Shown: positions 1 through 64,000 of the stretch, in pieces
Position numbering within the stretch: the first letter of the stretch is position 1
How the letters are laid out: every line of letters starts with the position of its first letter
From: a virus
IMG/VR virus record: IMGVR_UViG_3300029922_000001
Location: 230,512 to 294,511 of that record
Strand: one strand, 5' to 3'
DNA length: 64,000 bases
The notes under the pieces: model-generated
Databases searched by the model: none
Told to the model about the DNA's origin: nothing
The model's input: only the letters and a program-made list of their open reading frames with translations
Program-made: the position numbers and the translations under genes

Positions 1-741
1 GCTAGTATTAGAAATATTGTTTTAGCACAAGGTTATACTGCTGGTGTTCCTGTTGATCCTGCTTCAATTCCTGCTGGACCACAAACCCCTCCAACACAAA
101 CTCCTGCTCAAAAACCGCAAATTACTAACGATCAACAAAATTCTATGAATCAAGTTCTTGGTATGATTGGTGATATCATTAATCGTATTGAAAGTAATGC
201 AGGGGATTTTAAAAAACTAGGTGATCATATGGTTGACTTTAATGCTAATATTACAGCCTTGAAGTCTTTAATTTCTCAAAACCCAGCGGCAAGAAGTAAG
301 TATATTCAAGATAAACAAACAGCGGCAACACAAAGTCAAGCTAATGGTGGACAGCTTAGTACAAACGGTAAAGATGCCAATTTTGTTGATGCTAATGGTA
401 CTATTCATAAATATAAATTAGATGAAGAAATCGTGCCAACCGGAATGTCTACGATTCAAGGTGCTGGCGATGTCTATCAACGTATTATCCAAAATGGTTT
501 AGCTGCTAAAGCGCCTTGGTTACAAATTGCTCCACAATTAGTTAAAGCATGGCAAGTAGAACACAAACAAACTATGCCACCACCTATTTATGAGCAATAT
601 AGAATGTTTTATGCTCAAGAACTTAATGGTACATCACAACAAAAACCAGCAACACCAGGACAACCACAAACGCCACAACCACAAACGCCAGGACAACAAA
701 CACCAGGACAACCTGTAATTCCTGCCGCAAATGCTAATTAA
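1..741 (+). CDS. hypothetical protein, 5'-partial (open from window start, in frame with ATG at 145); C-terminal Pro/Gln/Thr-rich low-complexity tail (PQTPQPQTPGQQTPGQP)
   Basis: Uninterrupted frame 1 from nt 1 to the stop at 741. No recognisable domain. Compositional resemblance to the tail of the 6141..6995 product. Confidence 0.5.
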   Translation, partial: ASIRNIVLAQGYTAGVPVDPASIPAGPQTPPTQTPAQKPQITNDQQNSMNQVLGMIGDIINRIESNAGDFKKLGDHMVDFNANITALKSLISQNPAARSKYIQDKQTAATQSQANGGQLSTNGKDANFVDANGTIHKYKLDEEIVPTGMSTIQGAGDVYQRIIQNGLAAKAPWLQIAPQLVKAWQVEHKQTMPPPIYEQYRMFYAQELNGTSQQKPATPGQPQTPQPQTPGQQTPGQPVIPAANAN

Positions 742-1076
742 GGCGTTTTAGGTTTGATTGCAAAGTATATTCCACCATCTGCTTGAAAAGAAGTCCAACC
801 ATCTAAAACACTAGACTGATCTATACCACCACATTTAATATTGAATCCAAATGTGGTTTTTTTACTTCTTATAATTAAGAATGTTTCATTTTGTTCATTG
901 GTTCTTAATGAAATATCTTGTAAGATTTCATACTCGTTTTTAAATTTTTTATTCACAATTTTAATAAAACTTTTTCTTAGATCAACGATAAAGCCGTTTT
1001 TGTATTTAGCTTTATCGTTGACTAGCTGTTCCCAAAATTCTAAATTCTTAATTAAATACATGCATACATTATACAA
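738..1076 (-). CDS. hypothetical protein
   Basis: 112-aa ORF. The opposite-strand ORF 841..1110 is hydrophobic low-complexity and judged antisense noise. Confidence 0.35.
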   Translation of the reverse strand: MYNVCMYLIKNLEFWEQLVNDKAKYKNGFIVDLRKSFIKIVNKKFKNEYEILQDISLRTNEQNETFLIIRSKKTTFGFNIKCGGIDQSSVLDGWTSFQADGGIYFAIKPKTP

Positions 1077-1470
1077 TAGGTTTGTTAATATATTGATACA
1101 GATGATTTAATAGCCACGCCGCAATACGATATCCGTCAACTTCAGGATCATAACCAGCTTGTTTGCAAGCCACTACCAAATTGTAACCATTCATGGGATC
1201 ACCTTGTAAATCGTCATCTAAAATATCTACTTGCTCCCAAAAATCCTTATCTTCTTGAGTGTATTCATCTCCATCAGGTGGATTTGGTAAAGGTTTGGCG
1301 GTAATAACATAAGATGGATCATTCATTCGAACTAAACCTAACTCACCTTCATACCATCCATAGTCTGCTGAATCATAAGATTCAGTAGCCACATATAAAT
1401 AATAACCAGGAAGGACTTCGGATTCATCATCTCTTACTGGTTTTGCTTCGGTCAAACATTGCATACACAT
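1069..1470 (-). CDS. hypothetical acidic protein
   Basis: 133-aa ORF, Asp/Glu-rich, no motif recognised. Confidence 0.45.
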   Translation of the reverse strand: MCMQCLTEAKPVRDDESEVLPGYYLYVATESYDSADYGWYEGELGLVRMNDPSYVITAKPLPNPPDGDEYTQEDKDFWEQVDILDDDLQGDPMNGYNLVVACKQAGYDPEVDGYRIAAWLLNHLYQYINKPIV

Positions 1471-1485
1471 GCCTGTATTATAGCA

Positions 1486-2070
1486 TTAATAATGGGTAAT
1501 AGATCGTTTTTCTAGTTCTTTTTCGATCATTGGATAAATCGTTTCAAGAGTTTTTCTGTGTTCTACTAAAACCGGGTTATAAGAGACTTCATATTTACAA
1601 AGAAAGTCTACGATTGCATTATCTACTTCAATTGATTTTTTTAGATCATGTAATCTATTGTCATTTTCAAATTTATTATTAGGATTTCTGGTAAGTAGAA
1701 TATTGTAATTATCAAATTCATTGAATAATTCTAAAATGAAATTATTCCAAGCCTTTTTTGGCTTGGGATTATAAAAAATACCAAGTAAGATAGGAGAATC
1801 AGTAATAACAATATCCACTTGTCCATGCGGTTGCATTTGTCTTTGAATTTGAGTTCCTGTAACATAAGCTTGGTTTTTAATTGTTTTTTCATCCTGATCA
1901 TAGACTAAATCTTTGGCAAATTCCCTAACTAATTCAACATTATAACTATTTAATTTTAATTCATAAAATAGACCAGCAGCGAGCGTACTTTTTCCACAGC
2001 TTGGTCCTCCGAAGAAGTTTATTATGAGAGACATACTTTTATTGTACAGCTTGTGGTATAGTTGATACAT
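1486..2070 (-). CDS. P-loop NTPase (NadR-kinase/AAA_28-like or dNMP-kinase-like); paralog of 53962..54582
   Basis: Walker A FFGGPSCGKSTLAAGLFYEL. Clear end-to-end similarity to the 53962..54582 product (IINIFGGPGIGKSTVAAGVFYKL...). Confidence 0.5.
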   Translation of the reverse strand: MYQLYHKLYNKSMSLIINFFGGPSCGKSTLAAGLFYELKLNSYNVELVREFAKDLVYDQDEKTIKNQAYVTGTQIQRQMQPHGQVDIVITDSPILLGIFYNPKPKKAWNNFILELFNEFDNYNILLTRNPNNKFENDNRLHDLKKSIEVDNAIVDFLCKYEVSYNPVLVEHRKTLETIYPMIEKELEKRSITHY

Positions 2071-3592
2071 GAAAGCACCCGTGCTAGACCTAATTAATTA
2101 CGATCCCTCTAAAGATTATCTAATCCCGCCAGATAAGTTGGCAATGTGGGCAAAACACAAAATGAATGTTTTGTTCATTGGTGAGACTGGTGTAGGAAAA
2201 ACCGCAATTATCATGTCGTTTTTTGAACAACTTGGATTGCGCTGCAAATATTTTTCTGCACCTACGCTTGAACCATATATTGACATTATTGGTGTTCCTC
2301 GTGAACATACAGACGCAGATGGTAATACGTTCCTAGAGTTTATTCAAAAAAGAGAATTTGCTAAGGATGAAATTGATGTTGTGTTTATTGATGAATTCAA
2401 TAGGGCACGTCCTGAAGTTCGTAATGCTGTTATGGAGTTCGTGCAATTTAAGAGTATCAACGGTAAGAAATACCACAATCTTAAAATGGTTTGGGCTGCA
2501 ATTAACCCTTACGATGAAGATGGCACTTATGATGTTGATCGTCTTGACCCTGCTATGATGGGAAGATTCCCTATTAAGCATTTCGTAGATAATCGTCCTT
2601 GTCCAGCTTATTTTGAAGCTGTATTTGGTAAATATATAGCGGATACTTCTATTGAGTGGTGGACTAAGTTGACAACAGATCATCCTAATACTTTGGCTTT
2701 GGTTCCACCTAGAACATTACATGATGCAGTTAGTTGGTATTTGCTTGGTGGAGACGTTAGAGACGTGATGCCAAAAGACACTAATATTAATTGCACTGAA
2801 TTTGTAACAACTCTCGCGGCTGATCCAATTGAGGTTCAGGTTGAAAAACTCTTTACTAGACAAGATCAAAATGCTACTAAAGCATTTTTGAATACTGCTA
2901 ATACATTGTTCAGAGCTAAAAGTATTATTGAATCAAAAGAAGAGTGGCTAAACTACTTCCTTCCTTTGGCACGTCCTGAAGTAATTTCGGGTTGGGCTAG
3001 AGAATCAGAAGTGGTGTTAGATAATCTAGTTCGTAATATCAATATTGGTCCTAATCGAAGTATCATTGATGATTTTATCAATTTTCAACCTGATCTTAAA
3101 CCAAAAATTAAGCAAGCTTGGGTAACAACACCATTTATTCAAGATCCAGCTTATAGAGTTTTGACAGAAAAGATTGTTTTTGATATCAATCTAGCTTGTT
3201 CGGAATTTTATGTTTCTGTACCAACAGGTAAAGTTAATTATTCTTTCACAGAACGATTAATTGCCCTCAAGGTAAAAACTAATAATTTCGAATATAAGAA
3301 TGATCAGGATAAAGCAGGAACATGGACGGCACTTTGTGCTTATGTTCCAGGTGATCTTTCGGAAGATGATGCTAAATTCGGTCTGTATGTTATGGATACA
3401 TTGGCATCTGCCAAACTTGGCTTCTTGGCTGAATTTGATAAATCTGTTTCTTTGTTGAATACTTTTGCTGCAACCCTGTATTTTAAGCATGGTTATACTC
3501 CTGAACAGATTTGGAAAATCTGTCCACACGTTGAACAAAGTAATAAGTCTTTGACTTCAGCTAAGCATACTAAAAGTATGTTTTTGAAATAA
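2069..3592 (+). CDS. AAA+ ATPase, AAA_5 / MoxR-like (dynein-related) family
   Basis: Walker A NVLFIGETGVGKTA; Walker B VVFIDEFNRA followed by sensor residues. 507 aa with a long C-terminal extension. Sits directly upstream of a VWA/zincin gene. Confidence 0.7.
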   Translation: MKAPVLDLINYDPSKDYLIPPDKLAMWAKHKMNVLFIGETGVGKTAIIMSFFEQLGLRCKYFSAPTLEPYIDIIGVPREHTDADGNTFLEFIQKREFAKDEIDVVFIDEFNRARPEVRNAVMEFVQFKSINGKKYHNLKMVWAAINPYDEDGTYDVDRLDPAMMGRFPIKHFVDNRPCPAYFEAVFGKYIADTSIEWWTKLTTDHPNTLALVPPRTLHDAVSWYLLGGDVRDVMPKDTNINCTEFVTTLAADPIEVQVEKLFTRQDQNATKAFLNTANTLFRAKSIIESKEEWLNYFLPLARPEVISGWARESEVVLDNLVRNINIGPNRSIIDDFINFQPDLKPKIKQAWVTTPFIQDPAYRVLTEKIVFDINLACSEFYVSVPTGKVNYSFTERLIALKVKTNNFEYKNDQDKAGTWTALCAYVPGDLSEDDAKFGLYVMDTLASAKLGFLAEFDKSVSLLNTFAATLYFKHGYTPEQIWKICPHVEQSNKSLTSAKHTKSMFLK

Positions 3593-3593
3593 G

Positions 3594-3620
3594 ATTAGAG
3601 GCTAAAATTTAGCCTCTAAT
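3594..3620. terminator. palindromic hairpin (ATTAGAGGCTAAA/TTTAGCCTCTAAT) between the AAA+ ATPase and VWA genes
   Basis: Near-perfect inverted repeat, 13-bp arms. Confidence 0.5.
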
Positions 3621-3636
3621 CTGGTATACTCTAATT

Positions 3637-5034
3637 ATGCAATTCCTTAATCCAGTGGAAACCACAAAGATTCTTCGCGCTCTTGAGCGTTATCATATTG
3701 TGTTTTCTAAAATATTTGAATTTGGTTATGTCAGTTTCGATAAATCTGTACCTAGAGCATGTTTAAGATTTAATAAAGAAACTGGTAAACCTTTTCAGTA
3801 TGTTTTTAACCCAGATTTTTGGGAGTCAATTGATTTTGATACTAAACTTTTTATTATTAAACACGAAACTGCACACTCATTTTTGAATCATTGTCAAAGG
3901 GGAAAACAAATTTTGGCATCTGGTGGGAAAATAGAGACTTTGAATGTAGCTATGGATCTTGCCGTTAATCACATGTTGGTTGATTGCTTTGGTGTTGACA
4001 GAGATAACGTTAAAGATGCTGATAGTTATTGTTGGGTTGATACGGTTTTTCCTGATGATAAAATCCCTGATGATCTACACTTTGAGGGTTATTATGCTTT
4101 ATTGTTAAAGAAAGAACAAGATAAAAACGACGATAAAGAAGAACAAGATAAGGGTGACAATAAGGGTGATCAAGAATCTTCCGAAGACGATAAAGGTTCA
4201 TCACAAGGATCTGATGGCGGTAAAGGTTCGTCTAAACCACAAATTGTAGATAGTCATGAATTTTTAGATGAACAAGCGCAAGAAGCGTTTGAGAAAGTTC
4301 TTGAAAGAGTCAAAAAGCAATTAAACGTGGATGAACTTAAAGATTTTAATGATAAGCTTCAACAACATGGTGATGGTCCAAGCGGAATTCAATTTGAAAT
4401 TGAATTACCAAAACTTAAACCCAACTTAAAGTGGCTTAATCTTGTTACAAAATTTAAGTATAAACACAACGAACTACATTATAAAATTAAACCTCAGTTT
4501 GTTTTTAAAAATAGGCGCATGAATATGTTGCCTAAAACAAATTTAATGCCTCAAGAATATGAAGTCAGAGAAATTAGTGAAAAGAAAACCATTATTGATG
4601 TTTGGTGTTTTTTAGATGTTTCCGGTTCATGTATTAGTTTTAAAGAACATTTTCTTTTAGCTGTTAAAACTTTTCCAGAAGAATATTTTAGATTGAGGGT
4701 TTTTGTTTTTGATACTACCGTATTAGAAATAGACTTAAAAAAAACTATATTACGTTGTGGTGGTGGAACACATTTTCATATTATTGAGGATAAAATTCAA
4801 CATATATGTAAAACTGAATCTTGTAATTATCCAAGTATGGTTGTAGTGGTTACTGACGGAGAAGGAACCAGGGTTAATCCACAATATCCAAAAAGATGGC
4901 ATTGGCTTTTGACTGATAAAGCGGCTTATAAGAAAAAAGGACTAACTTATATTCCTGTGAAGTCTCGAATTTTTGAATTGAAGGAATTCTTTGATATTCC
5001 TACAGTTCAAAAACAATTAAGAAAGAAGTTTTGA
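3637..5034 (+). CDS. VWA-domain protein with N-terminal HExxH zincin-like motif (DUF2201-like architecture)
   Basis: HETAH at the N-terminus. Central acidic KD/E-rich linker. C-terminal VWA MIDAS signature DVSGS ... VVVTDGEGT. Confidence 0.65.
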   Translation: MQFLNPVETTKILRALERYHIVFSKIFEFGYVSFDKSVPRACLRFNKETGKPFQYVFNPDFWESIDFDTKLFIIKHETAHSFLNHCQRGKQILASGGKIETLNVAMDLAVNHMLVDCFGVDRDNVKDADSYCWVDTVFPDDKIPDDLHFEGYYALLLKKEQDKNDDKEEQDKGDNKGDQESSEDDKGSSQGSDGGKGSSKPQIVDSHEFLDEQAQEAFEKVLERVKKQLNVDELKDFNDKLQQHGDGPSGIQFEIELPKLKPNLKWLNLVTKFKYKHNELHYKIKPQFVFKNRRMNMLPKTNLMPQEYEVREISEKKTIIDVWCFLDVSGSCISFKEHFLLAVKTFPEEYFRLRVFVFDTTVLEIDLKKTILRCGGGTHFHIIEDKIQHICKTESCNYPSMVVVVTDGEGTRVNPQYPKRWHWLLTDKAAYKKKGLTYIPVKSRIFELKEFFDIPTVQKQLRKKF

Positions 5035-6084
5035 TTCTTTCATACTACCTGGTGTTAGAATAATGTATTCAGAATTGTCTCTAAGTTCTGTAATTGTTCT
5101 AGCACCAGAATAGGTTAAACCAGAACGGATACCACCAACAATTTCTTCTACTACATCTTCAGTGTTGCCTTTATATAGAACTTGTTTATCAACACCTTCA
5201 GCGGCAATACCCTTTTTCATTCCACCGCGTAAATGTTCCTGTGCGGTCTTACTAGACATTCCATACATGATCTTGTAATGTTTGCCATCAGACTCAAAAA
5301 CATCGCCAGGAGAGGCACTAGTGCCACACAACATGCCACCTAAAGTAATAGTATCAGCACCAAAAGCTAAAGCCTTGACAATATCACCAGAAGTAGTAAA
5401 ACCACCATCACCAATAATTTTGACATTATTAAAACCACGATTCGTTAATGATTCTTTTGCTTCTATAATTGATGTAAGTGTTGGAACTCCAAAACCAGTT
5501 TGAGTTCTCGTACTACAAACTGAACCTCCACCGATTCCACAACGTATTGCATCAGCACCAGCGTCAGCAAGATATAAAGCACCTGAACCTGTAGCAACAT
5601 TTCCAGCAATAACTTCGATATCATAATGATCTTTAATGTATTTGATCATTTTCTTAACTGAGTTTGAGTGACCGTGCGCAATGTCAATTAAAATAGCATC
5701 GGGTTTAAGTTGAACGTCAGGAAAGCCGTAAGATGCATTCATGAGTTTATCCACTAGCTCACAATCTTCATCTTTAGTTCCTACAGATGGAACAATAATA
5801 GAATTAGGATATTTTACCCTAAAGTCCATTAAAGTAGCTACCATTTTGTCTGGATGCATAAATCTATGTAAGAACCCTAATGATCCTGTTTTATACATAG
5901 CTTCCAACATGTTCTCTTCAGTAACCGTTGACATATTTGTTGATATAATTGGAATATCTAATTTAATATTAGGTGTTAAATAAGTTGATACATCGGTTTT
6001 AAGTCTACTTTCAACATCGCTATATTGAGGGACTAATAGAATATCATTAAAAGATAGTGCTTTGTGATTGTATAGATTCGCCAT
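5017..6084 (-). CDS. IMP dehydrogenase / GMP reductase family enzyme (no CBS subdomain; GuaC-like length)
   Basis: Catalytic loop CGIGGGSVCSTR with the active-site Cys. TIM-barrel IMPDH/GMPR motifs throughout. 355 aa. Confidence 0.85.
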   Translation of the reverse strand: MANLYNHKALSFNDILLVPQYSDVESRLKTDVSTYLTPNIKLDIPIISTNMSTVTEENMLEAMYKTGSLGFLHRFMHPDKMVATLMDFRVKYPNSIIVPSVGTKDEDCELVDKLMNASYGFPDVQLKPDAILIDIAHGHSNSVKKMIKYIKDHYDIEVIAGNVATGSGALYLADAGADAIRCGIGGGSVCSTRTQTGFGVPTLTSIIEAKESLTNRGFNNVKIIGDGGFTTSGDIVKALAFGADTITLGGMLCGTSASPGDVFESDGKHYKIMYGMSSKTAQEHLRGGMKKGIAAEGVDKQVLYKGNTEDVVEEIVGGIRSGLTYSGARTITELRDNSEYIILTPGSMKESKLLS

Positions 6085-6140
6085 GTTTTCCTTGAGGGGA
6101 AGTTCAGGTCCTTATTCATTTTACGTAAGTTTCGAATAGA

Positions 6141-6995
6141 ATGCAGGATTCGTTATCTAATAATTCCGAAAAAGTTTATATGGTTCAAGAAGAGTTAATT
6201 GGTTTAGTACGCTTTGCAGCAAAGCTAGAAGCTGACGGATATAGTGAGGATTCCGATTACGTCCTTAATGAAACAGTTCGTTTAGCTGGTTGGCTTGGTG
6301 AATTAGCTGGTGGCGTTGCGGAAAATGCAGGTAAATTAAAACAATTTTTAAGCCCAGCAAGCGAATATGGCGAAAACTTTTTTAAGAACATAGATAATAC
6401 AAAAACTTTTGCTCAACCAGCCGCCCAGAGTGCTTTAACTAACGCAACTTCAACTTTGACTAATTCAGATGCTCCTGCATTATTACAATTCGTTCAAAAG
6501 TATTTACCTGGTCAAACGGGCACAGTAACTAAGTTAGTACAAGATTCTTCTGCACTGGCAGAAGAAATAGCTAATCCTAGTGCTAATCCTTTTAGTACTT
6601 TTAGATCCGAATTTGAAAAAGAATTAGCAGATAGAGGGAAGACATTGGCACCAGAAGCTACAGATCCTAATTACTATAAGCAATTTTTAGAAAATAAACA
6701 AACTATAATTAACAATCAACTTTCATCATTAAAGAATGATATTGTTGCTAATCAATCGAACGCTATTAAGAAAAGTGTATTAGATAGTAATAATGGTGCT
6801 TTCCAAAATCAATACAGCTTAAATGGTTTAAATGCTGCCAAAAGCGGTGCTTTAGCTTATCTTGGATATAATCAAATTAAGAACCAATTTAATCAACCTA
6901 AAACACCAGGAGAAGGAGCCACAACTCCGACAACATCGACAACTCCCACTGCTCAAACATTAGACCCTAATTTTAAATTATTTGCCACTAATTAA
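6141..6995 (+). CDS. hypothetical protein with Thr/Pro/Gln-rich C-terminus
   Basis: 284-aa ORF with ATG start. Low-complexity tail similar in composition to the 1..741 product. Confidence 0.5.
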   Translation: MQDSLSNNSEKVYMVQEELIGLVRFAAKLEADGYSEDSDYVLNETVRLAGWLGELAGGVAENAGKLKQFLSPASEYGENFFKNIDNTKTFAQPAAQSALTNATSTLTNSDAPALLQFVQKYLPGQTGTVTKLVQDSSALAEEIANPSANPFSTFRSEFEKELADRGKTLAPEATDPNYYKQFLENKQTIINNQLSSLKNDIVANQSNAIKKSVLDSNNGAFQNQYSLNGLNAAKSGALAYLGYNQIKNQFNQPKTPGEGATTPTTSTTPTAQTLDPNFKLFATN

Positions 6996-7626
6996 ATAAT
7001 AGTTTAGATAGGGCAATTGCTCTCATTCGATGAAAAGCTGCTGAAGATGCTAGAATTTTTTCCATAGGTGATGACTCTGGATTTTCAGCAATAGCTTGTA
7101 AATCTAGTACACTTAAATCATTAGCGTCACAGTTGTCATCATCTTCTTCTAATAAAGCTTCCCATTTTGCTTTTAATGCATTGTATTCTGATTCTAATTG
7201 AGACTGTGCAAACATAGAAAGGATTTGATCATCAATAGGATCACCAGGTTGAGCTAATTCTTCAATAGGATACGTTTTGATGTTTTCAATATCATCTTTT
7301 GTAAATGTTCCAGTACTCGCCGCACCAGTTGTGAGGGTAAGTGTGTTTTTAGGATCTGTAATGGTGATTGTTGTTGTAGTATTTGGTGTCATGGAGTTTA
7401 AAGTTTTATTTGCGGCATCATAATCGGTAATGAATCTTTGTTTGAGTTCTTCAACTGCGTTTTTTTCATAGTCCCAACTAAGTGGATCTTCTGGTAATTT
7501 GTAGTGTGCCGATTTTGACCATAAAACGTTCCAACCATAACAGAATCTTTCTAAAAAAGATAAGTGTTTGAAAGAGTGAACATTATAATGCACAGTTTTA
7601 ATTTCGTTCATGTCCTTATTATACAT
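6988..7626 (-). CDS. hypothetical protein
   Basis: 212-aa ORF preceded on its strand by TGTATAATAAGGAC-ATG. Confidence 0.5.
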   Translation of the reverse strand: MYNKDMNEIKTVHYNVHSFKHLSFLERFCYGWNVLWSKSAHYKLPEDPLSWDYEKNAVEELKQRFITDYDAANKTLNSMTPNTTTTITITDPKNTLTLTTGAASTGTFTKDDIENIKTYPIEELAQPGDPIDDQILSMFAQSQLESEYNALKAKWEALLEEDDDNCDANDLSVLDLQAIAENPESSPMEKILASSAAFHRMRAIALSKLLFN

Positions 7627-7649
7627 ATCAATTAGGGTATAATAGAGAC

Positions 7650-7931
7650 ATGGTTAATGACGAAGTAATCCAAAAAAAAATCACCGGACGAAGACTCTCA
7701 ACAGTTTTCACTGAAATTAAAACAATCAAGAAGGATCTTGGCAACAAGTTCATTCGTGAACAACGCACACTCGTTAATGAGTATATTCGATTGGCACAAT
7801 CTGCTTTTGATCGTGAAGATTGGGGTAAGGCTCGTCTTTGGTCTGACGAAGCACTAGATATTGCTAAAACCAATCCTAATGGTAGAGCATGGATGTCTCG
7901 AAAGAACGATAGGAACACAGTAACCAAGTAG
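7650..7931 (+). CDS. hypothetical protein
   Basis: 93-aa ORF preceded by GGGTATAATAGAGAC-ATG and followed by a perfect 34-nt palindrome. The antisense ORF 7628..7927 was rejected. Confidence 0.45.
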   Translation: MVNDEVIQKKITGRRLSTVFTEIKTIKKDLGNKFIREQRTLVNEYIRLAQSAFDREDWGKARLWSDEALDIAKTNPNGRAWMSRKNDRNTVTK

Positions 7932-7942
7932 ATTGGAGGGTT

Positions 7943-7980
7943 TTAGCTTCATAATATATAATTATATATTATGAAGCTAA
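7943..7980. terminator. perfect 34-38-nt AT-rich palindrome (AGCTTCATAATATATAATTATATATTATGAAGCT)
   Basis: Verified to be self-complementary. Lies between the two plus-strand genes 7650..7931 and 7971..8156. The ATG of the downstream gene is inside the hairpin. Confidence 0.5.
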
Positions 7981-8156
7981 TAGATTTAATTGGTGAAAAA
8001 TTTGGAAGATTAATGGTTTTAAAACGAGAAAACTCCAAATGGCTATGTAAGTGTGAATGTGGAAATGAAAAGTTAATTTCTGGATGTAGTTTAAAAAACG
8101 GGAAAACTCAATCTTGCGGATGTCTACGTAGTAAACCATGCGAAGCTAGTTCTTGA
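7971..8156 (+). CDS. small Cys-rich (zinc-ribbon-like) protein
   Basis: CKCECGNE ... SCGC pattern. The ATG lies inside the upstream hairpin. Confidence 0.35.
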   Translation: MKLIDLIGEKFGRLMVLKRENSKWLCKCECGNEKLISGCSLKNGKTQSCGCLRSKPCEASS

Positions 8157-8279
8157 GTGGTTCTTTCTATTGAACTTTGTTGTATTCCGGTACAAGTGCA
8201 AACTTCAAAAACACAAAAACACAAAACACCACAACCGATGACGAATCTTGTAAAATCATTCCAATTAAATCTCATGATG

Positions 8280-8507
8280 TTATGATACCTGACTTTGTGG
8301 AATCCATACTTCAACTTTCGCAATACCAGCAGTAGGTTTTGAACAATTTCTAATGATTTCAGCGCATTCTTCAACTGTATCAACTTGATAAGAATTTTCA
8401 GGGAAAAATGTTCTTGCTGAATTAGGAGTAAATATATCAACACAATACTTATTTTCTAGGGATCTATCTCCACTCATGGCTTTTTCGAGAATTTTTTCTT
8501 TAGTCAT
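8280..8507 (-). CDS. hypothetical protein
   Basis: 75-aa ORF preceded on its strand by TTTATAATAAGTC-ATG. Confidence 0.4.
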   Translation of the reverse strand: MTKEKILEKAMSGDRSLENKYCVDIFTPNSARTFFPENSYQVDTVEECAEIIRNCSKPTAGIAKVEVWIPQSQVS

Positions 8508-8513
8508 GACTTA

Positions 8514-8741
8514 TTATAAATCAACTTTACACTTATTGTTAGTGCAATGACCTAAAGCGTCTTTTAATAGATAATTCTTAGCACCACGATCTTCATCACT
8601 CATAAGGCGATAATTTAATTTATCAATGCCTTCGTAACGAAATTTGAATTCGCTAATGATAGTTTCCATGAGTGTTTCAGCCATATCTGCTGATTCTTTT
8701 TCGTCTGTAAATAATGGGATGTCGATATGCAATCTGAACAT
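8514..8741 (-). CDS. hypothetical protein
   Basis: 75-aa ORF with a classical AGGAGA Shine-Dalgarno 7 nt upstream of the ATG. Confidence 0.5.
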   Translation of the reverse strand: MFRLHIDIPLFTDEKESADMAETLMETIISEFKFRYEGIDKLNYRLMSDEDRGAKNYLLKDALGHCTNNKCKVDL

Positions 8742-8759
8742 AATAATTCTCCTGTCTCG

Positions 8760-8833
8760 TGGTCCCTCTGCTGAGAATCGAACTCAGACCGAACCGTTAT
8801 AAGCGGTTCCGCTCTACCTTGAGCTACAAAGGG
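8760..8833 (-). tRNA. tRNA, anticodon UAU (Ile); CCA encoded
   Basis: Cloverleaf folded by hand: acceptor CCCTTTG/CAGAGGG, T-arm CTGAG-TTCGATT-CTCAG, anticodon stem AACCG/CGGTT with loop CTTATAA. Discriminator A is followed by an encoded CCA, then CGAG. Confidence 0.75.
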
Positions 8834-8996
8834 GTGTTTGTAATGGGTGTGGGGTTGGTATACGCTAATTAGCGTATACTTATGAAGCCAAACGCAGGAG
8901 AGTTCTGGGAAATATCATTATAGATTTGATAGTTTGACTTCATTACGTATCTATTATACCAGCATTTAGAGGAAAATTGTCTGAATTTCTATGTGT

Positions 8997-9233
8997 TTAT
9001 TGATATTCTACTGTTACTGTTCCGCTAACATCAACTTCTTTATGGTTATCTTTAGTGCAAAAATAATAAATACCACTTGAGAGATGAACTTCTCCATCAG
9101 AAGTATATTGATTGAGAATCTTGCCATCACTTGAATAAACCGTAACTTTGGAGTCAGTGTAATCTGCTCCACAACCGCACATGATTAACGAAAATAAGGA
9201 TAAGGTAAGAATAGAGATTGTAATTCTTTTCAT
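8997..9233 (-). CDS. small secreted/lipoprotein-like protein
   Basis: N-terminal signal peptide MKRITISILTLSLFSLIMCGC. Preceded by GGTATAATAAAACC-ATG on its strand. Confidence 0.4.
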   Translation of the reverse strand: MKRITISILTLSLFSLIMCGCGADYTDSKVTVYSSDGKILNQYTSDGEVHLSSGIYYFCTKDNHKEVDVSGTVTVEYQ

Positions 9234-9652
9234 GGTTTTATTATACCATATTTTGGCATACGAATCATATCTATGTAACCGCCCATTTCTGCACGAGTTT
9301 TGCCGGTTTGGTTTATGAAATTTTCAACTACAAATCCATGACGATTATACCATTCGATAAGTTGTTGTTCATTTAATTTAGGTATTCCATGATCATATAA
9401 AGGAAGTGGTTTAACTTCTAACCATAAGGTTACACCATGACGATCTGCGTAATAGGAAATTTCATCTAGAGTTCTAGAAGCAAAGCCTTTAAATTCATGA
9501 TCTGATTTGATGTAATCAATATAAAGTATTTTATTATTTCTGCCTATCAATAGTTCAACTTCAATAAGACCAAAATAAATAAAATGCTGTGATGTTTTTG
9601 GTGTAACATTATATGAACATTTCATATCAAGAAGCATTTCAGAGACGCCCAT
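9230..9652 (-). CDS. hypothetical protein, possibly GNAT-fold acetyltransferase
   Basis: C-terminal LIEWYNRHGFVVENF resembles the GNAT motif-B region. This is a weak assignment. Confidence 0.4.
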   Translation of the reverse strand: MGVSEMLLDMKCSYNVTPKTSQHFIYFGLIEVELLIGRNNKILYIDYIKSDHEFKGFASRTLDEISYYADRHGVTLWLEVKPLPLYDHGIPKLNEQQLIEWYNRHGFVVENFINQTGKTRAEMGGYIDMIRMPKYGIIKP

Positions 9653-9691
9653 ATTGAATCATTCAAAAAATAAAGCTTTTATCCTATGTAA

Positions 9692-10027
9692 TTACTTACT
9701 TATGATAAAAGCTTTATCGCTGATTCGCATGACAAAAACAGCTTCTTGTGCATAATGTTTCAAAGTGAATTCCACAATCGTTTTAATTTGTTCTTCGTTA
9801 CAGGCAATCCTTACTGGAATCATTAATTCTTTATGGATTTTACCTGTGGGACTAACCCATTGCCCTTTAGAAACTTTTTGAATAGTTAATCCTCCAGCAA
9901 TATCTCTCACATAATCATCCCAGATATTGTGATAGGGAACTAATACATTTTTCCTTCCCATTTTATAGGGAACCAATATTTCCCAAACTTCAGTTTCTAA
10001 ATTCATGATGAAATTATTATGACACAA
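9692..10027 (-). CDS. hypothetical protein
   Basis: 111-aa ORF. Confidence 0.4.
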   Translation of the reverse strand: MCHNNFIMNLETEVWEILVPYKMGRKNVLVPYHNIWDDYVRDIAGGLTIQKVSKGQWVSPTGKIHKELMIPVRIACNEEQIKTIVEFTLKHYAQEAVFVMRISDKAFIISK

Positions 10028-10037
10028 TCTATGCTAT

Positions 10038-10322
10038 TTATGCAAGGGCAGGAGATTTTGTTTTAATAACGTTCAAACAGTCGATGTAACCCATTGCTCT
10101 TTCTTTAATTTCTTTATTATCAAAGATTAGAACTGTAGGTACGGTAGTGATAAAAAATGATTCTGCGGCTTCCATGTTTTCTTCGATATCACAAATAGCA
10201 ACATTCATATCGTCTGTAATTTGCTTTTTAAGATTTTGGCATGGCGCACACCAAGGGGCAGAAAATAAGACTATGCTTTGCGAAGCTGTGTCTTTAATTT
10301 GTTCGTATGTAATTGATTTCAT
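10038..10322 (-). CDS. thioredoxin
   Basis: WCAPCQ active site in a 94-aa thioredoxin-fold context. Confidence 0.8.
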   Translation of the reverse strand: MKSITYEQIKDTASQSIVLFSAPWCAPCQNLKKQITDDMNVAICDIEENMEAAESFFITTVPTVLIFDNKEIKERAMGYIDCLNVIKTKSPALA

Positions 10323-10491
10323 AGGTATATATTATGATAATTCAAATGAACCCAAATATAACCAAAAAGGTTAGAACTCGTCGGAGTGAATCAGTAGAAG
10401 GCTAGGAAATCGAGTCCTTAACGGCTATTTACCGTCACACCTATTTTCGAAATAGGGCTAATAACCATATTAGAAAACCTTCTTATAATTC

Positions 10492-10746
10492 TTACTGTAG
10501 TGTAGCCAAGAATTCATCAATAGCTTCGCTAAATGATGCAAACTCAACTCTGGAACGATCAGGGTACAAAACAGACCAAGTTTCACCATCCATCTTTTCA
10601 ATTAAAGATTTTTTACCTGAAACCTTCAATCCATATTGCAAAACTTGAGCAATAGGCATCTTTAACAGTGAGTTGTGATAATAAGGTTCTGGGGCAGGAA
10701 TTGGTGGAACGACGTTAGATTCTTTTACTGGTTTTTCTTTTTTCAT
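10492..10746 (-). CDS. hypothetical protein
   Basis: 84-aa ORF with an AGGAGA Shine-Dalgarno 5 nt upstream of the ATG. Confidence 0.45.
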   Translation of the reverse strand: MKKEKPVKESNVVPPIPAPEPYYHNSLLKMPIAQVLQYGLKVSGKKSLIEKMDGETWSVLYPDRSRVEFASFSEAIDEFLATLQ

Positions 10747-10766
10747 ATTAATCTCCTAATAATGAA

Positions 10767-11114
10767 TTATACAGTTAATTCAGTATTAGGAGATTTGATT
10801 TTGGATTTTTGATATAAATCTTCGTAGTGTTTATCAATTTCTTGTTTAAAAGTCTTGAAATTCAAACCATGTTCAGGTGCCCATGATCTACTACCACAAG
10901 AAGTAACGACATCTAAATCAATAAGCATTTTGCCCACTGTGCTATCAGAAATATAAGCATCATGATTTTCTAACTCTTCTAAAAGTTCGAATAAATCTTG
11001 AAGATCATATTCAACATCGTTAATAGTAATCCAATAACGATAAGCTATATATGGTTCAAGTCTTGGTTTACTAATAGGCAAATCGTTAGTCAAATCTAAG
11101 GTTAATTGTGGCAT
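10767..11114 (-). CDS. hypothetical protein (weak paralog of 11133..11492)
   Basis: 115-aa ORF preceded by GGTATACTCAGATT-ATG. Shares the spacing pattern V.Y..Q.L...E....T..L.DL.V with its neighbour. Confidence 0.45.
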   Translation of the reverse strand: MPQLTLDLTNDLPISKPRLEPYIAYRYWITINDVEYDLQDLFELLEELENHDAYISDSTVGKMLIDLDVVTSCGSRSWAPEHGLNFKTFKQEIDKHYEDLYQKSKIKSPNTELTV

Positions 11115-11132
11115 AATCTGAGTATACCTTAA

Positions 11133-11492
11133 TTAGTCATTTATGTGTGCTAAACGACTTTTATAGATTAAAGTCGTTAATTCTTCATTGAGAAAAGATA
11201 TAAATTTATCATAATTAACATCGGCATTTTGAATGGAATGATTTACCTCTGGATATTTACCTTTATTCGAATGCACAATAACTTTTAAGTCTTGTAACAT
11301 AGCTCTTGTGGCTGGATTCCAAACATGTCCCCATCTACGATGTTCAAAACTTTTAAATATATCCAGTAATTCCTGAATGTTATATTTGACTCCCTTAACC
11401 ACAATGAAATAATGATGAACCCAAACTTGCTCAGACTCATATTTAACAGTATCAATGCCTAAATCATTCATAATATCAGAAGTATACCTCAA
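11133..11492 (-). CDS. hypothetical protein (weak paralog of 10767..11114)
   Basis: 119-aa ORF. Confidence 0.45.
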   Translation of the reverse strand: MRYTSDIMNDLGIDTVKYESEQVWVHHYFIVVKGVKYNIQELLDIFKSFEHRRWGHVWNPATRAMLQDLKVIVHSNKGKYPEVNHSIQNADVNYDKFISFLNEELTTLIYKSRLAHIND

Positions 11493-12136
11493 ATCGTATA
11501 TGATTTGAGGTTATAAAAATACGCCCTTGTTAATCTTTTGACCGTAGAGCTAGGTCCAATCCAAGACATGACGTGCCAACCACTAACACCCATTGACGAG
11601 CCTGTAACAGCCATTTGGAGCCTAATGGATATGTTCTTGACTTTCATGCCCAACTCTACACATAATGCTTTAATTGTGGTTTGAACCCACTCTAAGGAAA
11701 TGTCATTCTCACCTTCAAGAAGAGGTATATAATGATCTAAAAACAATCTAAAATCATCATCAAAAAGAGTTGGATTCTCAAAGGGAATTTCATAGTCAGA
11801 AATGGCAATACAACTCAAATGTTTAGCAAAATCAGATAGAATAAATGCTTTATCCTTAATATGCACAAGCATTTCATCAATGCGAGGATGATTCAAAGTG
11901 TCTTTGAAATGATGTAGTTGCGCTCCCATCAATCGTTTATTGAAATCCTTAATTTGCTTATTGTAGTCAACCTCATTGTCCTCATTGACTTCTATGGGGT
12001 TGTTTTTAATGATCGTATCTAAGATCATGAGATTTGGTAACTTTGAGTTATCAATATCGAACAAATTTGGTTTGTATAGAAAATCGCGCATAATGCGTTT
12101 ATTATACTTTATATTAACCCCTTTCAGCTTCTTCAA
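11489..12136 (-). CDS. hypothetical protein
   Basis: 215-aa ORF. Confidence 0.5.
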   Translation of the reverse strand: MKKLKGVNIKYNKRIMRDFLYKPNLFDIDNSKLPNLMILDTIIKNNPIEVNEDNEVDYNKQIKDFNKRLMGAQLHHFKDTLNHPRIDEMLVHIKDKAFILSDFAKHLSCIAISDYEIPFENPTLFDDDFRLFLDHYIPLLEGENDISLEWVQTTIKALCVELGMKVKNISIRLQMAVTGSSMGVSGWHVMSWIGPSSTVKRLTRAYFYNLKSYTI

Positions 12137-12533
12137 GAGCTAATTTAAGCATACCAACTTGACATTCTTTCCAATTAGCCACTCTTGGATTTTTGGAGTT
12201 TTGTTCGTATTTGCGAATATTATCTTTTAGATATTCGCATTGTTGAGCTAATTCTTTTTTCTTTTTATCTAAAATGATAACCAGTTGTTCTTTAAGTGTT
12301 TTAACATTATTATCAATCAAAATATGTTTTACGTCCCAAGGATTATAATGTCTATAATTGTACTTACCAAGTCTAACAACAAATAAATCAACTTTACCAT
12401 TTGGCAAAATTACATCTTCTGTAGCGTTTGTCCAGTCGGATTCGTAAACATAACATTCCGTTATAACGAATTCATTATTGGCTTGACTATACAATAAACC
12501 GAATGTATTTGGTTTTTCTTTGGGCAATAACAT
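12114..12533 (-). CDS. hypothetical protein
   Basis: 139-aa ORF preceded by GGTATAAT on its strand. Confidence 0.5.
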   Translation of the reverse strand: MLLPKEKPNTFGLLYSQANNEFVITECYVYESDWTNATEDVILPNGKVDLFVVRLGKYNYRHYNPWDVKHILIDNNVKTLKEQLVIILDKKKKELAQQCEYLKDNIRKYEQNSKNPRVANWKECQVGMLKLALEEAERG

Positions 12534-12817
12534 TATAATGGTATTATACCTTTTTTGCCGTATGTCTTGTTAGGTAATGGTTTTGTCCATGAAATCAAAT
12601 CATCGCCAGCTTTTTGCAGTTCTTTTCTAGTTGGTGTTCCATGAAGCATATACATTCCTATTGCTTTAACATCTTTTGATACATCTTCCAGTACATAATC
12701 TAATCCAGTGTAATCATGTAATTTCAACTGTGCGGCATTAGATTGTGCAATTACAGTTAAAATTGAAGCTTCTTCTGCGGGAACATTAATCATATTATTC
12801 CTCAATATAGAAGTCAC
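12533..12817 (-). CDS. hypothetical protein
   Basis: 94-aa ORF. Confidence 0.45.
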   Translation of the reverse strand: MTSILRNNMINVPAEEASILTVIAQSNAAQLKLHDYTGLDYVLEDVSKDVKAIGMYMLHGTPTRKELQKAGDDLISWTKPLPNKTYGKKGIIPL

Positions 12818-13181
12818 TTAATTTGCCAAGGAAAAAATCGTGAATTATTTCAGTGTCACTTTCTGCGTCTTCGTCAGTTGTTTTAGTGTCACCCTCTTCA
12901 TCTTCGTCACCTACTTCAATTGTTGCAACTATAACATTATTACTATCACTAACTATTGCAACCAAACCGTTAATTAAACCTAGTGCTGAAATGTAAAACT
13001 TGTCATCAATACAAGTAAGACCACAAGTTAAACCATCTAATTTTTCTACTGTTTCGGTATCTATTGGATGTTTAGTTAACAAAACCTTTGATACTATTTC
13101 TGGGGCAACTTCAACATATTTATTTAATAATGAAATGATAGATTCTAAATTGTCACTTCCAAGTCCACTGTACATACTCAT
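12795..13181 (-). CDS. hypothetical protein with acidic C-terminal tract
   Basis: 128-aa ORF containing EVGDEDEEGDTKTTDEDAESDTE. Confidence 0.45.
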   Translation of the reverse strand: MSMYSGLGSDNLESIISLLNKYVEVAPEIVSKVLLTKHPIDTETVEKLDGLTCGLTCIDDKFYISALGLINGLVAIVSDSNNVIVATIEVGDEDEEGDTKTTDEDAESDTEIIHDFFLGKLSDFYIEE

Positions 13182-13197
13182 GCTTTATTGTAAAGCA

Positions 13198-13551
13198 TTA
13201 AAATGTGTCATGTGGTTCTTGACCAATAGCTTGTTTTAAATCTGTGTGAAATTGGGCAACAGGATTTGGTTGTTGTTGCAATAATGGTTGTTGAGTAGCG
13301 TCAGGCTTATAAATTAAATGCCACAACCCTTCAATGGTCTTTAAGATTTGTGGTAGTTTAGAATCGGTATCATCAACTTCATGTTCTATAACAGAAGCAA
13401 GATCACGTAACTCTCCAGCGGCATGAGTACAAGTACTTGCAGTTGTTAATCTAATAGCAACTCTAGTAACAGAGTCCGCTTTTTTAAATTCACCCTTTTT
13501 GTCATATGCCGTTGCGTATTCAATAAGTTTATCTGCGTTCATGATTACCAA
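13198..13551 (-). CDS. hypothetical protein
   Basis: 117-aa ORF. Confidence 0.45.
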   Translation of the reverse strand: MVIMNADKLIEYATAYDKKGEFKKADSVTRVAIRLTTASTCTHAAGELRDLASVIEHEVDDTDSKLPQILKTIEGLWHLIYKPDATQQPLLQQQPNPVAQFHTDLKQAIGQEPHDTF

Positions 13552-13578
13552 ATTCTACAAACCTGGTAATCATTCCTT

Positions 13579-13935
13579 TTAATCAGTATTAACTTTTAGA
13601 ATTAATCTTGTTAAATCTGCGGTGTCTGCTTTAATGCCATAAAATTCTTGTAAGTCTAATGCCCTATTCCATGCGGAATTGTATGGATTTTCAGGTTTAC
13701 TAACTTCAAATTCCTTTTGAATTGCCACAATTTCTTCATCTAGTCTAAATTGTGCGTTAGTTAAATATTTATAAATCCACTTTACCGTTCCATATTCTTT
13801 TTGACGTTCAACATGCACTGTTGCGTGTGCTAAAATAGCATCAGTAAAATTGTGATTTTTTCTAACAACGATCACTGGATTGAAAGCAAAAGCTTGACAT
13901 GCTCCAGGTAGCCAAGACACACGGATAATTTTCAT
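13579..13935 (-). CDS. hypothetical protein
   Basis: 118-aa ORF. Confidence 0.45.
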   Translation of the reverse strand: MKIIRVSWLPGACQAFAFNPVIVVRKNHNFTDAILAHATVHVERQKEYGTVKWIYKYLTNAQFRLDEEIVAIQKEFEVSKPENPYNSAWNRALDLQEFYGIKADTADLTRLILKVNTD

Positions 13936-14144
13936 ATGATTATTATAGCTTGTTTTGTTGAGCTAAATCAAGTAGTATTTTTTGACGTTCTAATGGTGCA
14001 GAGACATAATCTGTTTTGATTAATTTACTGGTTTGCGTACTAGATAGACGATCTAATATACCAATCATGCTATTTAATAATATAATTTTTCTATTTTTTC
14101 TTTATCGCAATTTACAATAATTTTATCCAGTCTATCCAATCTAT

Positions 14145-14471
14145 TCATTTTATTCGCTCCATTAATATTTTGCTTCTTTTAGATGGTGATTTGGTTAGGA
14201 AGCCACAACCTTTAGCTTTATTGTAATCTAAATCAAAATCAAATTGATCTTTAGTGATATCAACTATGTCTTGTGTTTGTGGATTTTTTAAAAACCAATG
14301 AGTAATACCATCGACATTTAAAATGAATGGTTTGAAACCCAATTCTTTATATTTAAGATGATAAGCTACCTCGGAAGCCACATAACAATGACCCCAATAA
14401 GGATTAGAATGACCCCTGAATTGGGGTTTTAATAAATCTTGTGTTAAATGGCTTTGGATTTGTGTAATCAT
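14145..14471 (-). CDS. hypothetical protein
   Basis: 108-aa ORF. Confidence 0.45.
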   Translation of the reverse strand: MITQIQSHLTQDLLKPQFRGHSNPYWGHCYVASEVAYHLKYKELGFKPFILNVDGITHWFLKNPQTQDIVDITKDQFDFDLDYNKAKGCGFLTKSPSKRSKILMERIK

Positions 14472-15016
14472 TTCTTGACGATTCTTTTCCTGATATCAGC
14501 TTCAATTAAGGCATAGTCAGCACGTACTCTATCTGTGACTTGATAACCATCCTCAACATCAATACCAAAACGTTTTCGTGCATTGACGGTATCAGCATCT
14601 GGACCTGTCATGGGTAGATATTTAAGACTACCATTAACTTTAACCATTTCTCTATCGTTATTGCCGTAAGCACATTTAGCTACTGAATTGTAAGGATTAC
14701 CATCTTCTGGAATATAACCACGCAGTTTACTTCCGTCCCAATAAATAATAAAGAACACCGGATATTCCCAGTCTCCACCAGCACTAACTCCTAAAAAGGT
14801 TAAACCATTATCAAGGGTGTGAATACCCGTTAATGGTGTGAATTTATCTTCAGCATCTTCTACGTTCTCACAATCAAAGCTAACTTTTGCTAAATCCTTT
14901 GTGATAGTTGTGGTAAGTGTTGGGTATTGATAATAACCGAATTCATCAGAATCTCTAGCTTTTTGAAGTTTAATTCTAAAATCTTTTTCAGGTATTTCCA
15001 CAAAGAATCTACTCAT
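14468..15016 (-). CDS. hypothetical protein
   Basis: 182-aa ORF. Confidence 0.5.
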   Translation of the reverse strand: MSRFFVEIPEKDFRIKLQKARDSDEFGYYQYPTLTTTITKDLAKVSFDCENVEDAEDKFTPLTGIHTLDNGLTFLGVSAGGDWEYPVFFIIYWDGSKLRGYIPEDGNPYNSVAKCAYGNNDREMVKVNGSLKYLPMTGPDADTVNARKRFGIDVEDGYQVTDRVRADYALIEADIRKRIVKK

Positions 15017-15209
15017 TGTCTAGATCCACTACTTTAGTTAAATTAGGTAATAACTCTACTAGCTTACGATAAGCTTTAGTGTTAATATGAAATTTTTCAG
15101 TATCTGTGTATATTCTAAACTGACTATCATTGAACGAAGTTACAATACCTACAATTTTATCTGTATTAACATGGTAAATATATGGTCCATTTTTATATGT
15201 GATATACAT
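15009..15209 (-). CDS. hypothetical small protein
   Basis: 66-aa ORF. Confidence 0.35.
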   Translation of the reverse strand: MYITYKNGPYIYHVNTDKIVGIVTSFNDSQFRIYTDTEKFHINTKAYRKLVELLPNLTKVVDLDNE

Positions 15210-15379
15210 GCTTACATTATAACACTATTTGACTATAAAATACAACACTTTAGGTGGATTACGGTAATATTTAGCTAAAGTTGCTTGACCCTCCAGTGTT
15301 GCTAATGCACGATCAATAATAGCTTCTCTATCTTTCATATCTTGAATAATTGCATTAATATTTTTCGTGTTACTCGTGG

Positions 15380-15482
15380 AGCGGGTAGCGGAATTCGAAT
15401 CCGCATTTTAGCGTTCCTCTAAGTAAATATTTTAATATTTCTCACAGGCAACGCCATGTTCTAACCATTGAACTATATCCGC
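15380..15482 (-). tRNA. intron-containing tRNA, probable anticodon GCC (Gly); about 31-nt insertion in the anticodon loop; CCA encoded (15377..15379)
   Basis: Acceptor GCGGATA/TACCCGC with one mismatch. D-arm GTTC-AATGGTTA-GAAC. T-arm GCGGA-TTCGAAT-TCCGC. Anticodon stem TGGCG/CGCTA flanks TTGCC + 31 nt + AA. The insert contains an AAATATT/AATATTT hairpin. Confidence 0.55.
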
Positions 15483-15503
15483 GTGAATATATTATACCAC
15501 TTA

Positions 15504-15770
15504 TTAAGACGCTTTGACCTTTTTGTGAGTGTATTGTTCGGCGTTAATTAATTGTGAAATATTAGGATCTGAGCTAAATTCAATATCATTCTTAATGATA
15601 TTGAGGACTTCTTCACCATTTGGCATAGAAATTAATTTCTCTATTAAAGAAAATAATTTTCTATTTTGTTCCATTTGTGCGTCAAGTACATCTTTATTAA
15701 CCATAATTTTGGGTGTAAAATTTGGTATATATTTATAACTGCATGGCATTCTTTCTGATCGTATTGGCAT
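15504..15770 (-). CDS. hypothetical protein
   Basis: 88-aa ORF. Confidence 0.4.
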   Translation of the reverse strand: MPIRSERMPCSYKYIPNFTPKIMVNKDVLDAQMEQNRKLFSLIEKLISMPNGEEVLNIIKNDIEFSSDPNISQLINAEQYTHKKVKAS

Positions 15771-15776
15771 AGATTA

Positions 15777-16145
15777 TTATAGTCTAATTCTAAAAGAAAC
15801 TGATGGATCAACAATAATTACAGGTTCTGGATCATAATAACCAACAATAGGACCGTTTTCATAATAAGCTACCCCACCACCTTCATACCAAAACATGGTG
15901 ACATCACCAATAACGTAGGTTGTAACCCAATGGCATCTAGGTCTTTCACCAATGCGCCAAACACGAGTAGGAGTGAATCTATAATGTTCAAATCTACGAA
16001 TTCTAGAGTGTTCTGGTCTGCGATTTTGTTCTTGTCTAATTGCGGGTCTGCGTGATTCTTGATGACCACCACGACGCTGAGCTAAACCACTAACAGAAAG
16101 AGCTAGAATAGAGCAAAGAGCAATAAGTTTTAGATTTTGTTTCAT
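15777..16145 (-). CDS. secreted Arg/Pro-rich hypothetical protein
   Basis: Signal peptide MKQNLKLIALCSILALSVSGLA. Confidence 0.45.
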   Translation of the reverse strand: MKQNLKLIALCSILALSVSGLAQRRGGHQESRRPAIRQEQNRRPEHSRIRRFEHYRFTPTRVWRIGERPRCHWVTTYVIGDVTMFWYEGGGVAYYENGPIVGYYDPEPVIIVDPSVSFRIRL

Positions 16146-16175
16146 ACCTTATTATTATCCCTTTGCACTTTAAAT

Positions 16176-16526
16176 TTACTGAGAATTATTTAAGATATCA
16201 CTTCTTAAATGATCATATTTGCTTCGTTCATCTGCATACAAAGTGATAAGGGATTGTAGTCTTTCATCAGTAATGTCAGTAAGAATTTCCATTTCTGGAA
16301 TTTCACCCCATACGTTGTATATCTTATGTTTAATACAAAACTGCGTATGTCTTCGTTTACAATAAGGCTGGAAAATTAGCACATAAAACATAAATATTGT
16401 GAAAATACAGCCCATTACAAGTACCCAATGGAAAATAGCACTTGCAATTAAAAGAAAGTATCCACCAAAAACAATCCACATTGGCAGAACACGAGTGGTG
16501 AAATGTGTGTTATAAAAATTACTCAT
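16176..16526 (-). CDS. small membrane protein
   Basis: Two hydrophobic helices: FGGYFLLIASAIFHWVLVMGCIFTIFMFYVLIF. Confidence 0.45.
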   Translation of the reverse strand: MSNFYNTHFTTRVLPMWIVFGGYFLLIASAIFHWVLVMGCIFTIFMFYVLIFQPYCKRRHTQFCIKHKIYNVWGEIPEMEILTDITDERLQSLITLYADERSKYDHLRSDILNNSQ

Positions 16527-16756
16527 GATGAAAGTGTACCTTATTTCTTGATATGTTTATGGGTGTACTCATGAAATTCGGCAAGATGAAGATGCGGATG
16601 GGCGTTATTTTGAGCCATTTGCTGTATTGATTTCTTTGCCTTTAAGCATTTAGTATGGAAATATCCTTCCGGGGGGTTGACACAAGCTTAAAACATTTTA
16701 AATGCCAATTCCAGTGTTTGTTACAAAACTTACAAGTTTTCATATATAACTCGTGG

Positions 16757-16818
16757 AGCGAATAGCGGGATTCGAACCCGCCGATTTATAATTTAATGTG
16801 GTTTACCATATTGATCGC
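16757..16818 (-). pseudogene. truncated tRNA-like element (3' half only: T-arm, acceptor 3' strand, encoded CCA)
   Basis: GCGGG-TTCGAAT-CCCGC T-arm, then TATTCGC, T, CCA, CGAG. No D-arm or anticodon arm can be folded from the roughly 30 nt upstream. Confidence 0.3.
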
Positions 16819-17002
16819 CAAAATATATCAAAGCAATTAATTCTAGAAAAACAGAACTAAAATGATGAAATTCCAATGAACCTAATAAGGCTATGAAGAA
16901 AAATATCATGGAAACTTACACTTTTACATTTTGGACAATGTAGTTTTTCTGTAGCTTTCAAGTCTTTGAAATTGACAATAAATTGTCTTGTTGCTATCAT
17001 AG

Positions 17003-17099
17003 TTTTACTCGGAGCGGGTGTGGGTAGTCGAAACCCAATCTACTACTTCCTTTAGGTATATTCCTATCCCAAAGGAAGGAAGTTATAATAGCCGTTATA
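17003..17099 (-). tRNA. intron-containing tRNA (97 nt); anticodon CCU (Arg) if the insert sits between positions 36/37, otherwise uncertain
   Basis: Perfect acceptor GCGGGTG/CACCCGC. Discriminator T, then CC, then GAG. Anticodon stem CTTCC/GGAAG flanks TTCCT + about 20 nt + AA. The insert contains AGGAA, complementary to the loop. Confidence 0.5.
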
Positions 17100-17136
17100 A
17101 GACACCCGCTTACACATATATTATGCCCAATAATGA

Positions 17137-17388
17137 TTAGGTTTTTAGTGCAAATTCCTCATTTGTAGATACTAATTTTCTGATATATTCGGAAAGAACG
17201 TCTTCTACACCATTTGAACCATAGTCGGCAGTAAAAGCATAATCACCACCATCAATTCCTGAATTTTCGTATTTAACCAGTAGGCGCTTATGTGGTCTTT
17301 CATAAATACCAACAGCACGTCCACATACCATAGTTACATATAATCTTTGATTTTCCATGTGATTATTATAGCACAAAATCCGCCGCAA
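17137..17388 (-). CDS. hypothetical protein
   Basis: 83-aa ORF. Confidence 0.4.
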   Translation of the reverse strand: MRRILCYNNHMENQRLYVTMVCGRAVGIYERPHKRLLVKYENSGIDGGDYAFTADYGSNGVEDVLSEYIRKLVSTNEEFALKT

Positions 17389-17713
17389 CTTCTATGTGTT
17401 TTACAGTACTCACCTCACTTGCTTCTTTATTGTATTGATCAATTTTATTAGCCATACCAACAAGGCATTCTGCTATTTCTCTTAAATCTTCTGTTTCTAT
17501 AAACGGCATATGTATTTCTGATCTACAATCCCCTTCTTCGCCACAAAACACAAACGTCGTGAATAAATTAGGACCTCCTGGGAATTGACGATTTGGATTG
17601 ATATCTATTGTGTCAATATAAAAACATTGTTTAGCGCCTTCTCTATCCGTATTTTCCGCACCAACTACTCTATATGTTTTTGTTTTAACTTCACGATCAA
17701 TCATTTTATTCAT
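17366..17713 (-). CDS. hypothetical protein
   Basis: 115-aa ORF. Confidence 0.45.
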   Translation of the reverse strand: MNKMIDREVKTKTYRVVGAENTDREGAKQCFYIDTIDINPNRQFPGGPNLFTTFVFCGEEGDCRSEIHMPFIETEDLREIAECLVGMANKIDQYNKEASEVSTVKHIEVAADFVL

Positions 17714-17985
17714 CCTTCAACCTCAATAACTTTATTATATTGAATTTGTTCAGATAGCGTGTACTCTACAATTTCTACGGAATTTAAATATTCTTTATTA
17801 GAAACATTTCTTTGAGGATCATAATAAGAAATGTTTCTAAACTGAGTTAAATGCGCTTTAATATGATTTAACTGTTTCCATATTTTACCTTTTTTGTTAA
17901 ATAACGGATCTAATCCACCTGTAGAAAATAATCCAGTTTCTTTATTTCTTAATTTATATACTTTCATTGTAAAACTCGAATACAT
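17710..17985 (-). CDS. hypothetical protein
   Basis: 91-aa ORF. Confidence 0.4.
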   Translation of the reverse strand: MYSSFTMKVYKLRNKETGLFSTGGLDPLFNKKGKIWKQLNHIKAHLTQFRNISYYDPQRNVSNKEYLNSVEIVEYTLSEQIQYNKVIEVEG

Positions 17986-18002
17986 TATTAGTATATAATG
18001 TA

Positions 18003-18290
18003 TTATTTAATTAATGATTTAGCAGAAACTTCAACTAATTCCACTAAAGATTTTTCACTCAAATATCCACTATTAAATAATTTAACAGATTGAGCAAGAA
18101 ATTCAGATTCTTCCAATACCATTTTTTCTGTTAATGGCACAGAATTTCGTAATTTTTCAGCAAGTAAAATTATGGTTTTTCGCAATTCTACATCTAAATG
18201 TTTTCCGTTTTCTAATTTAAATTTAAGTAAATTTAAAGTTTCATTCAATTCGTAATTAATTTCTTCTAGGGTTTCAACAGTGTGTTTCAT
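18003..18290 (-). CDS. hypothetical protein
   Basis: 95-aa ORF. Confidence 0.4.
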   Translation of the reverse strand: MKHTVETLEEINYELNETLNLLKFKLENGKHLDVELRKTIILLAEKLRNSVPLTEKMVLEESEFLAQSVKLFNSGYLSEKSLVELVEVSAKSLIK

Positions 18291-18429
18291 ATCAAATAAT
18301 AATTTAATAATTTATATATTCTATACCTTCGGTTTGTTAATGAGTTTTGTCTGCAAATCATATTATATTTAAAATACTAGTAATTTTACTTGTTTATGGT
18401 ATATAAATAAAATTATTCTTATCACAATC

Positions 18430-18942
18430 CTAAGTACTATCTTTAGTTGGATTAACACTAAATAATTCTTTTCTTATTTCCATCCACAATTTTCCTAATT
18501 GATTTTGTCCATCTTTATTAGGTCCCCATCCCCAAAAATTATCACGCCAACTACACTCTACGATTGCATTATCACCACTAGCTTTAAGTTTTTTCATAAC
18601 ATACGGATGTTGATTTGCTTTTTCTTTTAAAATTTCTTTCATAATATCAAGTTTAACTTCATCCCAATCAACACGTCTTATATTTTTATTTTCCTCAGCC
18701 CATTTGAAACAAGCATGTGCTGAAGGCATTTTTCTAATCATATTTTTGATTTTTGGATCGTCAAATTTCTCAGAATGATAAGCGTGTTCTGATGTTGGAT
18801 AAATCTTACCCTTCCAATATAGTTGAAATGCAGAAAAATTAGAGAAAATATAATAATCACGTTCATAACAATCAAGGATTGGTAAGTCGTAATTCGCTAA
18901 ATCGTGATATTCAATCATGCTATTATTATAAGTAATCTTCAT
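18430..18942 (-). CDS. NADAR (YbiA-like) domain protein; predicted ADP-ribose N-glycosidase/hydrolase family
   Basis: Family signatures FSNFSAF ... YPTSEHAYHSEKF ... WGWGPNKDGQNQLGKLWMEIR. Confidence 0.8.
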   Translation of the reverse strand: MKITYNNSMIEYHDLANYDLPILDCYERDYYIFSNFSAFQLYWKGKIYPTSEHAYHSEKFDDPKIKNMIRKMPSAHACFKWAEENKNIRRVDWDEVKLDIMKEILKEKANQHPYVMKKLKASGDNAIVECSWRDNFWGWGPNKDGQNQLGKLWMEIRKELFSVNPTKDST

Positions 18943-19186
18943 GATATTCTACTACTGGAGTGTTTGATTTAGCTTTAGACTCTTCTTCAGCTAACATGCC
19001 CTTTTGATAAGCCTCATTAAGCAATCTTAAATGTCTAGCTTCATGATCAGTAATCTCTCCATCCATTTGTGAAATTGAATTTATATCTTGTTCAACATAC
19101 ATCATCTTAGGAGATTCGTTAACGTCCTGAAATAATTTAAGATCGTGTGTTTTGGTTGTATTTTCGTTTATGATATTTGGTTTCAT
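18926..19186 (-). CDS. hypothetical protein
   Basis: 86-aa ORF. Its 5' end and upstream region are duplicated at 19609..19720. Confidence 0.4.
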   Translation of the reverse strand: MKPNIINENTTKTHDLKLFQDVNESPKMMYVEQDINSISQMDGEITDHEARHLRLLNEAYQKGMLAEEESKAKSNTPVVEYHEDYL

Positions 19187-19242
19187 GCTTTATTATGAGC
19201 AATAATCACGTAAGAATACCTGTTTTTGGGACTTTTAGAAAT

Positions 19243-19521
19243 TTAATGATGTAAATAAATAATCCTGATAATGCCAAAAACAGCAAAAGTAGCGACAATT
19301 ATATTGATGATTGCAGATTGATAAATTTTCTTATGATAAGTTAGAATGAATGCGCCAGTAGCACCCATTAAAACAATAATGTAATAAATTACTTGATTGG
19401 AATTAATGACATTAAAACTAGATAATGCATAAGAAAGTATTACAAAAAATACACCTATCCAACCAATAAATTCAATGATTTTGTTTTTCAACTTTGACTT
19501 CATTGAATTAGTATACCTCAC
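19243..19521 (-). CDS. small membrane protein
   Basis: Three predicted transmembrane helices. Confidence 0.4.
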   Translation of the reverse strand: MRYTNSMKSKLKNKIIEFIGWIGVFFVILSYALSSFNVINSNQVIYYIIVLMGATGAFILTYHKKIYQSAIINIIVATFAVFGIIRIIYLHH

Positions 19522-19527
19522 TCGTGG

Positions 19528-19590
19528 AGGGCTATGTGAGAATCAAAGGAATTTATATTCTTATTTAGAACTTCAATGTATGGAACCTTT
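19528..19590 (-). pseudogene. tRNA-like remnant (3' end ATAGCCC, T, CCA, CGAG) that does not fold into a cloverleaf
   Basis: Shares the CCA-CGAG 3' signature of the neighbouring tRNAs and has a TTTGATTC T-loop-like segment. No acceptor 5' partner was found. Confidence 0.25.
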
Positions 19591-19608
19591 CATATTATTA
19601 AATACACC

Positions 19609-19707
19609 AGATCATCTTAGGAGATTCGTGAACGTCCTGAAATAATTTAAGATCGTGTGTTTTGGCTGGATTTTCGTTTATGACATTTGTCTTCATGCTT
19701 TATTATG
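19609..19707 (-). pseudogene. truncated duplicate of the 5' end of gene 18926..19186 (32 codons: MKTNVINENPAKTHDLKLFQDVHESPKMIWCI, then stop)
   Basis: A segment of about 110 nt is roughly 90% identical to 19089..19200, including the upstream GCTTTATTATGAG region. Confidence 0.45.
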
Positions 19708-19723
19708 AGTAAAAATACCAGTT

Positions 19724-20074
19724 TTATACGCAGGTTTTAAGTTTGTTATTAAGGCGTTTAAACAATAAATAAACATCATTCTTGTCAGAATCGCTAATTT
19801 CCATACCCCAATAACAATTATATCCTGCTCTATGAGAACAGCCGCAGAATAAAATCTTTTGGTCGCGTTTAACGCATACATCAAAACTACCCTCCCTGGT
19901 ATTATAACCGTAATTTAAAGTTAACCCCATTTTAGAAACATCTTCAAAATCAACATTATGTGAATTAAGATCGCTTATTGTCTTAACAAAATTATGCAAC
20001 ATTACATTTTCGGGATTATAATTTTCCTCAAAATATGGGCTTGTTGTTTCTTGGAAATCTTCAAAAGTTCTCAT
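19724..20074 (-). CDS. hypothetical protein
   Basis: 116-aa ORF. The overlapping ORF 19693..19884 was rejected. Confidence 0.45.
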   Translation of the reverse strand: MRTFEDFQETTSPYFEENYNPENVMLHNFVKTISDLNSHNVDFEDVSKMGLTLNYGYNTREGSFDVCVKRDQKILFCGCSHRAGYNCYWGMEISDSDKNDVYLLFKRLNNKLKTCV

Positions 20075-20087
20075 AATTTATTATAAA

Positions 20088-20750
20088 TCAATCTTTTAGT
20101 TCCCAGCCCAATTTTATTAATTTCTTGCATAAATCTTTCCAGTGGGCTGCACCGTAATGGATATACATATTGCCTTCTTGCTCTTTAATGTGTTTAATTA
20201 AAATATCATTTCTTTCGTAAAGAACCATTTTGTATGTTATTATAAATAAAATTGTATCAATCAATTCCATTAAAAAACATTTCATAAAATCAGGTAGCAT
20301 TTTAAATAATTTTTTAATATTTTTGTAGTTTGCAAATAATAACCAGTAAATAATTTTATGTTTTACAATTATAGCTATGCTTTTTTCTGCATGTTCCTGA
20401 AAACTCATATCCGCTAAAATATATTTATTGTCTTTGAAACGTTGAATTGTGTTGCCTTCTCCAAAGTCTAGATATTCAAAAGTTTGGTTTTGGAATTTAA
20501 GTTTGTTGGAAAACCTGCGTGAGTTACTGATGTTTTTAAATCTATCGTAAATGCAAAAAATTCTTTCATCTAAAGTTTTGTATCTTAAATTACCATCACC
20601 ATAATATAGACCCTCAAATAGAAAAATGTAATTTTGATTGGTGTAAAACTCTATATCTTTTTGTATTTTTTGATATTTTTCTTTAGTGTCAAAATGCGTC
20701 ATGCCTTGAAAAACTATAGTTTGATTATTTTTGTGAAGAATTTTTTTCAT
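20088..20750 (-). CDS. hypothetical protein (possible TraB/GumN-like)
   Basis: 220-aa ORF. The motifs QGMTHF and HYGAAHW are only weakly reminiscent of TraB/GumN. Confidence 0.5.
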   Translation of the reverse strand: MKKILHKNNQTIVFQGMTHFDTKEKYQKIQKDIEFYTNQNYIFLFEGLYYGDGNLRYKTLDERIFCIYDRFKNISNSRRFSNKLKFQNQTFEYLDFGEGNTIQRFKDNKYILADMSFQEHAEKSIAIIVKHKIIYWLLFANYKNIKKLFKMLPDFMKCFLMELIDTILFIITYKMVLYERNDILIKHIKEQEGNMYIHYGAAHWKDLCKKLIKLGWELKD

Positions 20751-20931
20751 TGCGAATTGGGATTTCTATGGTGAATTTTGCGCCTGAGTTTATTAATTCA
20801 GTATTTGAGACGATTAATTTTAAAATATGATCAAATTCTTCTTTATTAATATCTTTATTTATTAATAAAAAACCAGCTTTCATCGCCATATCATATGCTT
20901 TGTTGTTGTTCATAAGTACTCGGAGGGGCAT
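20725..20931 (-). CDS. hypothetical small protein
   Basis: 68-aa ORF. Its annotated start overlaps the 3' end of tRNA 20924..21013, so the true start may be internal. Confidence 0.3.
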   Translation of the reverse strand: MPLRVLMNNNKAYDMAMKAGFLLINKDINKEEFDHILKLIVSNTELINSGAKFTIEIPIRNEKNSSQK

Positions 20932-21013
20932 ACTAGAATCAAACTAGTTCATAACGCATTTGCTAGATCATTAACCTAGCAGTGCGTCGCGATTCTCATT
21001 TCGCCAATGCCCC
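20924..21013 (-). tRNA. intron-containing class I tRNA; anticodon GCU with a canonical or 36/37 insert, or GCA (Cys) if the insert lies 1-2 nt upstream; discriminator U
   Basis: Perfect acceptor GGGGCAT/ATGCCCC. D-arm GCG/CGC. T-arm ACTAG-TTTGATT-CTAGT. Anticodon stem ACGCA/TGCGT flanks CTGCT + 17 nt + AA. The insert hairpin GCTAG..CTAGC pairs with the anticodon. Confidence 0.6.
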
Positions 21014-21023
21014 AAACTCTCGG

Positions 21024-21099
21024 AGCGCGGAGGGAGAATCGAACTCAACCGAATAATGGTTTTGCAGACCATTCCAATTAACCACTCTGGTACCCGCGC
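21024..21099 (-). tRNA. tRNA-Cys (GCA)
   Basis: Acceptor GCGCGGG/TCCGCGC. D-arm CCAG-AGTGGTTAA-TTGG. Perfect anticodon stem ATGGT/ACCAT with loop CTGCAAA. Discriminator U, then CC, then GAG. The T-stem is weak. Confidence 0.7.
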
Positions 21100-21121
21100 A
21101 TATTTATCTCGCTGAGGTTCT

Positions 21122-21802
21122 TTATACCTCATATTGCTTCATTAATTCTGGATCACTTTGAGCCGCTATCCATTTATCATATTCTTCAATTTGCTCTTTA
21201 ATTTGTTCAGCACTATCTGCTGTTTTAGATTGGCAACTTTTAATGTCGTTTAATTTACTAAATAATGATTCCACAAGAGGATGTTTTGGTAAATAACATA
21301 TTCCCTTAGAAGCATAATAATCAATTAATTCTTTTTGTTTAAGTTTTGATTCTAATTTATTTTCTTCTGAACATGAACACTTTGGATGAAATGCGTTATA
21401 CATTCTCATATCTTCAATTCTATTTTCTTCAGTGTAAGCACTACAATTAAACAAAATTTCATCATCTTTATCATCCAACTCTAACAGATTAATTAATTCT
21501 TTAATTTTATAAGTTGGTCGATTTTGCTTGTACCAATCCGATTTTTCGTTCTCTTGATTATTTATTAATAAATTCTGTTTTAATGATGGTATTAATTTTT
21601 CAAAAACCTCATGTAGTGTACTTCCTTTAATTTGCACTCTACCAGCAGGTTGAAAATTTAAATTAAATTTAATATTGCCTTTTTTGGACATTGTTAAAGT
21701 CATATGATTCGTTCCACCCATGTTACTTAATCCATCTGGACAATTTTGTAAAAACTCTTTTAATATTTTTAATGTTTTATCTATATTCATTTCCTTTACC
21801 AA
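21122..21802 (-). CDS. hypothetical protein
   Basis: 226-aa ORF. Confidence 0.5.
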   Translation of the reverse strand: MVKEMNIDKTLKILKEFLQNCPDGLSNMGGTNHMTLTMSKKGNIKFNLNFQPAGRVQIKGSTLHEVFEKLIPSLKQNLLINNQENEKSDWYKQNRPTYKIKELINLLELDDKDDEILFNCSAYTEENRIEDMRMYNAFHPKCSCSEENKLESKLKQKELIDYYASKGICYLPKHPLVESLFSKLNDIKSCQSKTADSAEQIKEQIEEYDKWIAAQSDPELMKQYEV

Positions 21803-22137
21803 GATATTGTTAACTGATAACTTTCATAACTTTCATATCCTTCGTATTCACGATCCTTTACAAGAACAACACCATATTCTTCGTCTTCAAAAAACTTTTT
21901 AACATTACAGGCAATTTGATAATTATATAATGTCTCCGTATGACATTCATACTCACCCCTTTTGGCATGTTTTTCAATTAATTTTTTACATTCATCAATG
22001 GTAGTTATTTCTAACTGTTGAAGTCGTAGTTTTTCAGATTGAGCGAATTGTCTTTCTTCTTCTTCAAGAGCAAGTCTTCTTGCTTCAATTTGTTCTTTAG
22101 CTTCTTGAGTTAATCTTCTTGCTTCTTGGATGTTCAT
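21796..22137 (-). CDS. hypothetical coiled-coil protein
   Basis: 113-aa ORF with a charged heptad-like N-terminus. Confidence 0.45.
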   Translation of the reverse strand: MNIQEARRLTQEAKEQIEARRLALEEEERQFAQSEKLRLQQLEITTIDECKKLIEKHAKRGEYECHTETLYNYQIACNVKKFFEDEEYGVVLVKDREYEGYESYESYQLTISW

Positions 22138-22145
22138 TGTAACTA

Positions 22146-22293
22146 TTATACCTTACGACGAATTCGTATGAGAGTATTATCTACTTCTTTTCTTGTGATA
22201 CCTAAAAAAGCAGCAATTGCACGATAAGATTTATTTAAACCATAAGCAATATAAACCTTGGTTTCATTTTGAGTTAATTCTAAATTATTCATA
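22146..22293 (-). CDS. small (about 48 aa) LuxR/sigma-70 region-4-type helix-turn-helix protein; not in the supplied ORF track
   Basis: Hand translation gives MNNLELTQNETKVYIAYGLNKSYRAIAAFLGITRKEVDNTLIRIRRKV. This matches the LuxR-type HTH consensus (LT..E..V......G.s..eIA..LgIs..TV...l.rI..Kl). Coordinates are +/-2 nt. Confidence 0.4.
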
Positions 22294-22318
22294 AGTGTAT
22301 TATAGCATATTTTCTCGC

Positions 22319-22407
22319 GGGAGCTTAGAGATTCGAACTCTAAAGGCGCTTTTTACACGCCTAGCTGTTTTCAAGACAGTTTACCGTCACCAATGGCAGA
22401 ACTCCCG
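22319..22407 (-). tRNA. tRNA-Ser (UGA), class II
   Basis: Acceptor GGGAGTT/AGCTCCC. Anticodon loop CTTGAAA. Variable arm GGCG-TGTAAAAAG-CGCC. T-arm TAGAG-TTCGAAT-CTCTA. Discriminator G, then CGAG. Confidence 0.7.
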
Positions 22408-22516
22408 TATTATTTCGCGGTAAGTAAAATATTCGAATTCGATTCAAAGAATATGAAGACAAACTTTGTTTAATTATTGATTCTATTTTAGGTAGACTTA
22501 ACAATTAAACATCTCG

Positions 22517-22602
22517 AAGACACCAGAATCGAACTGGACTCGCTTTTTACACGAGCGAACAACTTTCCAGGTTGCCGTCATCACCATCAGACATTATCTT
22601 CC
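22517..22602 (-). tRNA. tRNA-Ser (GGA), class II
   Basis: Acceptor GAAGATA/TGTCTTC. Anticodon stem GCAAC/GTTGT with loop CTGGAAA. Variable arm is homologous to that of the Ser(UGA) gene (..GTGTAAAAAGCG..). T-loop TTCGATT. Confidence 0.6.
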
Positions 22603-22615
22603 ATATTATCTCGGA

Positions 22616-22688
22616 GCGCCAAATTGGAATCGAACCAATTTCCTATTGCTTACCAAGCAATCGTTCACCCACATGAACTTTAAGCGCA
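22616..22688 (-). tRNA. tRNA-Thr (GGU)
   Basis: D-arm GTTC/GAAC. Perfect anticodon stem ATTGC/GCAAT with loop TTGGTAA. T-arm ATTGG-TTCGATT-CCAAT. U6:U67 mismatch in the acceptor stem. Discriminator T, then CC, then GAG. Confidence 0.7.
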
Positions 22689-22701
22689 TATATCTCGTGG
22701 A

Positions 22702-22772
22702 GGCTCAATAGAGAATCAAACTCTACTCTGCGGTTTACAAAACCGCTGCATCGTCACAATGCTTTAAAGCCA
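22702..22772 (-). tRNA. tRNA-Thr (UGU); CCA encoded (22699..22701)
   Basis: Acceptor GGCTTTA/TTGAGCC (U:U at 6:67). D-arm GCAT/ATGC. Anticodon stem GCGGT/ACCGC with loop TTTGTAA. T-arm TAGAG-TTTGATT-CTCTA. Confidence 0.7.
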
Positions 22773-22785
22773 TATTATCTCGTAA

Positions 22786-22884
22786 GCCTAGTATCTGATT
22801 CGAACAGATGATGTTTGTATTCTTACTTGTTCTATTTTTTAACACAACAAGGTAAGTGCAATCGACCGCTATGCAAACTAGGCA
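22786..22884 (-). tRNA. intron-containing tRNA (99 nt), probable anticodon UGU (Thr); duplicate of 22702..22772 carrying an insert
   Basis: Perfect acceptor GCCTAGT/ACTAGGC. T-arm ATCTG-TTCGAAT-CAGAT. Anticodon stem CTTAC/GTAAG flanks CTTGT + 18 nt + AA. The insert extends the anticodon helix (CTTGTT/AACAAG). Confidence 0.5.
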
Positions 22885-22898
22885 TTTTATCTCGTGGA

Positions 22899-22984
22899 GG
22901 AAGGCAGCGGGATCGAACCGCAGACGTATTTCAGTCCGTATAGTTTAGCAAACTATCCTAATCGCCGTTTTAGATTACCTTCCA
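22899..22984 (-). tRNA. tRNA-Ser (GCU), class II; CCA encoded (22896..22898)
   Basis: Acceptor GGAAGGT/GCCTTCC. Anticodon stem ATAGT/ACTAT with loop TTGCTAA. Long variable arm. T-loop TTCGATC. Confidence 0.65.
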
Positions 22985-22992
22985 TTATCTCG

Positions 22993-23076
22993 GCTAACGG
23001 GGAGATTCAAACTCCCGAAGGTTTTCACCGATGCATTACGAGTGCATTCCAATTGATCAACTATGGGACGTTAGCA
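22993..23076 (-). tRNA. class II-like tRNA with anticodon CGU (Thr by anticodon; identity uncertain)
   Basis: Perfect acceptor GCTAACG/CGTTAGC. Perfect anticodon stem ATGCA/TGCAT with loop CTCGTAA. Variable arm GGT-GAAA-ACC. T-arm GGGAG-TTTGAAT-CTCCC. Confidence 0.5.
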
Positions 23077-23399
23077 TTTAACATTTCTACATATCTAACT
23101 AAAACCTGACCGTGACACCTTTCTTGTTCGCCCCAACCAGTTTTAGGTCTACAAAAGCATACCAATTTTTTATTATGTAAGGATTTTACCTTATCTTTGA
23201 ATATTAAATCAGTTTCTAATCTATTTTTTAGATATTTTTCATATTCTGGTAAAGTAGAACTAGGAACTTGACCTGGAGATAATACTATTGGATTGCCAAA
23301 ATATCCACTCTGTCCTTTCCCTGCTCTACCTATGTAGACATATTCAGAATCTTGTTCCCAACCCTTGTTGAGATGATATAAATTTACTACTTCAGTCAT
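23061..23399 (-). CDS. DUF4326-like protein
   Basis: VYIGRAGKGQSGYFGNP ... KLVCFCRPKTGWGEQERCHGQVL matches the DUF4326 conserved core as recalled. Its 3' end overlaps the tRNA at 22993..23076 by about 16 nt. Confidence 0.5.
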   Translation of the reverse strand: MTEVVNLYHLNKGWEQDSEYVYIGRAGKGQSGYFGNPIVLSPGQVPSSTLPEYEKYLKNRLETDLIFKDKVKSLHNKKLVCFCRPKTGWGEQERCHGQVLVRYVEMLNANVP

Positions 23400-23952
23400 T
23401 GACTTCCTCTATATATGCTGGTGGCACATATTCTGTTAACCATACACCATTTTCAGAACGATAAAAAACAAATCTATTCAAATCCATTTGCTTTGAATCC
23501 ACCTTCAATAGTGCATACTTTCCTCTTCTAGAACCAACATTAATTGCTGTTTCTATGTTTTCAGAAAGATGAACCGCATGACGATACATCTTCTTAATTC
23601 CTTCCTCTAAAATCATTGGTACAGCATCATATGTTGTACCATGATAAAGAATGGCAGGAGGATTCAATGGAACTAACTGAAGATCAACTTCACAAGAATG
23701 ACCTTGATTGGCTCTAATTCTTGCTCCTGATTCATCATAAGAATATCTTTGCTTATTATTTTCCGTCACTAACTGATCTAAATCAGCCTTTGTGATGTTA
23801 ATATTAAACTTTTTCAAACCGTCTAATAGTTGTGTTACGAATACATAACCTCCAAGATCAAGCTTTTCAACTCCAATCTTTTGTGGCTCATGTCGCAATA
23901 TTAACGAAATAAACTTTCCTATTCTTTTAAATTCACGTTCATCCTTAATCAT
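23392..23952 (-). CDS. tpt1: RNA 2'-phosphotransferase Tpt1/KptA
   Basis: Canonical Tpt1 motifs: ISLILRHEPQKIG, ARIRANQGHS, LYHGT, RHAVHLS. Confidence 0.85.
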   Translation of the reverse strand: MIKDEREFKRIGKFISLILRHEPQKIGVEKLDLGGYVFVTQLLDGLKKFNINITKADLDQLVTENNKQRYSYDESGARIRANQGHSCEVDLQLVPLNPPAILYHGTTYDAVPMILEEGIKKMYRHAVHLSENIETAINVGSRRGKYALLKVDSKQMDLNRFVFYRSENGVWLTEYVPPAYIEEVND

Positions 23953-23974
23953 GTTCTTTTCCCTAACAATGCCC

Positions 23975-24505
23975 TTACTTTTTAGGTAAGAGCATTACTG
24001 TCATTTGTTTCCCTTGTAAGAGAATTTCCCTATCTACAGTTACAATATCATTTAGTTTTTCCAAACAATATTCCAACTTTTGCTTTCCAATATGAGGGTG
24101 AGCGAGTTCTTTTGTTTTGAACTTGCAAACCAACTGCACTTTGTCATGCTTCCCAATAAATTCAACCGCTTTACGAATTGACGTATCCAAGTCATGTACA
24201 GCCGTATTAGGGCTAATACAAAGTGTTTTAAGTTCTTGAGGCTTTTTACGGTTGTCTTTTGCACGTTTTGCCTCTTCATACTTATATTTGCCATAGCTTA
24301 CGATTTTGCAGATAGGTGGTTGTACCTTATCAGATACGCACAACAAATCTAAACCAGCATCATATGCTATTTGGATTGCATCCTTCGTGGGCATTACACC
24401 AATATTTTTGTTATTAGCGTCAATGACCGTTACTTCGGTAAATTGCTTAATGAGTCTTTCATTAAGGGGTGGGAATTCTCTGCGATTACTTTTTTTCATC
24501 ATCAT
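23975..24505 (-). CDS. infC: translation initiation factor IF3 (bacterial type)
   Basis: N-domain VTVIDANNKNIGVMPTKDAIQIAYDAGLDLLCVSDKVQPPICKIVSYGKYKYEE plus a C-domain. Matches the IF3 family end to end. Confidence 0.85.
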   Translation of the reverse strand: MMMKKSNRREFPPLNERLIKQFTEVTVIDANNKNIGVMPTKDAIQIAYDAGLDLLCVSDKVQPPICKIVSYGKYKYEEAKRAKDNRKKPQELKTLCISPNTAVHDLDTSIRKAVEFIGKHDKVQLVCKFKTKELAHPHIGKQKLEYCLEKLNDIVTVDREILLQGKQMTVMLLPKK

Positions 24506-24602
24506 AATAGATTGACCTATTATACCAGGGTATTCTTCTTCATTACAATCTTTCTCTATTCAATTTTCAATGTGCTTGAGTTTTAATTCTCGGTAAATAA
24601 AA

Positions 24603-24640
24603 AACAGGAAGTCCGACTTAGGTCTGTCGGACTTCCTGTT
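24603..24640. terminator. hairpin AACAGGAAGTCCGAC-(8 nt)-GTCGGACTTCCTGTT
   Basis: 15-bp perfect arms, unusually GC-rich for this sequence. Downstream of the minus-strand gene 24793..25326. Confidence 0.5.
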
Positions 24641-24792
24641 GAATCTTTCTATTTGGTTTTCTTTATGCTTGCCCGACAACAGCATTTCTACAGCTTCCAC
24701 AACTTGTGGAACTGGTAGTACTTGATGTTGATGTTGACGTGACTAATTTCATTTTAACCTGCTACGTTTATTATACCCAATGTTTTGATTGT

Positions 24793-25326
24793 TTACCATG
24801 TTTTTTTGCTTTTACCATCAAAACCTGTTTCTTTTAAGATTCTATCCCAAATTTCTTCTTTTGGAGTGTTCCCTAAATATGGATCTTTTGCCCAATTCAA
24901 GTTGGTAATTTCTAGTATAACAGGAAATGGTGGAGTATAGGCTTCAGCTTCTTCTAAAGAAGAAAATTCCATTTCCATACTAAGCAAATAATGTCTATGG
25001 ATCATATATTCATTAATTTCTTCACCGCTAGATAAAAAAGTTCTTCGTTTTTCAACTCTTTTCATTTTTGGTATTAAATTGTAATTATAAAACCAATTAA
25101 AAAGAAAAATTGGGATTTTAATATTGTATTCTTTTCTGACCAAAGGATCTGAGGTTTTTAATTTAAAAGTTAATTCGCATTTATTTGAAACTGAATATGT
25201 TTTACGAATGCGACAACTTTTAAAAAATGGAAAATATCCTTGTGAAATGTATACGTTGTGTGTTTGAGTATCCCAAGGAATATCATTTTGATTTACTATA
25301 AACTTGCGTTCAATTTCATTAGCCAT
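24793..25326 (-). CDS. hypothetical protein, member of a local tandem paralog family (MANEIERKFIV...)
   Basis: 177 aa. The N- and C-terminal halves recur separately in 25653..25886 and 25340..25600. Confidence 0.5.
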   Translation of the reverse strand: MANEIERKFIVNQNDIPWDTQTHNVYISQGYFPFFKSCRIRKTYSVSNKCELTFKLKTSDPLVRKEYNIKIPIFLFNWFYNYNLIPKMKRVEKRRTFLSSGEEINEYMIHRHYLLSMEMEFSSLEEAEAYTPPFPVILEITNLNWAKDPYLGNTPKEEIWDRILKETGFDGKSKKTW

Positions 25327-25339
25327 GCTTTAGTATACT

Positions 25340-25886
25340 TCATTTACCAGGACCCCACTCAAGACCAGGGAATTTATTTAAATTTTCCTCAATTTCTTTC
25401 CAGGGTGTGATTGATAGATATGGCTCTTTCGCCCAAGGCACATGTGTAATCTCTGTAACGTACTTGAAATCAGGAATATAAGCTTGTGCATCTTCCAGAG
25501 AATCAAATTCCATTTCTACGATTACATAATACTGACCAGGATATTCATTAATTTGTTCTCCTGTTGGAATAATGTGTCGTGTTTTTTTAGTTTTAGTCAT
25601 CCAAGGTGTAAGATACCAAAGCGGGAAAAAGACAAATTTAGGGATTTTAAAGTTATATTCCTTCCTGTCCTAAATTGGTCTGTTTATTCTTGTTTTTCTT
25701 GAATGTCAATTCGTATGTGCGGTCTTCATCTGAATATAATTCTTCATAGGTAATGATAGACTCACGAATTCTGAGATTTTTAATTAAAGGGAAATATCCT
25801 TGGGAAATGTCATGCCATTCTATAACATTTTCCCAAGGAATTTGGGTTGGTCGCACTATAAACTTGCGTTCAATTTCATTAGCCAT
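25340..25886 (-). pseudogene. disrupted paralog of 24793..25326, split into an N-terminal ORF (25653..25886) and a C-terminal ORF (25340..25600) in different frames
   Basis: The 31-nt string TATAAACTTGCGTTCAATTTCATTAGCCAT is identical at 25296..25326 and 25856..25886. C-terminal homology: EMEFDSLEDAQAY..PWAKEPYL versus EMEFSSLEEAEAY..NWAKDPYL. Confidence 0.45.
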
Positions 25887-25893
25887 ATGGCTA

Positions 25894-26883
25894 TTATACT
25901 TGAGCAAGTTCGGCTTGTAGCTCTTTAATGCGCTTTTGGAGTTCAAGTTTCTTTTTAAGTGTCGCTTCTTCTCTAAGCAAAGCTTGGAATTCAGCATCAA
26001 CTTCTTCCACTGCAACAGTCTCTAAAGCAACATGCTTCTTTATGGCTTTAGCTGCTTTAGGCATTTCTGTAGCCAAGATTGGTACATATCCTCTTAGTAT
26101 AAGAGTAAGACTTGTTGCATGATCTTCAATATCAATCCATTCTTTTTGACCAAAGGTTTGATTGGATCTGCTACCTTCAACAGTGCAAACATCTTGTTCT
26201 CTTGATTCATTTAAAGATTTTGGCATAGCATTCGCAAATGAGTCTAAAGAATCCATTGACATGCTTGAAGCGGAATATGTTGGAGAACCAAAGCTTAATG
26301 AATTCAGTGAATTTACTGAATCTGAGCATAATCCTCTTACATTGCTTTTCATGGAAGATTGACCAATTAAAGCATTATTACTACCACACCAGACTTCATC
26401 ATGTCGTCTAGGGTAATGCTTGTAAGGGTATGAATAATCACGATACCAAGGATATGAATAATCATGATAATGATGATGATCTACTACGATTGGAATGTAG
26501 ACTGGTTGTGGTTTTTCTTTTTCTAACCAGAAGAAGGCTTCAACAACACCTTTGGAGCGGTCTTCATTAGAACCATTTTTTCCAAAATCAATAGCGTCAT
26601 TACTGTCTAAAGCAGCTAATTTAAAGCATTTGTTGGTTTCATAGAAGCGTTCAAGATCAATTGCGCTGTTAGCGTTAATAATATATCCATCACCGGATAC
26701 ATTTTCCCCGTCAATATGAATTTTGACCAAGGCTCTACGATTGTTTTTGTTTCTGAGGCGTAAACTATATTCTGATCCGAATGGAACTAGTACAGAATGA
26801 TCGTTTCTCTCTGGGAGAAAGTCGTTTTGATTTTTGAGCTTGATAGCAAGCACGAAGTTTTTGTTATACATATTTTTAACCAT
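25894..26883 (-). CDS. hypothetical protein with His/Tyr-rich low-complexity segment and C-terminal coiled coil
   Basis: The ORF is open to 26949. An internal Met at about 26883 avoids overlapping the divergent PARP gene. Contains HHHYHDYSYPWYRDYSYPYKHY. Confidence 0.5.
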   Translation of the reverse strand: MVKNMYNKNFVLAIKLKNQNDFLPERNDHSVLVPFGSEYSLRLRNKNNRRALVKIHIDGENVSGDGYIINANSAIDLERFYETNKCFKLAALDSNDAIDFGKNGSNEDRSKGVVEAFFWLEKEKPQPVYIPIVVDHHHYHDYSYPWYRDYSYPYKHYPRRHDEVWCGSNNALIGQSSMKSNVRGLCSDSVNSLNSLSFGSPTYSASSMSMDSLDSFANAMPKSLNESREQDVCTVEGSRSNQTFGQKEWIDIEDHATSLTLILRGYVPILATEMPKAAKAIKKHVALETVAVEEVDAEFQALLREEATLKKKLELQKRIKELQAELAQV

Positions 26884-27081
26884 TATAATCCTAACTCTTG
26901 TCCTCATGAGAGCGTGATTCGGCACCTTAATGGCGAGTGCCAAGGACAATTCTATTATACACCCGTTTTGAGGTTTTTTACCTTCGGATTAAAAAACAGT
27001 CCAAACACAATAAAATTAATTATAATAAATTACCTTGTGAATAGGCTTGACAGTCTGAGGAATAGGAGGTATTATAACAAC

Positions 27082-28380
27082 ATGAGTAGCATTCTCGCTA
27101 GTAAGAAATACATTTATACGGATATCCAGGCGAATAACAATAAGTTCTGGAATATTGACCGCTATGACGATCATACAGTAATTACACGTTGGGGACGTGT
27201 TGGCGACAAAGAACAAAGCAAATCTTTCCCACATGGATCTGAAACTTCCGCAATTGCTTTTTTTAATCAAAAGTGTAGTGAAAAATCCAAGAAGGGTTAT
27301 ACCGAACAACGAACCATTGAATCCAATACTACCGTAAAGCAAACAACCGTTGCTTCATCCAATCTTGAAAGTATTGCTAAAAGACAGATTCAAACTAATT
27401 CACCTGAACTAGATGCTTTGATTTCAAGGCTTACCAAAGCTAACATTCATAGCATTGTCGCAAACAGTAATATTAGCTATAACGATACAACTGGTTTGTT
27501 TTCAACGCCATTAGGAATTATTGATGAAGATGCGATTTTGGAAGCTAGAGAACTTCTAGTGTCCATTAATTCTATTGTTCTCAATAGAGACTTTGGAAAT
27601 AAGGATTTTGCTGGAATCACCAATAAGTATTTTAGAATCGTTCCTACAGTTATCGGTAGATATCGTCAAGAACCTCAAGACCTATTCCCTAATAAGGAAA
27701 CCGTTGTAAAGCAAAATGATCTTTTGGACTCACTTGAAGTCAGCTTGCAAACTGCTAAGGCAACCCCTGTAACTGCTACAACATCTGTTGAACCTGAAAA
27801 GAACATCTTTAATGTTAAGCTTCATGTGGTTGATGATCTTCCTGTTATTCAACGAATTACAGCCAAATATCAATCAACAATGAATCGTGGTCATCAGTGT
27901 TCCCATCTTGGTGTTAAGCGTGTTTATGAATTAGAAATTGGTGCTATGAAGACTGCTTTCGAAAATAAGGGTAAGCAAATTGGTGGTATTCAAGAGTTGT
28001 GGCACGGTTCAAGAGTTGCCAATATTCTTTCTATTCTCTATAAGGGAATGATTATCCCACCTTCTAATTCTAGTTTTGTGGCTGGTCGTTTGTTTGGAGA
28101 CGGTTTGTATTTTGCCAACCAAAGCACAAAGTCTCTTAATTATTCTTATGGATATTGGGATGCTAAAGGCAAGGACGAAAATTGCTTTATGTTCCTTTGT
28201 GATGTAGCTATGGGCAAGCACTATACTCCTAAGTATTTACAATCCAATATTCCTGCTGGATATGATAGTTTCTGGGCTAAGGCTGGTATTTCTGGCGTAC
28301 AGAATGATGAAATCATCGTTCCACGTCTTTATCAAGCCAATCCTAGATATTTGATCGAATTCTCACCAGGTGGTAGATAA
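27082..28380 (+). CDS. poly(ADP-ribose) polymerase (WGR domain + PARP regulatory/catalytic domains)
   Basis: WGR domain FWNIDRYDDHTVITRWGRVGDKEQSKS. Catalytic region HGSRVANILSILYKGM ... GDGLYFANQSTKSLNYS ... E in the C-terminus. True ATG is at 27082; the longer track ORF from 26797 overlaps the neighbouring gene. Confidence 0.85.
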   Translation: MSSILASKKYIYTDIQANNNKFWNIDRYDDHTVITRWGRVGDKEQSKSFPHGSETSAIAFFNQKCSEKSKKGYTEQRTIESNTTVKQTTVASSNLESIAKRQIQTNSPELDALISRLTKANIHSIVANSNISYNDTTGLFSTPLGIIDEDAILEARELLVSINSIVLNRDFGNKDFAGITNKYFRIVPTVIGRYRQEPQDLFPNKETVVKQNDLLDSLEVSLQTAKATPVTATTSVEPEKNIFNVKLHVVDDLPVIQRITAKYQSTMNRGHQCSHLGVKRVYELEIGAMKTAFENKGKQIGGIQELWHGSRVANILSILYKGMIIPPSNSSFVAGRLFGDGLYFANQSTKSLNYSYGYWDAKGKDENCFMFLCDVAMGKHYTPKYLQSNIPAGYDSFWAKAGISGVQNDEIIVPRLYQANPRYLIEFSPGGR

Positions 28381-28414
28381 GATCAAGCCTGTTCTTGAGG
28401 TATAATAAATCATT

Positions 28415-28843
28415 ATGGTACTTCAAGAACAGGCTGAAACCCGCGCAATGCGGAAACGAGCTAGAAAACTCAAAGAACGCAAACCAAAGAAAACACCTTG
28501 GGAATTGCGTCGTGAGCGTTATGAACGTGAAAATCCACCCGCCCCACGAGTTTGGTGGCATGTCATTCGTGTTTCTGACTATTTTTATGAAGCCAACGAA
28601 CATCGTAGTGCTTGTCGTAATGTTACTTTTTCAATTGGTGGATGTTATGAATCTAAAAATCAAGCCGCAAAAGCTAGAAACCAAGAAACAAATTCACATG
28701 AACATGATGAAGATCATAATAGGTTTTGTGTGCGGAAAAGATACGCTGGAGAATCTGTGTTTCAACTTAAACAACGTATGGAAATGGAACTTTATGGAAA
28801 AGTTATCTCCAAATATGAATATTTAGAAAGACAGAATCACTAA
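28415..28843 (+). CDS. hypothetical basic protein
   Basis: 142-aa ORF, Lys/Arg-rich at the N-terminus. Its ATG lies inside the inverted repeat that follows the PARP gene. Confidence 0.45.
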   Translation: MVLQEQAETRAMRKRARKLKERKPKKTPWELRRERYERENPPAPRVWWHVIRVSDYFYEANEHRSACRNVTFSIGGCYESKNQAAKARNQETNSHEHDEDHNRFCVRKRYAGESVFQLKQRMEMELYGKVISKYEYLERQNH

Positions 28844-28851
28844 AATAAAGT

Positions 28852-29325
28852 ATGGAAGAACAAATTGAACAAAGACCTGATCTTGAACACGCATTAAGTA
28901 ATTTAATCAATAGCTATAGTCAAGAAAATCTTAGTAATACACCAGATTTTATTTTAGCTCAGTACCTTTTAGATGCTCTTAATGCCTTTAATAAGGCGAC
29001 TAATAGCCGTAATAAGTGGTACGGTCACGATAAAACTGAGTGGTCAAGTGATCGAATCAACACCATAGAAGAAGTTTTACCCTTACAAGAAGAAATAGCT
29101 TTTTATGAAGAAAATCTAGAGGAATGGTTGGAACATTATTATGGATTAATTGTATTGGTTAAAGGACGTAAATTAATTAATATTTTCAAGAACCATGACG
29201 AAGCACTTATGAGTGCAGCTAAACAATTCGGTAGAGGTCCTTACTTAATTCGTCAAGTTCTTAAAGAACAGCCTGTTGTAAGTATACCTACTGTGTTTCT
29301 AGGGTCAAATGTTATTAAAAGTTAG
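28852..29325 (+). CDS. hypothetical protein
   Basis: 157-aa ORF. Confidence 0.5.
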   Translation: MEEQIEQRPDLEHALSNLINSYSQENLSNTPDFILAQYLLDALNAFNKATNSRNKWYGHDKTEWSSDRINTIEEVLPLQEEIAFYEENLEEWLEHYYGLIVLVKGRKLINIFKNHDEALMSAAKQFGRGPYLIRQVLKEQPVVSIPTVFLGSNVIKS

Positions 29326-29554
29326 AACAAAAATGTTAGGGTTTCCTCCGTATAATTCAACGTATAATTCAACGTATTGGATACGTAAAGATCATTGGGA
29401 CACCAAAAGCTATGATCAAATAGTTTTGTGTAATAAAGCTGGAAAAGCATATCATTATGCGGAAAATGGGAATATTACAGTCAGACCTAAAGGCAGGAAT
29501 GGAAGTGATATTATTTCCATTCCTCGTGATAAGGTCATATTCGTTGAGGTATAA
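29309..29554 (+). CDS. hypothetical small protein
   Basis: 81-aa ORF that overlaps the next ORF. Start uncertain. Confidence 0.3.
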   Translation: MLLKVRTKMLGFPPYNSTYNSTYWIRKDHWDTKSYDQIVLCNKAGKAYHYAENGNITVRPKGRNGSDIISIPRDKVIFVEV

Positions 29555-29780
29555 TCAAGATATGAAAATGCAAGACTTGATTGATAAAATGATTAGAGAG
29601 TATTCTGAAGAAGATAGAAAGCGATTAGAAGTCGTAATTTGCGATTATGATGAAACCGCTTCTTATGGAGACGGATATACAAATTATCCTGTGCAATATA
29701 TCACTTTGGAAAAGGGTGATTACGAAGAAGTGGATGGTCCTGGTTACGTAAAAGATACTGAATATGTGGTGATATCATGA
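29457..29780 (+). CDS. hypothetical protein (likely true start near 29562, MKMQDLIDKMIREY)
   Basis: ORF followed by a palindromic hairpin at 29793..29819. Confidence 0.4.
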   Translation: MRKMGILQSDLKAGMEVILFPFLVIRSYSLRYNQDMKMQDLIDKMIREYSEEDRKRLEVVICDYDETASYGDGYTNYPVQYITLEKGDYEEVDGPGYVKDTEYVVIS

Positions 29781-29792
29781 TGGTAAAATAAT

Positions 29793-29819
29793 TGTATGTT
29801 ACTAAGAGTAACATACAAG
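29793..29819. terminator. hairpin TTGTATGTTACT-AAGA-GTAACATACAA
   Basis: Lies 3' of gene 29457..29780. Confidence 0.45.
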
Positions 29820-29885
29820 CACTACAGCAAAAATCTATAATAATATTAAATATAGAAATTTAAAATTATATACACGAGTATAAAT

Positions 29886-30398
29886 ATGAAAAATTTTATT
29901 ATAGACGTAGAAGCTAATGGACCCTGCCCCGGTCTTTATAGTATGGTGAGTTTTGGGGCTGTTTTAGTAGACGGTAAAAATCAAGTAACATTCAAAGGTG
30001 AAGTTAGACCAATTACTGAATTATACGATCAAGGTGCTTATGATGCTATTGGTGTAACCTATGCAGAACACTTAACGTATGATGATCCTGAAAAGGTTAT
30101 GCTTGCTTTTAATAAGTGGGTTAATAATACCACAGGAAATGATAGGGCTACTTTATGGAGCGATAATAACCAATTTGATGGACAATATATGAATTATTAT
30201 TTCCATAGATATGTGGGAAGTAATCCATTTGGATTTTCTTCAAGACGTATTGGTGATTTGTATTCTGGATATGTTAAAGATATTAGTACAGCCACTAAAT
30301 GGAAGAATTTAAGAGATACAAAACACAATCATGAGGCTTTAACAGACGCTATAGGCAATGCCGAAGCCTTATGGAAAATAATGCAATGGATGAAATAA
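29886..30398 (+). CDS. DEDDh 3'-5' exonuclease (DnaQ/oligoribonuclease-like)
   Basis: Exo motif I DVEANG (D-x-E). Motif III HEALTDAIGNAEAL (H-x4-D). Confidence 0.65.
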   Translation: MKNFIIDVEANGPCPGLYSMVSFGAVLVDGKNQVTFKGEVRPITELYDQGAYDAIGVTYAEHLTYDDPEKVMLAFNKWVNNTTGNDRATLWSDNNQFDGQYMNYYFHRYVGSNPFGFSSRRIGDLYSGYVKDISTATKWKNLRDTKHNHEALTDAIGNAEALWKIMQWMK

Positions 30399-30537
30399 AC
30401 AATTCCCTAATTTATAGGGATAATGCCCTATTATCCTTACAAAAGATGCTGACAGTATGTGCATAGTTTTGTGATCTTGCGCTTTATTTGTATTTTTTAA
30501 ATAAAGCAGGAAAAAATACCTGCATATCGTCAAAATA

Positions 30538-31234
30538 CATTATGGGGCTAAGTAAAGTATTCATAAACTTATTCATTGTTCTATTATGTTGCCAGGTGTT
30601 TGCACAAACTCCAAACAACAAACAGATAATCAATGATACTAAAGACGCTATTGTTTTAATCTCTGTAAAACACAGAGAAAATGGAGAATTTTTTCCCGCT
30701 GGTACTGGGTGGCTTTATAAAGATGGCAATCATATAGCTACAGCGGCACATGTCGTAAGTGAAACTAAAGATCATAAACTTGTCGTAAGTTATGCTGTTA
30801 AAGTTACTTTTACAGATGGTGAAGAAGAAAGTGCTGAGACTATATTATCAAAATTTACAGATGTTGCAGTTCTAACTATTAAAGCTAAAAAAGAAAGGAA
30901 CCCCTTAGTTTTAGCTAATAAAAATCCAGAGTTATGTGATTTTCTTATTGGTTCAGGTTATGCTTTAGGAAAATCAACAATTACTGTATTTGTTGGTATT
31001 GTTTCAGGCGAATCAGAAAATTTTGGATATGATGGATTTCCTTATTTGGTAGACGCAATGCAAACAAATGCTATCATCTGCCCAGGTCATTCAGGCAGTG
31101 CTGCGCTAAATAATAAAGGTGAAGTCATTGGTCTAATTGTGGCAAACTCTTATCAGTGTCCTTCTAGAAATTATTTTATACCTAAAGATATTGTAGAGAA
31201 AGAATTAAAGCTATTATTGTCTGACGAGACTTGA
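30538..31234 (+). CDS. secreted trypsin-like (S1/DegP-like) serine protease
   Basis: Signal peptide MGLSKVFINLFIVLLCCQVFAQ. Catalytic triad contexts TAAHVV (His), an Asp, and CPGHSGSA (Ser). The track ORF starts at a TTG at 30488; the first ATG is at 30538. Confidence 0.75.
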
Positions 31235-31265
31235 CTTTTATATAGTCCATGTCAGTATAATACGT

Positions 31266-31502
31266 TTGATGAAAAATGATGCATTGAAAAAGTTGTTCAG
31301 TGGTGTTATGCTTATAGCATACGCTCTGTTTATGGCACTCTACACTCCTGTTAGTCAAACAGCTAATTCTTTGGCTCAAGCACATAATGCTTTACCTACC
31401 ACAGATACAACTTTAGTATTTTTGCATAGCTGGGGATTGGTAGCAGTTCTCATTGTGTTGTTTGTGATTTGGCTCCCAAATATCCTAAAAGGTACAAAAT
31501 AA
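31266..31502 (+). CDS. small membrane protein
   Basis: Two hydrophobic helices. Confidence 0.35.
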   Translation: MMKNDALKKLFSGVMLIAYALFMALYTPVSQTANSLAQAHNALPTTDTTLVFLHSWGLVAVLIVLFVIWLPNILKGTK

Positions 31503-32501
31503 ATGAAAATTAAAAAAATTATTTCGTTAATGTTTCTCGCTGTTGTAGCTATGTATGCTACTGGTTGCAAGCCTTATATGCAACCTAAATTCGAAGACGT
31601 TGGTCCTTCCGAAACAGCTTTCGTTATCCCTCTTGAGGGTGATGCGACTACTCAAACTAAGATGCAATCTGAAGATATGTTGCGACAACATATGGTTTCA
31701 GCAAAGCGTATTCAAGTTTCACAACGTGAAGTTTCCGTTGGACGTGGTTGGTGGGCTGTGCAATATCTTCCAACTGTGCGTGTTATCAAGGTTGACCGTG
31801 CTACTGTTACTCGTGAATGGACAGAAGATGACAAGTCTGGAACATCAGAACGAAATCAGGCTATTGGTGCGAACACCAAGAATGGTCAAGGTTTTATTGC
31901 CAGAATGAACATTGCGGCTCAAATTCAAGAAGATGACGCTCCTAAGTTCCTCTATTACTACGCTTCTCGTAAGCTAGAACAGGTTATGGATGCTGAAATC
32001 TATAGTCGTATCAGTGCTAGATTCGTAAATGAATCAGAACAGTACACTACTGATGAATTGATGTCCTCAAAGGGCAAGATCATGGACAAGGTTAGTGCCG
32101 ATGTACTACCTTACTTCAAAGAGCGTGGTGTAACTATTACAGTATTGGGTCTAAAGGGTGAACTCAAGTTCACAACTCCAGAAGTCCAAGCCACAATGGA
32201 TAAGAGTTTTATTACCGCTAAAGAAGCGTTGAATCAAGATTCCATTAACTCCAAGAAAGAGAAGGAAGCAAAAGCTATGGCTTTGTACGGTAAGACCTTG
32301 CTAAGTCCAGAAGGTCAGGCTGCTACCAATCTTCAACTCAAGCAAAAAGAGCTAGAGAACCAAACAGCACTTATTGCGGCATACACAGAATATGTTAAGA
32401 CTTGGAACGGTGTCGGTCCAGTTGTTACAAGTTCTGGAAGCAGTATGTTGAACTTCCCATCTGAACTCCTAGAATCTTCTAAGCCAAAAGCTAAGAAGTA
32501 A
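31503..32501 (+). CDS. lipoprotein (lipobox YATGC); possibly SPFH/band-7-like with C-terminal coiled coil
   Basis: MKIKKIISLMFLAVVAMYATGC, a signal peptide with a lipobox cysteine. The SPFH-like domain call is weak. Confidence 0.55.
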   Translation: MKIKKIISLMFLAVVAMYATGCKPYMQPKFEDVGPSETAFVIPLEGDATTQTKMQSEDMLRQHMVSAKRIQVSQREVSVGRGWWAVQYLPTVRVIKVDRATVTREWTEDDKSGTSERNQAIGANTKNGQGFIARMNIAAQIQEDDAPKFLYYYASRKLEQVMDAEIYSRISARFVNESEQYTTDELMSSKGKIMDKVSADVLPYFKERGVTITVLGLKGELKFTTPEVQATMDKSFITAKEALNQDSINSKKEKEAKAMALYGKTLLSPEGQAATNLQLKQKELENQTALIAAYTEYVKTWNGVGPVVTSSGSSMLNFPSELLESSKPKAKK

Positions 32502-32528
32502 TAACTATCATCCCGAAAGGGATTCGCG

Positions 32529-32810
32529 ATGAATTATATATCCACTTTTATTTTTGTTATAGTAATGTTGGCATTATATGGGTTTTTCTGGTGTGTGATT
32601 AATTATCAATTATTATGGTTTTGGTATTTGAGAGCAACCGCTAAATCATATCGTAAAGTTGGTGGATCTATTATTGACCATTCCACACCGGACAGCATAA
32701 CCCTTAGAAATCACGAAGGTTTAACCACATATTCTTGGCAAGAAGTTTTTTCTAAATTTCCTGAAGAAAAAGAAAATTTAGTTGTTCAACATGAGCTAAA
32801 TTATTTATAA
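32529..32810 (+). CDS. small membrane protein
   Basis: Two predicted transmembrane helices at the N-terminus. Confidence 0.4.
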   Translation: MNYISTFIFVIVMLALYGFFWCVINYQLLWFWYLRATAKSYRKVGGSIIDHSTPDSITLRNHEGLTTYSWQEVFSKFPEEKENLVVQHELNYL

Positions 32811-32864
32811 TAGTTTAAGAGATAATAGCCGTAATGGTTGACAATGCTCTGTAAATGAGGTAAT

Positions 32865-33530
32865 ATGTGTAACATGAATCCAACTCAACAAAACTTAATG
32901 GAATTGATTCTTCAATCCAAACTCGCAAACAACGAACTCTTCACCGCTTTTGACATTACTTTGGCTATTAGAGCTAGTGGTGTTCCAGTTTTTCACAATG
33001 AAGTTCGTGAAGCTATTCATGATGCTTATCTAAATGGTGGTATGGGCAATCTTTATATTAAGACCTACCATAAGCTAGGCAATGGAGAATCAGCGTTTGT
33101 TTTCCATCCTCACACTATCGGCGTTTATAACTACCAGATTCAACCTGTAACAGTTAATCAGCCTACTAACAAGAATTCACAACCAGCTAACGTTGTTCCA
33201 GCTAAGATTACACCAACTTTGGTTAAGACTAAGCGTAATAGCGATCCTTCTAGCTTGACACCTGATGCATGGCAACGAATTCGTATTCCTGCTCAGCTTA
33301 CAAGACAAATTGGTTTGAAGCCTTACGATTATGCTGACATCAGTTTTGATTCTAAGACCGGCACCATTCAAGTTGGTAAGGTTGGTTCAAATCCTAGCGC
33401 ACTTCAATCTAATACAGTTGACCAATATGGCAACATCAGAATTGGTTTGAAACAGCACAATATTAACGCAACTCAATTTAAGACCATTCCGCTTCCTAGT
33501 AAGGGTCTTTTGCAAATCATTGCTGATTAA
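32865..33530 (+). CDS. hypothetical protein
   Basis: 221-aa ORF. Convergent with the 33578..34270 gene across a palindromic hairpin. Confidence 0.5.
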   Translation: MCNMNPTQQNLMELILQSKLANNELFTAFDITLAIRASGVPVFHNEVREAIHDAYLNGGMGNLYIKTYHKLGNGESAFVFHPHTIGVYNYQIQPVTVNQPTNKNSQPANVVPAKITPTLVKTKRNSDPSSLTPDAWQRIRIPAQLTRQIGLKPYDYADISFDSKTGTIQVGKVGSNPSALQSNTVDQYGNIRIGLKQHNINATQFKTIPLPSKGLLQIIAD

Positions 33531-33540
33531 TTTCAGACAT

Positions 33541-33575
33541 AATTTAGCCCAATCTTTTTAGGATTGGGCTAAATT
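33541..33575. terminator. hairpin AATTTAGCCCAATC-(7 nt)-GATTGGGCTAAATT between convergent genes
   Basis: 14-bp perfect arms. Lies between 32865..33530 (+) and 33578..34270 (-). Confidence 0.5.
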
Positions 33576-33577
33576 GT

Positions 33578-34270
33578 TTATTTCTTGTCAGATAAGTCTT
33601 TAGCTTCTTCTTCTGCATAAAGTAGACGATCTTCATCCTTGAAGAATGATGCATCTGACATACAAGCTGCTCCAGCTAAAGCCATACGAGAGGTTGCTTG
33701 TCCAACAGTGCTATACATAGCTCTTGTTGCACCCTTCCTATAATTAAATGAATTAGCTTGTGTTCCACCTAGCTGTTGAGCAACACCCCAAGCGTTCATG
33801 TCTGCACCCAGATAAGTGAATGTCCATTGTCCAGTAGCTTCTAATTCTGAAATCAAAGTTTTAAGCTTAGTAGTATCTTTATATTCTTTAGAAGAATTTT
33901 CATGACCATCAGTGTTAACCACTACAACAGATTTATATTCGCCTGATAGTTCATTCTTAGCTCTATAAACCGTAATACCAATACCATCCCATAATGCAGT
34001 CATGCCATTTGGAGCGTACGTATTGGTTGTTAATGGTTCTACTTCACTAAGAGGCTTATTTGCATAAACTGTAGTTACTTGATTACTGAATTTAACGAGA
34101 GTGACATAATAAACTACATCAACGTCTTTCTTGAGGGTGTCGATATACTCATTGATACCTTCAATGAGTTCAAGTCTGACGTTTTCCATTGAACTGGATT
34201 CGTCAAGGATCAAATATACATAAACTGGAATATTTGATGGAATCTGGGCTGTTACATTTGCTTCTACCAT
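33578..34270 (-). CDS. VWA-domain protein
   Basis: MIDAS motif DESSSM near the N-terminus, plus VVVNTDGHENS. Confidence 0.65.
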   Translation of the reverse strand: MVEANVTAQIPSNIPVYVYLILDESSSMENVRLELIEGINEYIDTLKKDVDVVYYVTLVKFSNQVTTVYANKPLSEVEPLTTNTYAPNGMTALWDGIGITVYRAKNELSGEYKSVVVVNTDGHENSSKEYKDTTKLKTLISELEATGQWTFTYLGADMNAWGVAQQLGGTQANSFNYRKGATRAMYSTVGQATSRMALAGAACMSDASFFKDEDRLLYAEEEAKDLSDKK

Positions 34271-34303
34271 GCTTTATTATAAGGAAATATTGATGGCTTT
34301 TAC

Positions 34304-35779
34304 ATGAATCAGTTATGGTATACTAACTCCATGTTTGACACAGATCGTTTAATTCATTTAGAAAAGCTACAAGAAGCTGGTTTAAATCCATTTGATAATT
34401 ATGGATTTAAGATGACTTCACCAATTGGGTTATATCTTGATACTTTTAATGTATTGATTAATGCTGTTTGTTTTGATAATACACATAGTTTATGTGGTCG
34501 CATTATTTCTATGCGTATTATGGGTAATATGGCTTTTGTTGATATTTCCGATGGTTCTCACAAGGTCCAGGCTGTTTTCCGTAAGAACCTAATGGATGCT
34601 GACACTTATAAGGCATTAAGATACCTAGATGAAGGTGATCATATTGGCGTGACTGGCAATCCATTTCTTACCCAAGCTGGTGAGAAGTCAATTCTTGTTA
34701 CAGAAATTAAGGTTCTAAGTAAGTGTCTTATCCCTTTACCAATTGGTAAGAGGAAGGATGGGGAAGTCTTTGATGCAGTTGTAGATCCAGATATTAGGCT
34801 TAGGCATCGTCATATTGACCTTGTAGCCAATCCAGATAATAGGGCGATGTTAATTGCACGTTCAAAGATGGTAAGCTGTATTAGGCGATTTTTAGATCAA
34901 GAAGATTTTCTTGAAGTTGAAACACCTTTACTAACTGAGGTTGCTGGTGGAGCAAGTGCTAAGACATTTGATACTCATTATAATGCTTATGATTTAGATA
35001 TGCATCTTCGTATTTCTTTGGAAATTCCTTTGAAGAAGTTGATTTGTGGTGATATTCCTGCCGTTTATGAAATTGGTAAGGTTTTCCGCAATGAAGGTGC
35101 TGACGCAACTCATAATCCAGAATTTACACTTTTGGAATGGTATCGTGCGTATTCAACACCAGAAGAGGAAATGCAAAGGGTTCAAGATTTAGTTTCATAT
35201 TTGATGCAAAAGTGGGATGCTGATCCTGCATGGGATGTAATTACTGTGCGTGATGCTATTTTAACCTATGTGCCTGATGTTTCCTGGTATGATCTTGATG
35301 TTATTGAGAAAATGAGAGAACATGCTCGTAGAAATGGAATCCATGTAACAGATCAAGATACTATGGGGAAGATTGAAGAAAAGCTAGTCGCTAAGTTCGT
35401 TGAGCCTAATCTGTTATATCCCACATTCTTAACAGAACATCATATCAGTAATTCACCTTTAGCTAGAACAGCACCAGGGAAGCCTGATCGTGCTTATAGA
35501 TTTGAAGCATATATTAATGGTTATGAAATCGCTAATGGTTATTCTGAGTTAAACAATGCAGTTGAACAAAAGGAACGATTAGAGGATCAAGTAGCTCAAA
35601 GAAATGGTGGAGACGCTGAAGCACAACCTTATGATCAAGATTTTATTTATGCTCTTGCCTCCGGTTGCCCTGCCGTAACGGGCGTGGGAATCGGTCTAGA
35701 TAGATTGGCAATGGTATTATATGGAGCAACACAAATTAGGCAAGTAATATTTTTCCCAACAATGAAGCATAGGAGTTAA
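34304..35779 (+). CDS. lysS: lysyl-tRNA synthetase (class IIb)
   Basis: N-terminal OB anticodon-binding domain. Motif 2 FRNEGADATHNPEFTLLEWYRAY is LysRS-specific (HNPEFT). Motif 3 GVGIGLDRLAMVL. Confidence 0.9.
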   Translation: MNQLWYTNSMFDTDRLIHLEKLQEAGLNPFDNYGFKMTSPIGLYLDTFNVLINAVCFDNTHSLCGRIISMRIMGNMAFVDISDGSHKVQAVFRKNLMDADTYKALRYLDEGDHIGVTGNPFLTQAGEKSILVTEIKVLSKCLIPLPIGKRKDGEVFDAVVDPDIRLRHRHIDLVANPDNRAMLIARSKMVSCIRRFLDQEDFLEVETPLLTEVAGGASAKTFDTHYNAYDLDMHLRISLEIPLKKLICGDIPAVYEIGKVFRNEGADATHNPEFTLLEWYRAYSTPEEEMQRVQDLVSYLMQKWDADPAWDVITVRDAILTYVPDVSWYDLDVIEKMREHARRNGIHVTDQDTMGKIEEKLVAKFVEPNLLYPTFLTEHHISNSPLARTAPGKPDRAYRFEAYINGYEIANGYSELNNAVEQKERLEDQVAQRNGGDAEAQPYDQDFIYALASGCPAVTGVGIGLDRLAMVLYGATQIRQVIFFPTMKHRS

Positions 35780-35780
35780 A

Positions 35781-36353
35781 ATGGTAAGTCACGATTATTT
35801 AAAAGCATCAATTAAAGGTTATCTTGTTAAGGCACAAGATTACACTTGGACTTTACAGGGATTTGGAATGTTAAGACTTCATCTAACAGATGAATTCCGA
35901 CTCAATGTTTGGGATTCTAACTTTAGAGTCCCAAATGTAACACTTACTCATACCCATCCTTGGGATTTTGAAAGTGTGATTATTGCAGGTATGGTTGATA
36001 ATGTCATTATGGAAGAAACTGATGAAGAAGAAATGTCTTGTCCTTATCTTCGCGCCTCTATTAAACCAGGAATTGGTGGAGGTATTGATGTAAATACAAT
36101 TAAACCTGTAAATTTACGTGATGCAAGTATTAAGAGGTATACTGAAGGACAGGTTTATAGCCAAACAGCAAATATGATTCATGTTAGTAATCCTTTGGAT
36201 GGCTCTATTACATTTAATCGTCGTCATCGTGTTGGCGAAGATAAAGCACTTGTATATTGGGCTAGTAAAGAATTTATTACAGCAGAACCAAGAATTGCTA
36301 CGTCAGAAGAAGTTTCTACTATAACAAAACGATCACTTAATTTGTGGTTTTAA
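35781..36353 (+). CDS. hypothetical protein
   Basis: 190-aa ORF with an AGGAG Shine-Dalgarno upstream. Confidence 0.5.
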   Translation: MVSHDYLKASIKGYLVKAQDYTWTLQGFGMLRLHLTDEFRLNVWDSNFRVPNVTLTHTHPWDFESVIIAGMVDNVIMEETDEEEMSCPYLRASIKPGIGGGIDVNTIKPVNLRDASIKRYTEGQVYSQTANMIHVSNPLDGSITFNRRHRVGEDKALVYWASKEFITAEPRIATSEEVSTITKRSLNLWF

Positions 36354-36381
36354 TCAAGAATGATTGTGGTATACTGAAATC

Positions 36382-37500
36382 ATGGGTTGTTTTAATGTAG
36401 CTTGTAATTTATCAAGCGTATCAATGTATTCGGATGAAGCTTTGTGGATTCCACTGATCTGTAGTGACGCATCAGGCAAATTGCCAATGGGAGATAATCT
36501 TTATATTTACTCTTCCTGTCAATTTACCCCTGTAGCATGTCCAGTATTTGGAAATGTAGATTCTTATGGGCGACTAGAAAATATCGTCAGAAACGCCAAC
36601 GTAGAAGCAATTGAGAAGCTTTTTGGTGCCTCTATTGAAGATATCATAGATGAACCAGGTAATTTTTCTGTACCAGGTTTGCCTAACTCTAAACTCTCTG
36701 GCACTTTTGTCAATAAAGAAGCTTTTGAATTAACCAAAAAAACACTTTATGGAGATTATCAAGATAATCTCGCATGTATTACTTCTTATGATATGAAGGA
36801 TGACATTCTCAATATTTGTAATTTCTTTTTCGTTAAAGAAGACAAAACCAAAGGTAGATATAATCGCCTATATACTTGTGAACGATATCCAGGCGTGGAA
36901 TGGTGGAGCGATGGGACTTGGGGTAGGTTGTATGTAAACGACACATGTCACGAAAGTATTTTTAATCCTATTCAATTTTTCAATAAATTGGAAAAAGTTA
37001 CTGGTATTCTAACGGATGAAAATGTTATTAACATTCTGGAAAACACTTGGAGTGCTAAATTCAAAATTGACTCTATTGTGAATCGACTTAAAGTAGATGA
37101 AAAAGAAGATGAACAATTTGATCATCTAGACATTCCAGAACTTGCGGAAATCAAAGCATTGCTTAAAAAGCCTTCAATGAGTTCTATTAATATGGATTTG
37201 TTTTCTTTCTCTCAATTTGAAAGTTCCAGATGGGAAATTAGAGAAGTCTTTGAGAAAATGTATAGTCATAATCTTGAACTTTACGCTGAAGATATAGCAA
37301 ATCTTGAACATCTTAGTATGGCAATGTTCCTATCTAACAGATTTTGGAGTCCTCAAGCCAATGGTTGCCAACACGGTAGTAAGCGACAAGAAATAGCACT
37401 AGCTGAGTTTGTTATTCAAAGAGCTAGTAGAATGCTGAAAGAATACAATGATGAAAATGCTGCGTTTTATGCTCAACTTGAAGCAGAAGGTGAAAAATAA
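36382..37500 (+). CDS. hypothetical protein
   Basis: The track ORF begins at a TTG at 36364. The first ATG (36382) is preceded by TGGTATACTGAAATC, so the ATG start is preferred. Confidence 0.5.
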   Translation: MGCFNVACNLSSVSMYSDEALWIPLICSDASGKLPMGDNLYIYSSCQFTPVACPVFGNVDSYGRLENIVRNANVEAIEKLFGASIEDIIDEPGNFSVPGLPNSKLSGTFVNKEAFELTKKTLYGDYQDNLACITSYDMKDDILNICNFFFVKEDKTKGRYNRLYTCERYPGVEWWSDGTWGRLYVNDTCHESIFNPIQFFNKLEKVTGILTDENVINILENTWSAKFKIDSIVNRLKVDEKEDEQFDHLDIPELAEIKALLKKPSMSSINMDLFSFSQFESSRWEIREVFEKMYSHNLELYAEDIANLEHLSMAMFLSNRFWSPQANGCQHGSKRQEIALAEFVIQRASRMLKEYNDENAAFYAQLEAEGEK

Positions 37501-38087
37501 TGTTTTGGAATAAAAAGAAGACTGAACAAGAAGTTCAACAAGAAGTTGAAGCTAAGCGTGATATTTCTGAAATTGACGGATGGACAGCAAGTGATATTCA
37601 AGATTTCATATTATGCGGTAAAAGTTTTTTTCCTGTGCATAATTTAGCGCACGACATTATCCATAGTGAGGGAAATAACAAACCAGTTGACGAATGGGCG
37701 AAAGTAGCAAGTTTAATTTTGAATTTTTTTCAAGAATATGCTCAATGGATGCATCTTATACGTAGAAGCGGTCAAGATCATAGATTAGCCTATAGATGTT
37801 TAAATTCATTGCACCACAATTGGCAAATTATTATTGAAGAGGCTGTTAAGTATGAAACAGATCATGATGTTGATCTTGTGCGACAAGTATTGAAATTTAA
37901 TCGTGATTTGTTGTTCTACATTAATTTATGTGAGAAGTATCAAGAATATCTAAATGAACACTACAAAGATAATCCTAGAGATTCTTACATGTTAAAACCC
38001 TTAGATAAGCGAATTGAACTTTCGGCACCTAAATATCAAAACAAAGAAATAAGAAATTATGCACCAGAGGAAAACAATGGAAACTAA
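37500..38087 (+). CDS. hypothetical protein
   Basis: 195-aa ORF. Its ATG overlaps the upstream stop (ATAATG). Confidence 0.5.
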   Translation: MFWNKKKTEQEVQQEVEAKRDISEIDGWTASDIQDFILCGKSFFPVHNLAHDIIHSEGNNKPVDEWAKVASLILNFFQEYAQWMHLIRRSGQDHRLAYRCLNSLHHNWQIIIEEAVKYETDHDVDLVRQVLKFNRDLLFYINLCEKYQEYLNEHYKDNPRDSYMLKPLDKRIELSAPKYQNKEIRNYAPEENNGN

Positions 38088-38286
38088 AACAGCAATAGAA
38101 ATGTCAATATAAGAAATTAATATATTCTTAGCCACTAAAGTATTTGGTTGGACTAACGTTAAAAAGAAACGCCCTTAATTTATGTAAGGCTTCTGTTAGA
38201 ACCTTGATTCTGTTTTCTTTTTTAGCAATATCGTCTGCTACTTTTTGTTTAAATATGATATTATCTAAGCAATTATTCATAGCCTA

Positions 38287-39183
38287 TTATAAGAGAACTA
38301 CTCTGTCCTCAATAATACTCTTTACAAAACCACCAACGTATGTGGTGAACTCTGGATTCCAATGCTTAGGCATAAATTGAGGATTCATACACTCCACAAA
38401 GTGATTTCGCCAAAGCTTAATCATTCCTTCTGGTGTGTATTTAGCTACAATTAAGTTCCAAGTATTCTGTTCCTTATATCGCTTCTTTAATACATACTTG
38501 CTTAGGTTTTGGTTCTTCTTTTTAATGCTTTCTTTTAGTTCTGGAGACATGCTCTTTCGAATTTCTTCTCTAGCATCATATTCTTCCTTAGCATATTTGT
38601 AAACCAAATCAAGATCCAATGGCGCACCAATCTGCTTTTCAAGCTTATTCCATAGTGCTACCCATTCATAGCTATTCATTGAAGTTTCTGAATAAACTAA
38701 ATGGAAACACTGTTTCTTAAATGTGCCTCTCATAACCAAACTAGTATGTTCAACTTCACTCTTTAGCTTTGCCTTCAAAGGATTAGCAAACTTTTGTTCA
38801 TATAGTTCATGACATTCACGACAAGTTAACACTAAATCGTGTGCTTCAGCAAACTTCTTATACTTTACAGGAAAGAAATTACGTACACATTTAGGAATAA
38901 CGTGATGCCTGTCTAAATTATCTGGTCTACCGCAAACAACACACATAGTTTGTCTAGGTGTTTTGTAGATTGGGTGAGTCAAATTTAAAATTTCGTCACT
39001 TGGTTTCTTATTGAGTTGTAATACGCAAGGTTGCTGCGATACGATTTGTCCTTTTTCGTATCTCAATAAGAGATTAGCAATACTTCTACCTGTGTAAAAG
39101 ACTACTTCATTATTTGGGTCAACGACCTTCACATTTTGATAAAATGGATTTTCGTCTGACCACCGATTTCCTTTTGAAGCCAT
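38287..39183 (-). CDS. HNH endonuclease domain protein
   Basis: CVVCGRPDNLDRHHVIPK ... LTCRECHELYE (HNH: C..C...H-H...C..C.H). Confidence 0.65.
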   Translation of the reverse strand: MASKGNRWSDENPFYQNVKVVDPNNEVVFYTGRSIANLLLRYEKGQIVSQQPCVLQLNKKPSDEILNLTHPIYKTPRQTMCVVCGRPDNLDRHHVIPKCVRNFFPVKYKKFAEAHDLVLTCRECHELYEQKFANPLKAKLKSEVEHTSLVMRGTFKKQCFHLVYSETSMNSYEWVALWNKLEKQIGAPLDLDLVYKYAKEEYDAREEIRKSMSPELKESIKKKNQNLSKYVLKKRYKEQNTWNLIVAKYTPEGMIKLWRNHFVECMNPQFMPKHWNPEFTTYVGGFVKSIIEDRVVLL

Positions 39184-39204
39184 ATAAGCTATTGTAGCAT
39201 ATTT

Positions 39205-39651
39205 CTATGGTGATTTCGCCCAATAGTTTTTATAATGTTTAACTTCAGCATCTAAATCAAAAGGTAATCCTTTAACATGGTTGAAGTAAGCTTTAGATAT
39301 AATGCCAGTCATATCATCCGCATGAAGTACTCCTAAATTTTTAAACCACTTAGCTAATACGGAGTCATGCCACAATCCCCAGGTATTGCGCATATAAGTA
39401 CCATAGCCATGATGTGGCATCATTTCATAAGTGGATTTAGCATCATTTTTGATGAAATCTATATATTCAGGAGTTGCCACTGAATCAAAATAAGCGATAA
39501 CTTCATCTAGATTATTTGGGATATTGGTTGCACTAATAGCGGGTAAGATTTTTACAACCTTAACTAGCCTATTAAAATATTCATTATTATCGAAAGCGTC
39601 TTGAATTGATTTGTCTGTGACTTTTTCCATGCGTACTTCATCATTGTTCAT
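39205..39651 (-). CDS. hypothetical protein
   Basis: 148-aa ORF. Confidence 0.45.
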   Translation of the reverse strand: MNNDEVRMEKVTDKSIQDAFDNNEYFNRLVKVVKILPAISATNIPNNLDEVIAYFDSVATPEYIDFIKNDAKSTYEMMPHHGYGTYMRNTWGLWHDSVLAKWFKNLGVLHADDMTGIISKAYFNHVKGLPFDLDAEVKHYKNYWAKSP

Positions 39652-40196
39652 AGTTTATTATACTTAATCAGATTCTCTTCTTGTGTGATTTTATCCCAAG
39701 GTGCTTTAGATTGAAGAACTTTTTCAACAGTTGGATCATAATCCCAACGTTTAATCATATTTTGAATACTTTTAAGAGGTACACTATGTTGATTTCTTTT
39801 AGCTAATTCTTGTGCATCGAATTTCCAAGGTGTTTCAGGTTCATGAAAACTAACTTTATAATCATATTTTTGAGCAAGTTTTACGTACTCTCGAAATTCA
39901 TAAAAAGAACAATTTGTATTGTCACAAATAATAGGAGTAATACCTTGTTGCATTGCCACTTCAGTTCTTCTTTCATTTTCTTTATGATTTTCAGTTAGTT
40001 TATTAACATCAAATTTATATTCACCATTAACCATAAATAGATCATCAGTAGAATGAATAACTCCACCTTTTCCTAATTGCTTAGAAAGAAAACTTTTGCC
40101 AGAACCGGGAAGTCCGCGAATTATTCTTAACTCTTTTTCTTGTTGTGCTTTTCTATACCAAGTAGACATAATTCGATTATACCATTTTTCTATCAA
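39648..40196 (-). CDS. P-loop kinase (AAA_33 / polynucleotide-kinase-like)
   Basis: Walker A RGLPGSGKSFLSKQL and a downstream ICDNTN segment, consistent with a Walker B / Asp-containing lid. 182 aa. Confidence 0.6.
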   Translation of the reverse strand: MIEKWYNRIMSTWYRKAQQEKELRIIRGLPGSGKSFLSKQLGKGGVIHSTDDLFMVNGEYKFDVNKLTENHKENERRTEVAMQQGITPIICDNTNCSFYEFREYVKLAQKYDYKVSFHEPETPWKFDAQELAKRNQHSVPLKSIQNMIKRWDYDPTVEKVLQSKAPWDKITQEENLIKYNKL

Positions 40197-40884
40197 TAAT
40201 TTCTCTAGTAATATATCCAGTAAACTTCTGCCAAGATTTCCGCGTCATTTGTTTTCTTACTCTTTTATATAAAGAATGTTTCTTAATTGCTTTAGTTATT
40301 GCTTTACCATTGAGCTTAATAGAGTCAACATCAATGCACGACATAAAGCTTTTTGCTAAAGCTTGAACTTCTAGGGGATTGTTAAAATACGCATACTCTC
40401 CCATGTCATAGATGTTGATATATGTTTTGTCTTTACGTTTTTCTGTATACTCATTTTGAAAATTAGTAATATACAAATCATAATCAGCATGAAAATCTGG
40501 CACACATCCTGCTTGTAAACAGTGAACCAACTCATGTCCCAATCTATCAACATAATCTGCGAGACAATGACATTCACATATATCAAGATATATGTAATAG
40601 TACATATATCTTTCACCAAAACCGCTGGAATCATCATCTAAAAGAAATATTCTAATAGGATATTTAAACATTTTTAGTGAGTTTAACCAATTTTCTATTT
40701 CTAATAGTTTTCTTCTAAATTTATTACCATTAATGGAACTTTCTAATATACCAATACTTTCCTCAATACAAGGATGACGTTGTTTAACTGTTTTTGTTTT
40801 TATTTCACTTAATTTCCAATTAACTTCAATTAATCGTTTAGCTAATTCAACTTCAATTCCATGTGTATCGGGGATTTTAGGCAT
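40177..40884 (-). CDS. hypothetical protein with HExxH motif (possible zinc metallopeptidase)
   Basis: GHELVHCLQAG. Confidence 0.45.
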   Translation of the reverse strand: MPKIPDTHGIEVELAKRLIEVNWKLSEIKTKTVKQRHPCIEESIGILESSINGNKFRRKLLEIENWLNSLKMFKYPIRIFLLDDDSSGFGERYMYYYIYLDICECHCLADYVDRLGHELVHCLQAGCVPDFHADYDLYITNFQNEYTEKRKDKTYINIYDMGEYAYFNNPLEVQALAKSFMSCIDVDSIKLNGKAITKAIKKHSLYKRVRKQMTRKSWQKFTGYITREIIDRKMV

Positions 40885-40934
40885 AAACTCTTAAACTCTC
40901 TAACTCGTAAGCACCTTGTGGTGCTTTATTATAC

Positions 40935-41219
40935 TTATCGGTAAATATGAATGTGAGCAAAGGTTGGTTTATTGGTTAATGCTACTTCGTATTTCAAAAC
41001 ACAAGAATCTTCACCATCTTTCATGTGTTTGGCAGATATAATTTCTTTATCAATACCATCTTTTCCAGCAAGACGAATACCTGTTTGTTTAAGAGCGGCA
41101 GATTTGATAGCGTGTTGGAAAAATATATCAGCGTGTTGTGAATATCCTTCACGATCTAATCTAGCACTCATTTCTAAAATTAAATCTTGATTCATATAAC
41201 CAATATACGCAATCCACAA
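40935..41219 (-). CDS. hypothetical protein
   Basis: 94-aa ORF. Confidence 0.4.
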   Translation of the reverse strand: MWIAYIGYMNQDLILEMSARLDREGYSQHADIFFQHAIKSAALKQTGIRLAGKDGIDKEIISAKHMKDGEDSCVLKYEVALTNKPTFAHIHIYR

Positions 41220-41407
41220 TTAAAAACCTTTACAATAAAATATGGTTTCTAAGCGTAAAATACTCAAAGTAATAAATAGAGAAATTAGAATAGTCAACTC
41301 TAATATACAAAGATGTAGTTCAAAAAGTAGCTATTTGAGACTTATGACACGTAAAATTCTCTTAATTAATTATCAACACAAATTACAATAATTCTTATAA
41401 TACAATT

Positions 41408-41800
41408 ATGGAAAATACAAATAAAATCCCTAAAGAAATTAAGATCGTAAAAGTTGGTAGTGACGATTATCCTGCATCTGAAGCAGATTTAGAAGCAGTT
41501 CAAGAAGAATTAGCCGCATTAGCTAACGATCCCACATTGCCTAAAACTAATAAATATAAAACTCAAACCATTAAACCTTCCGGTAAAGGTGAAAAACAAA
41601 TTTTATTTGTTAAACTTGGTAATAGACATCGTTATGCCAGTGAGTCAGACCTGGATTCAGTAAGGGAAGAAATACTTAAATCATTAAAAGATTTAAAAAA
41701 TGATAATCTACTCACCTGGGTCGTACCTCATGATTTTAACATCAAAATTCTCAATGTTGATTCACAAGATGATATTGAAGTAAAAGTTGAACGCGGATAA
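41408..41800 (+). CDS. hypothetical protein
   Basis: 130-aa ORF preceded by CTTATAATACAATT-ATG. Confidence 0.45.
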   Translation: MENTNKIPKEIKIVKVGSDDYPASEADLEAVQEELAALANDPTLPKTNKYKTQTIKPSGKGEKQILFVKLGNRHRYASESDLDSVREEILKSLKDLKNDNLLTWVVPHDFNIKILNVDSQDDIEVKVERG

Positions 41801-42151
41801 TTACCAAATAAGAGTTGCATAAGTTATGTCATCTTCAGTCCAATAATGGACTTCGTAGCCCATAATAGCCATTTCTGCGGCAAATAAACTACCATCATCA
41901 TGAGTTGCGTAAGTTGGTTGACTGATTGTTATTTTCCGTTTACCAGCTTGTGCTGCTCCACTAATTCGCTTAAAAACCGATGCAAAACGTTGTTCGATTT
42001 GTTCCTGACGTTGTTTCTTTTCTATTACAGGAATTGCTGTCACTTTTGGCATTAATCCTCTAGCTTCTTTGGCTTTCATATCATTATTGTACTTATAATA
42101 GAGATATGAAGCCATTATGGACAGATAGAGATCGTAGCCCAAGTGAACCAA
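41801..42151 (-). CDS. hypothetical protein
   Basis: 116-aa ORF. Confidence 0.4.
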   Translation of the reverse strand: MVHLGYDLYLSIMASYLYYKYNNDMKAKEARGLMPKVTAIPVIEKKQRQEQIEQRFASVFKRISGAAQAGKRKITISQPTYATHDDGSLFAAEMAIMGYEVHYWTEDDITYATLIW

Positions 42152-42456
42152 ATTTCACAGATTATACCTATGTGTATTTTCAAGGTCATAAAATTGGAGA
42201 AATTAAAGATTGCATAAGTTATTCTTTAACTCCATATTTAAATGAAGCTGAAATTGATGACATTGATCATATTTGCACTTTTACTATTATAAATCAATAT
42301 AAAGAATATGATCAAAAGTGTATAGAAATTGTAGATGAATGCGGAAGATATTACAACATGCATAATGAAATAATACAACTTGGATTAAAGGCTAAAATTC
42401 AACAGTTAGGTGAATTGTATGCAAATGAAACTAAAAAGATGGCTACTGTTGTATAA
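42106..42456 (+). CDS. hypothetical protein
   Basis: 116-aa ORF. Confidence 0.4.
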   Translation: MKPLWTDRDRSPSEPNFTDYTYVYFQGHKIGEIKDCISYSLTPYLNEAEIDDIDHICTFTIINQYKEYDQKCIEIVDECGRYYNMHNEIIQLGLKAKIQQLGELYANETKKMATVV

Positions 42457-42764
42457 ACAGTAGCATGGATATTTTAGATAGATACAGTAAAGATACTATA
42501 GATTATGTGCTATTAACTGACGTATGCAAATCCGCAATACTCGACACCATTTTTCAGATGGTAGATAGAGGGGCACCAGATGAAGAGATTCTTGATGATA
42601 TCAGGCAATTAAGAGAAAGATATCTAAGTATTCGTTAAATTATGTAACAAATTAGGATTGCGGAATCCTAGTTAATATGGAACAAAATCTATTAACCATT
42701 CATATCAATCGTCTTCAAAAACTTATTCAAATGAACGCACCTGATTTTATCATAGAACAAGAGG

Positions 42765-43439
42765 TTAAATTATTACTCTCACTTTGGGTTTAACCCAAAG
42801 TGACTCAATAGTAAAATAAACAACAATACCTAAAGCTGGATTAATTTCATATTCATGCTCTCCATCTTCATTTATAACAGGTTGATCATTATCATCATAT
42901 AAATAAATATGCCCACGAACATCATCGGCAGGTAAACATTTAATTTTACTAACTTGTAAATCACCATAAACTTGTATATTTTTACATACGGCTTCACGGT
43001 GAGCATCCTCAAACATGTTTAAGCCATCATCAAATAGTAATTCTTGGCGATTGTAACCAGCCTGATTAAGTGTTTGATAAATATAAACATCTAATTGTCT
43101 AGATAAGCTTCTAATGGCTTTATTTGCACTAGACTCACTAAATAAAGCACCCATTCTTTCATCCCAAGGCAAATCACACTTTGGATCACGCATTCTTACT
43201 GCTAATGAACATGCTATTTCAATAGGTTTAATACTGTCTAAGTCTATTGTTTTAATTTGTTGTGGTATATGAAAGCGACTATTAGATAATGCCACAACGT
43301 CCATATTAATATATGAAGAATCTATGACTGTTAAAATACTTTTCCAAGTGTTGGTAATACCATCAAATTTTTCTTGAATAACTAATTCCTGTTGTTTAGT
43401 TGCTTCAATCCTATCATTTACATTTTTAAAGTAATTCAT
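42765..43439 (-). CDS. hypothetical protein
   Basis: 224-aa ORF. Confidence 0.5.
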   Translation of the reverse strand: MNYFKNVNDRIEATKQQELVIQEKFDGITNTWKSILTVIDSSYINMDVVALSNSRFHIPQQIKTIDLDSIKPIEIACSLAVRMRDPKCDLPWDERMGALFSESSANKAIRSLSRQLDVYIYQTLNQAGYNRQELLFDDGLNMFEDAHREAVCKNIQVYGDLQVSKIKCLPADDVRGHIYLYDDNDQPVINEDGEHEYEINPALGIVVYFTIESLWVKPKVRVII

Positions 43440-44302
43440 ATATTATTATAAGTCATTTTATAATCATAATCATAAGCCTTAAACCACTTCCTGATAGCAT
43501 TATCACTAACTCCATATTTCTTACCAATCTTAACCATTGATAAAGTTTTGTAATCTTCAATTAATTGTTCTAATGATGGTCTTTCTGCTTTTCGTGTATT
43601 TAATGCACGATCTTGTGAGTTTGGTAATACAATATTAAAGTATTTACATATTCTTATAATTTTACTTTCAGAACATTTAAATTGTTTGCCAATTAATTTT
43701 AATCCATTTTTATTAATCAATTGTTGGAGTTCTTCTTTGGTTAAATTATTATCATCTACCCAAATTTTATAATCTTTTTTTTGTCTTTCTTTAACCTCTT
43801 TTATTGATAAATGTTTTGCCCATAATTTGTTTTTAGATCCAAAATTATCAGTTTGACTATGACAGTTAGGACATAAAAATCTTAAATTATCTTGTGTATT
43901 ATGAGTGTAGTTTCCATCAACATGATCAACGTGTAATGTTATTTTCTTTCCTAACCAATCTTTATTGACAAAACATTCACTACCTTCACACTCATAAGGT
44001 CTTCCAGTTTCAATAAGAGCCCTAGTTAATAATTTAGATGATACTCTGTTATTTCCAAATTTTATATTTACTAAAATATCTTCGGCAGTTTTACGATTTA
44101 CACTTTTCTTGCCTCTCATCCAGTTTTCACTATTGAAATGGTCTGTATTAATATTAAAATAATTAACTCTACGTTTAATGTGTGTTTGGCTACCACCAGC
44201 TTGTACAATATTTAGATTTCTTAAAACCCCTGCATAGGAAAAACTTTTATTTACCGCTTCTTCTAATATGTCTTTTGTGTATTTTTCTTTATATTTTCTC
44301 AT
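43436..44302 (-). CDS. HNH homing-endonuclease-like protein
   Basis: HVDHVDGNYTHNTQDNLRFLCPNCHSQTD (HNH core), plus a C-terminal DNA-binding-like region. Lies directly next to the tRNA-Leu array. Confidence 0.7.
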   Translation of the reverse strand: MRKYKEKYTKDILEEAVNKSFSYAGVLRNLNIVQAGGSQTHIKRRVNYFNINTDHFNSENWMRGKKSVNRKTAEDILVNIKFGNNRVSSKLLTRALIETGRPYECEGSECFVNKDWLGKKITLHVDHVDGNYTHNTQDNLRFLCPNCHSQTDNFGSKNKLWAKHLSIKEVKERQKKDYKIWVDDNNLTKEELQQLINKNGLKLIGKQFKCSESKIIRICKYFNIVLPNSQDRALNTRKAERPSLEQLIEDYKTLSMVKIGKKYGVSDNAIRKWFKAYDYDYKMTYNNI

Positions 44303-44381
44303 ACTATTAATATACTGGAAGATACACTAAATTACCTTTAATTAAAGGTATAGGTTCAAATTTATAATAAAATTTATCTCG

Positions 44382-44462
44382 TACTAGGAAAGGGACTCGA
44401 ACCCTCAAGGATCATTCGTTCTTAACGAAGTGGGTCTGCCATTTCCCATTATCCACCCTAGC
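44382..44462 (-). tRNA. tRNA-Leu-like (anticodon AAG), atypical: about 5 extra nt between acceptor stem and D-arm; possible pseudogene or duplicate of 44983..45068
   Basis: Acceptor GCTAGGG/TCCTAGT. Anticodon loop TTAAGAA. T-arm GAGGG-TTCGAGT-CCCTT. The 5' half does not fit the canonical 9-nt spacing. Confidence 0.4.
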
Positions 44463-44475
44463 ATATTAATCTCGG

Positions 44476-44557
44476 TACTAGAGAAGGGATTCGAACCCTC
44501 AAGGATTTTTGTTTCTAAAACAAAACGGTCTACCGATTCCACGTTATCCACCCTAGC
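44476..44557 (-). tRNA. tRNA-Leu-like (anticodon UAG), atypical 5' half; possible pseudogene or duplicate of 44872..44973
   Basis: Shares its first 14 nt (GCTAGGGTGGATAA) with 44382..44462. Anticodon stem TTTGT/ACAAA with loop TTTAGAA. T-loop TTCGAAT. Confidence 0.4.
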
Positions 44558-44567
44558 ATTTATCTCG

Positions 44568-44651
44568 TCCCGGCGAGTGGACTCGAACCACCACGCCCTT
44601 TCAGGCAACAGATTTTGAGTCTGCCGCATCTACCAATTACACCACACCGGG
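44568..44651 (-). tRNA. tRNA-Leu (CAA), class II
   Basis: Acceptor CCCGGTG/CGCCGGG. Anticodon stem GCAGA/TCTGT with loop CTCAAAA. Variable arm GCC-TGAAAG-GGC. T-arm GGTGG-TTCGAGT-CCACT. Discriminator A, then CGAG. Confidence 0.75.
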
Positions 44652-44871
44652 ATATTTCTCGTATAAGAAATTAATTCTTATTTTGTGAATCAAGTTGTCT
44701 TACTCTACTAAATAAAGCATCTCTCATTTCTTTGTTTTCACTTACTTCTTTAGCGTATGCACCCATCATATTTCTAAACATTTTTTGACCTTCTTCAGTA
44801 TTCATTGCTGATTCAATTATTTTCATTTTTTCAGGACTTGTTATAATCATATTAATTCTCCAATATCTCGG

Positions 44872-44973
44872 TGAGCAAACAGGGACTTGAACCCTGATGA
44901 CATTTTACTGTCGATGGGTTAGCAAAATTCTGATCTTGCTAAGCCCATTGCGTCTACATTTCGCCATTCGCCC
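44872..44973 (-). tRNA. intron-containing tRNA-Leu (UAG), class II, 102 nt with an 18-nt insert in the anticodon loop
   Basis: Acceptor GGGCGAA/TTTGCTC. Anticodon stem ATGGG/CCCAT flanks CTTAG + 18 nt + AA. The insert forms the TTAGCAA/TTGCTAA helix with the anticodon. Variable arm GACA-GTAAAA-TGTC. T-arm CAGGG-TTCAAGT-CCCTG. Confidence 0.55.
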
Positions 44974-44982
44974 ATATTCTCG

Positions 44983-45068
44983 TGCGGAGTAAAAGATTTG
45001 AACTTTCACCTGTTGATAAGACAGAATGGGACCTTAGCCCATCGCGGCTACCATTACGCCAACCCCGC
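44983..45068 (-). tRNA. tRNA-Leu (AAG), class II
   Basis: Acceptor GCGGGGT/ACTCCGC. D-arm GCG/CGC. Perfect anticodon stem ATGGG/CCCAT with loop CTAAGGT. Variable arm CTGT-CTTATCA-ACAG. T-arm GAAAG-TTCAAAT-CTTTT. Confidence 0.75.
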
Positions 45069-45077
45069 ATATTCTCG

Positions 45078-45159
45078 TCCGGGCGAGAGGGTTTGAACCT
45101 CCATGTCTTGCGACGGCAGGTTTTAAACCTGCTGCGGCTACCAATTTCGCCACACCCGG
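45078..45159 (-). tRNA. tRNA-Leu (UAA), class II
   Basis: Acceptor CCGGGTG/CGCCCGG. Anticodon stem GCAGG/CCTGC with loop TTTAAAA. Variable arm GTC-GCAA-GAC. T-arm GGAGG-TTCAAAC-CCTCT. Confidence 0.75.
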
Positions 45160-45417
45160 ATATGTAACAACAATACTTAAAACAACAAAAAAAAGCCTGA
45201 TTAGGATCAGATCCCAACCAGGCTTAACAAGTAAAATACAGTACTCTTATGCAGCTAGTTGGGTTCCTCCTAATAGTAGGAGGCTTGTTAAACCTTGTAG
45301 TTGCAAAGAATTCTTGTTCACGTATATATTATAGCATGATCCGAATGAAATTAACCATAATTTCTATAAATTATTTGAAAGAAGGAATTATTCATATAGA
45401 CATTGTAGATATTTAGT

Positions 45418-46764
45418 GTGAAACAAATTATTACAGCTAAATTAAAATTAGAAACAAATAAAGAACAATTTAAAGAATTAACTAATCTTAGTTTAGCTTA
45501 TTGTGGCGCTTTGAATTTTGGCTCTAATAAAGCCTTTGAATTAGACAAAACTACTAATGCTAACTTATTGCACAAAAGTATATATCGAGAATGTCGTGAT
45601 AAATTTGGATTACCATCACAATTAGCTTGTAGCGTTTCTAGATATGTTACTGCTTCTTATAAAACATTGTGGACAATTACCAATAAAAATATTAAAGCAA
45701 GAAAAAACAAAGAAACTAAGAGAGTTTATAAAGGACTGAATAAAGCTCCAAAATATATATCAAGAACGACTATGTTTCAATATGGTAGAGATTTTACATT
45801 CAAGAAGGATCAACAAATTAGTATTATTACTCTTAATGGAAGAATTCTTCTAGATTATAAAGGATGGAATAAACATCTTAATTTAATTAAAGATGAAAAT
45901 ACCAAAATTGGTGGAGCTAAACTTTATTATGATAAAGCTAAGAAAACTTTCTATCTCTTAGTTAGTTTAGAAATAGAAACACAAGAAGAAAAACAAATTA
46001 ACACAATAGGTATTGATTTGGGTCAAAGATATTTGGCTGTGGTAACTGATACACAAGATAATACATTGTTTATTCCTGGTAAGGAATGTATTAATCAAGT
46101 TGGAAAATATCAACGAGTTCGTAGTAGTCTTCAAAAAAAGATTAAAACGAATAAGAAAAATGGTAAAGGCACTCGTTCTATAACTAGAAAATTAATCCAA
46201 GTTAAAGGACAAGAGAGACGGTATAGATTATCATTAAATCATCAAACAGCAAGTTCGATATTACAAAGATTTCCTAATTCAAATATAGGATTAGAAAATC
46301 TTAAAGATATTAGAACAAGAACAGAAAGACATAGCAGTAAAAAAGATAGCAAAAAAAGAAAAGAAGCTAATCGTAATAAAGCTTCTTGGTCTTTTAATGA
46401 GTTACAACAATTAATAGAATATAAAGCTAATTTATATGGTAGTAAAATATTTAAAGTAGATGCCCATTATACATCTCAAATGTGTACTAAATGTGGTTAT
46501 ACTTCTAAAGAAAACAGACCTAAAAGTGGCTTGAATTTTATTTGTTGTAATTGTAATTTTAAATTACATGCTGATTTGATTGGAGCTAGAAATATAGCTA
46601 TGAGAACATTGTTATCTAGACAAGATTTAGATAATAAGGGGCATTTATCAATTGTCCCAGTAAGCGGCAAAGCCGCTTTAGATACCTCGAACAGTGAAGT
46701 TAAAGCGGAATCCTTGAAAAAGTATTCTGAATTGAGATGGAGTTCGGAGGCAAACTTAACTTAA
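45418..46764 (+). CDS. tnpB: TnpB (IS200/IS605 OrfB) RuvC-like RNA-guided-nuclease family protein (Fanzor/TnpB-like)
   Basis: RuvC-I IGIDLGQRYLAVVTD. RuvC-II ..SWSFNELQQLIEYKA. Zinc finger CTKCGY ... CCNCNF. RuvC-III HADLIGARNIAMR. GTG start in the track. Confidence 0.8.
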   Translation: MKQIITAKLKLETNKEQFKELTNLSLAYCGALNFGSNKAFELDKTTNANLLHKSIYRECRDKFGLPSQLACSVSRYVTASYKTLWTITNKNIKARKNKETKRVYKGLNKAPKYISRTTMFQYGRDFTFKKDQQISIITLNGRILLDYKGWNKHLNLIKDENTKIGGAKLYYDKAKKTFYLLVSLEIETQEEKQINTIGIDLGQRYLAVVTDTQDNTLFIPGKECINQVGKYQRVRSSLQKKIKTNKKNGKGTRSITRKLIQVKGQERRYRLSLNHQTASSILQRFPNSNIGLENLKDIRTRTERHSSKKDSKKRKEANRNKASWSFNELQQLIEYKANLYGSKIFKVDAHYTSQMCTKCGYTSKENRPKSGLNFICCNCNFKLHADLIGARNIAMRTLLSRQDLDNKGHLSIVPVSGKAALDTSNSEVKAESLKKYSELRWSSEANLT

Positions 46765-46830
46765 TTGCTAAGCATTTTGATAACGATCTTATTATACTCT
46801 TGTTTCTTCCTTTTTGCTATCTTTTCTAGA

Positions 46831-47091
46831 TTATTTTTGACTTATTTTATAATTCATATATTCTATAACTGGATCATCTAATAACTCCATAATAACATTA
46901 AATTTTGTATTTATACCACCTGAAGCCTCAGCGAGTAGACCTTCAAATTGTGGATCAAATTGAAATAATTTACAAGGAGTCATAAGGTTCGATTTATTTT
47001 TTAATATAAATCTCACTTGCTCTTGTATCGTGTAGCCAATAATTATATTCATATATCCATTAGCTAAAATTTGTTTAGACTTTATAAGCAT
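46831..47091 (-). CDS. hypothetical protein
   Basis: 86-aa ORF. Confidence 0.4.
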   Translation of the reverse strand: MLIKSKQILANGYMNIIIGYTIQEQVRFILKNKSNLMTPCKLFQFDPQFEGLLAEASGGINTKFNVIMELLDDPVIEYMNYKISQK

Positions 47092-47108
47092 ATTACTCTA
47101 ATACTAGA

Positions 47109-47417
47109 CTAAAGCCTTGATGACCTAACCTTACCACTCTTTTCTGGATTATTTCTATCAACAACATAAAATCTTCTTTGACGAAATGTTTCCTTGTGAT
47201 GTTGCTTTCTAGTAACTTTCTCTTCATCGGAAATATCTACATCTAGAAAAACCTGATTCCACATATCGTAAATAGTTTTCTTTTCGTAGTCATACCATAT
47301 ACCTGTTTCAATACTCCATAGTCCACTTGTTTTAAGTTTAATAGTGGGAATATTTATTGATGCTAAATTTTCTGAAGTAATAGAATTTATTTTATCGTTT
47401 AGTTGTGTGCCATTCAT
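47109..47417 (-). CDS. hypothetical protein
   Basis: 102-aa ORF. Confidence 0.45.
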   Translation of the reverse strand: MNGTQLNDKINSITSENLASINIPTIKLKTSGLWSIETGIWYDYEKKTIYDMWNQVFLDVDISDEEKVTRKQHHKETFRQRRFYVVDRNNPEKSGKVRSSRL

Positions 47418-47423
47418 ACTTTA

Positions 47424-47981
47424 TTATACGTTTGGTTTTCTATTGACAACACCTACAACAGATTGATCTTTATTTGTATACCAATCACCACTTTCTACCC
47501 CTGCTGGTTCATCTCTAAATAATGGATTATCGTAATCAGCCATTGGACTATAGTGATATTTAACTTGTTGACCATCATGAAGTTCAACAGAACCATTACC
47601 TAATGATTTTTGAATGCTAGGATGTTTTCTAACAAATATAGCTTGATTATATGGATTTTTAGCCCACGAAGGACCATCGCTAAAAAATGTTAATTCGGGA
47701 CCATCACCATGTTCGTCTTGTACATTTTGCCAATGTTCTGTACTTTTAAGAAAATCACCAGCGGAAGGATAAATACCATATTTAAAATCAGTATTATCAG
47801 GTTTTCTAGCGTGAACTAATAATTTACCTTGTTCTAATCCGCGTTGTAATTCATCATGAGACTGGTATTTGTCATCATACTCGTCATCATCAGGAAATAA
47901 TTGTAAATCATGATGATGTTCAAAGGGGTTCCAACTGTCGTCAGTATCAAATATAGCTGTTTTAATACGTCTATACCACAT
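47424..47981 (-). CDS. hypothetical protein
   Basis: 185-aa ORF. Confidence 0.5.
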   Translation of the reverse strand: MWYRRIKTAIFDTDDSWNPFEHHHDLQLFPDDDEYDDKYQSHDELQRGLEQGKLLVHARKPDNTDFKYGIYPSAGDFLKSTEHWQNVQDEHGDGPELTFFSDGPSWAKNPYNQAIFVRKHPSIQKSLGNGSVELHDGQQVKYHYSPMADYDNPLFRDEPAGVESGDWYTNKDQSVVGVVNRKPNV

Positions 47982-47989
47982 ATTGATAT

Positions 47990-48376
47990 TTACGTAATTG
48001 CTTTATCTTCAACCTCTAGCTTATCTTGAATTTGTTTGATTAGGTTTTCTGGCATATTCTGAAATGGAAATGTTAGTGTACGAATATGAGGGTATATTTC
48101 TAAAACCCATTCACACGTGTCATTTAGTGTTAAACGCATTCCATAACCATTCCCAGAAGTTGTTACATTAAAACAATTATTCCTAACACAATCATGTAGT
48201 GTTGTCATTAAATCAATATATAAATTAGTAATCATTGATTGAGTATTAATGTTTGTATTATTACGTTGATTCAATAAAGGTTGACTTGCCTCTACGACAG
48301 AGGCAATATACATTTGAATTAAATCTCTATTTTTTAGTATAAAATTTTCTATTATTTCTTCTTCATATTCTTGCAT
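47990..48376 (-). CDS. hypothetical protein
   Basis: 128-aa ORF. Confidence 0.45.
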   Translation of the reverse strand: MQEYEEEIIENFILKNRDLIQMYIASVVEASQPLLNQRNNTNINTQSMITNLYIDLMTTLHDCVRNNCFNVTTSGNGYGMRLTLNDTCEWVLEIYPHIRTLTFPFQNMPENLIKQIQDKLEVEDKAIT

Positions 48377-49558
48377 TTATGCCGCCTTCTTTTCTGATAT
48401 TTTATCAATAAATTTTCCATCACCCCTTAAATCCACAAAACGACAAGGGTTTTCATAAACTTTCCAAGTTGGCATATTTTCATTCACTTCTAATCGAAGT
48501 TTTTTAGGTTCTTCGGCTGGAATGATAATGATATCGTTTTTACTTGCCTTAACAGGTGGTTCCCACTTTGTTGCACCAATACAACCACAATATTCAACAT
48601 GATCACCAACTACAACCATGCCATGCACAGGTTCTAGAATAACAGTGCCATCTTCTTGTTCTAGCTTATTAGAACCAATAACACCAGCAAAGATTTTATA
48701 ATCCGTATCTGTAGTTAAGTTTTTATAATTTACAGTGGCGATACCATGAGGGAAATTCTTACCCATCAAATCTTCATCTAACTCACAAATGAACTTAGTA
48801 ATCCAACCAGAAACATAGAAGTCACTACCAGAACCACACTTTTCACCAATGTACATATTAGACCAAAAATCTTGATCTTCTAAATTCATCAGTAATTTAT
48901 CACTTAAAAACATGAGTAGATTCCATGCCCATTCACCATTATCTTTTAGTTGAGGAAATTCTTCAGCAACGTCAAGCATCATATTAGCAACGCTATACCA
49001 AGCTTTATATAACTTTTCCCAATCTTCTCTATCGCCCTTAACTGTAATAGAAGGAAAACCACAACAAAACATACGGTAATTATAATATTGACTAACACAT
49101 TCAAGGGTTAAAGCACAACTAGCTAAATAGCTGAAACCGGTTGATGTAGTAAATTCAGGAGTAATCCTTGAAACATCAAAAGGTGACTTTTCTTTAACCC
49201 CTGCAATAAGAGAAGTTATAAATGCTCCAATAGGAAGCGGACCCATCACTATAATATCCTGTTTTTCTTGTGAGGTCGTGAAATACTTTCTAAACTCTTC
49301 TGGGTGTGCGACAACAATCTTTACAAATTCAGAAAATGCTAATTGCCAAAGTAAATCAGGAGTAATAACCAATCCACCATGATCGCCCCAACACTGTTCA
49401 AAATACCCACCAATGCCTTGAGAATAAAAATCTGCTATCGTGGTTGAATATAATTCTGTAGAGACTTTTTCAGGAATAAAACTTTTAATAGTAGCTGGAG
49501 TTTCATAAGGTGAACCCCAAAACTTCTTTTTCGCATCTAATATGTACGTATTTGTCAT
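48377..49558 (-). CDS. hypothetical protein (393 aa)
   Basis: Long ORF preceded by GGAGTATAATAAAGC-ATG on its strand. No motif recognised. Confidence 0.55.
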   Translation of the reverse strand: MTNTYILDAKKKFWGSPYETPATIKSFIPEKVSTELYSTTIADFYSQGIGGYFEQCWGDHGGLVITPDLLWQLAFSEFVKIVVAHPEEFRKYFTTSQEKQDIIVMGPLPIGAFITSLIAGVKEKSPFDVSRITPEFTTSTGFSYLASCALTLECVSQYYNYRMFCCGFPSITVKGDREDWEKLYKAWYSVANMMLDVAEEFPQLKDNGEWAWNLLMFLSDKLLMNLEDQDFWSNMYIGEKCGSGSDFYVSGWITKFICELDEDLMGKNFPHGIATVNYKNLTTDTDYKIFAGVIGSNKLEQEDGTVILEPVHGMVVVGDHVEYCGCIGATKWEPPVKASKNDIIIIPAEEPKKLRLEVNENMPTWKVYENPCRFVDLRGDGKFIDKISEKKAA

Positions 49559-49564
49559 GCTTTA

Positions 49565-49816
49565 TTATACTCCAATAATTTCCGGTTGAGAATTGAACAT
49601 TGCATCAACTTGCTCTTGGGTGATTCTTTTGCCCTTATAATAATACTCTGGAGTATCTAATCTGTACACTTTACCATTTTCATCCACTCCGACACCAATA
49701 CAACAAATACCCTCTTCTTCATATATGTGAGGTAAATTTGATTTCCAATCTTCATTAGGATTAGAAAAATCACGAGGGGGAATTTTAATTACATTCATGT
49801 TTTCATTATAGCTCAT
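49565..49816 (-). CDS. hypothetical protein
   Basis: 83-aa ORF. Confidence 0.4.
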   Translation of the reverse strand: MSYNENMNVIKIPPRDFSNPNEDWKSNLPHIYEEEGICCIGVGVDENGKVYRLDTPEYYYKGKRITQEQVDAMFNSQPEIIGV

Positions 49817-49854
49817 GTTTTCATTATAGCGTTTAGCAGTATAATAAGAACATC

Positions 49855-50547
49855 ATGGGAAAACAAAGTCGCCTAAGAAAAGAAAGAAAAGAGCGTCAAG
49901 AGAAAATCGCAATTGAGCAACCACAGTCTAGCTATTTACTAGAACCAGAACGTGCTGATTTAAGAACCGACTTAGGTGAAATTGCTGATTTTGCAGAGAC
50001 AATGCAACTAGATCAACTCAATAAGAAATTAAAGAAAATGATTGATTGGTTTAGAGGACATTTTGATGGCATCTGCACTACTATTAATGAAAATATTGTA
50101 GATATTGAAAATATTGGTATTTACAATGTTGACACAAACGAAGTAGAACCTTTGAAAGCGGCAAACATTGCTAAAGGACTATTAACACTTCCACCTTCAA
50201 GATTTCCTGTTGCACTAAAAGAACCTATCACAGAATCATTTGTTTCAGAAGATATAGATGCTATTGTTGACGAAACCAAAAACAACAAGATTCTAGATGA
50301 AATTACTATTGCTATTTTGAAGCTTGCTGAATGTAATAAAATTATGGCAGCAGCACAACAATTAGTTATGATGAATGATCTGCCATTAAATTTGGTTCAC
50401 GAAAAACTTGGCGACATCCGACTAGAGAAAGGTGACATGACTTATCCTTGCTATGAAATTACAGCAATTATGGCTGGTTTAATTGTTCTCGCTTCTGTTG
50501 GCAGTACCAGTTCATTTAATCCAAAGAATTTCCAATTTGTTCTATAA
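49855..50547 (+). CDS. hypothetical protein
   Basis: 230-aa ORF. Confidence 0.5.
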   Translation: MGKQSRLRKERKERQEKIAIEQPQSSYLLEPERADLRTDLGEIADFAETMQLDQLNKKLKKMIDWFRGHFDGICTTINENIVDIENIGIYNVDTNEVEPLKAANIAKGLLTLPPSRFPVALKEPITESFVSEDIDAIVDETKNNKILDEITIAILKLAECNKIMAAAQQLVMMNDLPLNLVHEKLGDIRLEKGDMTYPCYEITAIMAGLIVLASVGSTSSFNPKNFQFVL

Positions 50548-50575
50548 ACTTCATAACCTATTGTATAAATAGAAT

Positions 50576-51202
50576 ATGAAGTTTATCAAGAATTGGCTTG
50601 TAAAATTATTTAAACCTATTATTGATGAATTAGTACGTCAAAACATACAGTCCATTATTGACGATCTACATATTTATGTAGATCACGCGAAAAACGACAT
50701 CAAAAGTACATTAACTCATGATTTAAATGATTTTTCAGAACAAATAAGTGCAACAGAAAAACTAATACAACAAAAATCTAATACTATAGATAGTAAGTTA
50801 AGTGATTATGATTCAAAAATCAAACTTATAGATACCCATGTTATAGATTTTACTAATAGGTTTTCAAACACCACAGAACAAATTAAAGAAACACACAATC
50901 AAGCCATAGATAAAATTAATACAGAGCTAGGTTTGGCAATTCAAAAATCTTCAAGTAAAAACACTACAGATATGCTCAATGAGATTGACAGTTTACGTGA
51001 ATCTCTTAAAATGACTTATCGTGCTGTTGATGATGAACTTAACCGTGTTCATTTTAGAATCAAAGGTGTGGAAGTAATCACAGAAGCTGAACTAAAAGAT
51101 ATAGAAACAAAAACCAAGAACGAAGTAATTGGTCTTCTTGAATATATTGATAATAACTGTGTTTTGAGAGAAGGTGATTATATAAATAATCTAGAACATT
51201 AA
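50576..51202 (+). CDS. hypothetical coiled-coil protein
   Basis: 208-aa ORF. Its ATG lies inside the inverted repeat ACTTCATA...TATGAAGT. Confidence 0.5.
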   Translation: MKFIKNWLVKLFKPIIDELVRQNIQSIIDDLHIYVDHAKNDIKSTLTHDLNDFSEQISATEKLIQQKSNTIDSKLSDYDSKIKLIDTHVIDFTNRFSNTTEQIKETHNQAIDKINTELGLAIQKSSSKNTTDMLNEIDSLRESLKMTYRAVDDELNRVHFRIKGVEVITEAELKDIETKTKNEVIGLLEYIDNNCVLREGDYINNLEH

Positions 51203-51205
51203 ATT

Positions 51206-52018
51206 ATGAATATAAAAGTTAGTGGAATATATAGAATTATAAACAAAATAAACAATAAATCATATGTAGGAAGTTCTACAGATATACAAGATAGATGGTG
51301 GAAACATAGAAAAATGTTAAAAAATAATAATCATTCTAATCCTCATTTACAGGCATCATATAATAAATATTCAAGTGTTGTTTTTGATTTTGAAATATTG
51401 CAATCTATGCCAGGGGCAACCACTAAAGAACTCCAAGAAAAAGAATTATCATGGATGTTATTTTTAAATGTACATAATAATAAAAATGGGTATAACATTA
51501 ACGGAGTTGAAGGTTATAAAATAGGTTTTAAGCACACTGAAGAAACTAAAAAGAAAATAAGTGAATCTGTAAAAAACAGAACATACACAGAAGAACAATT
51601 GGAAAATTTAAGAAACAATTTAAGTAAAATAATTAACAATCCAGAAACGAAAAGGAAAATTTCAGAATCTAAAAAAGGAAAATTATTAACAAAAGAACAT
51701 AAAAGGAAAATTTCAGAATCTAAAAAAGGAAAATTATTAACAGAAGAACATAAAAGAAAAGTTGGTGATGGTAATCGCGGTAAAATAATAAGCGAAGACA
51801 CAAGAGAAAAACAAAAAATATCTATTTTAAACAATAAGGAATTTATGAACAAATTAATTAAAAAATGGATAATAATAAATCCTGATGGGGAAGAATATAA
51901 AATAGAAAATTTATCTCAATTTTGTAGAGATAATCAATTAAGAGATGGATGTATGTCTTTAGTTGCGCAAGGTAAAAGAAAATCACATAAAGGATGGAGT
52001 TGTTATGAAATTAAATAA
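51206..52018 (+). CDS. GIY-YIG homing endonuclease with NUMOD3-type DNA-binding repeats (T4 Seg-like)
   Basis: [18 protein letters not shown] ... R..H (GIY-YIG core). Tandem repeats [16 protein letters not shown](K/E)[24 protein letters not shown]. Confidence 0.8.
51655..51750 (+). repeat. direct tandem repeat (about 42 nt x 2.2) encoding the NUMOD3-like [14 protein letters not shown] unit inside the GIY-YIG gene
   Basis: AAAGGAAAATTTCAGAATCTAAAAAAGGAAAATTATTAACA.AGAACATAAAAG appears twice in succession. Confidence 0.6.
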
Positions 52019-52553
52019 TATTAACATTTTTTATACTGCGATCAAATTCACATTAAGTTTTGAGGGGTCATATAGTTTAAATAAAGATGATCCAGGTGGG
52101 GCTACAAACTATGGAATTATTCAATCTGAATATAATATCTATAGAAAATCTAAAAAACTACCAGAACAATCTGTTAAGTTAATTACAATAGTTGAAGTTA
52201 AAGATATCTATAAAAACAGTTATTGGTTGTCTGCCAAATGTGATAAATATCAAACAAAATTAGCTATTGTAATGTTTGATACCGCTGTTAATTTTGGGAC
52301 CGGTAGAGCCGCAAAATGGCTTCAAAAATCACTAGATGTTGCACAAGATGGTGCTATTGATCCAGCTACTTTAGCAAAATTAGCAAAAACAGATCAAGGA
52401 TTATTAGCCAATAGAATTTGTGAGTATAGAATTGCATTCAGATATGCAAGAGTAGCATCTGCGCCTAGTCAAAAAGTCTTTTTAAATGGTTGGCTTAATA
52501 GAGACAATGCACTTAAAAAACTAATTGGTGGGACTATCACTTTGGTTAGTTAA
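51963..52553 (+). CDS. GH108-type lysozyme-like N-terminal domain + peptidoglycan-binding (PG_binding_3-like) C-terminal domain; endolysin-like peptidoglycan hydrolase
   Basis: [20 protein letters not shown] is the GH108 catalytic-Glu motif. The C-terminus ..[11 protein letters not shown] resembles the PG-binding domain. The likely start is the internal ATG near 52005 (MKLNNINIF). Confidence 0.7.
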
Positions 52554-52684
52554 TTCTAATAAAAACATATCTATTTCTCTAGCAAAAGAAGTAAATAAAA
52601 TCTTTTTATTAGCTGGAGTTTCATTATTAATATACGCCATTAATGAAGCTGCTAATATAGAAGCCTCTTGTCAATTACCCACAG

Positions 52685-53794
52685 CTAAAGCAGTGGGCTT
52701 GTTACAACCGCGCTTTGCGCGGGAACAATAGGGATATTGACTAATCCCCTACATTGAATATTTAAGGAAGCATTATAATCAGCATTAGCAGCGAAGCTGC
52801 AAGATAAACATTTAAATTCACTCTGATTCTTCCTATTTTTCTTATTACAATATCCACAATGAGAACACGTCTGGGACGTGTATGCTGGATTAACAAGAAA
52901 AACAGGAACACCTTGTTCCTTGGCTTTATATTCAATAAACGATCTAAGTTGAGCGAAGCTCCAACTTAATCTTTCATTACGATTAGCTTTTCTGACCGTT
53001 ACTCTTTTATTGATTCCTTTTAACTCTTCTAGAGCTATACCAAATTGAGTGCCTTTAGCTTTATTAACTATTTCTTTGGAAATACAATGATTAACATCTT
53101 TTCTAAATCTTGATTCTTTATTTCCAATAGTTTTAATTCTTTTCTTTGCAGAGCGTGTCCCACGCTTCTGTAATCTCGTTCTGTGATCATGATATTTCTT
53201 TCTCTTATTTTCTATTTTATCAGAACTATAGATAGTATTATCAGAAGTAGTAGCAATATTTTTAACACCTAAATCGACTCCAATAATTCCTTTAGTATTA
53301 TATTTTTCTTCAGTTGGAGTTGGAATATCAAGAGTACATAATAAGTAAAATTTATTATTTTGAAGTACTAGATCAACTTGACCTTTTCTAAATTTAAATA
53401 ATTCATTATTCCATATTTGGATTGGAATATTCATTCTTCCTTCAATAGTCCAAATATTAACTATTTTATTATTTTTAAAAGTAATAACTCTGTCGTCATA
53501 GACGACAGCAGAAGTTTTCTTAAATGAATTAGGATATTTTCTATGTTTACTTATTTTATAAGAACAAGATACAACGTCAATAGCTCTAATGGTTAATTGA
53601 GAAGAAAATTCTTTATATTTTTCTCTTGAAGGATGATAAACAATTTTTTGCAATTGATTTTTATGAAATTGCCCAACTTTAAAAGCTTCTTCAGAAAATT
53701 CATTACAAATTTGATTAAAGACATTCATCGTGCCCAAGAGGGCACGATATTGATTATCATCTGTATTTAGCTTAATCTTCAATATTTTCTTCAC
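52685..53794 (-). CDS. tnpB: TnpB (IS200/IS605 OrfB) RuvC-like nuclease family protein, second diverged copy
   Basis: RuvC-I IGVDLGVKNIATTSD. RuvC-II ..SWSFAQLRSFIEYKA. Zinc finger CSHCGY ... CLSCSF. RuvC-III ADYNASLNI. Confidence 0.8.
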   Translation of the reverse strand: MKKILKIKLNTDDNQYRALLGTMNVFNQICNEFSEEAFKVGQFHKNQLQKIVYHPSREKYKEFSSQLTIRAIDVVSCSYKISKHRKYPNSFKKTSAVVYDDRVITFKNNKIVNIWTIEGRMNIPIQIWNNELFKFRKGQVDLVLQNNKFYLLCTLDIPTPTEEKYNTKGIIGVDLGVKNIATTSDNTIYSSDKIENKRKKYHDHRTRLQKRGTRSAKKRIKTIGNKESRFRKDVNHCISKEIVNKAKGTQFGIALEELKGINKRVTVRKANRNERLSWSFAQLRSFIEYKAKEQGVPVFLVNPAYTSQTCSHCGYCNKKNRKNQSEFKCLSCSFAANADYNASLNIQCRGLVNIPIVPAQSAVVTSPLL

Positions 53795-53961
53795 TATTAG
53801 TGTTATACATATTAATTAATGATATTCCTTCTTTTTGGTAAATATTTATTGAAAATATTTGGTTCGATTCCTCCCACGGCTGAAGACCGTGGGCTTCCTC
53901 TCACATTATCGTGAAGGTACTTCAATAGAGTTAGTTTTATTCCAGTAACAAGGATACCTAA

Positions 53962-54582
53962 TCATTTTTTCTGTCCATATCTATCAAAAACCTCAAGAGT
54001 ATCTTCATAGTTCTTACGATCTACTTCTTCTTGTTTGTAAGTTAATACCATTTTAACAATCTGATCTACTGTGTCTTCGCCTTCCATTTTTACAGAATGA
54101 TAGGTAATGCTATTTCTATCTAATACGTTTTTGATATCAGCATCTGCTTCTAGTGCCTTAGTTAAATCTTGATAACGACCTGATTCATCATAAGCTACCA
54201 AATCTAAGTTTCTTTCGATTAACACGTTGAAGTTATTAAACTCATTGAAAATTTCCACAATGTATGGTTCAAACAAAGAAGTACAACCAAACCCTTTATA
54301 GATAGTTCCCATTAAGATAGAAGTATCAGTGACGGCAATATCGACTTTACCAATAACTGGAATCATTTGACGCATATATTGTTTCACAGTAACGTATAAC
54401 TGATTTTTTATTTTATTATCTTCAGTCCAATATAAGTCTTTTGCGTATTCTGGAATATACTCAACATTAACCCCTTTTACCTTTAATTTATAAAATACAC
54501 CAGCAGCAACTGTTGATTTACCAATTCCAGGTCCGCCAAAAATGTTTATTATGATTGTATCTTTAATGTTGTGTGGCATCAT
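53962..54582 (-). CDS. P-loop NTPase, paralog of 1486..2070
   Basis: Walker A IFGGPGIGKSTVAAGVFYKL. Collinear with the 1486..2070 product. Confidence 0.5.
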   Translation of the reverse strand: MMPHNIKDTIIINIFGGPGIGKSTVAAGVFYKLKVKGVNVEYIPEYAKDLYWTEDNKIKNQLYVTVKQYMRQMIPVIGKVDIAVTDTSILMGTIYKGFGCTSLFEPYIVEIFNEFNNFNVLIERNLDLVAYDESGRYQDLTKALEADADIKNVLDRNSITYHSVKMEGEDTVDQIVKMVLTYKQEEVDRKNYEDTLEVFDRYGQKK

Positions 54583-54810
54583 GATAACTTATTATACGTT
54601 CACGATTTCTTTCGTTTCAGTCTGATATCATTCTCTTTTTTGGCATACATAATAAGGCATATAATAAATTAAGCTAGATATAAATATAAGAGGAATTTAT
54701 TTTTTGAAATTTTCAAAAAACCTGTAATTTCATTAAGTAATGAAGTATATTAATATTTTGGGTTATAACGATTAAACAAACTATTTACGCTTAGGTGTAT
54801 AATAGTAGTG

Positions 54811-55245
54811 ATGGTAGTACAAGACTTTTTTGAGATAATTGAAGATTTGTGTAGTAAATCTTTATCCTTTGTTATAGGAAATTCACATAATAAGAGCTAT
54901 AAAGCGATTTTAATGATCAATGATTTTGGAGAAGTGATTTATATAGCGGGTAAAGGGTTACTGCCAGTCACTAGAGAACACATAATTAAACGTATAGATG
55001 ATATCACCGAAACAATTTCCAGTATTATTATTACATCAGTTTTATCAGATGGTAGTAAAGAAATTTATGGTTTTTATCTAGAACGATGCGTTGACGGCTT
55101 TGTTTATAAAACAATCAATGCTTCCCATCTTTTTGCAATGTACAATACAAATATGGATAAGTCAATGGATTTACCTAAGATGAATGTGGTATATTGTGAT
55201 ATCAACGGAGATAGATACGCACCATTTGAACTAATAAGGAAATAA
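54811..55245 (+). CDS. hypothetical protein
   Basis: The track ORF starts at a GTG at 54808; the ATG follows at 54811. Preceded by GTGTATAATAGTAGTG. Confidence 0.45.
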   Translation: MVVQDFFEIIEDLCSKSLSFVIGNSHNKSYKAILMINDFGEVIYIAGKGLLPVTREHIIKRIDDITETISSIIITSVLSDGSKEIYGFYLERCVDGFVYKTINASHLFAMYNTNMDKSMDLPKMNVVYCDINGDRYAPFELIRK

Positions 55246-55246
55246 C

Positions 55247-55696
55247 TTGAGAATACTATTTTTAGATGACATGCCTGAACGCTATGACTACTTCATGGGT
55301 TTGTTGAACCGTCCAGATATTGAAGTTGATTGGGCTAAAAATGCTGATGAATTTTATCCGATGCTTGAAAATCCAAGATATGACATTTTCTTTTTGGATC
55401 ATGATTTAAGTGCAGAACATTACACTAAATTAAACACCCTAGATCAAGCAGATCATACAAAAATAGAATGTAAAGAAGAAACTGGATATGATATTACTAA
55501 ACGATTAATCCACTTACAAAAAGACAAACATCCTGATTATATTGTTGTTCATACACTGAATTCTCAAGGTGGTAAAAATATGATGTCTTGTTTAAGAGAA
55601 ATGGATTCAACTCTTATTCGCGCATATTTCGCATTTCCTGATTTTCAGAATGTGGTTTATCAACTCGCCCACCAAAAAATTAGTAAAACTAATTAG
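55247..55696 (+). CDS. hypothetical protein, possible receiver (REC/CheY-like) fold
   Basis: MRILFLDD ... DIFFLDHDLS ... YIVVHTLNSQGG resembles REC beta1/beta3/beta4 elements. This is a weak call. TTG start 2 nt after the upstream stop. Confidence 0.4.
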   Translation: MRILFLDDMPERYDYFMGLLNRPDIEVDWAKNADEFYPMLENPRYDIFFLDHDLSAEHYTKLNTLDQADHTKIECKEETGYDITKRLIHLQKDKHPDYIVVHTLNSQGGKNMMSCLREMDSTLIRAYFAFPDFQNVVYQLAHQKISKTN

Positions 55697-55890
55697 CCTA
55701 CATGAAATTCGGTGATACATTTATGTTCATCAATGTGGATTTGAAGTCGATCATTTCTGTACTGTTCAGCATATAGAAAGCCAGGTTTTCTAATTTCTGT
55801 TAGTAATCCACAATTCTTTTTGATTTCATCAATGACATCATCAAGTTTTTTGCCTATAAAATGTTCGTAACGAGTAGTCATGGTAATCAT
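55693..55890 (-). CDS. hypothetical small protein
   Basis: 65-aa ORF. Confidence 0.3.
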   Translation of the reverse strand: MITMTTRYEHFIGKKLDDVIDEIKKNCGLLTEIRKPGFLYAEQYRNDRLQIHIDEHKCITEFHVG

Positions 55891-56171
55891 ATAACCTCTG
55901 TGTTTTCTAAATCTTCTGGAACCTCTTCAATGGTATCTTGGTTTTCATTTTCCAATTCTTTCTTAATCATAGCAACAATTGATTTAGTTTGTTGATTAAA
56001 CATATAGTGACCTACTACATAGTCAGGAAAATATCCAAAATAACTAAAATATCTATTTTGGACTTCCTTACTTTCTGTAGACTTCTTTTTAATTTGATAA
56101 TCTAGCATACGTATATTATACCGCAGGTTGCCAGAATGAAACAAGAGATTTAGCTTGATCAACATCAACAT
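55887..56171 (-). CDS. hypothetical protein
   Basis: 94-aa ORF. Confidence 0.35.
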   Translation of the reverse strand: MLMLIKLNLLFHSGNLRYNIRMLDYQIKKKSTESKEVQNRYFSYFGYFPDYVVGHYMFNQQTKSIVAMIKKELENENQDTIEEVPEDLENTEVI

Positions 56172-56772
56172 CTAATCCAACAACTGTTTCTGATTGACCT
56201 TGTAGAACGTCCCAATCAGTATATGTTTTAGAATCTTCCCAACCAGGAGATTGAGCCATCCAGCCATAATGAGCCAAACCTTTACTCTTTAATACTCTAC
56301 ACACTTCACCAGAACCATAAACACCAACTAGGTAACCAGCAGCTTTAATAATTGGGTGAGCAATAGTGAAATATTCTGCTACAGCACCTTCAGCGGGAAG
56401 GTCAACATCAATAGCTAAATAAATAGCGATTTTAGGGTTATTAACGTCACCAGGAACACCTAGTGCTTTTAAAACAGCTACAGATTGTTCTGCGTGTGAT
56501 TTAGCATTTGAAGCAGTAAATGTACTTGCTGTATTACCCTCTTCCCAAACAAATCCACAAGAGATTTTCATGGTGTGTAATCCTGCGATTTCATTACTTT
56601 CAACTCTTTTATTCTTGAAATTAGCTGAATCTGGTGAAATGTAACGAATAACAAAATTGTATTTATCTGCATCAATTGTATGAGCTTTATTGTATACAGA
56701 ATAAGGAGTGTCAAAACCCTTATACATAACACTTGATTCTGAAAGAAATTCTTCTGATTGTTTGCTTAACAT
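56116..56772 (-). CDS. hypothetical protein (possible GH25-like/DUF1906-like TIM-barrel)
   Basis: 218-aa ORF. FVIRYISPD ... is weakly reminiscent of Rv2525c-like glycoside-hydrolase-like proteins. Confidence 0.5.
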   Translation of the reverse strand: MLSKQSEEFLSESSVMYKGFDTPYSVYNKAHTIDADKYNFVIRYISPDSANFKNKRVESNEIAGLHTMKISCGFVWEEGNTASTFTASNAKSHAEQSVAVLKALGVPGDVNNPKIAIYLAIDVDLPAEGAVAEYFTIAHPIIKAAGYLVGVYGSGEVCRVLKSKGLAHYGWMAQSPGWEDSKTYTDWDVLQGQSETVVGLDVDVDQAKSLVSFWQPAV

Positions 56773-56861
56773 AGTATTGTTATTTTAAATTTGCAATTAT
56801 TAATATCCTTTTTTATTTATTATCCATTTTTGATGATCGTTTGATGTATACTAGAATTATG

Positions 56862-57332
56862 GAAAATGAAGATAATGATCTTGCTGCAATTCTAGATGAA
56901 ATTGATGCAATTCCTTCTGAAAAAGAACTTAATCAGAGAGTTGAGGAAATCCTCAAGGAAGCTGGTGGTGTTAGAAAAATTAAAGATAAAACACTATATA
57001 CATTTGATGAAGCGGTAGCTGAGTGTGAACGTATGAATGCATATTCTAAAGAGTTTTGGCTTGAAAATAAATATAATGTTTGGGATTGTGAACATTATAT
57101 GAATATTCGTGCAGCTAATCCAAAAGCCCCATCAGATGGATATGCAATTCATTGGGGTTTAGATTATGCTTATAGACAAGCTGAAACCGGTAAAGTTCAC
57201 GTTTCCGCGTCAAACGTCTTGGCTGGTGATGGTAGGGCATATAATAAAGACGGTTCACTATATGAAATCCCAGAAGATATTTTAAGTAGAAAAGAATTTA
57301 GCGTTGATGAATTAGATTATATTTTCTGGTAA
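56862..57332 (+). CDS. hypothetical protein
   Basis: The track ORF begins at a TTG at 56841. The first ATG (56862) is preceded by GATGTATACTAGAATT, so the ATG start is preferred. Confidence 0.5.
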   Translation, partial: ENEDNDLAAILDEIDAIPSEKELNQRVEEILKEAGGVRKIKDKTLYTFDEAVAECERMNAYSKEFWLENKYNVWDCEHYMNIRAANPKAPSDGYAIHWGLDYAYRQAETGKVHVSASNVLAGDGRAYNKDGSLYEIPEDILSRKEFSVDELDYIFW

Positions 57333-57371
57333 ATATAGCATTATCATACGTTTGCTTGGTATAATCAATGT

Positions 57372-58250
57372 ATGATGAAATCAAAATCTCAAGAGGTGTG
57401 GATGCTACGCGGCGTCCCCGGCAGTGGAAAAAGCACTTGGGCAAAGGAATTTATTAAAAATAATCCTGGTTATGTTCGCACTAATAACGATGAAATTAGA
57501 CTTGAAATGTTTAATCGCGTTTTTGATAAGAATGATACTAAGGCTGTTGATGCTGAGCGAAACAGAGTTATTAAGGAAACCCTTGATAATGGTCTTAGTA
57601 TTGTTATTGATAACACTAATTTGTCACCTAAGCGTGAAGACGAATACAAGACGTTGGCGAAGAAGTATGGTGCTGAATTTAAGATTCAGTGTTTTATGCA
57701 TGTACCTTTACGTGATTGTTTGGCAAACAACTATAAGCGACCTAATCCGGTTGGTGAGAAGATTATCAAGGATATGTACAGACAGTTTGTAGAGCCTTTG
57801 TTGAAGCCAACTCCTGTTGAATATGTAGAGGGTTTAGAGGACGTGTACGTGTGCGATATGGATCAAACATTATCTTTAATGAAAGGAATTCGTGGACCTT
57901 TCGAATGGCATAAGGTTAATTTAGATTTACCAAATATTCCGGTAGTTAAATTAATTCAAAAACTTGCTAAGACAAATAAAATCATTATTATGTCTGGTAG
58001 GGATGGTTGTTGCCGTGATTTAACTATTGAATGGCTTAATCAACATGAAGTTCCGTTTTTTGAATTGCATATGAGGGCGATGAATGACTCTAGAAAGGAT
58101 AGTACTGTGAAGGAAGAACTTTATAAATCAAAATTACAATATCGTTTTAATATTCTAGGTTGGTTCGACGACCGCGAAGCGGTTTGTGAACTAGTTTATT
58201 CATTAGGATTACCACTGTTCCGTGTGGGGGACCCTCATAGTTCGTTTTGA
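57372..58250 (+). CDS. bifunctional polynucleotide 5'-kinase / 3'-phosphatase (T4 PseT-like): N-terminal P-loop kinase + C-terminal HAD phosphatase
   Basis: Walker A LRGVPGSGKSTWAKEF. HAD motif I CDMDQTLS (DxDxT) in the C-terminal half. Preceded by TTGGTATAATCAATGT-ATG. Confidence 0.75.
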   Translation: MMKSKSQEVWMLRGVPGSGKSTWAKEFIKNNPGYVRTNNDEIRLEMFNRVFDKNDTKAVDAERNRVIKETLDNGLSIVIDNTNLSPKREDEYKTLAKKYGAEFKIQCFMHVPLRDCLANNYKRPNPVGEKIIKDMYRQFVEPLLKPTPVEYVEGLEDVYVCDMDQTLSLMKGIRGPFEWHKVNLDLPNIPVVKLIQKLAKTNKIIIMSGRDGCCRDLTIEWLNQHEVPFFELHMRAMNDSRKDSTVKEELYKSKLQYRFNILGWFDDREAVCELVYSLGLPLFRVGDPHSSF

Positions 58251-58294
58251 TTAAAGGTTTAAATATAGCTTATTTATAACATAAAAATGAAGTC

Positions 58295-58576
58295 ATGTTT
58301 AAATTCCTTAGAAATATATTTAGCAAAGAAGCTGAAGCTTCATGGGTACACTGTGGTACCTATTTAGACACCAATCATTATTACGCAGCAGATGATTGCT
58401 ATTGTGTGAACTGTTTACCTGATAGCCCAGCTTACTCTCTGGTTAAGGTGTTTAAAAAACACACTAGAGATAATAAATGGCAGATGAAGGAAACTATATT
58501 CGCATTATCTCTCGAAGAGTATCAAGGATATTCAAAGAAAATCCCTAACACTCTGATGCCACCACCTATTAGTTGA
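58295..58576 (+). CDS. small Cys-rich protein
   Basis: WVHCGTYLDTNHYYAADDCYCVNC. Confidence 0.4.
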   Translation: MFKFLRNIFSKEAEASWVHCGTYLDTNHYYAADDCYCVNCLPDSPAYSLVKVFKKHTRDNKWQMKETIFALSLEEYQGYSKKIPNTLMPPPIS

Positions 58577-59789
58577 GTGGTAATGGTGTTTCTTGTTTGT
58601 AAATGCTTTGGTCAGCGCATGAGCCAAGTGATTTATTTTTATCTCTTTCTTGTCTAAGGGTAATATTAATTGCGTCATTTCGTTGTTTTTGTCTTTTTAG
58701 TTCATGTTCTATTTTTTCTTTTTCTATCAATAATTTTTGATAATCTTTTTTAAGTGTTTTGAGATTTAAGCATTTATTTTCTGTATGAACTAATATCTTA
58801 ACTATGCCATAATCATTCATAATGCCAACTCCCATGTCAGCCAATACAGTCCAAGATGCTTCAATTTCATTAATATTTATATTTTTTTCAGAATTAAAAA
58901 TTGGATAAAAACCTGTTTCATTGGCGTAAGCCAGTGTGTCTATTAACTCTATAGGTCTTTTACCTTCGATATATTTATTTTCATATACTTTAATATCCTG
59001 TAATACATTAATTACTCCAATATATTCTTTTTTACTTAGTATATAAACAGCATTTTTAGGACATATAGTACAAACTAAAATTGGAATATTTTTATAATAA
59101 GCCCAAATAGGTGCTACTCCAACTTCGTGATTTTCAACATCGTAATTAGTTTTAATAAGTTCTTCGTGATCCCAACTTTCAACATGGCTCCACAAACAAG
59201 GGGACATTAAAATTGCTCCACGAGGTAGTCCATGTTGATCAATTAATGACAAAGCGAAATTTATGTTTTCTGGCTCCAATTTATCAATTACAGTTATTGA
59301 ATGGTCAGCTTCTACTGCTGCATTAACAACATTTAATACTAATGTATCTATTTGTCTCATTAAAGCATCTTTTGATCTTTCTAAAATATGTTTATGAGCA
59401 AGCTCTTTACTTTTAAAATGTTTATATAGCTCTCTGGATTCTTTTTTTGTTAATAATGGATAACTAGCCATAGTAACAGTGGGTATGGATAAAGCCTCTG
59501 GTTTTATATTGACAACTGGCACTGTTCCGCACGGATCACCACCAATTATATAAGCTTTAGAAGCTATGTCTCTCATATGATAAATACGAATATAATTATC
59601 TCTAAGATTATCATAGTATTCTTTAAGTTCTTCGTTTGTAAGTGTAAGATGAACATTATTATGTTTATGTTGATCTTGTTTTATTTTATGATGTTCTTTA
59701 ATTTCCGCTTCTGTGAAATCATCACGTTGTAAAATATGAAATGCCACCGGATTATAGGGTGCGCTAACAGGTATAGTACGTATATTCAT
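58569..59789 (-). CDS. hypothetical protein, tandem paralog of 59948..61045, C-terminal coiled coil
   Basis: Shared blocks NPVAFHILQRDD, CPKNAVYILSKKEYIGVI, NDYGIVKILV. Confidence 0.55.
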   Translation of the reverse strand: MNIRTIPVSAPYNPVAFHILQRDDFTEAEIKEHHKIKQDQHKHNNVHLTLTNEELKEYYDNLRDNYIRIYHMRDIASKAYIIGGDPCGTVPVVNIKPEALSIPTVTMASYPLLTKKESRELYKHFKSKELAHKHILERSKDALMRQIDTLVLNVVNAAVEADHSITVIDKLEPENINFALSLIDQHGLPRGAILMSPCLWSHVESWDHEELIKTNYDVENHEVGVAPIWAYYKNIPILVCTICPKNAVYILSKKEYIGVINVLQDIKVYENKYIEGKRPIELIDTLAYANETGFYPIFNSEKNININEIEASWTVLADMGVGIMNDYGIVKILVHTENKCLNLKTLKKDYQKLLIEKEKIEHELKRQKQRNDAINITLRQERDKNKSLGSCADQSIYKQETPLPLN

Positions 59790-59947
59790 TTGTATAACTC
59801 CTTGACTATTTACAAAATAATAACATACTAGCTATTTCCATGCAATCTTAGCTACTGGATGTTTCACTGTTTTATTGCGATGGGCTATTAAGATAAAATA
59901 TGTAATGTCAATGTATTTATACACTGACATTACATATTTTATTATTC

Positions 59948-61045
59948 CTACTCTATTTCATCGTCAAATATTTTAGTTTCAAGTTTTTGTATTGTACGCT
60001 TTAAATTTCTAATCTCATGTTTTAGTTCCCAATTTTCTTCTTCTAATTGTTTAAGATCAGATTCTTCCTTAGTGGAATAGTTAACTAAAATTCTAGCAAT
60101 AGTCCAGTCATTCATAACATGAACACCAACTCTGGCTGATACAATCCAAGATTTTTCTAAAGTGTCAGCTAATTCCTGAGTGCATTCAAGTTGATAACCA
60201 TTAGATGATTTAGACAATTTTGTGTTATGCCATCGTAATGGGTTTATATCACTTTCATTAGTTCGTACTGTGGATATAAATTCAACTGGAGCAACTTCAA
60301 TATCTTGTTCAACTGGAATTGTACCAATATACTCTTTTTTGCTTAATATATAAATGGCGTTTTTAGGGCACATATTTGATACATAAATAGGAACATTTTT
60401 ATAATGTCCCCAAATGGGTGGTGTATCAATATTTGGATCTTCAATATCGTAATTAGTGTAAGTTAGAGGAACAATTTCTTCGTCGGTGCCAACTCCCCAA
60501 TCTTCAATATCACGCCATCTAGCACTGTGCATTACAATTGCTCCACGAGGTTGTTCGTGAGAGTCTAGTAAATATAAAGCTAAGTTAAGATTGCATGGTT
60601 GTAATGTTCCAACAACAGATATACAGTGTTCACCTGGAACTGCTGCATTAATTGTCATAAATAATTCAGTGTCTATTTGTCGTCTGACACTATCTTTAAA
60701 ACGTTCAATAATTTGTTTTTCTACATTCTCTAGACTTCCATAAGCTTTAACTAAATTTGGAACTTCTTTTTTTTGCAGAATAGGATTTGAGGCAATAGTG
60801 CGACACTGTACAAAAAGTTGTTCAGTTTCTATAGGTTGAGGTCGTAATTCATTATTTCCAATACTATTGGGAATATTGTTGAGAACATAGGATTTAGCAG
60901 AAATGTCTGTTGAATAAAAACAGTTTTGAGGGTTGGCGATTTCTTCAATGGTACGATCATCACGTTGAAGTAGATGAAAGGCTACTGGGTGATACCAGAC
61001 AGCGTTACGAATAACACGTTGTTTCATAATAGATACCTTTGACAA
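59948..61045 (-). CDS. hypothetical protein, tandem paralog of 58569..59789
   Basis: Shared blocks HPVAFHLLQRDD, CPKNAIYILSKKEYIGTI, NDWTIARILV. Confidence 0.55.
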   Translation of the reverse strand: MSKVSIMKQRVIRNAVWYHPVAFHLLQRDDRTIEEIANPQNCFYSTDISAKSYVLNNIPNSIGNNELRPQPIETEQLFVQCRTIASNPILQKKEVPNLVKAYGSLENVEKQIIERFKDSVRRQIDTELFMTINAAVPGEHCISVVGTLQPCNLNLALYLLDSHEQPRGAIVMHSARWRDIEDWGVGTDEEIVPLTYTNYDIEDPNIDTPPIWGHYKNVPIYVSNMCPKNAIYILSKKEYIGTIPVEQDIEVAPVEFISTVRTNESDINPLRWHNTKLSKSSNGYQLECTQELADTLEKSWIVSARVGVHVMNDWTIARILVNYSTKEESDLKQLEEENWELKHEIRNLKRTIQKLETKIFDDEIE

Positions 61046-61151
61046 TTCACATAATCTGTCATACTAGTATTCCAGTGTAATCTTAACGATTGATATATTC
61101 GCTTTTATATTACTAAAGGCTATTAAGGCATATTTTGCAATGTCAATATAT

Positions 61152-61511
61152 TTATACACCCAATTCTGCTTTGAGTTGTTCAAGCATCTTTTGCTTCTTT
61201 TCTAACTCTTTTTGCTGTCGCTTCTTTTCTGCTTCAGTTTTCTTGAGTTCTCTAGCAATTCGACTTCTTTCTTCATCATCTTTTTGCTTTTGAACGAAAA
61301 CCTTGATAGATTTTATTTTTTCTTGTATGAATGGTTGTGATGTTACATCATCATAGAGCATATAGTCATAGTTGTGCTGTGCCCACTTTTTCAACCATTC
61401 ATAATCTTCTTCACTAACTTCTTCCCAGTCGCTAAAATCATCTGAGGGACTCTTATGATCGCAATCATAACATCTTTCACCATAGACACGAATTATCTTT
61501 ACTTTTCTCAT
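61152..61511 (-). CDS. hypothetical protein with Cys pair and Lys/Glu-rich coiled-coil tail
   Basis: 119-aa ORF. Confidence 0.45.
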   Translation of the reverse strand: MRKVKIIRVYGERCYDCDHKSPSDDFSDWEEVSEEDYEWLKKWAQHNYDYMLYDDVTSQPFIQEKIKSIKVFVQKQKDDEERSRIARELKKTEAEKKRQQKELEKKQKMLEQLKAELGV

Positions 61512-62077
61512 ACCTTATTATACGTATAAGGGTTTGTATATTGTATAGCAGTTGTCTTTCTTACTCCAGCATCAAAACGCTTTTGAGCTAATGCAATTGA
61601 AGCCGCTACTGTATCTGATAATGTGTTATAGATAGGAAGTTCGTCATATCCCTGATCCTCTGCATCAACCTTATTCATGATATCAGGATAAGACATGCGA
61701 TAGGCGTCATCAGGTCTACCGTAGACAACCTTCTCATGATTACGTCCCATCCAATATCCTAGCTCATAATTAGTGGTTAAACCAATTAGCTCTCTTGTTC
61801 TAGGAATCCAGAACAAGATGGCATCAGCATTAACAAGACCAGTAAACTCCCATCGTGGAATCCAGCCCTTGCCAAGATCACTCTCAGTACGAACAGTAAA
61901 TTCTGGAGATACGAGAATGCCCTCAAATCCTTGCTTAGTAAACTCTTCAACGCACTCAATGCGCCAAGAAGTCAAGTGCGGTTGATTTCCGCGAACGGTG
62001 TTTCCAGCGAGGAAAATTATAGGAACCTTCTCATTATAAAGATTGTCTAAAGAAGTCTCATATCTAAATAGTTTCAT
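61508..62077 (-). CDS. nucleoside 2-deoxyribosyltransferase-like (NDT/LOG/DUF4406 Rossmann-like fold) protein
   Basis: IIFLAGN ... ADAILFWIP ... GLTTNYELGYWMG matches the conserved NDT-like Gx(T/S)xxE(L/I)G motif. Confidence 0.6.
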   Translation of the reverse strand: MKLFRYETSLDNLYNEKVPIIFLAGNTVRGNQPHLTSWRIECVEEFTKQGFEGILVSPEFTVRTESDLGKGWIPRWEFTGLVNADAILFWIPRTRELIGLTTNYELGYWMGRNHEKVVYGRPDDAYRMSYPDIMNKVDAEDQGYDELPIYNTLSDTVAASIALAQKRFDAGVRKTTAIQYTNPYTYNKV

Positions 62078-62084
62078 ACTTCAA

Positions 62085-62675
62085 TTATACCTCATATGGA
62101 GGTTCTGGAGTGCGAATAGTGTAATCATCATCGTGTTTACCGTTAAAATCTTCTTGGCGCATAAATTGTTTTACATATTCGGCATTAGCTTCAATCTTGT
62201 ATTGTAGGGCGGCAGAAGTGGCTTGTATTGCTGTACATTTTGCTAATTTATAATCATCAAAATCAAGCATTTTTTCTTCAAGGATTTTCTCAACTTGAAT
62301 ATTTGCTAATTTAGTTGCCTTCTTAGTTGCAACATCTGCAAGGTCTTTCTGCTTTTTAATTTCAATATCAGCTAAACCTTGAACCCTGTTAATTTCAATG
62401 ATAGCGGCATTAGCTTTTGCTTTATTGATTTTTTCTAGAAGGTCTAATTCTGTTTGTAGTGGCAACGCTAAACGGGTTCTTTCTAGTTCAATTTCTTGTC
62501 TTAATAGACTAACACTTTCTTTTTCTCTTTCGAGTCGTTCTTTTTCTTCTAGAATAATTTGACGATCTATAATCATATTTGCTTTATTGTGCAAATAGCT
62601 GTTAAAAATTCTTTGCTTACTTTGAATAAGATAAACAATGTATAGAAGGACGAGACATGCTAAAGTAAACCACAT
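62085..62675 (-). CDS. membrane-anchored coiled-coil protein
   Basis: N-terminal transmembrane helix MWFTLACLVLLYIVYLIQS followed by heptad repeats. Confidence 0.45.
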   Translation of the reverse strand: MWFTLACLVLLYIVYLIQSKQRIFNSYLHNKANMIIDRQIILEEKERLEREKESVSLLRQEIELERTRLALPLQTELDLLEKINKAKANAAIIEINRVQGLADIEIKKQKDLADVATKKATKLANIQVEKILEEKMLDFDDYKLAKCTAIQATSAALQYKIEANAEYVKQFMRQEDFNGKHDDDYTIRTPEPPYEV

Positions 62676-62701
62676 AACTCTATTATACTCTATAATAGAC
62701 T

Positions 62702-63010
62702 ATGGAAAAAGTAATTCCCCAAAGAAAGGGTTCTTTAAAAGAGTTGGAACAATGTTTGAATCTATATAAAGAAAATCTGTATTACATTCAAAAGATTTTT
62801 GAATGCTATCTAGATATAACACATAATACCTATTGGCTGGATAGTAGCAGCATGGGTGTTCAACACGGTCTTGTAATAGCAAGAAATTCCTACCACCCAA
62901 GAGATAAATACTTTATGCCCATTAAATATATTTTGATGGAAGATCCTATTACATATATGAATGAGCATAAAGAACAAATTAAGAAAGAATATGATGAAAA
63001 ACGTTGGTAA
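62702..63010 (+). CDS. hypothetical protein
   Basis: 102-aa ORF preceded by TATACTCTATAATAGACT-ATG. The antisense ORFs were rejected. Confidence 0.4.
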   Translation: MEKVIPQRKGSLKELEQCLNLYKENLYYIQKIFECYLDITHNTYWLDSSSMGVQHGLVIARNSYHPRDKYFMPIKYILMEDPITYMNEHKEQIKKEYDEKRW

Positions 63011-63421
63011 GGGTTGACTAATTCTGTGAAGATGGTGGTATAATAGATACGTGATAACAAGTGGGCTCGTAAGGGAATCGACATGTTGCATATATTGATG
63101 AACTTGAGTGAGAGATTACCCTTGGCTCTCTAAAAATGGGTAGAAAACATAAACGGCAAATCATATGCTTATGTAGGTTAATTCCTACCGCAAAAAATAA
63201 AGGTTAGTTGAGGACACTTTATTGAGCGTTGAAAAAATTCAACTACGCTATTAGGGTTGGTGGACCTTGGACCTGAAATAGTTAAATTAATCAAGTATCC
63301 GGTTGCAGCGGTTTGATTTATACCAACATGCTTCCTATTAAATAAATCTACGCTCATAAAAAATAATTATTGGTATATCAGTAATGGAAACGGCTTCGAG
63401 TGCCGTCGGGTCCACCCGCGA

Positions 63422-63449
63422 AACATCCACCTTAATTAAGGTGGATGTT
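63422..63449. terminator. perfect palindrome AACATCCACCTTAATTAAGGTGGATGTT
   Basis: Lies 3' of the minus-strand gene 63502..63987. Confidence 0.5.
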
Positions 63450-63501
63450 ATTCTTTATGGCTTGACAAAATTCTATTAATTGTTCTTGGTTAAAATTACA
63501 T

Positions 63502-63987
63502 TTAGCTAAATTTATCATAACACTCACAAATTGAATGTTGTTTTGCGTATATCCCTTCAGCGGTAATAACGTCCACATTTAATGTTTCAATATCTTCATG
63601 TTCTAGTGTGTCTTGAATATGTGTACTCAAATTAATAGGCGGTACAGGTTGTGCCCCACCAATATGAAAATGATTTTCAATTAAACTAGCCACATGTTTT
63701 CTGCGTTCTTCCCTGGCTTTTAGAATAGCATTTACTAAATTCATTTGATTACTTTGCATAGCTTCAGCCAGTGCCTGTGAATTAATATCTTTAGGTATAA
63801 TCACTCCTGATGCATACAGTAATTCAATATCAAAACTTACAAATGACTCTTGTGGTAATTGACTTATAATTCTTTGGTAGTACCTTTCAACATCTTCTAG
63901 ATGTATGATAATGTCTTTAATTTCATCATTAGTAAAACCATCTTTTTTGTAAAACAATAAATTGTTATTTTTTTTATTGAAAAACAT
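63502..63987 (-). CDS. hypothetical protein
   Basis: 161-aa ORF. Its 3' end is followed by the 28-nt perfect palindrome at 63422..63449. Confidence 0.45.
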   Translation of the reverse strand: MFFNKKNNNLLFYKKDGFTNDEIKDIIIHLEDVERYYQRIISQLPQESFVSFDIELLYASGVIIPKDINSQALAEAMQSNQMNLVNAILKAREERRKHVASLIENHFHIGGAQPVPPINLSTHIQDTLEHEDIETLNVDVITAEGIYAKQHSICECYDKFS

Positions 63988-64000
63988 TGATATAATTGAA

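Follow-up and report, generated by a model that had tools for sequence, protein, structure and literature searches.

Does an RNA 2'-phosphotransferase that is encoded between a translation initiation factor and an array of tRNA genes, one of them interrupted by an intron, serve the maturation of these tRNAs, and do its neighbours act together with it? The question is raised by a 64-kb stretch of viral DNA, here called the window, in which genes for IF3, Tpt1, a DUF4326 protein and seven tRNAs follow one another. An initial annotation had seen in this locus a self-contained module for tRNA maturation, tRNA repair and takeover of translation initiation, to which a polynucleotide kinase/phosphatase (PNKP) and a lysyl-tRNA synthetase (LysRS) were also assigned. 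Our analysis supported this interpretation in part.

The window comes from a contig of 521,591 bp that belongs to a bacteriophage. Phage markers within the window were an endolysin (GH108 and PG_binding_3), TnpB, GIY-YIG and HNH endonucleases, a sigma70-like gene and ThyX. Origin from a giant eukaryotic virus had been considered because of a PARP with a WGR domain, short tRNA introns and TnpB/Fanzor-like genes. It was ruled out by the endolysin with its GH108 and PG-binding domains and by the bacterial type of IF3 and Tpt1, and it was contradicted also by a real tmRNA, the sigma70-like gene, TATAAT promoters and relatives among huge phages.

An operon-like unit of IF3, Tpt1, DUF4326 and tRNA genes

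IF3 (23975..24505), Tpt1 (23392..23952), the DUF4326 gene (23061..23399) and an array of seven Thr and Ser tRNA genes (23075..22317) all lie on the minus strand, and the direction of transcription is from IF3 to the tRNAs. The co-orientation claimed by the initial annotation is real for these genes, with the order of transcription being the reverse of the order in which they had been listed. The unit is tightly packed and operon-like; the Tpt1 stop and the DUF4326 start overlap by 8 nt (ATGA, ATGACTGA) and the end of the DUF4326 gene overlaps the first tRNA gene by 15 nt. A hairpin resembling an intrinsic terminator (24603..24640, minus strand; 15-bp stem with 8 G-C pairs and a T-run) closes the upstream CYTH-like genes and forms the upstream boundary of the IF3 unit. 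Next on this strand is a TG-extended promoter-like sequence, TTGTAA-18-TATAAT (TGGTATAAT, 24519..24548). It precedes the ATG of IF3 by 13 nt, and this interval contains no Shine-Dalgarno sequence. On the minus strand no terminator-like site was detected from 24505 to 20500. Both the promoter and the terminator were called from matches to a consensus, and promoter-like sites overall were not enriched in the region with 19 found and 27 expected. From this layout we infer that IF3 through the tRNAs are probably co-transcribed.

IF3 is a bacterial-type protein of 176 aa with an N domain, a basic, Lys-rich linker (KYEEAKRAKDNRKKPQELK) and a C domain. The Pfam scores were 83.4 bits for IF3_N (cut-off 26.9) and 69.2 bits for IF3_C (cut-off 34.8), and residues 22-175 aligned with ribosome-bound IF3 (PDB 5me0) with E=6.5e-29. 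Identity to any cellular IF3 in the list of homologs did not exceed 43%. The leaderless signature TATAAT-N6-ATG occurred 22 times in the window, 2.7 being expected, and each of the 22 ATGs opened an ORF. About one third of the window genes begin 5-6 nt past a TATAAT box and would thus be leaderless-looking. A 48-aa ORF (22146..22292), which follows the last tRNA of the array, is headed by TGCTATAAT-N6-ATG. Translation of leaderless mRNAs was reported to be inhibited by IF3 (PMC9031893).

Homologs of IF3 were present in 47 and homologs of Tpt1 in 97 deposited phage records. In other huge phages a tRNA follows IF3 within about 20 nt at two loci, and tRNAs or a tmRNA are found within a few kb after IF3, e.g. 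in Sinorhizobium phage Phosso. The 93-nt tRNA-Ile(UAU) beside IF3 of Phosso was rejected as a case of an intron; it has a long variable arm instead.

Tpt1, DUF4326 and the RNA-repair genes of the window

The Tpt1/KptA protein of 186 aa was identified as an NAD+-dependent RNA 2'-phosphotransferase by the Pfam profile PTS_2-RNA (PF01885; 152.5 bits, cut-off 26), of which positions 4-176 of 177 were covered, and by similarity to a tRNA 2'-phosphotransferase in the PDB (7kw8, E=2.5e-44). The catalytic R-H-R-R tetrad is intact. R20, H21, R69 and R124 were invariant in an alignment of 24 sequences and correspond to chain positions 16, 17, 64 and 119 of 7kw8, which we take to be the published catalytic tetrad of Runella Tpt1. 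The predicted activity is the NAD+-dependent removal of internal 2'-phosphates from RNA. A pathway which makes such phosphates was not detected in the window, where neither a Trl1-like ligase nor a 2H enzyme was found. In L102/L103, the only diverged relative, an in-frame TAA interrupts the Tpt1 gene six codons ahead of the LRHEP motif, and R20 and H21 are missing from the product as called. Because of this stop codon Tpt1 may be dispensable.

The DUF4326 protein of 112 aa scored 54 bits with its Pfam profile (PF14216, cut-off 25) and shares the motifs YIGR, FGNP, CxC and CHG, which were invariant in 46 sequences. Profile-profile comparison with NADAR gave no homology (hhalign probability 0.5%), and the idea of DUF4326 being a relative of NADAR or a member of its superfamily was dropped. 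A Foldseek search of the PDB returned no significant fold match. A rhodanese/PTP-fold phosphatase has been predicted for DUF4326 (PMC9503650), and its predicted role in jumbo phages is the processing of ribose-linked phosphates in ADPr derivatives (PMC7824862, PMC9503650). The ATGA overlap predicts translational coupling of Tpt1 and DUF4326.

The identities of PNKP and LysRS were confirmed like those of IF3, Tpt1 and DUF4326, all Pfam calls being above the curated cut-offs. Their assignment to the island did not hold. Both genes are on the plus strand with promoters of their own, PNKP (57372..58250) at a distance of 32.9 kb and LysRS (34304..35779) at 9.8 kb from the operon. LysRS is a class II lysyl-tRNA synthetase (tRNA-synt_2 227.3 bits, OB anticodon-binding domain 56.9 bits) and forms a separate unit. 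PNKP is a full-length enzyme of the T4 type that begins at its own TGGTATAAT-N6-ATG start. It combines an AAA_33 kinase domain (74.2 bits, residues 9-142) with the P-loop GVPGSGKST and a HAD_PNKP phosphatase domain (111.9 bits, residues 158-286) with the motif DMDQT of the DxDxT type, and residues 10-286 matched T4 Pnkp (PDB 1ltq) with E=4.6e-30.

Tpt1 and PNKP had been assigned to one pathway as two of its steps. Healing by T4 Pnkp produces RNA ends with a 2'-OH/3'-OH and a 5'-phosphate, so that no 2'-phosphate remains for Tpt1. Because of this outcome of healing, Tpt1 and a T4-type Pnkp do not belong to a single pathway. The window resembles phage T4, in which repair by Pnkp and Rnl1 is directed against PrrC, in the full-length T4-type Pnkp and the many tRNA genes. 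It differs from T4 in that an Rnl1/Rnl2-type ligase was not detectable in the window and Pnkp is located 33 kb off the operon on the opposite strand. To our knowledge Tpt1 is absent from T4 and the T4 pathway leaves no 2'-phosphate.

The initial annotation had reported the ligase motif KxDG to be lacking. The motif K.DG in fact occurs four times in window ORFs of at least 80 aa; none of these ORFs was ligase-like by Pfam or PDB sequence search. This included ORF 42765..43439, considered as a minimal RNA ligase on account of a motif EKFDGITN, which had no support from Pfam or PDB sequences. The adjacent ORF (43436..44302) encodes an HNH endonuclease. Within the sensitivity of HMMs, Pfam scans and precomputed Pfam annotations revealed no RNA ligase family in the window, and Pfam identified no gene for a splicing endonuclease, RNase III, a 2H enzyme or RtcB. 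Thus the window does not contain the complete T4-type repair set of Pnkp and an Rnl1 or Rnl2 ligase, and the module was not self-contained within it.

Genes connected with NAD+ or ADPr are found around Tpt1. A PARP with WGR and regulatory domains is located 3 kb upstream, and a NADAR-domain protein identified by Pfam (18430..18918) is encoded 4.1 kb downstream of DUF4326 on the same minus strand. They are joined by a nucleoside deoxyribosyltransferase-like gene and by cREC, a cyclic-phosphate-processing receiver (55247..55696, plus strand; 56.5 bits, cut-off 27), which is 1.7 kb upstream of PNKP and is predicted to be a cyclic phosphodiesterase. The window contains two AAA_33 kinases. PNKP, cREC, LysRS, the tmRNA, NADAR and PARP share the themes of translation, RNA-end healing and NAD+/ADP-ribose with the operon, yet they are separate units.

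KptA, PNK-HAD, cREC, IF3 and DUF4326 have all been described in jumbo phages, where KptA was predicted to clean up 2'-phosphates in tRNA repair, PNK-HAD and cREC to heal RNA ends and IF3 to support phage translation (Iyer et al. 2021, 2022; PMC7824862, PMC9503650). This repertoire, which also comprises tRNAs, tmRNA, aminoacyl-tRNA synthetases and NADAR, lists every component considered here. Unlike in the catalogued repertoire, IF3, Tpt1, DUF4326 and the tRNA array here form one tight unit with no RNA ligase nearby.

Hairpin introns in the tRNA genes

The array begins with tRNA-Thr(CGU) (22992..23075), which has a structured long, type-II-like variable arm. Identity to the L102 ortholog is 93%, and the stem of the variable arm shows a compensatory change. 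The array continues with tRNA-Ser(GCU) (22895..22983), an intron-bearing tRNA-Thr(UGU) called by ARAGORN -i (22785..22883, with an unstructured variable loop of 12 nt), an intron-less tRNA-Thr(UGU) (22698..22771), tRNA-Thr(GGU) (22613..22687), tRNA-Ser(GGA) (22515..22601) and tRNA-Ser(UGA) (22317..22406). Two tRNA-Cys(GCA) genes (20922..21099) are found farther downstream on this strand; a hairpin intron of 17 nt (20962..20978) interrupts the second of them (20922..21013).

Introns had been ascribed to the tRNA genes of the array. The insertions in the anticodon loop are real and 17-31 nt long, and they are present in 4 of the 15 tRNAs of the window; only one of the seven array tRNAs is affected and the other three cases are elsewhere. 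The interrupted tRNA-Thr(UGU) gene belongs to the operon and follows DUF4326 at a distance of 178 nt. Its intron is a hairpin of 18 nt (22829..22846) between nt 36 and 37. The boundary of this intron is exact because of an intron-less ortholog (L102:8767-8849), and the spliced form, of 81 nt, was called as tRNA-Thr. Insertion was at 36/37 in three tRNAs and at 35/36 in one. For the four tRNAs the predicted junctions of the exons are GCC|AA (Gly), GC|AAA (Cys), UGU|AA (Thr) and UAG|AA (Leu).

All four pre-tRNAs have the same geometry. The final two nucleotides of the 5'-exon pair with the final two nucleotides of the intron, and within an uninterrupted helix the cut sites are staggered by 2 bp, so that both products would have 2-nt 3' overhangs. 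This arrangement matches the staggered dsRNA cuts at RNase III processing sites. The geometry suggests RNase III-type cuts with 5'-phosphate and 3'-OH ends, for which neither PNKP nor Tpt1 would be needed. On the other hand, the helices are short with about 14-20 bp, the anticodon stem included, a ligase would still be required, and the likeness is drawn from sequences and predicted folds. We know of no RNase III-dependent removal of a tRNA intron.

Other classes of introns did not fit. An archaeal or eukaryal protein-spliced intron was rejected since there is no bulge-helix-bulge with its 3-nt bulges and the insertions are not at the canonical position 37/38. A group I intron was rejected since its core exceeds about 200 nt and no group I hit was obtained in the Rfam scans covering the insertions. 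The introns of Lak megaphages (PMC6784885) are likewise protein-free-looking insertions in the anticodon loop and far too short for group I. They differ from the simple hairpins of the window in their length of 79-114 nt for the listed introns and in a tRNA-like T-arm, and no sequence is shared between the two. We tried to extend the hairpin geometry to the Lak introns and to a tRNA insertion in L027. Both are longer and have a T-arm-like segment, which places them in a different class. Excision of the Thr(UGU) intron of Lak phages was reported to take place one nucleotide off the position 37/38 given by tRNAscan (Devoto et al. 2019, PMC6784885). In our own reading this offset would fit 36/37 as in the window tRNAs.

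Relatives and functional interpretation

Synteny from PARP through IF3, Tpt1, DUF4326 and the tRNAs is kept in L102, a relative with about 70% identity, and the ATGA overlap of Tpt1 and DUF4326 is preserved there with the coding DNA only about 70% identical. A strain variant with 99% identity (L184) has the same order up to the end of its contig inside DUF4326. Differences within the lineage are a NadA gene inserted in L184, an 87-aa ORF inserted in L102 and a rearranged order of the tRNAs. Adjacency of IF3, Tpt1, DUF4326 and tRNAs was found in this lineage only (L102/L103 and L184/L185). In 80 further viral loci with Tpt1 neither DUF4326 nor IF3 was nearby, and Tpt1 was near none of 87 other DUF4326 loci, 41 of which spanned at least 6 kb. 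A search of IMG/VR with an exact 25-mer of the conserved tRNA and a search with single-protein patterns of Tpt1 retrieved no further relatives. Thus a Tpt1-DUF4326 or IF3-Tpt1 module conserved across unrelated genomes was not found, and the locus is a lineage-specific operon whose genes belong to the repertoire known from jumbo phages. Because the linkage is confined to one lineage, a shared function can hardly be argued from gene order alone.

At the other viral Tpt1 loci a tRNA was within 1 kb in 7 of 80. In L053/L055 Tpt1 is inside an intron-free array of 13 tRNAs, and a tmRNA is near Tpt1 in L050 and L080. Intron calls by ARAGORN beside Tpt1 in L053/L055 were merged adjacent tRNAs, which Rfam recognized as ordinary tRNAs. 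NADAR was the family most often near Tpt1 and covered the widest range of loci, being within 6 kb in 13 of 80 in addition to L007 and the window locus. In L007 a 115-aa ORF overlaps the Tpt1 stop; it was dismissed as a DUF4326 homolog because BLASTP and Pfam detected no similarity.

We give about an even chance to the reading that the locus is an accessory unit sustaining phage translation, which consists of a divergent IF3, tRNAs and a Tpt1-DUF4326 clean-up pair. It would be the 5' part of a minus-strand transcription unit running from the extended -10 promoter (24548..24519) through the seven tRNAs in a phage of at least 521 kb. The phage's own IF3 would re-tune the selection of start sites, which may matter with many leaderless-looking genes, and the phage tRNAs would supplement or replace those of the host. 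Tpt1 and DUF4326 would act as a translationally coupled, NAD+-dependent pair for RNA clean-up. Here Tpt1 would strip 2'-phosphates from repaired RNA, most plausibly from tRNAs which had been cut by a host anticodon nuclease and resealed.

That Tpt1 is mainly a nucleic-acid ADP-ribosyltransferase which caps 5'-phosphate ends of RNA or DNA is unlikely. It would then be part of a conflict toolkit based on NAD+/ADP-ribose, along with DUF4326, NADAR and PARP, instead of RNA repair, and the proximity of IF3 and tRNAs would be incidental. Bacterial Tpt1 is documented to ADP-ribosylate 5'-phosphate ends also (PMC12678800), and many genes connected with NAD+/ADPr surround the locus (PARP, NADAR, cREC, the deoxyribosyltransferase-like gene and NadA in L184), with the wide association of NADAR and Tpt1 in viral loci pointing in the same direction. 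Yet the full tetrad for 2'-phosphate removal is intact, several lineages of huge phages have Tpt1 beside tRNA or tmRNA genes, and no capping target can be named from the sequence. The genes may also have no functional link and act singly, the operon being a chance mosaic accretion in a hypervariable accessory region. The confinement of the combination to one lineage, a region full of mobile elements (two TnpB, HNH and GIY-YIG endonucleases) and the gene insertions and rearranged tRNAs of the relatives agree with this view. We regard it as unlikely in light of the conserved ATGA overlap, the tight packing behind a single promoter-like site and the coherent themes of translation, tRNA and NAD+-dependent RNA chemistry, which recur separately in other huge phages.

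It is distinctly improbable that the phage splices its own intron-bearing tRNAs with the help of Tpt1 and PNKP. In this model an endonuclease would produce ends with 2',3'-cyclic phosphate and 5'-OH, and after healing and ligation that leaves a 2'-phosphate the latter would be removed by Tpt1, as in fungi and plants. The resemblance to the fungal and plant system of Sen, Trl1 and Tpt1 consists of a Tpt1 with its tetrad beside tRNAs, some of them interrupted, and one of the four interrupted tRNAs is part of the operon. In L102 the intron-less ortholog coincides with the in-frame stop in Tpt1, a single co-variation; cREC and the two AAA_33 kinases would also be in line with splicing, and bacterial Tpt1 is reported to have no known natural substrate (PMC6097658). 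Against this, the introns are at 36/37 or 35/36 instead of 37/38 and their splice sites are free of bulges, their RNase III-like ends would be sealable without Pnkp or Tpt1, and the PNKP of the window is of the T4 type, which erases 2'/3' phosphates. In addition, no Sen/EndA-type or Trl1-type gene was seen in the window, the host is a bacterium, and other huge phages hold Tpt1 in intron-free tRNA arrays. Improbable, too, is a full cycle of excision and religation of tRNA introns in a bacterium, in which short hairpins mask the anticodon, RNase III-type cuts at sites 2 bp apart are sealed by a phage ligase, Tpt1 and DUF4326 clean up junctions or by-products, and the divergent IF3 shifts initiation in favour of the many leaderless mRNAs of the phage. 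If true, this cycle would constitute a new protein-dependent class of tRNA introns in bacterial viruses and provide the first physiological substrate of a bacterial-type Tpt1.

Taken together, the island is one more example of huge phages carrying genes for translation, RNA-end healing and NAD+/ADP-ribose metabolism. The predicted coupling of Tpt1 and DUF4326 would allow DUF4326, a domain of unknown function common in phages and giant viruses, to be assayed directly. With its very divergent IF3 and about one third leaderless-looking genes, the window makes it possible to test whether a virus reprograms the selection of start sites. The short hairpin introns with one geometry in all four pre-tRNAs offer a testable mechanism, excision of the RNase III type followed by ligation, for the 'enigmatic' introns of megaphages.

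Layout of the operon and identity of its source

IF3, Tpt1/KptA, DUF4326 and the tRNA array are all encoded by the minus strand. Following transcription, the first elements are a predicted strong terminator-like hairpin (24640..24603), whose 15-bp stem is followed by a T-run, and a predicted promoter-like site (24548..24519) that reads TTGTAA-18-TATAAT and has a TG extension. IF3 (24505..23975) is followed after a gap of 22 nt by Tpt1 (23952..23392), the stop of which is overlapped by the ATG of DUF4326 (23399..23061; ATGACTGA). Read from the sequence, this ATGA overlap makes Tpt1 and DUF4326 a translationally coupled pair. The seven-gene tRNA array (23075..22317) comes next, and further downstream are three small ORFs and two tRNA-Cys genes (21099..20922, minus strand). 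No terminator-like site was found on the minus strand between 24505 and 20500. The island described in the initial annotation is thus real and co-oriented; the genes are those it listed, but transcription runs in reverse direction to its listing.

Family calls were judged by the curated Pfam cut-offs, and all assignments were above them, including the Tpt1 and PNKP calls that were to be tested against HMM thresholds. DUF4326 scored 54 bits (cut-off 25), Tpt1 152.5 bits (cut-off 26), IF3 83.4 bits for IF3_N and 69.2 bits for IF3_C, PNKP 111.9 bits for HAD_PNKP and 74.2 bits for AAA_33, and LysRS 227.3 bits. The catalytic Arg-His-Arg-Arg tetrad of Tpt1 is intact with R20, H21, R69 and R124 being invariant among 24 homologs, and the closest solved structure is a tRNA 2'-phosphotransferase (PDB 7kw8, E=2.5e-44). 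PNKP aligned over its full length with T4 Pnkp, with the P-loop and DxDxT motifs present. Identity of IF3 to cellular IF3s was at most 43%. PNKP (57372..58250) and LysRS (34304..35779), which had been linked to the island, keep their identities, but both are on the plus strand at distances of 32.9 kb and 9.8 kb. The claim that the window holds no KxDG motif was literally false; yet no ligase-like protein was found there at HMM sensitivity.

DUF4326 has the invariant motifs YIGR, FGNP, CxC and CHG in the family alignment, and its AlphaFold model was confident (pLDDT 92). Foldseek returned no significant match of the model in the PDB, and hhalign found no homology to the NADAR alignment. Among viral structures the matches were DUF4326 proteins from phages and from giant viruses, in some of which DUF4326 is fused to SLOG or to NADAR plus PTP domains. 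The Aravind group has predicted that DUF4326 is an enzyme of the rhodanese-phosphatase type whose targets are ribose-linked phosphates in ADP-ribose derivatives (PMC9503650). Because of this prediction the coupled Tpt1 and DUF4326 would fit a producer/processor pair.

The source is a megaphage. A giant eukaryotic virus, hinted at by short tRNA introns, a WGR-PARP and TnpB, was ruled out by phage- and bacterial-type genes: the window and roughly 10 kb of flanking DNA, which is the sequence covered, encode ThyX, a sigma70-like protein, homing endonucleases of the GIY-YIG and HNH types, and a GH108 lysozyme that carries a peptidoglycan-binding domain. A tmRNA (63063..63417, plus strand; ARAGORN tag peptide GKSYAYVG*) with a TGGTATAAT box 19 nt upstream escaped the gathering scan of the entire window and scored 62.9 bits in a permissive Rfam search of its stretch (gathering cut-off 47). 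In addition, bacterial-type TATAAT promoter-like sites are strongly over-represented, and the nearest relatives of Tpt1 are bacterial or from huge-phage-like contigs. The Tpt1 protein is encoded on a 521,591-bp metagenomic contig (ena:ERZ27248709:k141_1408874). A search of deposited phage genomes found no close relative. The mobile-element load consists of two TnpB genes with OrfB_IS605 and Cas12f-like TNB domains (45418..46764, plus; 52685..53794, minus), an HNH endonuclease immediately after the Leu tRNA cluster (43436..44302, minus) and a GIY-YIG/NUMOD3 endonuclease (51206..52018, plus).

Interrupted tRNAs and the tRNA array

ARAGORN in intron mode yielded four extra tRNAs with hairpin insertions of 17-31 nt directly 3' of or within the anticodon: Gly(GCC) at 15377..15482, Cys(GCA) at 20922..21013 (minus), Thr(UGU) at 22785..22883 (minus) and Leu(UAG) at 44870..44973. 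Two of them are independently strong Rfam tRNA matches, at 52.8 and 38.6 bits, whose anticodon loop holds an inserted block, and two, Thr-UGU and Cys-GCA, adjoin an intron-less gene of the same anticodon. Introns in the array, as initially claimed, do exist, but only one of the seven array tRNAs, Thr(UGU), has one. This intron comprises 18 nt (TGTGTTAAAAAATAGAAC, 22829..22846) between nucleotides 36 and 37, a boundary set exactly by the intron-less ortholog in L102, a relative with about 70% identity; the ARAGORN placement at 33/34 ('Val-AAC') was wrong. Compensatory changes between both copies in the acceptor and anticodon stems imply that both are under tRNA constraint. The Gly, Leu and Cys boundaries were chosen by us as the placements yielding sensible tRNAs, for Gly(GCC) with G1-C72, C2-G71, G3-C70 and U73, for Leu(UAG) as a type II tRNA located in the Leu cluster. 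Spliced in silico, all four were called as Gly, Leu, Cys and Thr tRNAs without intron mode.

In all four predicted minimum-free-energy folds the intron lengthens the anticodon stem into a single long hairpin, where the dinucleotide that ends the 5' exon pairs with the one that ends the intron (Gly CC:GG, Cys GC:GC, Thr GU:AC, Leu AG:CU). Eight Watson-Crick matches would occur by chance with about (1/4)^8 = 1.5e-5, with three of the four boundaries being analyst-chosen among valid-tRNA options. The predicted splice sites are 2 bp apart in a continuous helix, leaving 2-nt 3' overhangs on both products, four out of four. Such a 2-bp offset with 3' overhangs is the signature of cleavage by RNase III-type enzymes; RNase III products carry 5'-P/3'-OH ends that an Rnl-type ligase can seal directly. 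A BHB intron was ruled out by the absence of bulges and a position other than 37/38, a group I intron by the length of only 17-31 nt. Lak-type introns were likewise ruled out, having 79-114 nt and a tRNA-like T-arm in contrast to the short hairpins found here. A tRNA with an anticodon-loop insertion of about 50 nt, which holds a T-arm-like GTTCGAGTCC like Lak introns, was seen in a 197-kb viral contig 1.5 kb upstream of its Tpt1 (L027:4407-4534).

The first array tRNA (22992..23075, minus; ortholog L102:8673-8757) has a Thr anticodon (CGU) and a structured long variable arm as in type II tRNAs. It is 93% conserved between the two phages, one difference in the variable arm being compensatory (U-A to C-G). 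Its 5' end overlaps the final 15 nt of DUF4326, so that excision of the tRNA would strip the stop codon from the DUF4326 mRNA. Nearly every array tRNA is followed by a spacer CGAGATAA(A/T)ATG, conserved in both phages (window 22306..22317, 22602..22613, 22771..22782 and 22883..22894; L102:8660-8675, 8755-8768 and 8848-8860), which may be a processing signal. The 3' CCA is not encoded by all tRNA genes of the array. In the cultured Sinorhizobium phage Phosso (PV764938.1, 469 kb), IF3 is followed at a distance of 0.5 kb by a 93-nt tRNA-Ile(UAU) whose variable arm is long (L188:5995-6087); unusual tRNAs of this long-arm kind next to IF3 may recur among huge phages.

Conservation and neighbouring genes

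L102/L103, with coding DNA only about 70% identical, have PARP on the opposite strand, two ORFs, IF3, Tpt1, DUF4326 and tRNAs in the same order and retain the ATGA overlap. The 99% strain variant L184 shows this order as far as its contig end. On the other hand, neither DUF4326 nor IF3 was found within 6 kb of Tpt1 in 80 other viral Tpt1 contigs, nor Tpt1 at 87 other DUF4326 loci, 41 of which are at least 6 kb long. The arrangement is thus more than chance within the lineage, but not beyond, and the specific operon is confined to it. A tRNA lies within 1 kb of Tpt1 in seven of the 80 loci, and in another huge-phage lineage (L053/L055) Tpt1 is inside an array of 13 tRNAs. A tmRNA is close to Tpt1 in L050 and L080 and close to IF3 in L004 and L006, and two loci of other huge phages have a tRNA about 20 nt or less after IF3. 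These recurring neighbours indicate that Tpt1 and IF3 each tend toward the tRNA-rich 'translation' parts of huge-phage genomes.

The Tpt1 of L102 (L102:7447-8004) and L103 carries an in-frame TAA six codons upstream of the catalytic LRHEP motif. The called product of 133 aa lacks R20 and H21, which suggests that Tpt1 is dispensable in these phages. In L102 the stop-bearing Tpt1 and the intron-less tRNA-Thr(UGU) are found in one phage.

Directly upstream of the IF3 terminator are tandem CYTH/triphosphate-tunnel-like genes (24793..25326 and 25340..25886, minus; N-terminal MANEIERKF), the second copy split into two ORFs, with matches to PDB 3typ (E=4e-6) and 2fbl (hypothetical protein NE1496, E=9e-6); their position is kept in L102 and L184. 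A phage-encoded PARP (27082..28380, plus), which combines WGR, regulatory and catalytic domains and diverges from the ORFs that precede the IF3 unit, is conserved in both, and a PARP is also near an unrelated DUF4326 locus (L180). NADAR is near Tpt1 in 13 of the 80 viral loci, in L007 and, 4 kb downstream, in the window. A cREC (cyclic-phosphate-processing receiver) protein (55247..55696, plus) 1.7 kb upstream of PNKP and a second, stand-alone AAA_33 kinase (39648..40169, minus), followed by a DUF6794 gene, are additional candidates for RNA-end healing. L184 has an extra NadA (quinolinate synthase; L184:2984-4072) between trypsin-like and Rv2179c-like genes, absent from the window, which is additional NAD+ metabolism in the operon neighbourhood. 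Two paralogous minus-strand ORFs (58569..59789, 406 aa; 59948..61045, 365 aa) share PVAFH.LQRDD and YILSKKEYIG and had no Pfam match.

Leaderless-looking genes and a proposed role of the operon

TATAAT-N6-ATG occurs 22 times in the window, against an expectation of 2.7 ± 1.6, and each of the 22 ATGs begins an ORF at least 48 aa long. TGnTATAAT-N6-ATG was observed seven times (0.16 expected), and TATAAT at N5 spacing precedes 11 further ORF starts. Because of these counts about one third of the window genes look leaderless, starting at the transcript 5' end. Among them are PNKP (57360..57374), NADAR (18916..18930), an AAA_33 kinase and a CYTH-like gene; example sites besides those given for PNKP and NADAR are 40167..40181, 25884..25898 and 22290..22304. 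Abundant IF3 has been reported to inhibit leaderless translation (PMC9031893).

The initial proposal of a tRNA-splicing and repair module appears improbable to us, because the RNase III-like intron geometry, with directly sealable ends, suggests that the introns can be removed with neither PNKP nor Tpt1. A mosaic, in which the genes are merely adjacent, is unlikely. Unlikely as well is Tpt1 being a 5'-phosphate ADP-ribosyltransferase in an NAD+/ADPr conflict toolkit with PARP, NADAR, cREC and the NadA of the variant.

All components and their predicted roles have already been described in jumbo phages (PMC7824862, PMC9503650), and deposited phage records hold Tpt1 homologs in 97 and IF3 homologs in 47 cases. 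As far as our searches show, the operon itself and the Tpt1-DUF4326 coupling are new, and so are the dense leaderless signature and the short hairpin introns, whose geometry is RNase III-like. With belief and doubt about evenly balanced, we favor the view of a three-part accessory operon that keeps translation running. A phage IF3 with altered discrimination could plausibly serve as a takeover device in a genome rich in leaderless-looking genes, the array tRNAs would supplement host pools, and Tpt1 with DUF4326 would take 2'-phosphates off repaired RNA and dispose of the ADP-ribose by-product.

Follow-up and report, generated by a model that had tools for sequence, protein, structure and literature searches.

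A compact WGR-type PARP encoded by a huge phage with an NAD+/ADP-ribose gene set

Introduction

Two bacterial PARPs of compact architecture have been assayed, HaPARP from Herpetosiphon aurantiacus (A9B244) and CdPARP from Clostridioides difficile CD160 (T3DQ72). Both enzymes showed PAR automodification when activated DNA was given, and this activity was blocked by PARP inhibitors (PMC5966428, PMC8120803). In addition, the PAR made by the two enzymes was detectable with anti-PAR antibodies (PMC5966428). For CdPARP, three WGR regions were flagged and linked to DNA-dependent activity (PMC5966428). Surveys have already listed PARPs in bacteria (PMC5966428, PMC8120803) and in jumbo phages (PMC7824862, PMC9503650, PMC11662467). 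In the literature that we searched, no experimental test of any phage PARP was found.

Phages also encode other NAD+-dependent ADP-ribosyltransferases, such as Alt, ModA, and ModB of T4. These T4 enzymes are mono-transferases acting on host proteins. They belong to the R-S-E clade of ADP-ribosyltransferases (ARTs) rather than to the H-Y-E clade, and they contain neither a WGR nor a helical domain.

Here, we describe a PARP gene in a stretch of 64,000 nucleotides (hereafter the window; positions 230,512 to 294,511 of IMG/VR record IMGVR_UViG_3300029922_000001). This window belongs to a metagenomic contig of 521,591 bp that bears the hallmarks of a phage.

The PARP gene and its product

The PARP gene (27082..28380, plus strand) is an intact open reading frame of 432 aa, and its product has a three-domain architecture (WGR, helical regulatory domain, and ART) with a complete NAD+ pocket. 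A Shine-Dalgarno-like AGGAGG (27064..27069, plus strand) lies 12 nt ahead of the ATG. The layout had been described in a first-pass annotation as that of the PARP1-3 type, and Pfam, an AlphaFold2 model (pLDDT 85.8), and Foldseek agreed with this description. The best Foldseek matches of the model were WGR-CAT chains of PARP1 and PARP2 on DNA breaks, aligned over ~475-495 columns with E about 1e-24.

The WGR domain (aa 12-77; 27115..27312, plus strand; Pfam PF05406, E 5.5e-16) contains the motif NNNKFW (aa 18-23) and W37-G38-R39. Across the family, residues N18, N20, K21, W23, K68, and Y73 show little or no variation, and none is seen at G38 and R39. The helical regulatory (HD-like) domain covers aa ~95-226 (27364..27759, plus strand) according to Pfam PARP_reg and the model, in which helices are formed by residues 95-102, 109-127, 149-167, 176-186, and 205-226 of this ~130-aa domain. 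The PARP_reg (PF02877) match at aa 141-219 scored 26.6 bits, 0.2 under the cut-off of 26.8, which most relatives exceed. Furthermore, the domain has the conserved PLG motif, and its 'STPLG' corresponds to 'KAPLG' of PARP2 in the alignment.

The ART catalytic domain extends over aa ~245-429 (27814..28368, plus strand), with a Pfam PF00644 match at aa 257-415 (E 2.7e-23). Alignment to PARP1 and PARP4 placed the catalytic triad at H308 (codon 28003-28005), Y343 (28108-28110), and E410 (28309-28311), all on the plus strand, and at the residue level these are the equivalents of H862, Y896, and E988 of PARP1. Thus, the HGS...Y...E triad noticed in the first pass is borne out by the alignment; since E410 is present and aligned with PARP1 E988, the objection of a missing catalytic glutamate fails. 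The surrounding motifs also correspond: LWHGS occurs in both the phage PARP and PARP1, GLYFA pairs with GIYFA, and NDEIIV pairs with YNEYIV of PARP1 and DDEFVV of PARP4. In addition, K350, S351, and Y354 match K903, S904, and Y907 of PARP1, so that all of the PARP1 pocket residues compared (H862, G863, Y896, K903, S904, Y907, and E988) have counterparts in the phage protein. H308, G309, Y343, K350, Y354, and E410 were unchanged in 30 of 30 relatives, and the H-Y-E residues together with G309, K350, and Y354 were retained by all or all but one of 367 family members (366-367). No R-S-E motif or Alt/VIP2-type fold was found in the protein, which has H-Y-E and matched PARP-type models only.

HaPARP, CdPARP, and the phage PARP have the same bare order of WGR, helical domain, and ART, are of similar size (47-52 kDa), and lack zinc fingers and a BRCT domain. 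The three conserved WGR regions are common to all of them (PMC5966428). Compared by motif spacing, the H-Y-E residues are separated by 37 and 69 residues in CdPARP (PMC5966428) and by 35 and 67 residues in the phage PARP. The phage PARP differs from the two bacterial enzymes in being phage-encoded. With PARP1, PARP2, and PARP3 it shares the WGR-HD-ART core; however, it has no N-terminal DNA-binding extensions, and the stretch from Y354 to E410 is ~25 residues shorter than the equivalent Y907-E988 region of PARP1.

Family distribution

By sequence, the phage PARP is a member of the compact (~430 aa) bacterial and phage PARP family that has already been described. All 120 of the best matches listed were PARP-domain proteins, and all but two of these were 395-455 aa long. 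The closest relatives, from prokaryotes or phages, were also ~430 aa long, had these domains too, and shared 45-73% identity with the phage PARP, whereas eukaryotic PARP1/2 matched by sequence at about 20% identity (E 4e-16). The protein also matched PHROG phrog_23333 over aa 17-427 (E 5e-59). In the neighbour-joining tree, it fell within a prokaryotic clade made up mostly of viral sequences, at a large distance from human PARP2.

At a cut-off of E<=1e-30, the family comprised 391 clusters at 50% identity. An IMG/VR scan with the single protein gave 1 locus, and the alignment-based scan found the family on 67 viral contigs, many of them of 200-550 kb. In addition, 27 GTDB bacterial genomes contained a member. 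The suggestion of the first-pass annotation that this architecture is seldom found except in eukaryotes and their large viruses is contradicted by these numbers and by the existence of a PHROG for the family. Among the samples retrieved, the bulk of compact WGR-PARP diversity was on large phage genomes. Since the family has been surveyed in bacteria and jumbo phages before, one more divergent, intact member leaves this picture unchanged.

Full-length homologues occur in cultured phages, namely Xanthomonas phage XacN1 (BBA65562.1), Xoo-sp13, and the Klebsiella phages 05F01 and FBKp34, with 36-38% identity over 97-99% of the query. The homologues of cultured phages are already annotated as PARP and fall into phrog_23333 as well. 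The PARP homologues of Cellulophaga phages phi4:1 and phi17:2 are more distant, at 25% identity. In 8 viral loci, an ATP-dependent DNA ligase is encoded close to PARP, a DNA-repair context that favours a break-activated enzyme.

Genome context

The impression from the first pass that the surrounding genome is that of a prokaryotic virus was supported. The contig has two major-head-protein-like genes, 11 tRNAs, and a tmRNA, and the window contains a GH108+PG_binding_3 lysin (52005-52553) and IF3 (23975-24505). An identical PARP protein was found on the 521,591-bp contig and in a second, independent assembly, and the PARP locus, with its flanks conserved, was present in three assemblies made independently. 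The GC content was uniform across the stretch (~0.29-0.38 in 2-kb windows). The head protein shares 22% identity with its counterpart in Bacillus phage G. When 20 kb of the window was compared with INPHARED by megablast, no match was obtained, and thus no close cultured relative could be used for annotation.

Several genes for NAD+ and ADP-ribose metabolism accompany the PARP gene. On the minus strand, Pfam annotated a Tpt1/KptA protein (PTS_2-RNA, an NAD+-dependent 2'-phosphotransferase; 23392..23952), a DUF4326 protein (23061..23399), and a NADAR-domain protein (18430..18918; PF08719, PHROG phrog_1017). Processing of ADP-ribose phosphates has been predicted for DUF4326 (PMC9503650). The NADAR protein is a candidate ADP-ribose-removing enzyme, and so is the product of a Macro-domain gene ~8 kb beyond the end of the window. 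Two NadR-like AAA_28 genes are also found within the window. Together with cREC, the set of this phage thus consists of PARP, Tpt1, NADAR, DUF4326, cREC, NadR-like kinases, and the Macro-domain protein outside the window, which is unusually full. The phage is therefore a reasonable candidate for studying an ADP-ribose 'writer' together with candidate 'erasers'.

The bacteria that carry HaPARP and CdPARP pair the enzyme with PARG. In contrast, no PARG was seen near the phage PARP gene, and the Pfam annotation, which covered the window at ~1-59.5 kb and 61.5-64 kb (~12% of the 521,591-bp contig), contained no PARG-type glycohydrolase. DNA-repair genes around the PARP gene were not found in the window, and its direct neighbours had no family match in Pfam or PHROG.

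Predicted function

We consider it likely, largely by analogy, that the protein encoded by this gene of a ~520 kb huge phage functions as a member of the compact family, namely as a DNA-break-activated and probably poly-ADP-ribosylating transferase that operates within the NAD+/ADP-ribose set. From human PARP1/2, HaPARP, and CdPARP we infer both DNA-dependent activation and the synthesis of poly(ADP-ribose). The N-terminal WGR domain would bind a DNA strand break, and this binding would relieve the autoinhibition exerted by the helical domain. The H308-Y343-E410 site would then move ADP-ribose, probably in the form of chains, from NAD+ onto the PARP and onto proteins bound to the DNA nearby. 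During infection, gene context suggests that the enzyme may mark breaks that arise in phage DNA during replication or under attack, that it may work with NADAR, DUF4326, Tpt1/KptA, and the Macro-domain gene, and that it may act jointly with the conserved downstream DNA-binding partner described below.

Chain synthesis requires the H-Y-E triad but is not guaranteed by it: PARP3 and PARP4 retain the triad and yet are mono-transferases. The phage enzyme could thus be a PARP3-like mono-ADP-ribosyltransferase, possibly with 5' or 3' phosphates of DNA ends as its acceptor rather than protein-linked polymers as its product, for example for capping or marking phage DNA termini. PARP4 was among the best C-terminal matches, the loop region ahead of E410 is short compared with PARP1, and the phage carries Tpt1/KptA and NADAR, both tied to nucleic-acid ADP-ribosylation chemistry (PMC9503650, PMC12945103). 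However, the two assayed bacterial enzymes of the same architecture make PAR (PMC5966428), and no sequence feature specifically indicates DNA as the acceptor. We therefore regard mono-ADP-ribosylation as a possible but rather unlikely activity.

A role in host takeover has been suggested for jumbo-phage PARPs (PMC7824862). Like T4 Alt, ModA, and ModB, the enzyme would in that case modify host proteins, building chains on host RNA polymerase or translation factors regardless of DNA damage. Host takeover is a common use of phage ARTs (PMC7824862, PMC9503650), and the PARP gene is situated at a strand-switch point amid genes for translation and RNA repair (IF3, tRNAs, and Tpt1). Nevertheless, the WGR domain, its DNA-contact motifs included, is strongly conserved across the family, which argues for DNA sensing. 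In addition, the gene is away from the head and packaging genes without any MuF-type fusion, and bacterial family members are found in chromosomal DNA-repair contexts. Takeover of the host is thus a doubtful explanation.

Hyperactivation of PARP depletes NAD+ in eukaryotic cells, and a PARP hyperactivated on fragmented DNA might likewise drain NAD+ for host shut-off or for the exclusion of competing phages. NadA adjoins the locus in a close relative, and the two NadR-like AAA_28 genes in the window might offset the loss. However, depleting NAD+ is usually how a host defends itself, and phages counter this rather than cause it. In addition, the context provided no link to toxin-antitoxin or exclusion modules, so that we consider such a device very improbable. 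Finally, the gene might have come recently from a eukaryote or giant virus, or be the product of a chimeric assembly. The one argument for this alternative is the 'eukaryotic' impression that the architecture made in the first pass, and we consider it extremely unlikely: a recent eukaryotic origin is rejected by the sequence identities (~20% to the best eukaryotic matches vs 45-73% to prokaryotic and phage proteins) and by the tree placement, and the alternative is further opposed by the three assemblies with conserved flanks and the uniform GC content.

The downstream partner gene

Downstream of the PARP gene, a local HMM detected a gene linked to PARP loci (32874..33530, plus strand; 218 aa). 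Its product has a weakly winged-helix-like N-terminal domain, a low-complexity linker, and an AbrB/MazE-like C-terminal domain. Counted among PARP loci with the local HMM, the partner family was present in 42 of 92; it was on the PARP strand in all of these and downstream in 41 of the 42. With the partner alignment as the query, a word-indexed search of proteins gave 7 matches. PF04014 scored above its cut-off in two relatives (P0265 and P0270). The model built from a 7-sequence alignment had a helix-helix-helix-strand-strand topology at a pLDDT of 58, and Foldseek matched it weakly to PadR and Fur (E>=0.02); the winged-helix call is therefore tentative. The partner gene probably encodes a DNA-binding protein.

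The linkage of this gene with PARP, which was computed here, has apparently not been described before. Any functional coupling of the two products is speculation. We tentatively suggest, as an idea with only a small chance of being right, that PARP and the winged-helix/AbrB-like partner form a conserved two-gene module of huge phages and some bacteria, in which the small DNA-binding protein would be a dedicated substrate or co-factor of PARP. To our knowledge, there is no HPF1 in prokaryotes. If the suggestion were true, the module would be a prokaryotic counterpart of the relationship between PARP and histones/HPF1, and phages would use it to mark and handle breaks in their genomes, such as those left by nucleases of host defences. 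The partner gene, being unannotated and strongly linked, could open a way into the role of PARylation in prokaryotic systems.

DNA-repair genes accompany PARP in some relatives, which favours the predicted role in sensing breaks: a locus of Blastocatellia has the order ExoIII-like, PARP, partner, and SRAP, with RuvB and SbcC close by. In XacN1 and 05F01, the winged-helix/AbrB partner gene was absent within 5 kb, and in XacN1 a VWA gene lies directly 3' of the PARP gene.

The upstream region and neighbouring genes

Upstream of the PARP gene, a divergent gene (25894..26883, minus strand) encodes a protein with a His/Tyr-rich stretch (HHHYHDYSYPWYRDYSYPYKHYPRRH) and a coiled-coil-like C-terminal tail. 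Its open reading frame may begin at 26949, the furthest-upstream possible start; the ATG at 26883 is likely the true start because the ortholog in the related phage L104 begins with MVKNMYN. With either start, 132-198 nt separate the two coding sequences, and the divergent intergenic region is at 26884..27081. The first-pass annotation had correctly recognized the divergent orientation and the His/Tyr-rich composition. However, the overlap that it reported with the 5' region of the PARP gene involves only the part of that reading frame (26797-27081) which lies upstream of the start codon and is untranslated; it is thus an artefact of ORF extension.

A scan for promoters and terminators around the PARP gene found no more of them than expected from shuffled sequence. 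The near-consensus promoter TTGACA-17-TATTAT at 27047-27075 was not above chance and was too near the ATG to be of use, and it was disregarded because it overlaps the ribosome-binding site. Neither the His/Tyr-rich protein nor the 142-aa protein directly downstream of PARP matched Pfam or PHROG, and a neighbouring 157-aa protein matched solely PHROGs of unknown function. Upstream proteins with 'MANEIERKF' looked CYTH-like by eye; they had no Pfam match and were therefore not classed as CYTH. The His/Tyr-rich gene was also considered as a conserved partner of PARP and was rejected, as the divergent arrangement is not kept beyond the two closest phages, L003 and L104 (50% identity).

Distribution of the PARP family

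The first-pass annotation had regarded a eukaryote-type PARP as an anomaly in a phage, and our searches do not bear this out: the PARP at 27082-28380 (+, 432 aa) belongs to a known bacterial and jumbo-phage PARP family. A word-indexed protein search found 769 relatives, and the best 120 of them were nearly all ~430 aa long, with the same domains and 43-73% identity. An exhaustive search of 1.84 billion representatives gave 391 clusters at 50% identity (E <= 1e-30). In addition, alignment-based scanning placed full-length relatives on 67 viral contigs of IMG/VR, of which many measure 200-550 kb, and relatives in 27 GTDB genomes, mainly Armatimonadota, Blastocatellia and Gemmataceae, with further carriers in Gemmobacter, a Paracoccus plasmid, Treponema and a Bacteriovoracaceae MAG. 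The corresponding PHROGs family is phrog_23333 (E 5e-59). Homologues in cultured phages (XacN1, Xoo-sp13, three Klebsiella phages, and Cellulophaga phi4:1 and phi17:2) are mostly labelled as poly(ADP-ribose) polymerase or ADP-ribosylation enzymes; that of Klebsiella KP13-16 is listed as a hypothetical protein, and those of two Stenotrophomonas phages are unannotated or listed as hypothetical proteins.

In a neighbour-joining tree, built with no bootstrap and with sampling shaped by the search patterns, all of these relatives sit far from human PARP2, and the bacterial Armatimonadota/Blastocatellia group is nested inside virus-dominated diversity. The PARP studied here clusters with the metagenomic sequences P0002, P0003, P0010 and P0005.

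The literature also holds precedents. A PARP homologue was noted in phage Aeh1 in 2005 (PMC1266365), and bacterial PARPs with the WGR-reg-cat arrangement have been reviewed (PMC8120803). The bacterial HaPARP and CdPARP undergo PAR automodification with activated DNA, are inhibitor-sensitive, and have their modification reversed by cognate PARGs (PMC5966428). A jumbo-phage survey names XacN1 BBA65562.1, which was also among our matches, as a phage PARP and proposes that jumbo-phage PARPs work as other phage ARTs do, except that they add chains (PMC7824862). Furthermore, the PARP family is among the most frequent viral ARTs in a survey of viral NAD+-ADPr genes (PMC9503650), and in a 2024 study PARP appears, as a DNA-damage sensor, in the list of NAD-dependent enzymes that gut jumbo phages carry (PMC11662467).

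Gene structure, domains and catalytic residues

The PARP frame is open for 527 codons (26797-28380, +) in the ORF list. The start codon is the ATG at 27082. AGGAGG lies 12 nt upstream, the gene callers on two independent assemblies picked this start, and the relatives, 420-440 aa long, begin at the matching point. The upstream minus-strand gene (25894-26883) does have the His/Tyr-rich stretch reported for it, but the reported divergent overlap with PARP was not confirmed. Its furthest possible start is 26949, and its ortholog in a related phage starts at the residue equivalent to ATG 26883; thus the two coding sequences are 132-198 nt apart, and the sole overlap is with the untranslated 5′ extension of the PARP frame. 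This gene had no family match in Pfam or PHROG, and the divergent arrangement is kept only in the two closest phages. Two tandem paralogues starting with MANEIERKFIV, an ExExK-like start recalling CYTH domains, lie at 24793-25326, 25340-25600 and 25653-26015 (−), the second copy apparently split into two ORFs; they had no Pfam match, and PHROG gave only phrog_6660 (function not assigned).

Pfam identified a WGR domain (aa 12-77, E 5.5e-16) and a PARP catalytic domain (aa 257-415, E 2.7e-23), while PARP_reg (aa 141-219) scored 26.6 bits, slightly below the 26.8-bit cut-off. An AlphaFold2 model based on an alignment of 30 relatives (mean pLDDT 85.8) has a helical domain of ~130 residues between the WGR domain and the ART fold. 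Its top Foldseek matches in PDB were WGR-CAT chains of human PARP1 and PARP2 on DNA breaks (8g0h, 4dqy and 7aeo; E about 1e-24, ~475-495 aligned columns).

Residue-level phmmer alignments paired LWH308GS with PARP1 LWH862GS, GLY343FA with GIY896FA, TK350S351LNY354 with SK903S904ANY907, and NDE410IIV with PARP1 YNE988YIV and PARP4 DDEFVV. H308, G309, Y343, K350, Y354 and E410 were invariant in the 30-sequence family alignment and retained in 366-367 of 367 family members. The HGS...Y...E triad read from the sequence is therefore intact, and the objection that its catalytic glutamate might be absent falls, since E410 aligns with PARP1 E988 and is conserved in the family. The WGR motifs NNNKFW, WGR and K68...Y73 are also conserved across the family, and the CdPARP study ties the same three WGR regions to DNA-dependent activity (PMC5966428).

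Proposed mechanism and NAD+/ADP-ribose context

By computation, the gene is intact, with three domains, a full NAD+ pocket, conserved WGR motifs and family membership. The gene is real, and the predicted enzyme looks active. By analogy with characterised homologues, the WGR domain would bind a DNA break, autoinhibition by the helical domain would be released, and ADP-ribose would be passed to the enzyme itself and its neighbours, probably as polymers. The product may be a polymer or a single unit: PARP3 and PARP4 retain H-Y-E yet are mono-transferases, and the stretch preceding E410 is ~25 residues shorter than that of PARP1.

Gene context is the sole guide to a possible role in infection. An ATP-dependent DNA ligase, a T4-type RNA ligase and an isochorismatase-family gene, possibly nicotinamidase-like, were each found near PARP in ~8 viral loci; for a macro-like 'phosphatase' the count was ~7. 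In a Blastocatellia MAG (L107, 5973-9530), the order is ExoIII-like gene, PARP, partner (described below) and SRAP (abasic-site), with RuvB and SbcC close by, so that PARP is apparently set in a DNA-repair cluster.

The phage itself has a dense NAD+/ADP-ribose gene set, with NADAR (18430-18918, −), DUF4326 (23061-23399, −), Tpt1/KptA (23392-23952, −), cREC_REC (55271-55696, +), two NadR-like AAA_28 genes (1486-2034 and 53962-54582, −), a PNKP-like kinase-phosphatase (57372-58250, +) and a Macro-domain gene ~8 kb past the window end (L102, 663-1235). In a 99%-identical relative (L003), a NadA (quinolinate synthase) gene is inserted 2 kb downstream of PARP.

A gene family linked to PARP

Clustering of the ORFs around 92 PARP loci, followed by iteration of a local HMM, revealed one clearly PARP-linked family of 190-270 aa proteins. 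This partner was found in 42 of the 92 loci (38/67 viral, 4/25 bacterial). Its strand is always that of PARP; in 41 cases it lies downstream, and in 20 it directly adjoins PARP. When PARPs were collapsed at 70% identity, it was kept in 33 of 55 virus-containing clusters. The window copy (32874-33530, +) lies 4.5 kb and 8 genes downstream of PARP, and in a phage whose PARP is 58% identical the partner is at the +2 position. Copies also occur in loci L007, L009, L015, L059, L064, L105 (11759-12367) and L107 (8318-8812), among others.

The partner has a conserved N-terminal domain of ~90 aa (FTAFDVT...H..V...Y.RT...A.VYHP..DP.DY), which no Pfam or PHROG model covers, and a low-complexity linker; phage copies end in an AbrB/MazE-like domain, with PF04014 above the cut-off in P0265 and P0270. 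In a low-confidence model of the window copy (pLDDT 58), the N-terminal topology is helix-helix-helix-strand-strand, and Foldseek gave weak matches to the winged helices of PadR and Fur (E 0.02-0.3). The partner is probably a DNA-binding protein with a weakly winged-helix-like N-terminal domain.

A search of the literature on WGR combined with AbrB turned up no such pairing, and the linkage appears to be undescribed. The literature searched also held no experimental study of any phage PARP; these two points lend this PARP its modest interest. In addition, a VWA-domain gene directly follows PARP in XacN1 (L101, 6279-6929), and one directly follows the partner on the opposite strand in the window (33578-34270, −); it may be a second recurrent neighbour.

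Phage genome around PARP

The source is a huge phage, and it has no cultured relatives. A 521,591-bp ENA metagenome contig codes for this PARP protein, as does a Logan assembly made independently; in a third assembly the protein is 99% identical and the neighbouring genes are the same. Across the window, GC content varies little (0.28-0.38), and 20 kb of its sequence gave no megablast match among deposited phages. Two adjoining paralogous major-head-protein-like genes (58569-59789 and 59948-61045, −; phrog_2522) had a single isolate match, the head protein of Bacillus phage G (22% identity), which indicates a lineage very distant from cultured phages. The window also encodes a GH108 lysin, IF3, an HNH endonuclease, an aminoacyl-tRNA synthetase (34331-35779), and 11 tRNAs and a tmRNA (8760-8833, 21022-23075, 44567-45159 and 63063-63416). 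Together, the tRNAs, tmRNA, IF3 and synthetase are typical of huge phages. The tRNAs include Ser/Thr and Leu isoacceptor clusters and tRNA-Ile(TAT), and the tmRNA tag peptide is GKSYAYVG.

Gene orientation and GC skew both flip at the PARP locus (~24000-28000), with minus-strand genes upstream, plus-strand genes downstream and the cumulative GC skew minimum at this locus; thus PARP heads a divergent transcription block. The window also carries two TnpB/OrfB_IS605 (Cas12f-like) genes (45418-46764, +; 52685-53794, −) and a GIY-YIG homing endonuclease (51206-52018, +). In a related phage (L104), PARP lies between NUMOD3 and LAGLIDADG endonuclease-like genes.

Follow-up and report, generated by a model that had tools for sequence, protein, structure and literature searches.

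The analysed window is a stretch of 64,000 nucleotides belonging to a 521,591-bp metagenomic contig (ENA ERZ27248709, k141_1408874). A lysyl-tRNA synthetase (LysRS) gene lies on its plus strand, between an upstream gene for a VWA protein and a downstream gene for a cupin-fold protein (Table 1). The original prediction, made from the sequence alone, described the open reading frame (ORF) at 34304-35779 as a full-length LysRS beside hypothetical genes. The ORF was recovered exactly as described, with a two-domain match, while the description of its neighbours held only in part, as not all of them are hypothetical. The window also carries a pair of paralogous major head genes (phrog_2522), whose best known match is Bacillus phage G gp27, as well as homing endonucleases and an endolysin. 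In these 64 kb, no terminase, portal or tail gene was seen. The viral context implied by the original prediction was borne out by the length of the contig, by its head, lysis and homing-endonuclease genes and by a complement of translation genes that is typical for huge phages.

Table 1. Positions of the LysRS gene, its sequence features and the related genes of the 64-kb window.
Feature	Position	Strand	Details
Other tRNAs	8760-8833, 21022-21099, 44567-45159		None is a tRNA-Lys
Ser/Thr tRNA array	22317..23075	-	None is a tRNA-Lys
Tpt1/KptA RNA 2'-phosphotransferase	23392..23952	-	Pfam PF01885, 1.6e-44
IF3	23975..24505	-	Pfam IF3_N 1.3e-23, IF3_C 3.1e-19
LysRS, maximal ORF	34304..35779	+	491 aa, ATG, uninterrupted, stop included; Pfam, NCBIfam and PDB matches
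TGG-TATACT, extended -10-like promoter element	34316..34324	+	3' end 6 nt from ATG 34331; putative function
LysRS, probable true CDS	34331..35779	+	482 aa, N-terminus MFDTDRL
N-terminal OB-fold anticodon-binding domain	34487..34717	+	aa 62-138, Pfam PF01336, 2e-15
Class II catalytic domain	34787..35764	+	aa 162-487, Pfam PF00152 (tRNA-synt_2), 3e-67
Motif 1, FLEVETPLL	34907..34933	+	Invariant P208
Motif 2, FRNEGADATHNPEFTLLEWY	35084..35143	+	R262, E264, H270, E273, F274, E278 and Y280 all kept
Motif 3, GVGIGLDRLAMVL	35681..35719	+	Invariant R467
Cupin-fold gene	35781..36353	+	190 aa; starts 2 nt past the LysRS stop; 3-His centre H57, H59, H134
T4-type Pnkp (polynucleotide kinase/phosphatase), tRNA-healing	57372..58250	+	phrog_505, 6.4e-77, full length
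tmRNA	63063..63417	+	ARAGORN; Rfam RF00023 62.9 bits vs gathering score 47

The start at 34304 given by the original prediction was revised, and translation of LysRS probably begins at ATG 34331 (Met10). This assignment follows from the orthologues in L002 and L004, which both open at the equivalent MFDxDRL methionine; from an in-frame TAG eight codons 5' of the L004 start; from the public gene call P0001, which is the 482-aa form (100% identity over 482 aa); and from the -10-like element. Of 100 window ORFs, 58 have this element in the same arrangement, the distance to the start being most often 5-6 nt, and TATAAT precedes the start of the L004 orthologue at equal spacing. Because the element lies 6 nt before ATG 34331, a leaderless or very short-leader LysRS mRNA is predicted. 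A promoter/terminator consensus scan around the gene returned matches at chance level only.

Domain and profile matches confirmed the predicted product as a full-length class IIb LysRS with an OB anticodon-binding domain and a class II core. The NCBIfam LysRS model (NF001756/PRK00484) scored 474.1 bits, above its cut-off of 468. The equivalog model TIGR00499 (lysS_bact) scored 424.4 bits, 3 bits short of its trusted cut-off of 427.6; since the domains and motifs are all present, this shortfall is attributed to the divergence of the phage clade. The best solved structure was Geobacillus LysRS (3a74; E = 8e-95, residues 18-490 aligned). Bacterial LysRS of the LysS/LysU type are expected to have an OB domain followed by a class II domain over about 490-510 aa. 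The phage protein shares this architecture and length with Geobacillus stearothermophilus LysRS (3a74) and E. coli LysU (1e1o) at about 40% identity end to end, and it also shares with bacterial LysRS motifs 1-3, the lysine/ATP/Mg-site residues and the residues reading U35 and U36. It differs from the LysS/LysU type in being encoded by a phage, in its long branch and in clade-specific replacements at otherwise fixed positions.

Several related families were considered and rejected. Aspartyl- and asparaginyl-tRNA synthetase models scored at most 130 bits (AspRS) and 81 bits (AsnRS), far under the LysRS models. The EpmA/PoxA/GenX proteins have a homologous class II catalytic core; they consist of this domain alone (~325 aa), whereas the phage protein has an anticodon-binding domain and scored 229.9 against a TIGR00462 cut-off of 286.9. 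LysX also has a homologous class II core, in a protein of ~1100 aa with an N-terminal MprF membrane domain of ~600 aa. The phage protein has no MprF domain, is 482-491 aa long, covers only positions 625-1101 of the LysX profile and scored 381.5 against a cut-off of 742. The class IIb LysRS assignment of the original prediction withstood comparison with its alternatives: the top homologues are LysRS, and the LysRS-specific residues are kept.

Catalytic residues were conserved throughout the protein. The HNPEFT string that had been read in motif 2 was found at aa 270-275 (nt 35111-35128); the GxGIDR string that had been read in motif 3 is literally absent, the actual sequence being GVGIGLDR at aa 460-467 (nt 35681-35704). 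The active-site residues E240, E408, E415 and N417 are also kept. Across 51 cellular LysRS of many phyla, 81 columns are invariant, and the phage protein keeps the residue at 76 of them.

The original prediction had proposed a LysRS phylogeny as a check, and a neighbour-joining tree with 100 bootstraps was built. The phage LysRS and two other phage proteins formed a clade of their own (100% bootstrap), sister to the Armatimonadota-type LysRS (Fimbriimonadales and Chthonomonadaceae MAGs), and the two groups together formed a joint clade with 97% bootstrap. The Armatimonadota-type LysRS are the nearest cellular clade. They share the derived strings RHRH(L/I)DL and ICGD with the phage proteins, which are 44-46% identical to them and are placed as sister to this type, not nested within it. 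This sister relationship does not establish the host of the phage, and a search with the phage IF3, aimed at the same question, gave only 4 divergent hits. Cellular proteins among the candidates scored from a database of 5.8 billion sequences were at most 46% identical to the phage LysRS. The branch is long: of 199 sites with at least 95% conservation among the 117 nearest cellular homologues, 60 differ. No match was found when the gene and 24 kb around it were compared by megablast with 50,697 GenBank phage records, and peptide patterns specific to the clade picked out no relative in JGI metagenomes. Most of the "phage" LysRS matches obtained from GenBank by tblastn were discounted as host-genome fragments under phage names.

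Anticodon contacts were taken from the human LysRS-tRNALys3 structure (PMC11878792) and mapped with a human LysRS fragment, in which 14 of 14 residue identities agree with that publication. The U35/U36 readers R71, F78, Q89 and E127 are conserved in the phage LysRS; their human counterparts are F144, Q155 and E195 for F78, Q89 and E127 and, by manual alignment, R136 for R71. Residues lining the pocket for U33 and wobble position 34 are replaced in all three phage proteins (K75N, A76M/I, Y91V and T125A), and the residues K75, A76, Y91 and T125 are fixed in 24 of the 24 nearest cellular LysRS. The window protein carries N75/M76, V91 and A125. Clade-specific replacements at otherwise fixed positions include MGK to MGN, Y91V, T125A and P380H. 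The insertion domain of the window LysRS has a deletion of ~12 aa relative to the LysRS of a sister phage.

The composition of the gene is that of the phage. Its GC3 of 0.239 is close to that of 28 other genes of the window (0.231 +/- 0.057) and far from the 0.63-0.77 of the nearest cellular LysRS, and its codon frequencies correlate with those of the phage at r = 0.80. The GC content of the phage is 33% vs 54-57% for the Armatimonadota-type loci, and the contigs of the three-member phage LysRS clade have 33-44% GC. The sister phage has the LysRS gene in the same syntenic position, and assemblies made independently from other samples place it likewise. Comparison with a 78%-identical orthologue gave a dN/dS of 0.27 at a dS of 0.64, which indicates that the gene is under purifying selection. 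Among 16 neighbouring genes this dN/dS ranks near the top, which means looser constraint on LysRS than on most of its neighbours.

The cupin gene has a Shine-Dalgarno-like TAGGAGT within the 3' end of the LysRS gene, and the two genes appear to be co-transcribed. They diverge together in the sister phage, where they form a module swapped by recombination. The fold matches of the cupin are weak, with TM-scores of 0.3-0.4. The cupin as an obligate partner of LysRS was rejected, as phage contigs that lack LysRS also carry the family and no cupin gene lies beside a 60%-identical orthologue. With the family also occurring on its own, a functional link between the two genes is at most putative. The neighbourhood of LysRS is rich in other accessory genes related to nucleotides and NAD.

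Translation-support genes are numerous in the window. ARAGORN identified at least 11 tRNAs in the 64 kb. The tmRNA was unsupported in the whole-window Rfam run and was confirmed by local search. The T4-type Pnkp is accompanied in the window by a second Pnkp-like kinase, and a HAD_PNKP domain was found in the sister contig. In each of the three phage contexts, a DUF6794 and AAA_33 kinase pair lies 1-5 kb from LysRS. The 64-kb window yielded no RNA ligase. An ORF with a GluRS-type anticodon domain (11489..12136) was considered as part of a split second aminoacyl-tRNA synthetase (aaRS) and rejected, the adjacent ORFs having no catalytic domain. ARAGORN, run with and without introns, and Rfam found no tRNA-Lys in ~82 kb comprising the 64-kb window and ~18 kb of flank from sister contigs. 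With 8.4% of the residues in window ORFs, lysine shares first place with leucine, and 73% of lysine codons are AAA. These figures fit the prediction that LysRS may support AAA/AAG-rich codon usage.

Giant eukaryotic viruses of the Mimivirus, Klosneuvirus and Tupanvirus lineages encode aaRS within an expanded translation repertoire. The window phage resembles them in combining a virus-encoded aaRS with an enlarged translation set. It differs in its bacterial context (tmRNA, IF3, sigma-70-type -10 elements and a phage-G-like head) and in its bacterial-type LysRS; the LysRS of a giant-virus MAG was 34% identical to that of the window and did not group with it. Huge phages encode up to 15 aaRS together with IF3 and tmRNA, with the proposal that these charge the tRNAs of the phage and redirect translation (PMC7162821). 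A genome of >200 kb and the combination of aaRS, tRNAs, tmRNA and IF3 are shared with the huge phages of Al-Shayeb 2020 (PMC7162821), and their aaRS have been given the putative role that is also proposed here, to sustain or redirect translation. [quoted passage not shown]

Other huge-phage LysRS differ from that of the window. Those of the 636-kb LR756504 and of IMG/VR contigs of 479 and 488 kb are 33-35% identical to it and shorter (378-419 aa). Two of these three lie directly beside 3-4 tRNA-Lys genes, and the third (L092) is followed by a single tRNA-Lys at a distance of ~9.5 kb. In contrast, the window LysRS is full length with no tRNA-Lys nearby. The position of the other huge-phage LysRS elsewhere in the tree points to acquisitions separate from that of the window clade.

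Taken as a whole, the gene probably encodes a canonical, catalytically competent LysRS, long resident in a lineage of very large phages, that tops up Lys-tRNA-Lys for phage translation. During infection the enzyme would activate lysine with ATP and then transfer it to tRNA-Lys, the substrate being that of the host or one encoded elsewhere in the 521-kb phage genome. The topped-up Lys-tRNA-Lys would keep an AT-rich, lysine-rich phage proteome translated even where the supply from the host becomes limiting or is shut down, with LysRS acting as one part of a translation-support set of tRNAs, tmRNA, IF3 and tRNA-healing enzymes. The analysis itself shows the identity and intactness of the gene, its conserved catalytic and anticodon-reading residues, its residence in a phage and purifying selection on it. 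From the sequence we infer enzymatic activity, expression timing and selective benefit, and a shortfall of LysRS or Lys-tRNA in the host is assumed. Counting against this reading are the lack of a tRNA-Lys in ~82 kb, while other huge phages pair LysRS with tRNA-Lys, and also the TIGR00499 score just under cut-off, the long branch and a dN/dS high among neighbours.

A different emphasis, unlikely but with several observations in its favour, is that LysRS is kept mainly because host anticodon nucleases favour tRNA-Lys as their target, the enzyme being tuned to charge a nuclease-resistant phage tRNA-Lys variant that is poorly handled by host LysRS. On this reading LysRS would act with the phage tRNA-healing enzymes. 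PrrC and PARIS AriB both target tRNA-Lys, and a tRNA-Lys variant of its own lets phage T5 evade PARIS (PMC1484252, PMC12409363, PMC4810235). The T4-type Pnkp, the second Pnkp-like kinase and Tpt1 in the window are consistent with such a pairing, as are the DUF6794 and AAA_33 kinase pair near LysRS in all three phage contexts, the LysRS-tRNA-Lys cassettes of other huge phages and a U33/wobble-34 pocket changed in all three phage LysRS next to unchanged U35/U36 readers. However, the ~82 kb of sequence hold no phage tRNA-Lys and the window no RNA ligase, and Pnkp is common in large phages irrespective of LysRS. The rate of change in the pocket is no greater than the overall divergence at conserved sites (~30%), and the contacts themselves were mapped from a human complex with a human sequence fragment, although all 14 of its residue identities agree with the publication. 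The fuller form of this proposal, that LysRS is half of a defence-resistant, partly orthogonal pair, appears more doubtful still. Its remodelled pocket would charge a loop-altered phage tRNA-Lys that evades nucleases of the PrrC/RloC/PARIS type and, together with Pnkp, Tpt1 and the nearby kinase, it would form a module that keeps tRNA-Lys working.

Class II LysRS are known Ap4A synthases, and the value of the phage enzyme could lie in the synthesis of Ap4A or other dinucleotide polyphosphates, as for E. coli LysU, or in Lys-tRNA supplied for non-ribosomal transfer, possibly with the cupin. This is very improbable. An activity established for the class, the apparent co-transcription of LysRS and cupin, their exchange as a unit and the abundance of nucleotide- and NAD-related genes nearby would suit it, as would the precedent of the phage enzyme Mom, which uses Gly-tRNA to modify DNA (PMC13219725). 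But the whole anticodon-binding domain and the U35/U36 readers are kept, which side chemistry alone would not need, no aminoacyl-tRNA transferase was identified near LysRS, and the cupin, with its weak fold matches, belongs to a family that occurs without LysRS and does not neighbour the 60% orthologue. Most improbable of all is a gene that is foreign to the phage or without function (a mis-assembly or contaminant, a recent passenger or a decaying relic), as might be suspected from the host fragments among GenBank "phage" matches, the long branch and the near-miss with TIGR00499, since the ORF is intact, GC3 and codon frequencies match the phage and lie far from cellular relatives, the position recurs in independent assemblies from other samples, dN/dS is 0.27, and the three-member phage clade has 100% bootstrap and resides on contigs of 33-44% GC.

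Recognition of phage aaRS dates from 2020, and the finding of a LysRS alone therefore leaves current understanding unchanged. As a probable top-up enzyme for Lys-tRNA-Lys, the window protein adds a full-length, selectively maintained LysRS lineage to the translation genes of very large phages. LysRS entered huge phages more than once, the window clade being unrelated to the short, tRNA-Lys-linked LysRS, and LysRS-type genes act as exchangeable modules within phage genomes. Bacterial immunity repeatedly targets tRNA-Lys, and the phage LysRS is therefore a reasonable candidate for asking whether such enzymes would provide a boost in capacity only or may have an altered tRNA specificity.

The plus-strand open reading frame (ORF) at 34304 to 35779, present as originally predicted (491 aa, ATG start), encoded a lysyl-tRNA synthetase (LysRS). 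In Pfam, an OB-fold anticodon-binding domain (PF01336, aa 62–138, 2e-15) preceded a class II core common to the Asp, Lys, and Asn enzymes (PF00152, aa 162–487, 3e-67). Among NCBIfam models, the LysRS model PRK00484 scored 474 bits (cut-off 468), and lysS_bact TIGR00499 scored 424.4 bits, narrowly below its cut-off of 427.6. The sister enzymes AspRS (≤130 bits) and AsnRS (≤81 bits) were clearly separated, upholding the predicted LysRS identity; LysX (381, cut-off 742) and EpmA (230, cut-off 287) were also rejected. The top solved structures were bacterial LysRS: 3a74 (8e-95, aa 18–490) and E. coli LysU 1e1o (5e-92). The expected motif 2 sequence, HNPEFT, was found at aa 270–275; the literal GxGIDR proposed for motif 3 was absent, this motif reading GVGIGLDR.

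Intactness was measured against 51 cellular LysRS, of which 27 represented GTDB species across many phyla and 24 were of the Armatimonadota type. The window LysRS kept 76 of the 81 columns invariant (at most one exception) in this set, and the five departures (L241I, E294Q, P380H, D418N, and P457A) all lay outside the catalytic motifs. Residues present were P208 (motif 1); R262, E264, H270, E273, F274, E278, and Y280 (motif 2); E240; E408, E415, and N417; and R467 (motif 3). Among the anticodon contacts listed for the human LysRS-tRNALys3 cryo-EM structure (PMC11878792), the U35/U36 readers R136, F144, Q155, and E195 correspond to R71, F78, Q89, and E127, kept in the window protein and both of its phage orthologues. 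The U33/wobble-base residues K141, M157, and K193 correspond to N75/M76, V91, and A125 in the phage enzyme, whereas the closest cellular enzymes invariably have K, A, Y, and T at these positions. These pocket changes are suggestive, yet no more than the general divergence of a protein altered at 60 of the 199 columns that were ≥95% conserved in its 117 nearest homologues. Against the sister-phage orthologue, dN/dS was 0.27 (dS 0.64), indicating purifying selection.

A start at ATG 34331 was adopted because the public gene call for an identical protein (P0001) begins at Met10 (482 aa), both orthologues begin MFDxDRL, the contig encoding the more distant orthologue has an in-frame TAG eight codons upstream with no start codon between, and a hexamer stands at the spacing typical of the genome: TGG-TATACT lies 6 nt upstream of this ATG, and TATAAT lies at the same spacing in that contig. 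TATAAT-like hexamers, often in the form TGG/AGG-TATAAT, were found 4–10 nt upstream of an in-frame ATG in 58 of 100 window ORFs, compared with 9.8% of all ATG triplets. The gap was most often 6 nt (25 cases), then 5 nt (14 cases), and a Shine-Dalgarno core was found in just 5 of 32 genes. A hexamer 5–6 nt before the ATG occupies the canonical −12 to −7 position if transcription begins at the A of the ATG. This arrangement suggests that most window genes have their own promoter and a leaderless mRNA, and the LysRS coding sequence is predicted to span 34331 to 35779 on a leaderless or near-leaderless mRNA. A cupin gene encoding 190 aa begins 2 nt past the LysRS stop, and a Shine-Dalgarno-like TAGGAGT inside the LysRS 3′ end suggests that the two genes form a bicistronic unit. 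IF3 discriminates against leaderless initiation in E. coli; the phage's own IF3 is very divergent and is encoded alongside leaderless-type start signals.

The window sequence exactly matched a stretch of ENA contig ERZ27248709:k141_1408874 (521,591 bp). Translation genes included at least 11 tRNAs, a tmRNA, and IF3, and RNA enzymes included Tpt1 and Pnkp. An endolysin, several HNH and homing endonucleases, and many small ORFs without a family match were also found. Gene content has the profile described for huge phages by Al-Shayeb et al. (2020), who reported up to 15 aminoacyl-tRNA synthetases (aaRS) per genome as well as IF3 and tmRNA (PMC7162821). The only GenBank-phage match of the head paralogues was the major head protein gp27 of the 497-kb Bacillus phage G (22% identity), and megablast of the gene and surrounding 24 kb against GenBank phage records gave zero nucleotide-level matches to known phages. 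No catalytic domain for the GluRS/GlnRS-type protein was found in neighbouring ORFs. The PARP-like protein contained WGR, regulatory, and catalytic domains; the sister phage carries extra NadA, NUDIX, and Tad6 genes in the same region. One TnpB gene abuts the Leu tRNA array. The tmRNA had an unusual predicted tag (GKSYAYVG), and a sister contig assembled from a different sample carried an identical copy.

Features of the window and of related loci
Feature	Coordinates	Strand	Remarks
AAA ATPase, then metallopeptidase-like (DUF2201_N) and VWA protein	2069-5034	+	
GluRS/GlnRS-type anticodon-binding domain	11489-12136	-	Stand-alone, 215 aa; PF19269, 4.6e-14
Four extra tRNA-like genes	15377-15482, 20922-21013, 22785-22883, 44870-44973	all -	ARAGORN intron mode
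NADAR protein	18430-18942	-	NAD/ADP-ribose-related
Tpt1	23392-23952	-	NAD/ADP-ribose-related
PARP-like	27082-28380	+	NAD/ADP-ribose-related
Separate VWA protein	33578-34270	-	Divergently transcribed from LysRS
TATAAT-like hexamer upstream of ATG	e.g. 34319-34324; upstream of 57372, 2069, 40169		
190-aa cupin-fold protein	35781-36353	+	phrog_4784; no Pfam family
DUF6794 protein and adjacent AAA_33 kinase	39205-40169	-	Sister-phage scaffold (L002) 15794-16726; contig of 60% orthologue (L004) 5104-6087
Two TnpB (OrfB_IS605 / Cas12f-like TNB)	45418-46764, 52685-53794	+, -	
Pnkp	57372-58250		Full-length, T4-type
Two tandem paralogous major-head genes	58569-59789, 59948-61045	-	phrog_2522; 2.7e-17, 3.7e-13
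tmRNA	63063-63417	+	Rfam RF00023, 62.9 bits in local search; missed at gathering threshold in whole-window Rfam run
NAD/ADP-ribose-related loci of sister phage (L002)	5048-6136, 18369-19503		
tRNA-Lys, 479-kb IMG/VR contig (L093)	8724-8962		Three, ~1 kb upstream of LysRS
tRNA-Lys, LR756504 (L094)	5730-5973, 7140-7212		Three directly upstream of LysRS, one directly downstream

Candidates were scored from a database of 5.8 billion proteins, and just two further clusters among them exceeded 46% identity to the window LysRS. One (P0002, 75%) lies on the 34-kb sister-phage scaffold with matching gene order: PARP-like, Band_7, trypsin-like, VWA, then LysRS, the 190-aa gene, and a 372-aa gene. The other (P0003, 60%) comes from a phage-like contig of 8 kb with 44% GC. 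Neighbour-joining (61 sequences, 478 columns, 100 bootstraps) grouped the three phage LysRS in one clade (100% support). The branch leading to this clade was long, and the named members of its sister clade were Fimbriimonadales, Chthonomonadaceae, and other Armatimonadota (joint clade 97%). The top GTDB match was a Fimbriimonadales MAG (45%), with other phyla at 35–41%. LysRS GC3 (0.239) matched the phage (0.231 ± 0.057) rather than Armatimonadota-type genes (0.63 and 0.77), showing that the phage did not acquire the gene recently. A search with the phage IF3 gave only four divergent matches and no host clue.

Genes flanking LysRS shared 97–100% protein identity with the sister phage (dS 0–0.18), whereas LysRS shared 77.8% (dS 0.64) and the 190-aa gene 82.6% (dS 0.62). 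A 100-nt sliding comparison bounded the divergent block at ~34331 to 36350, exactly LysRS and the 190-aa gene, with 100% nucleotide identity from 36375 onward. A divergent pair in near-identical flanks indicates that recombination has replaced both genes with a more distant allele from the same phage clade, an allelic exchange between related huge phages. Further divergent patches were the AAA_33 kinase and a 195-aa gene. The 190-aa protein was confidently modelled (pLDDT 96) as a cupin, in which H57, H59, and H134 are invariant, and its fold matches were weak (thiol dioxygenases and JMJD7, TM-scores 0.3–0.4). No functional link to LysRS was drawn, since the family, widespread in phage-like contigs, also occurs without LysRS and is absent beside P0003.

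The 273-kb Microcystis phage PhiMa05 has an annotated class II LysRS, 'LysU' (PMC8093824), and aaRS in phage genomes >200 kb are already established. A pattern-limited IMG/VR scan found seven loci, and a sensitive tblastn search of GenBank phages gave a single convincing case, LR756504 (636 kb). These other huge-phage LysRS were shorter (378–419 aa), 33–35% identical to the window LysRS, and placed elsewhere in the tree, indicating separate acquisitions; the window LysRS is a distinct lineage among huge-phage aaRS. Many records of Listeria, Staphylococcus, Salmonella, Enterococcus, and Acinetobacter 'phages' contained host lysS/lysU/epmA on unannotated fragments, apparent contamination that would inflate phage aaRS counts. 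In LR756504 and the 479-kb contig, LysRS formed cassettes with tRNA-Lys of CUU and UUU anticodons, whereas the window phage lacks such a cassette. No tRNA-Lys was found in the window or in ~18 kb of flanking sequence from sister contigs; since tRNAs in the window cluster according to their amino acid (Ser/Thr, Leu), a Lys group may lie elsewhere in the 521-kb genome.

Lys (8.4% of residues) shared first place in amino acid usage across window ORFs, and AAA accounted for 73% of Lys codons. This usage and the setting among other translation-support genes make charging of tRNA-Lys during infection the best-supported reading, and a fairly probable one: a working LysRS would keep tRNA-Lys charged. 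A related but unlikely reading is defence as the selective reason for the gene. In its favour, tRNA-Lys is a target of PrrC and PARIS, and its own tRNA-Lys lets T5 escape PARIS (PMC1484252, PMC12409363, PMC4810235); the phage encodes Pnkp, Tpt1, and a second Pnkp-like kinase, the AAA_33 protein (33% identity to the Pnkp kinase domain, 6e-10), which with DUF6794 lies 1–5 kb from LysRS in all three phage contexts. This proximity is kept despite LysRS identity of only 60% and different GC. A moonlighting role, in Ap4A synthesis or in a non-ribosomal reaction that consumes Lys-tRNA, is improbable; non-ribosomal use of aminoacyl-tRNA has a precedent in Mom (PMC13219725). Composition, synteny shared between samples, and selection all contradict an artefact or pseudogene.

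The four tRNA-like genes carried anticodon-loop insertions of 17–31 nt, a length that excludes group I introns, and two of the four reached the Rfam tRNA gathering score. These inserts, with Tpt1, Pnkp, and the second kinase, hint that the phage encodes machinery for splicing or repairing tRNA; no RNA ligase was identified among the window genes. The insert-bearing tRNA genes beside Tpt1 and Pnkp, and the genome-wide leaderless-type start signal with the phage IF3, may merit more attention than LysRS.
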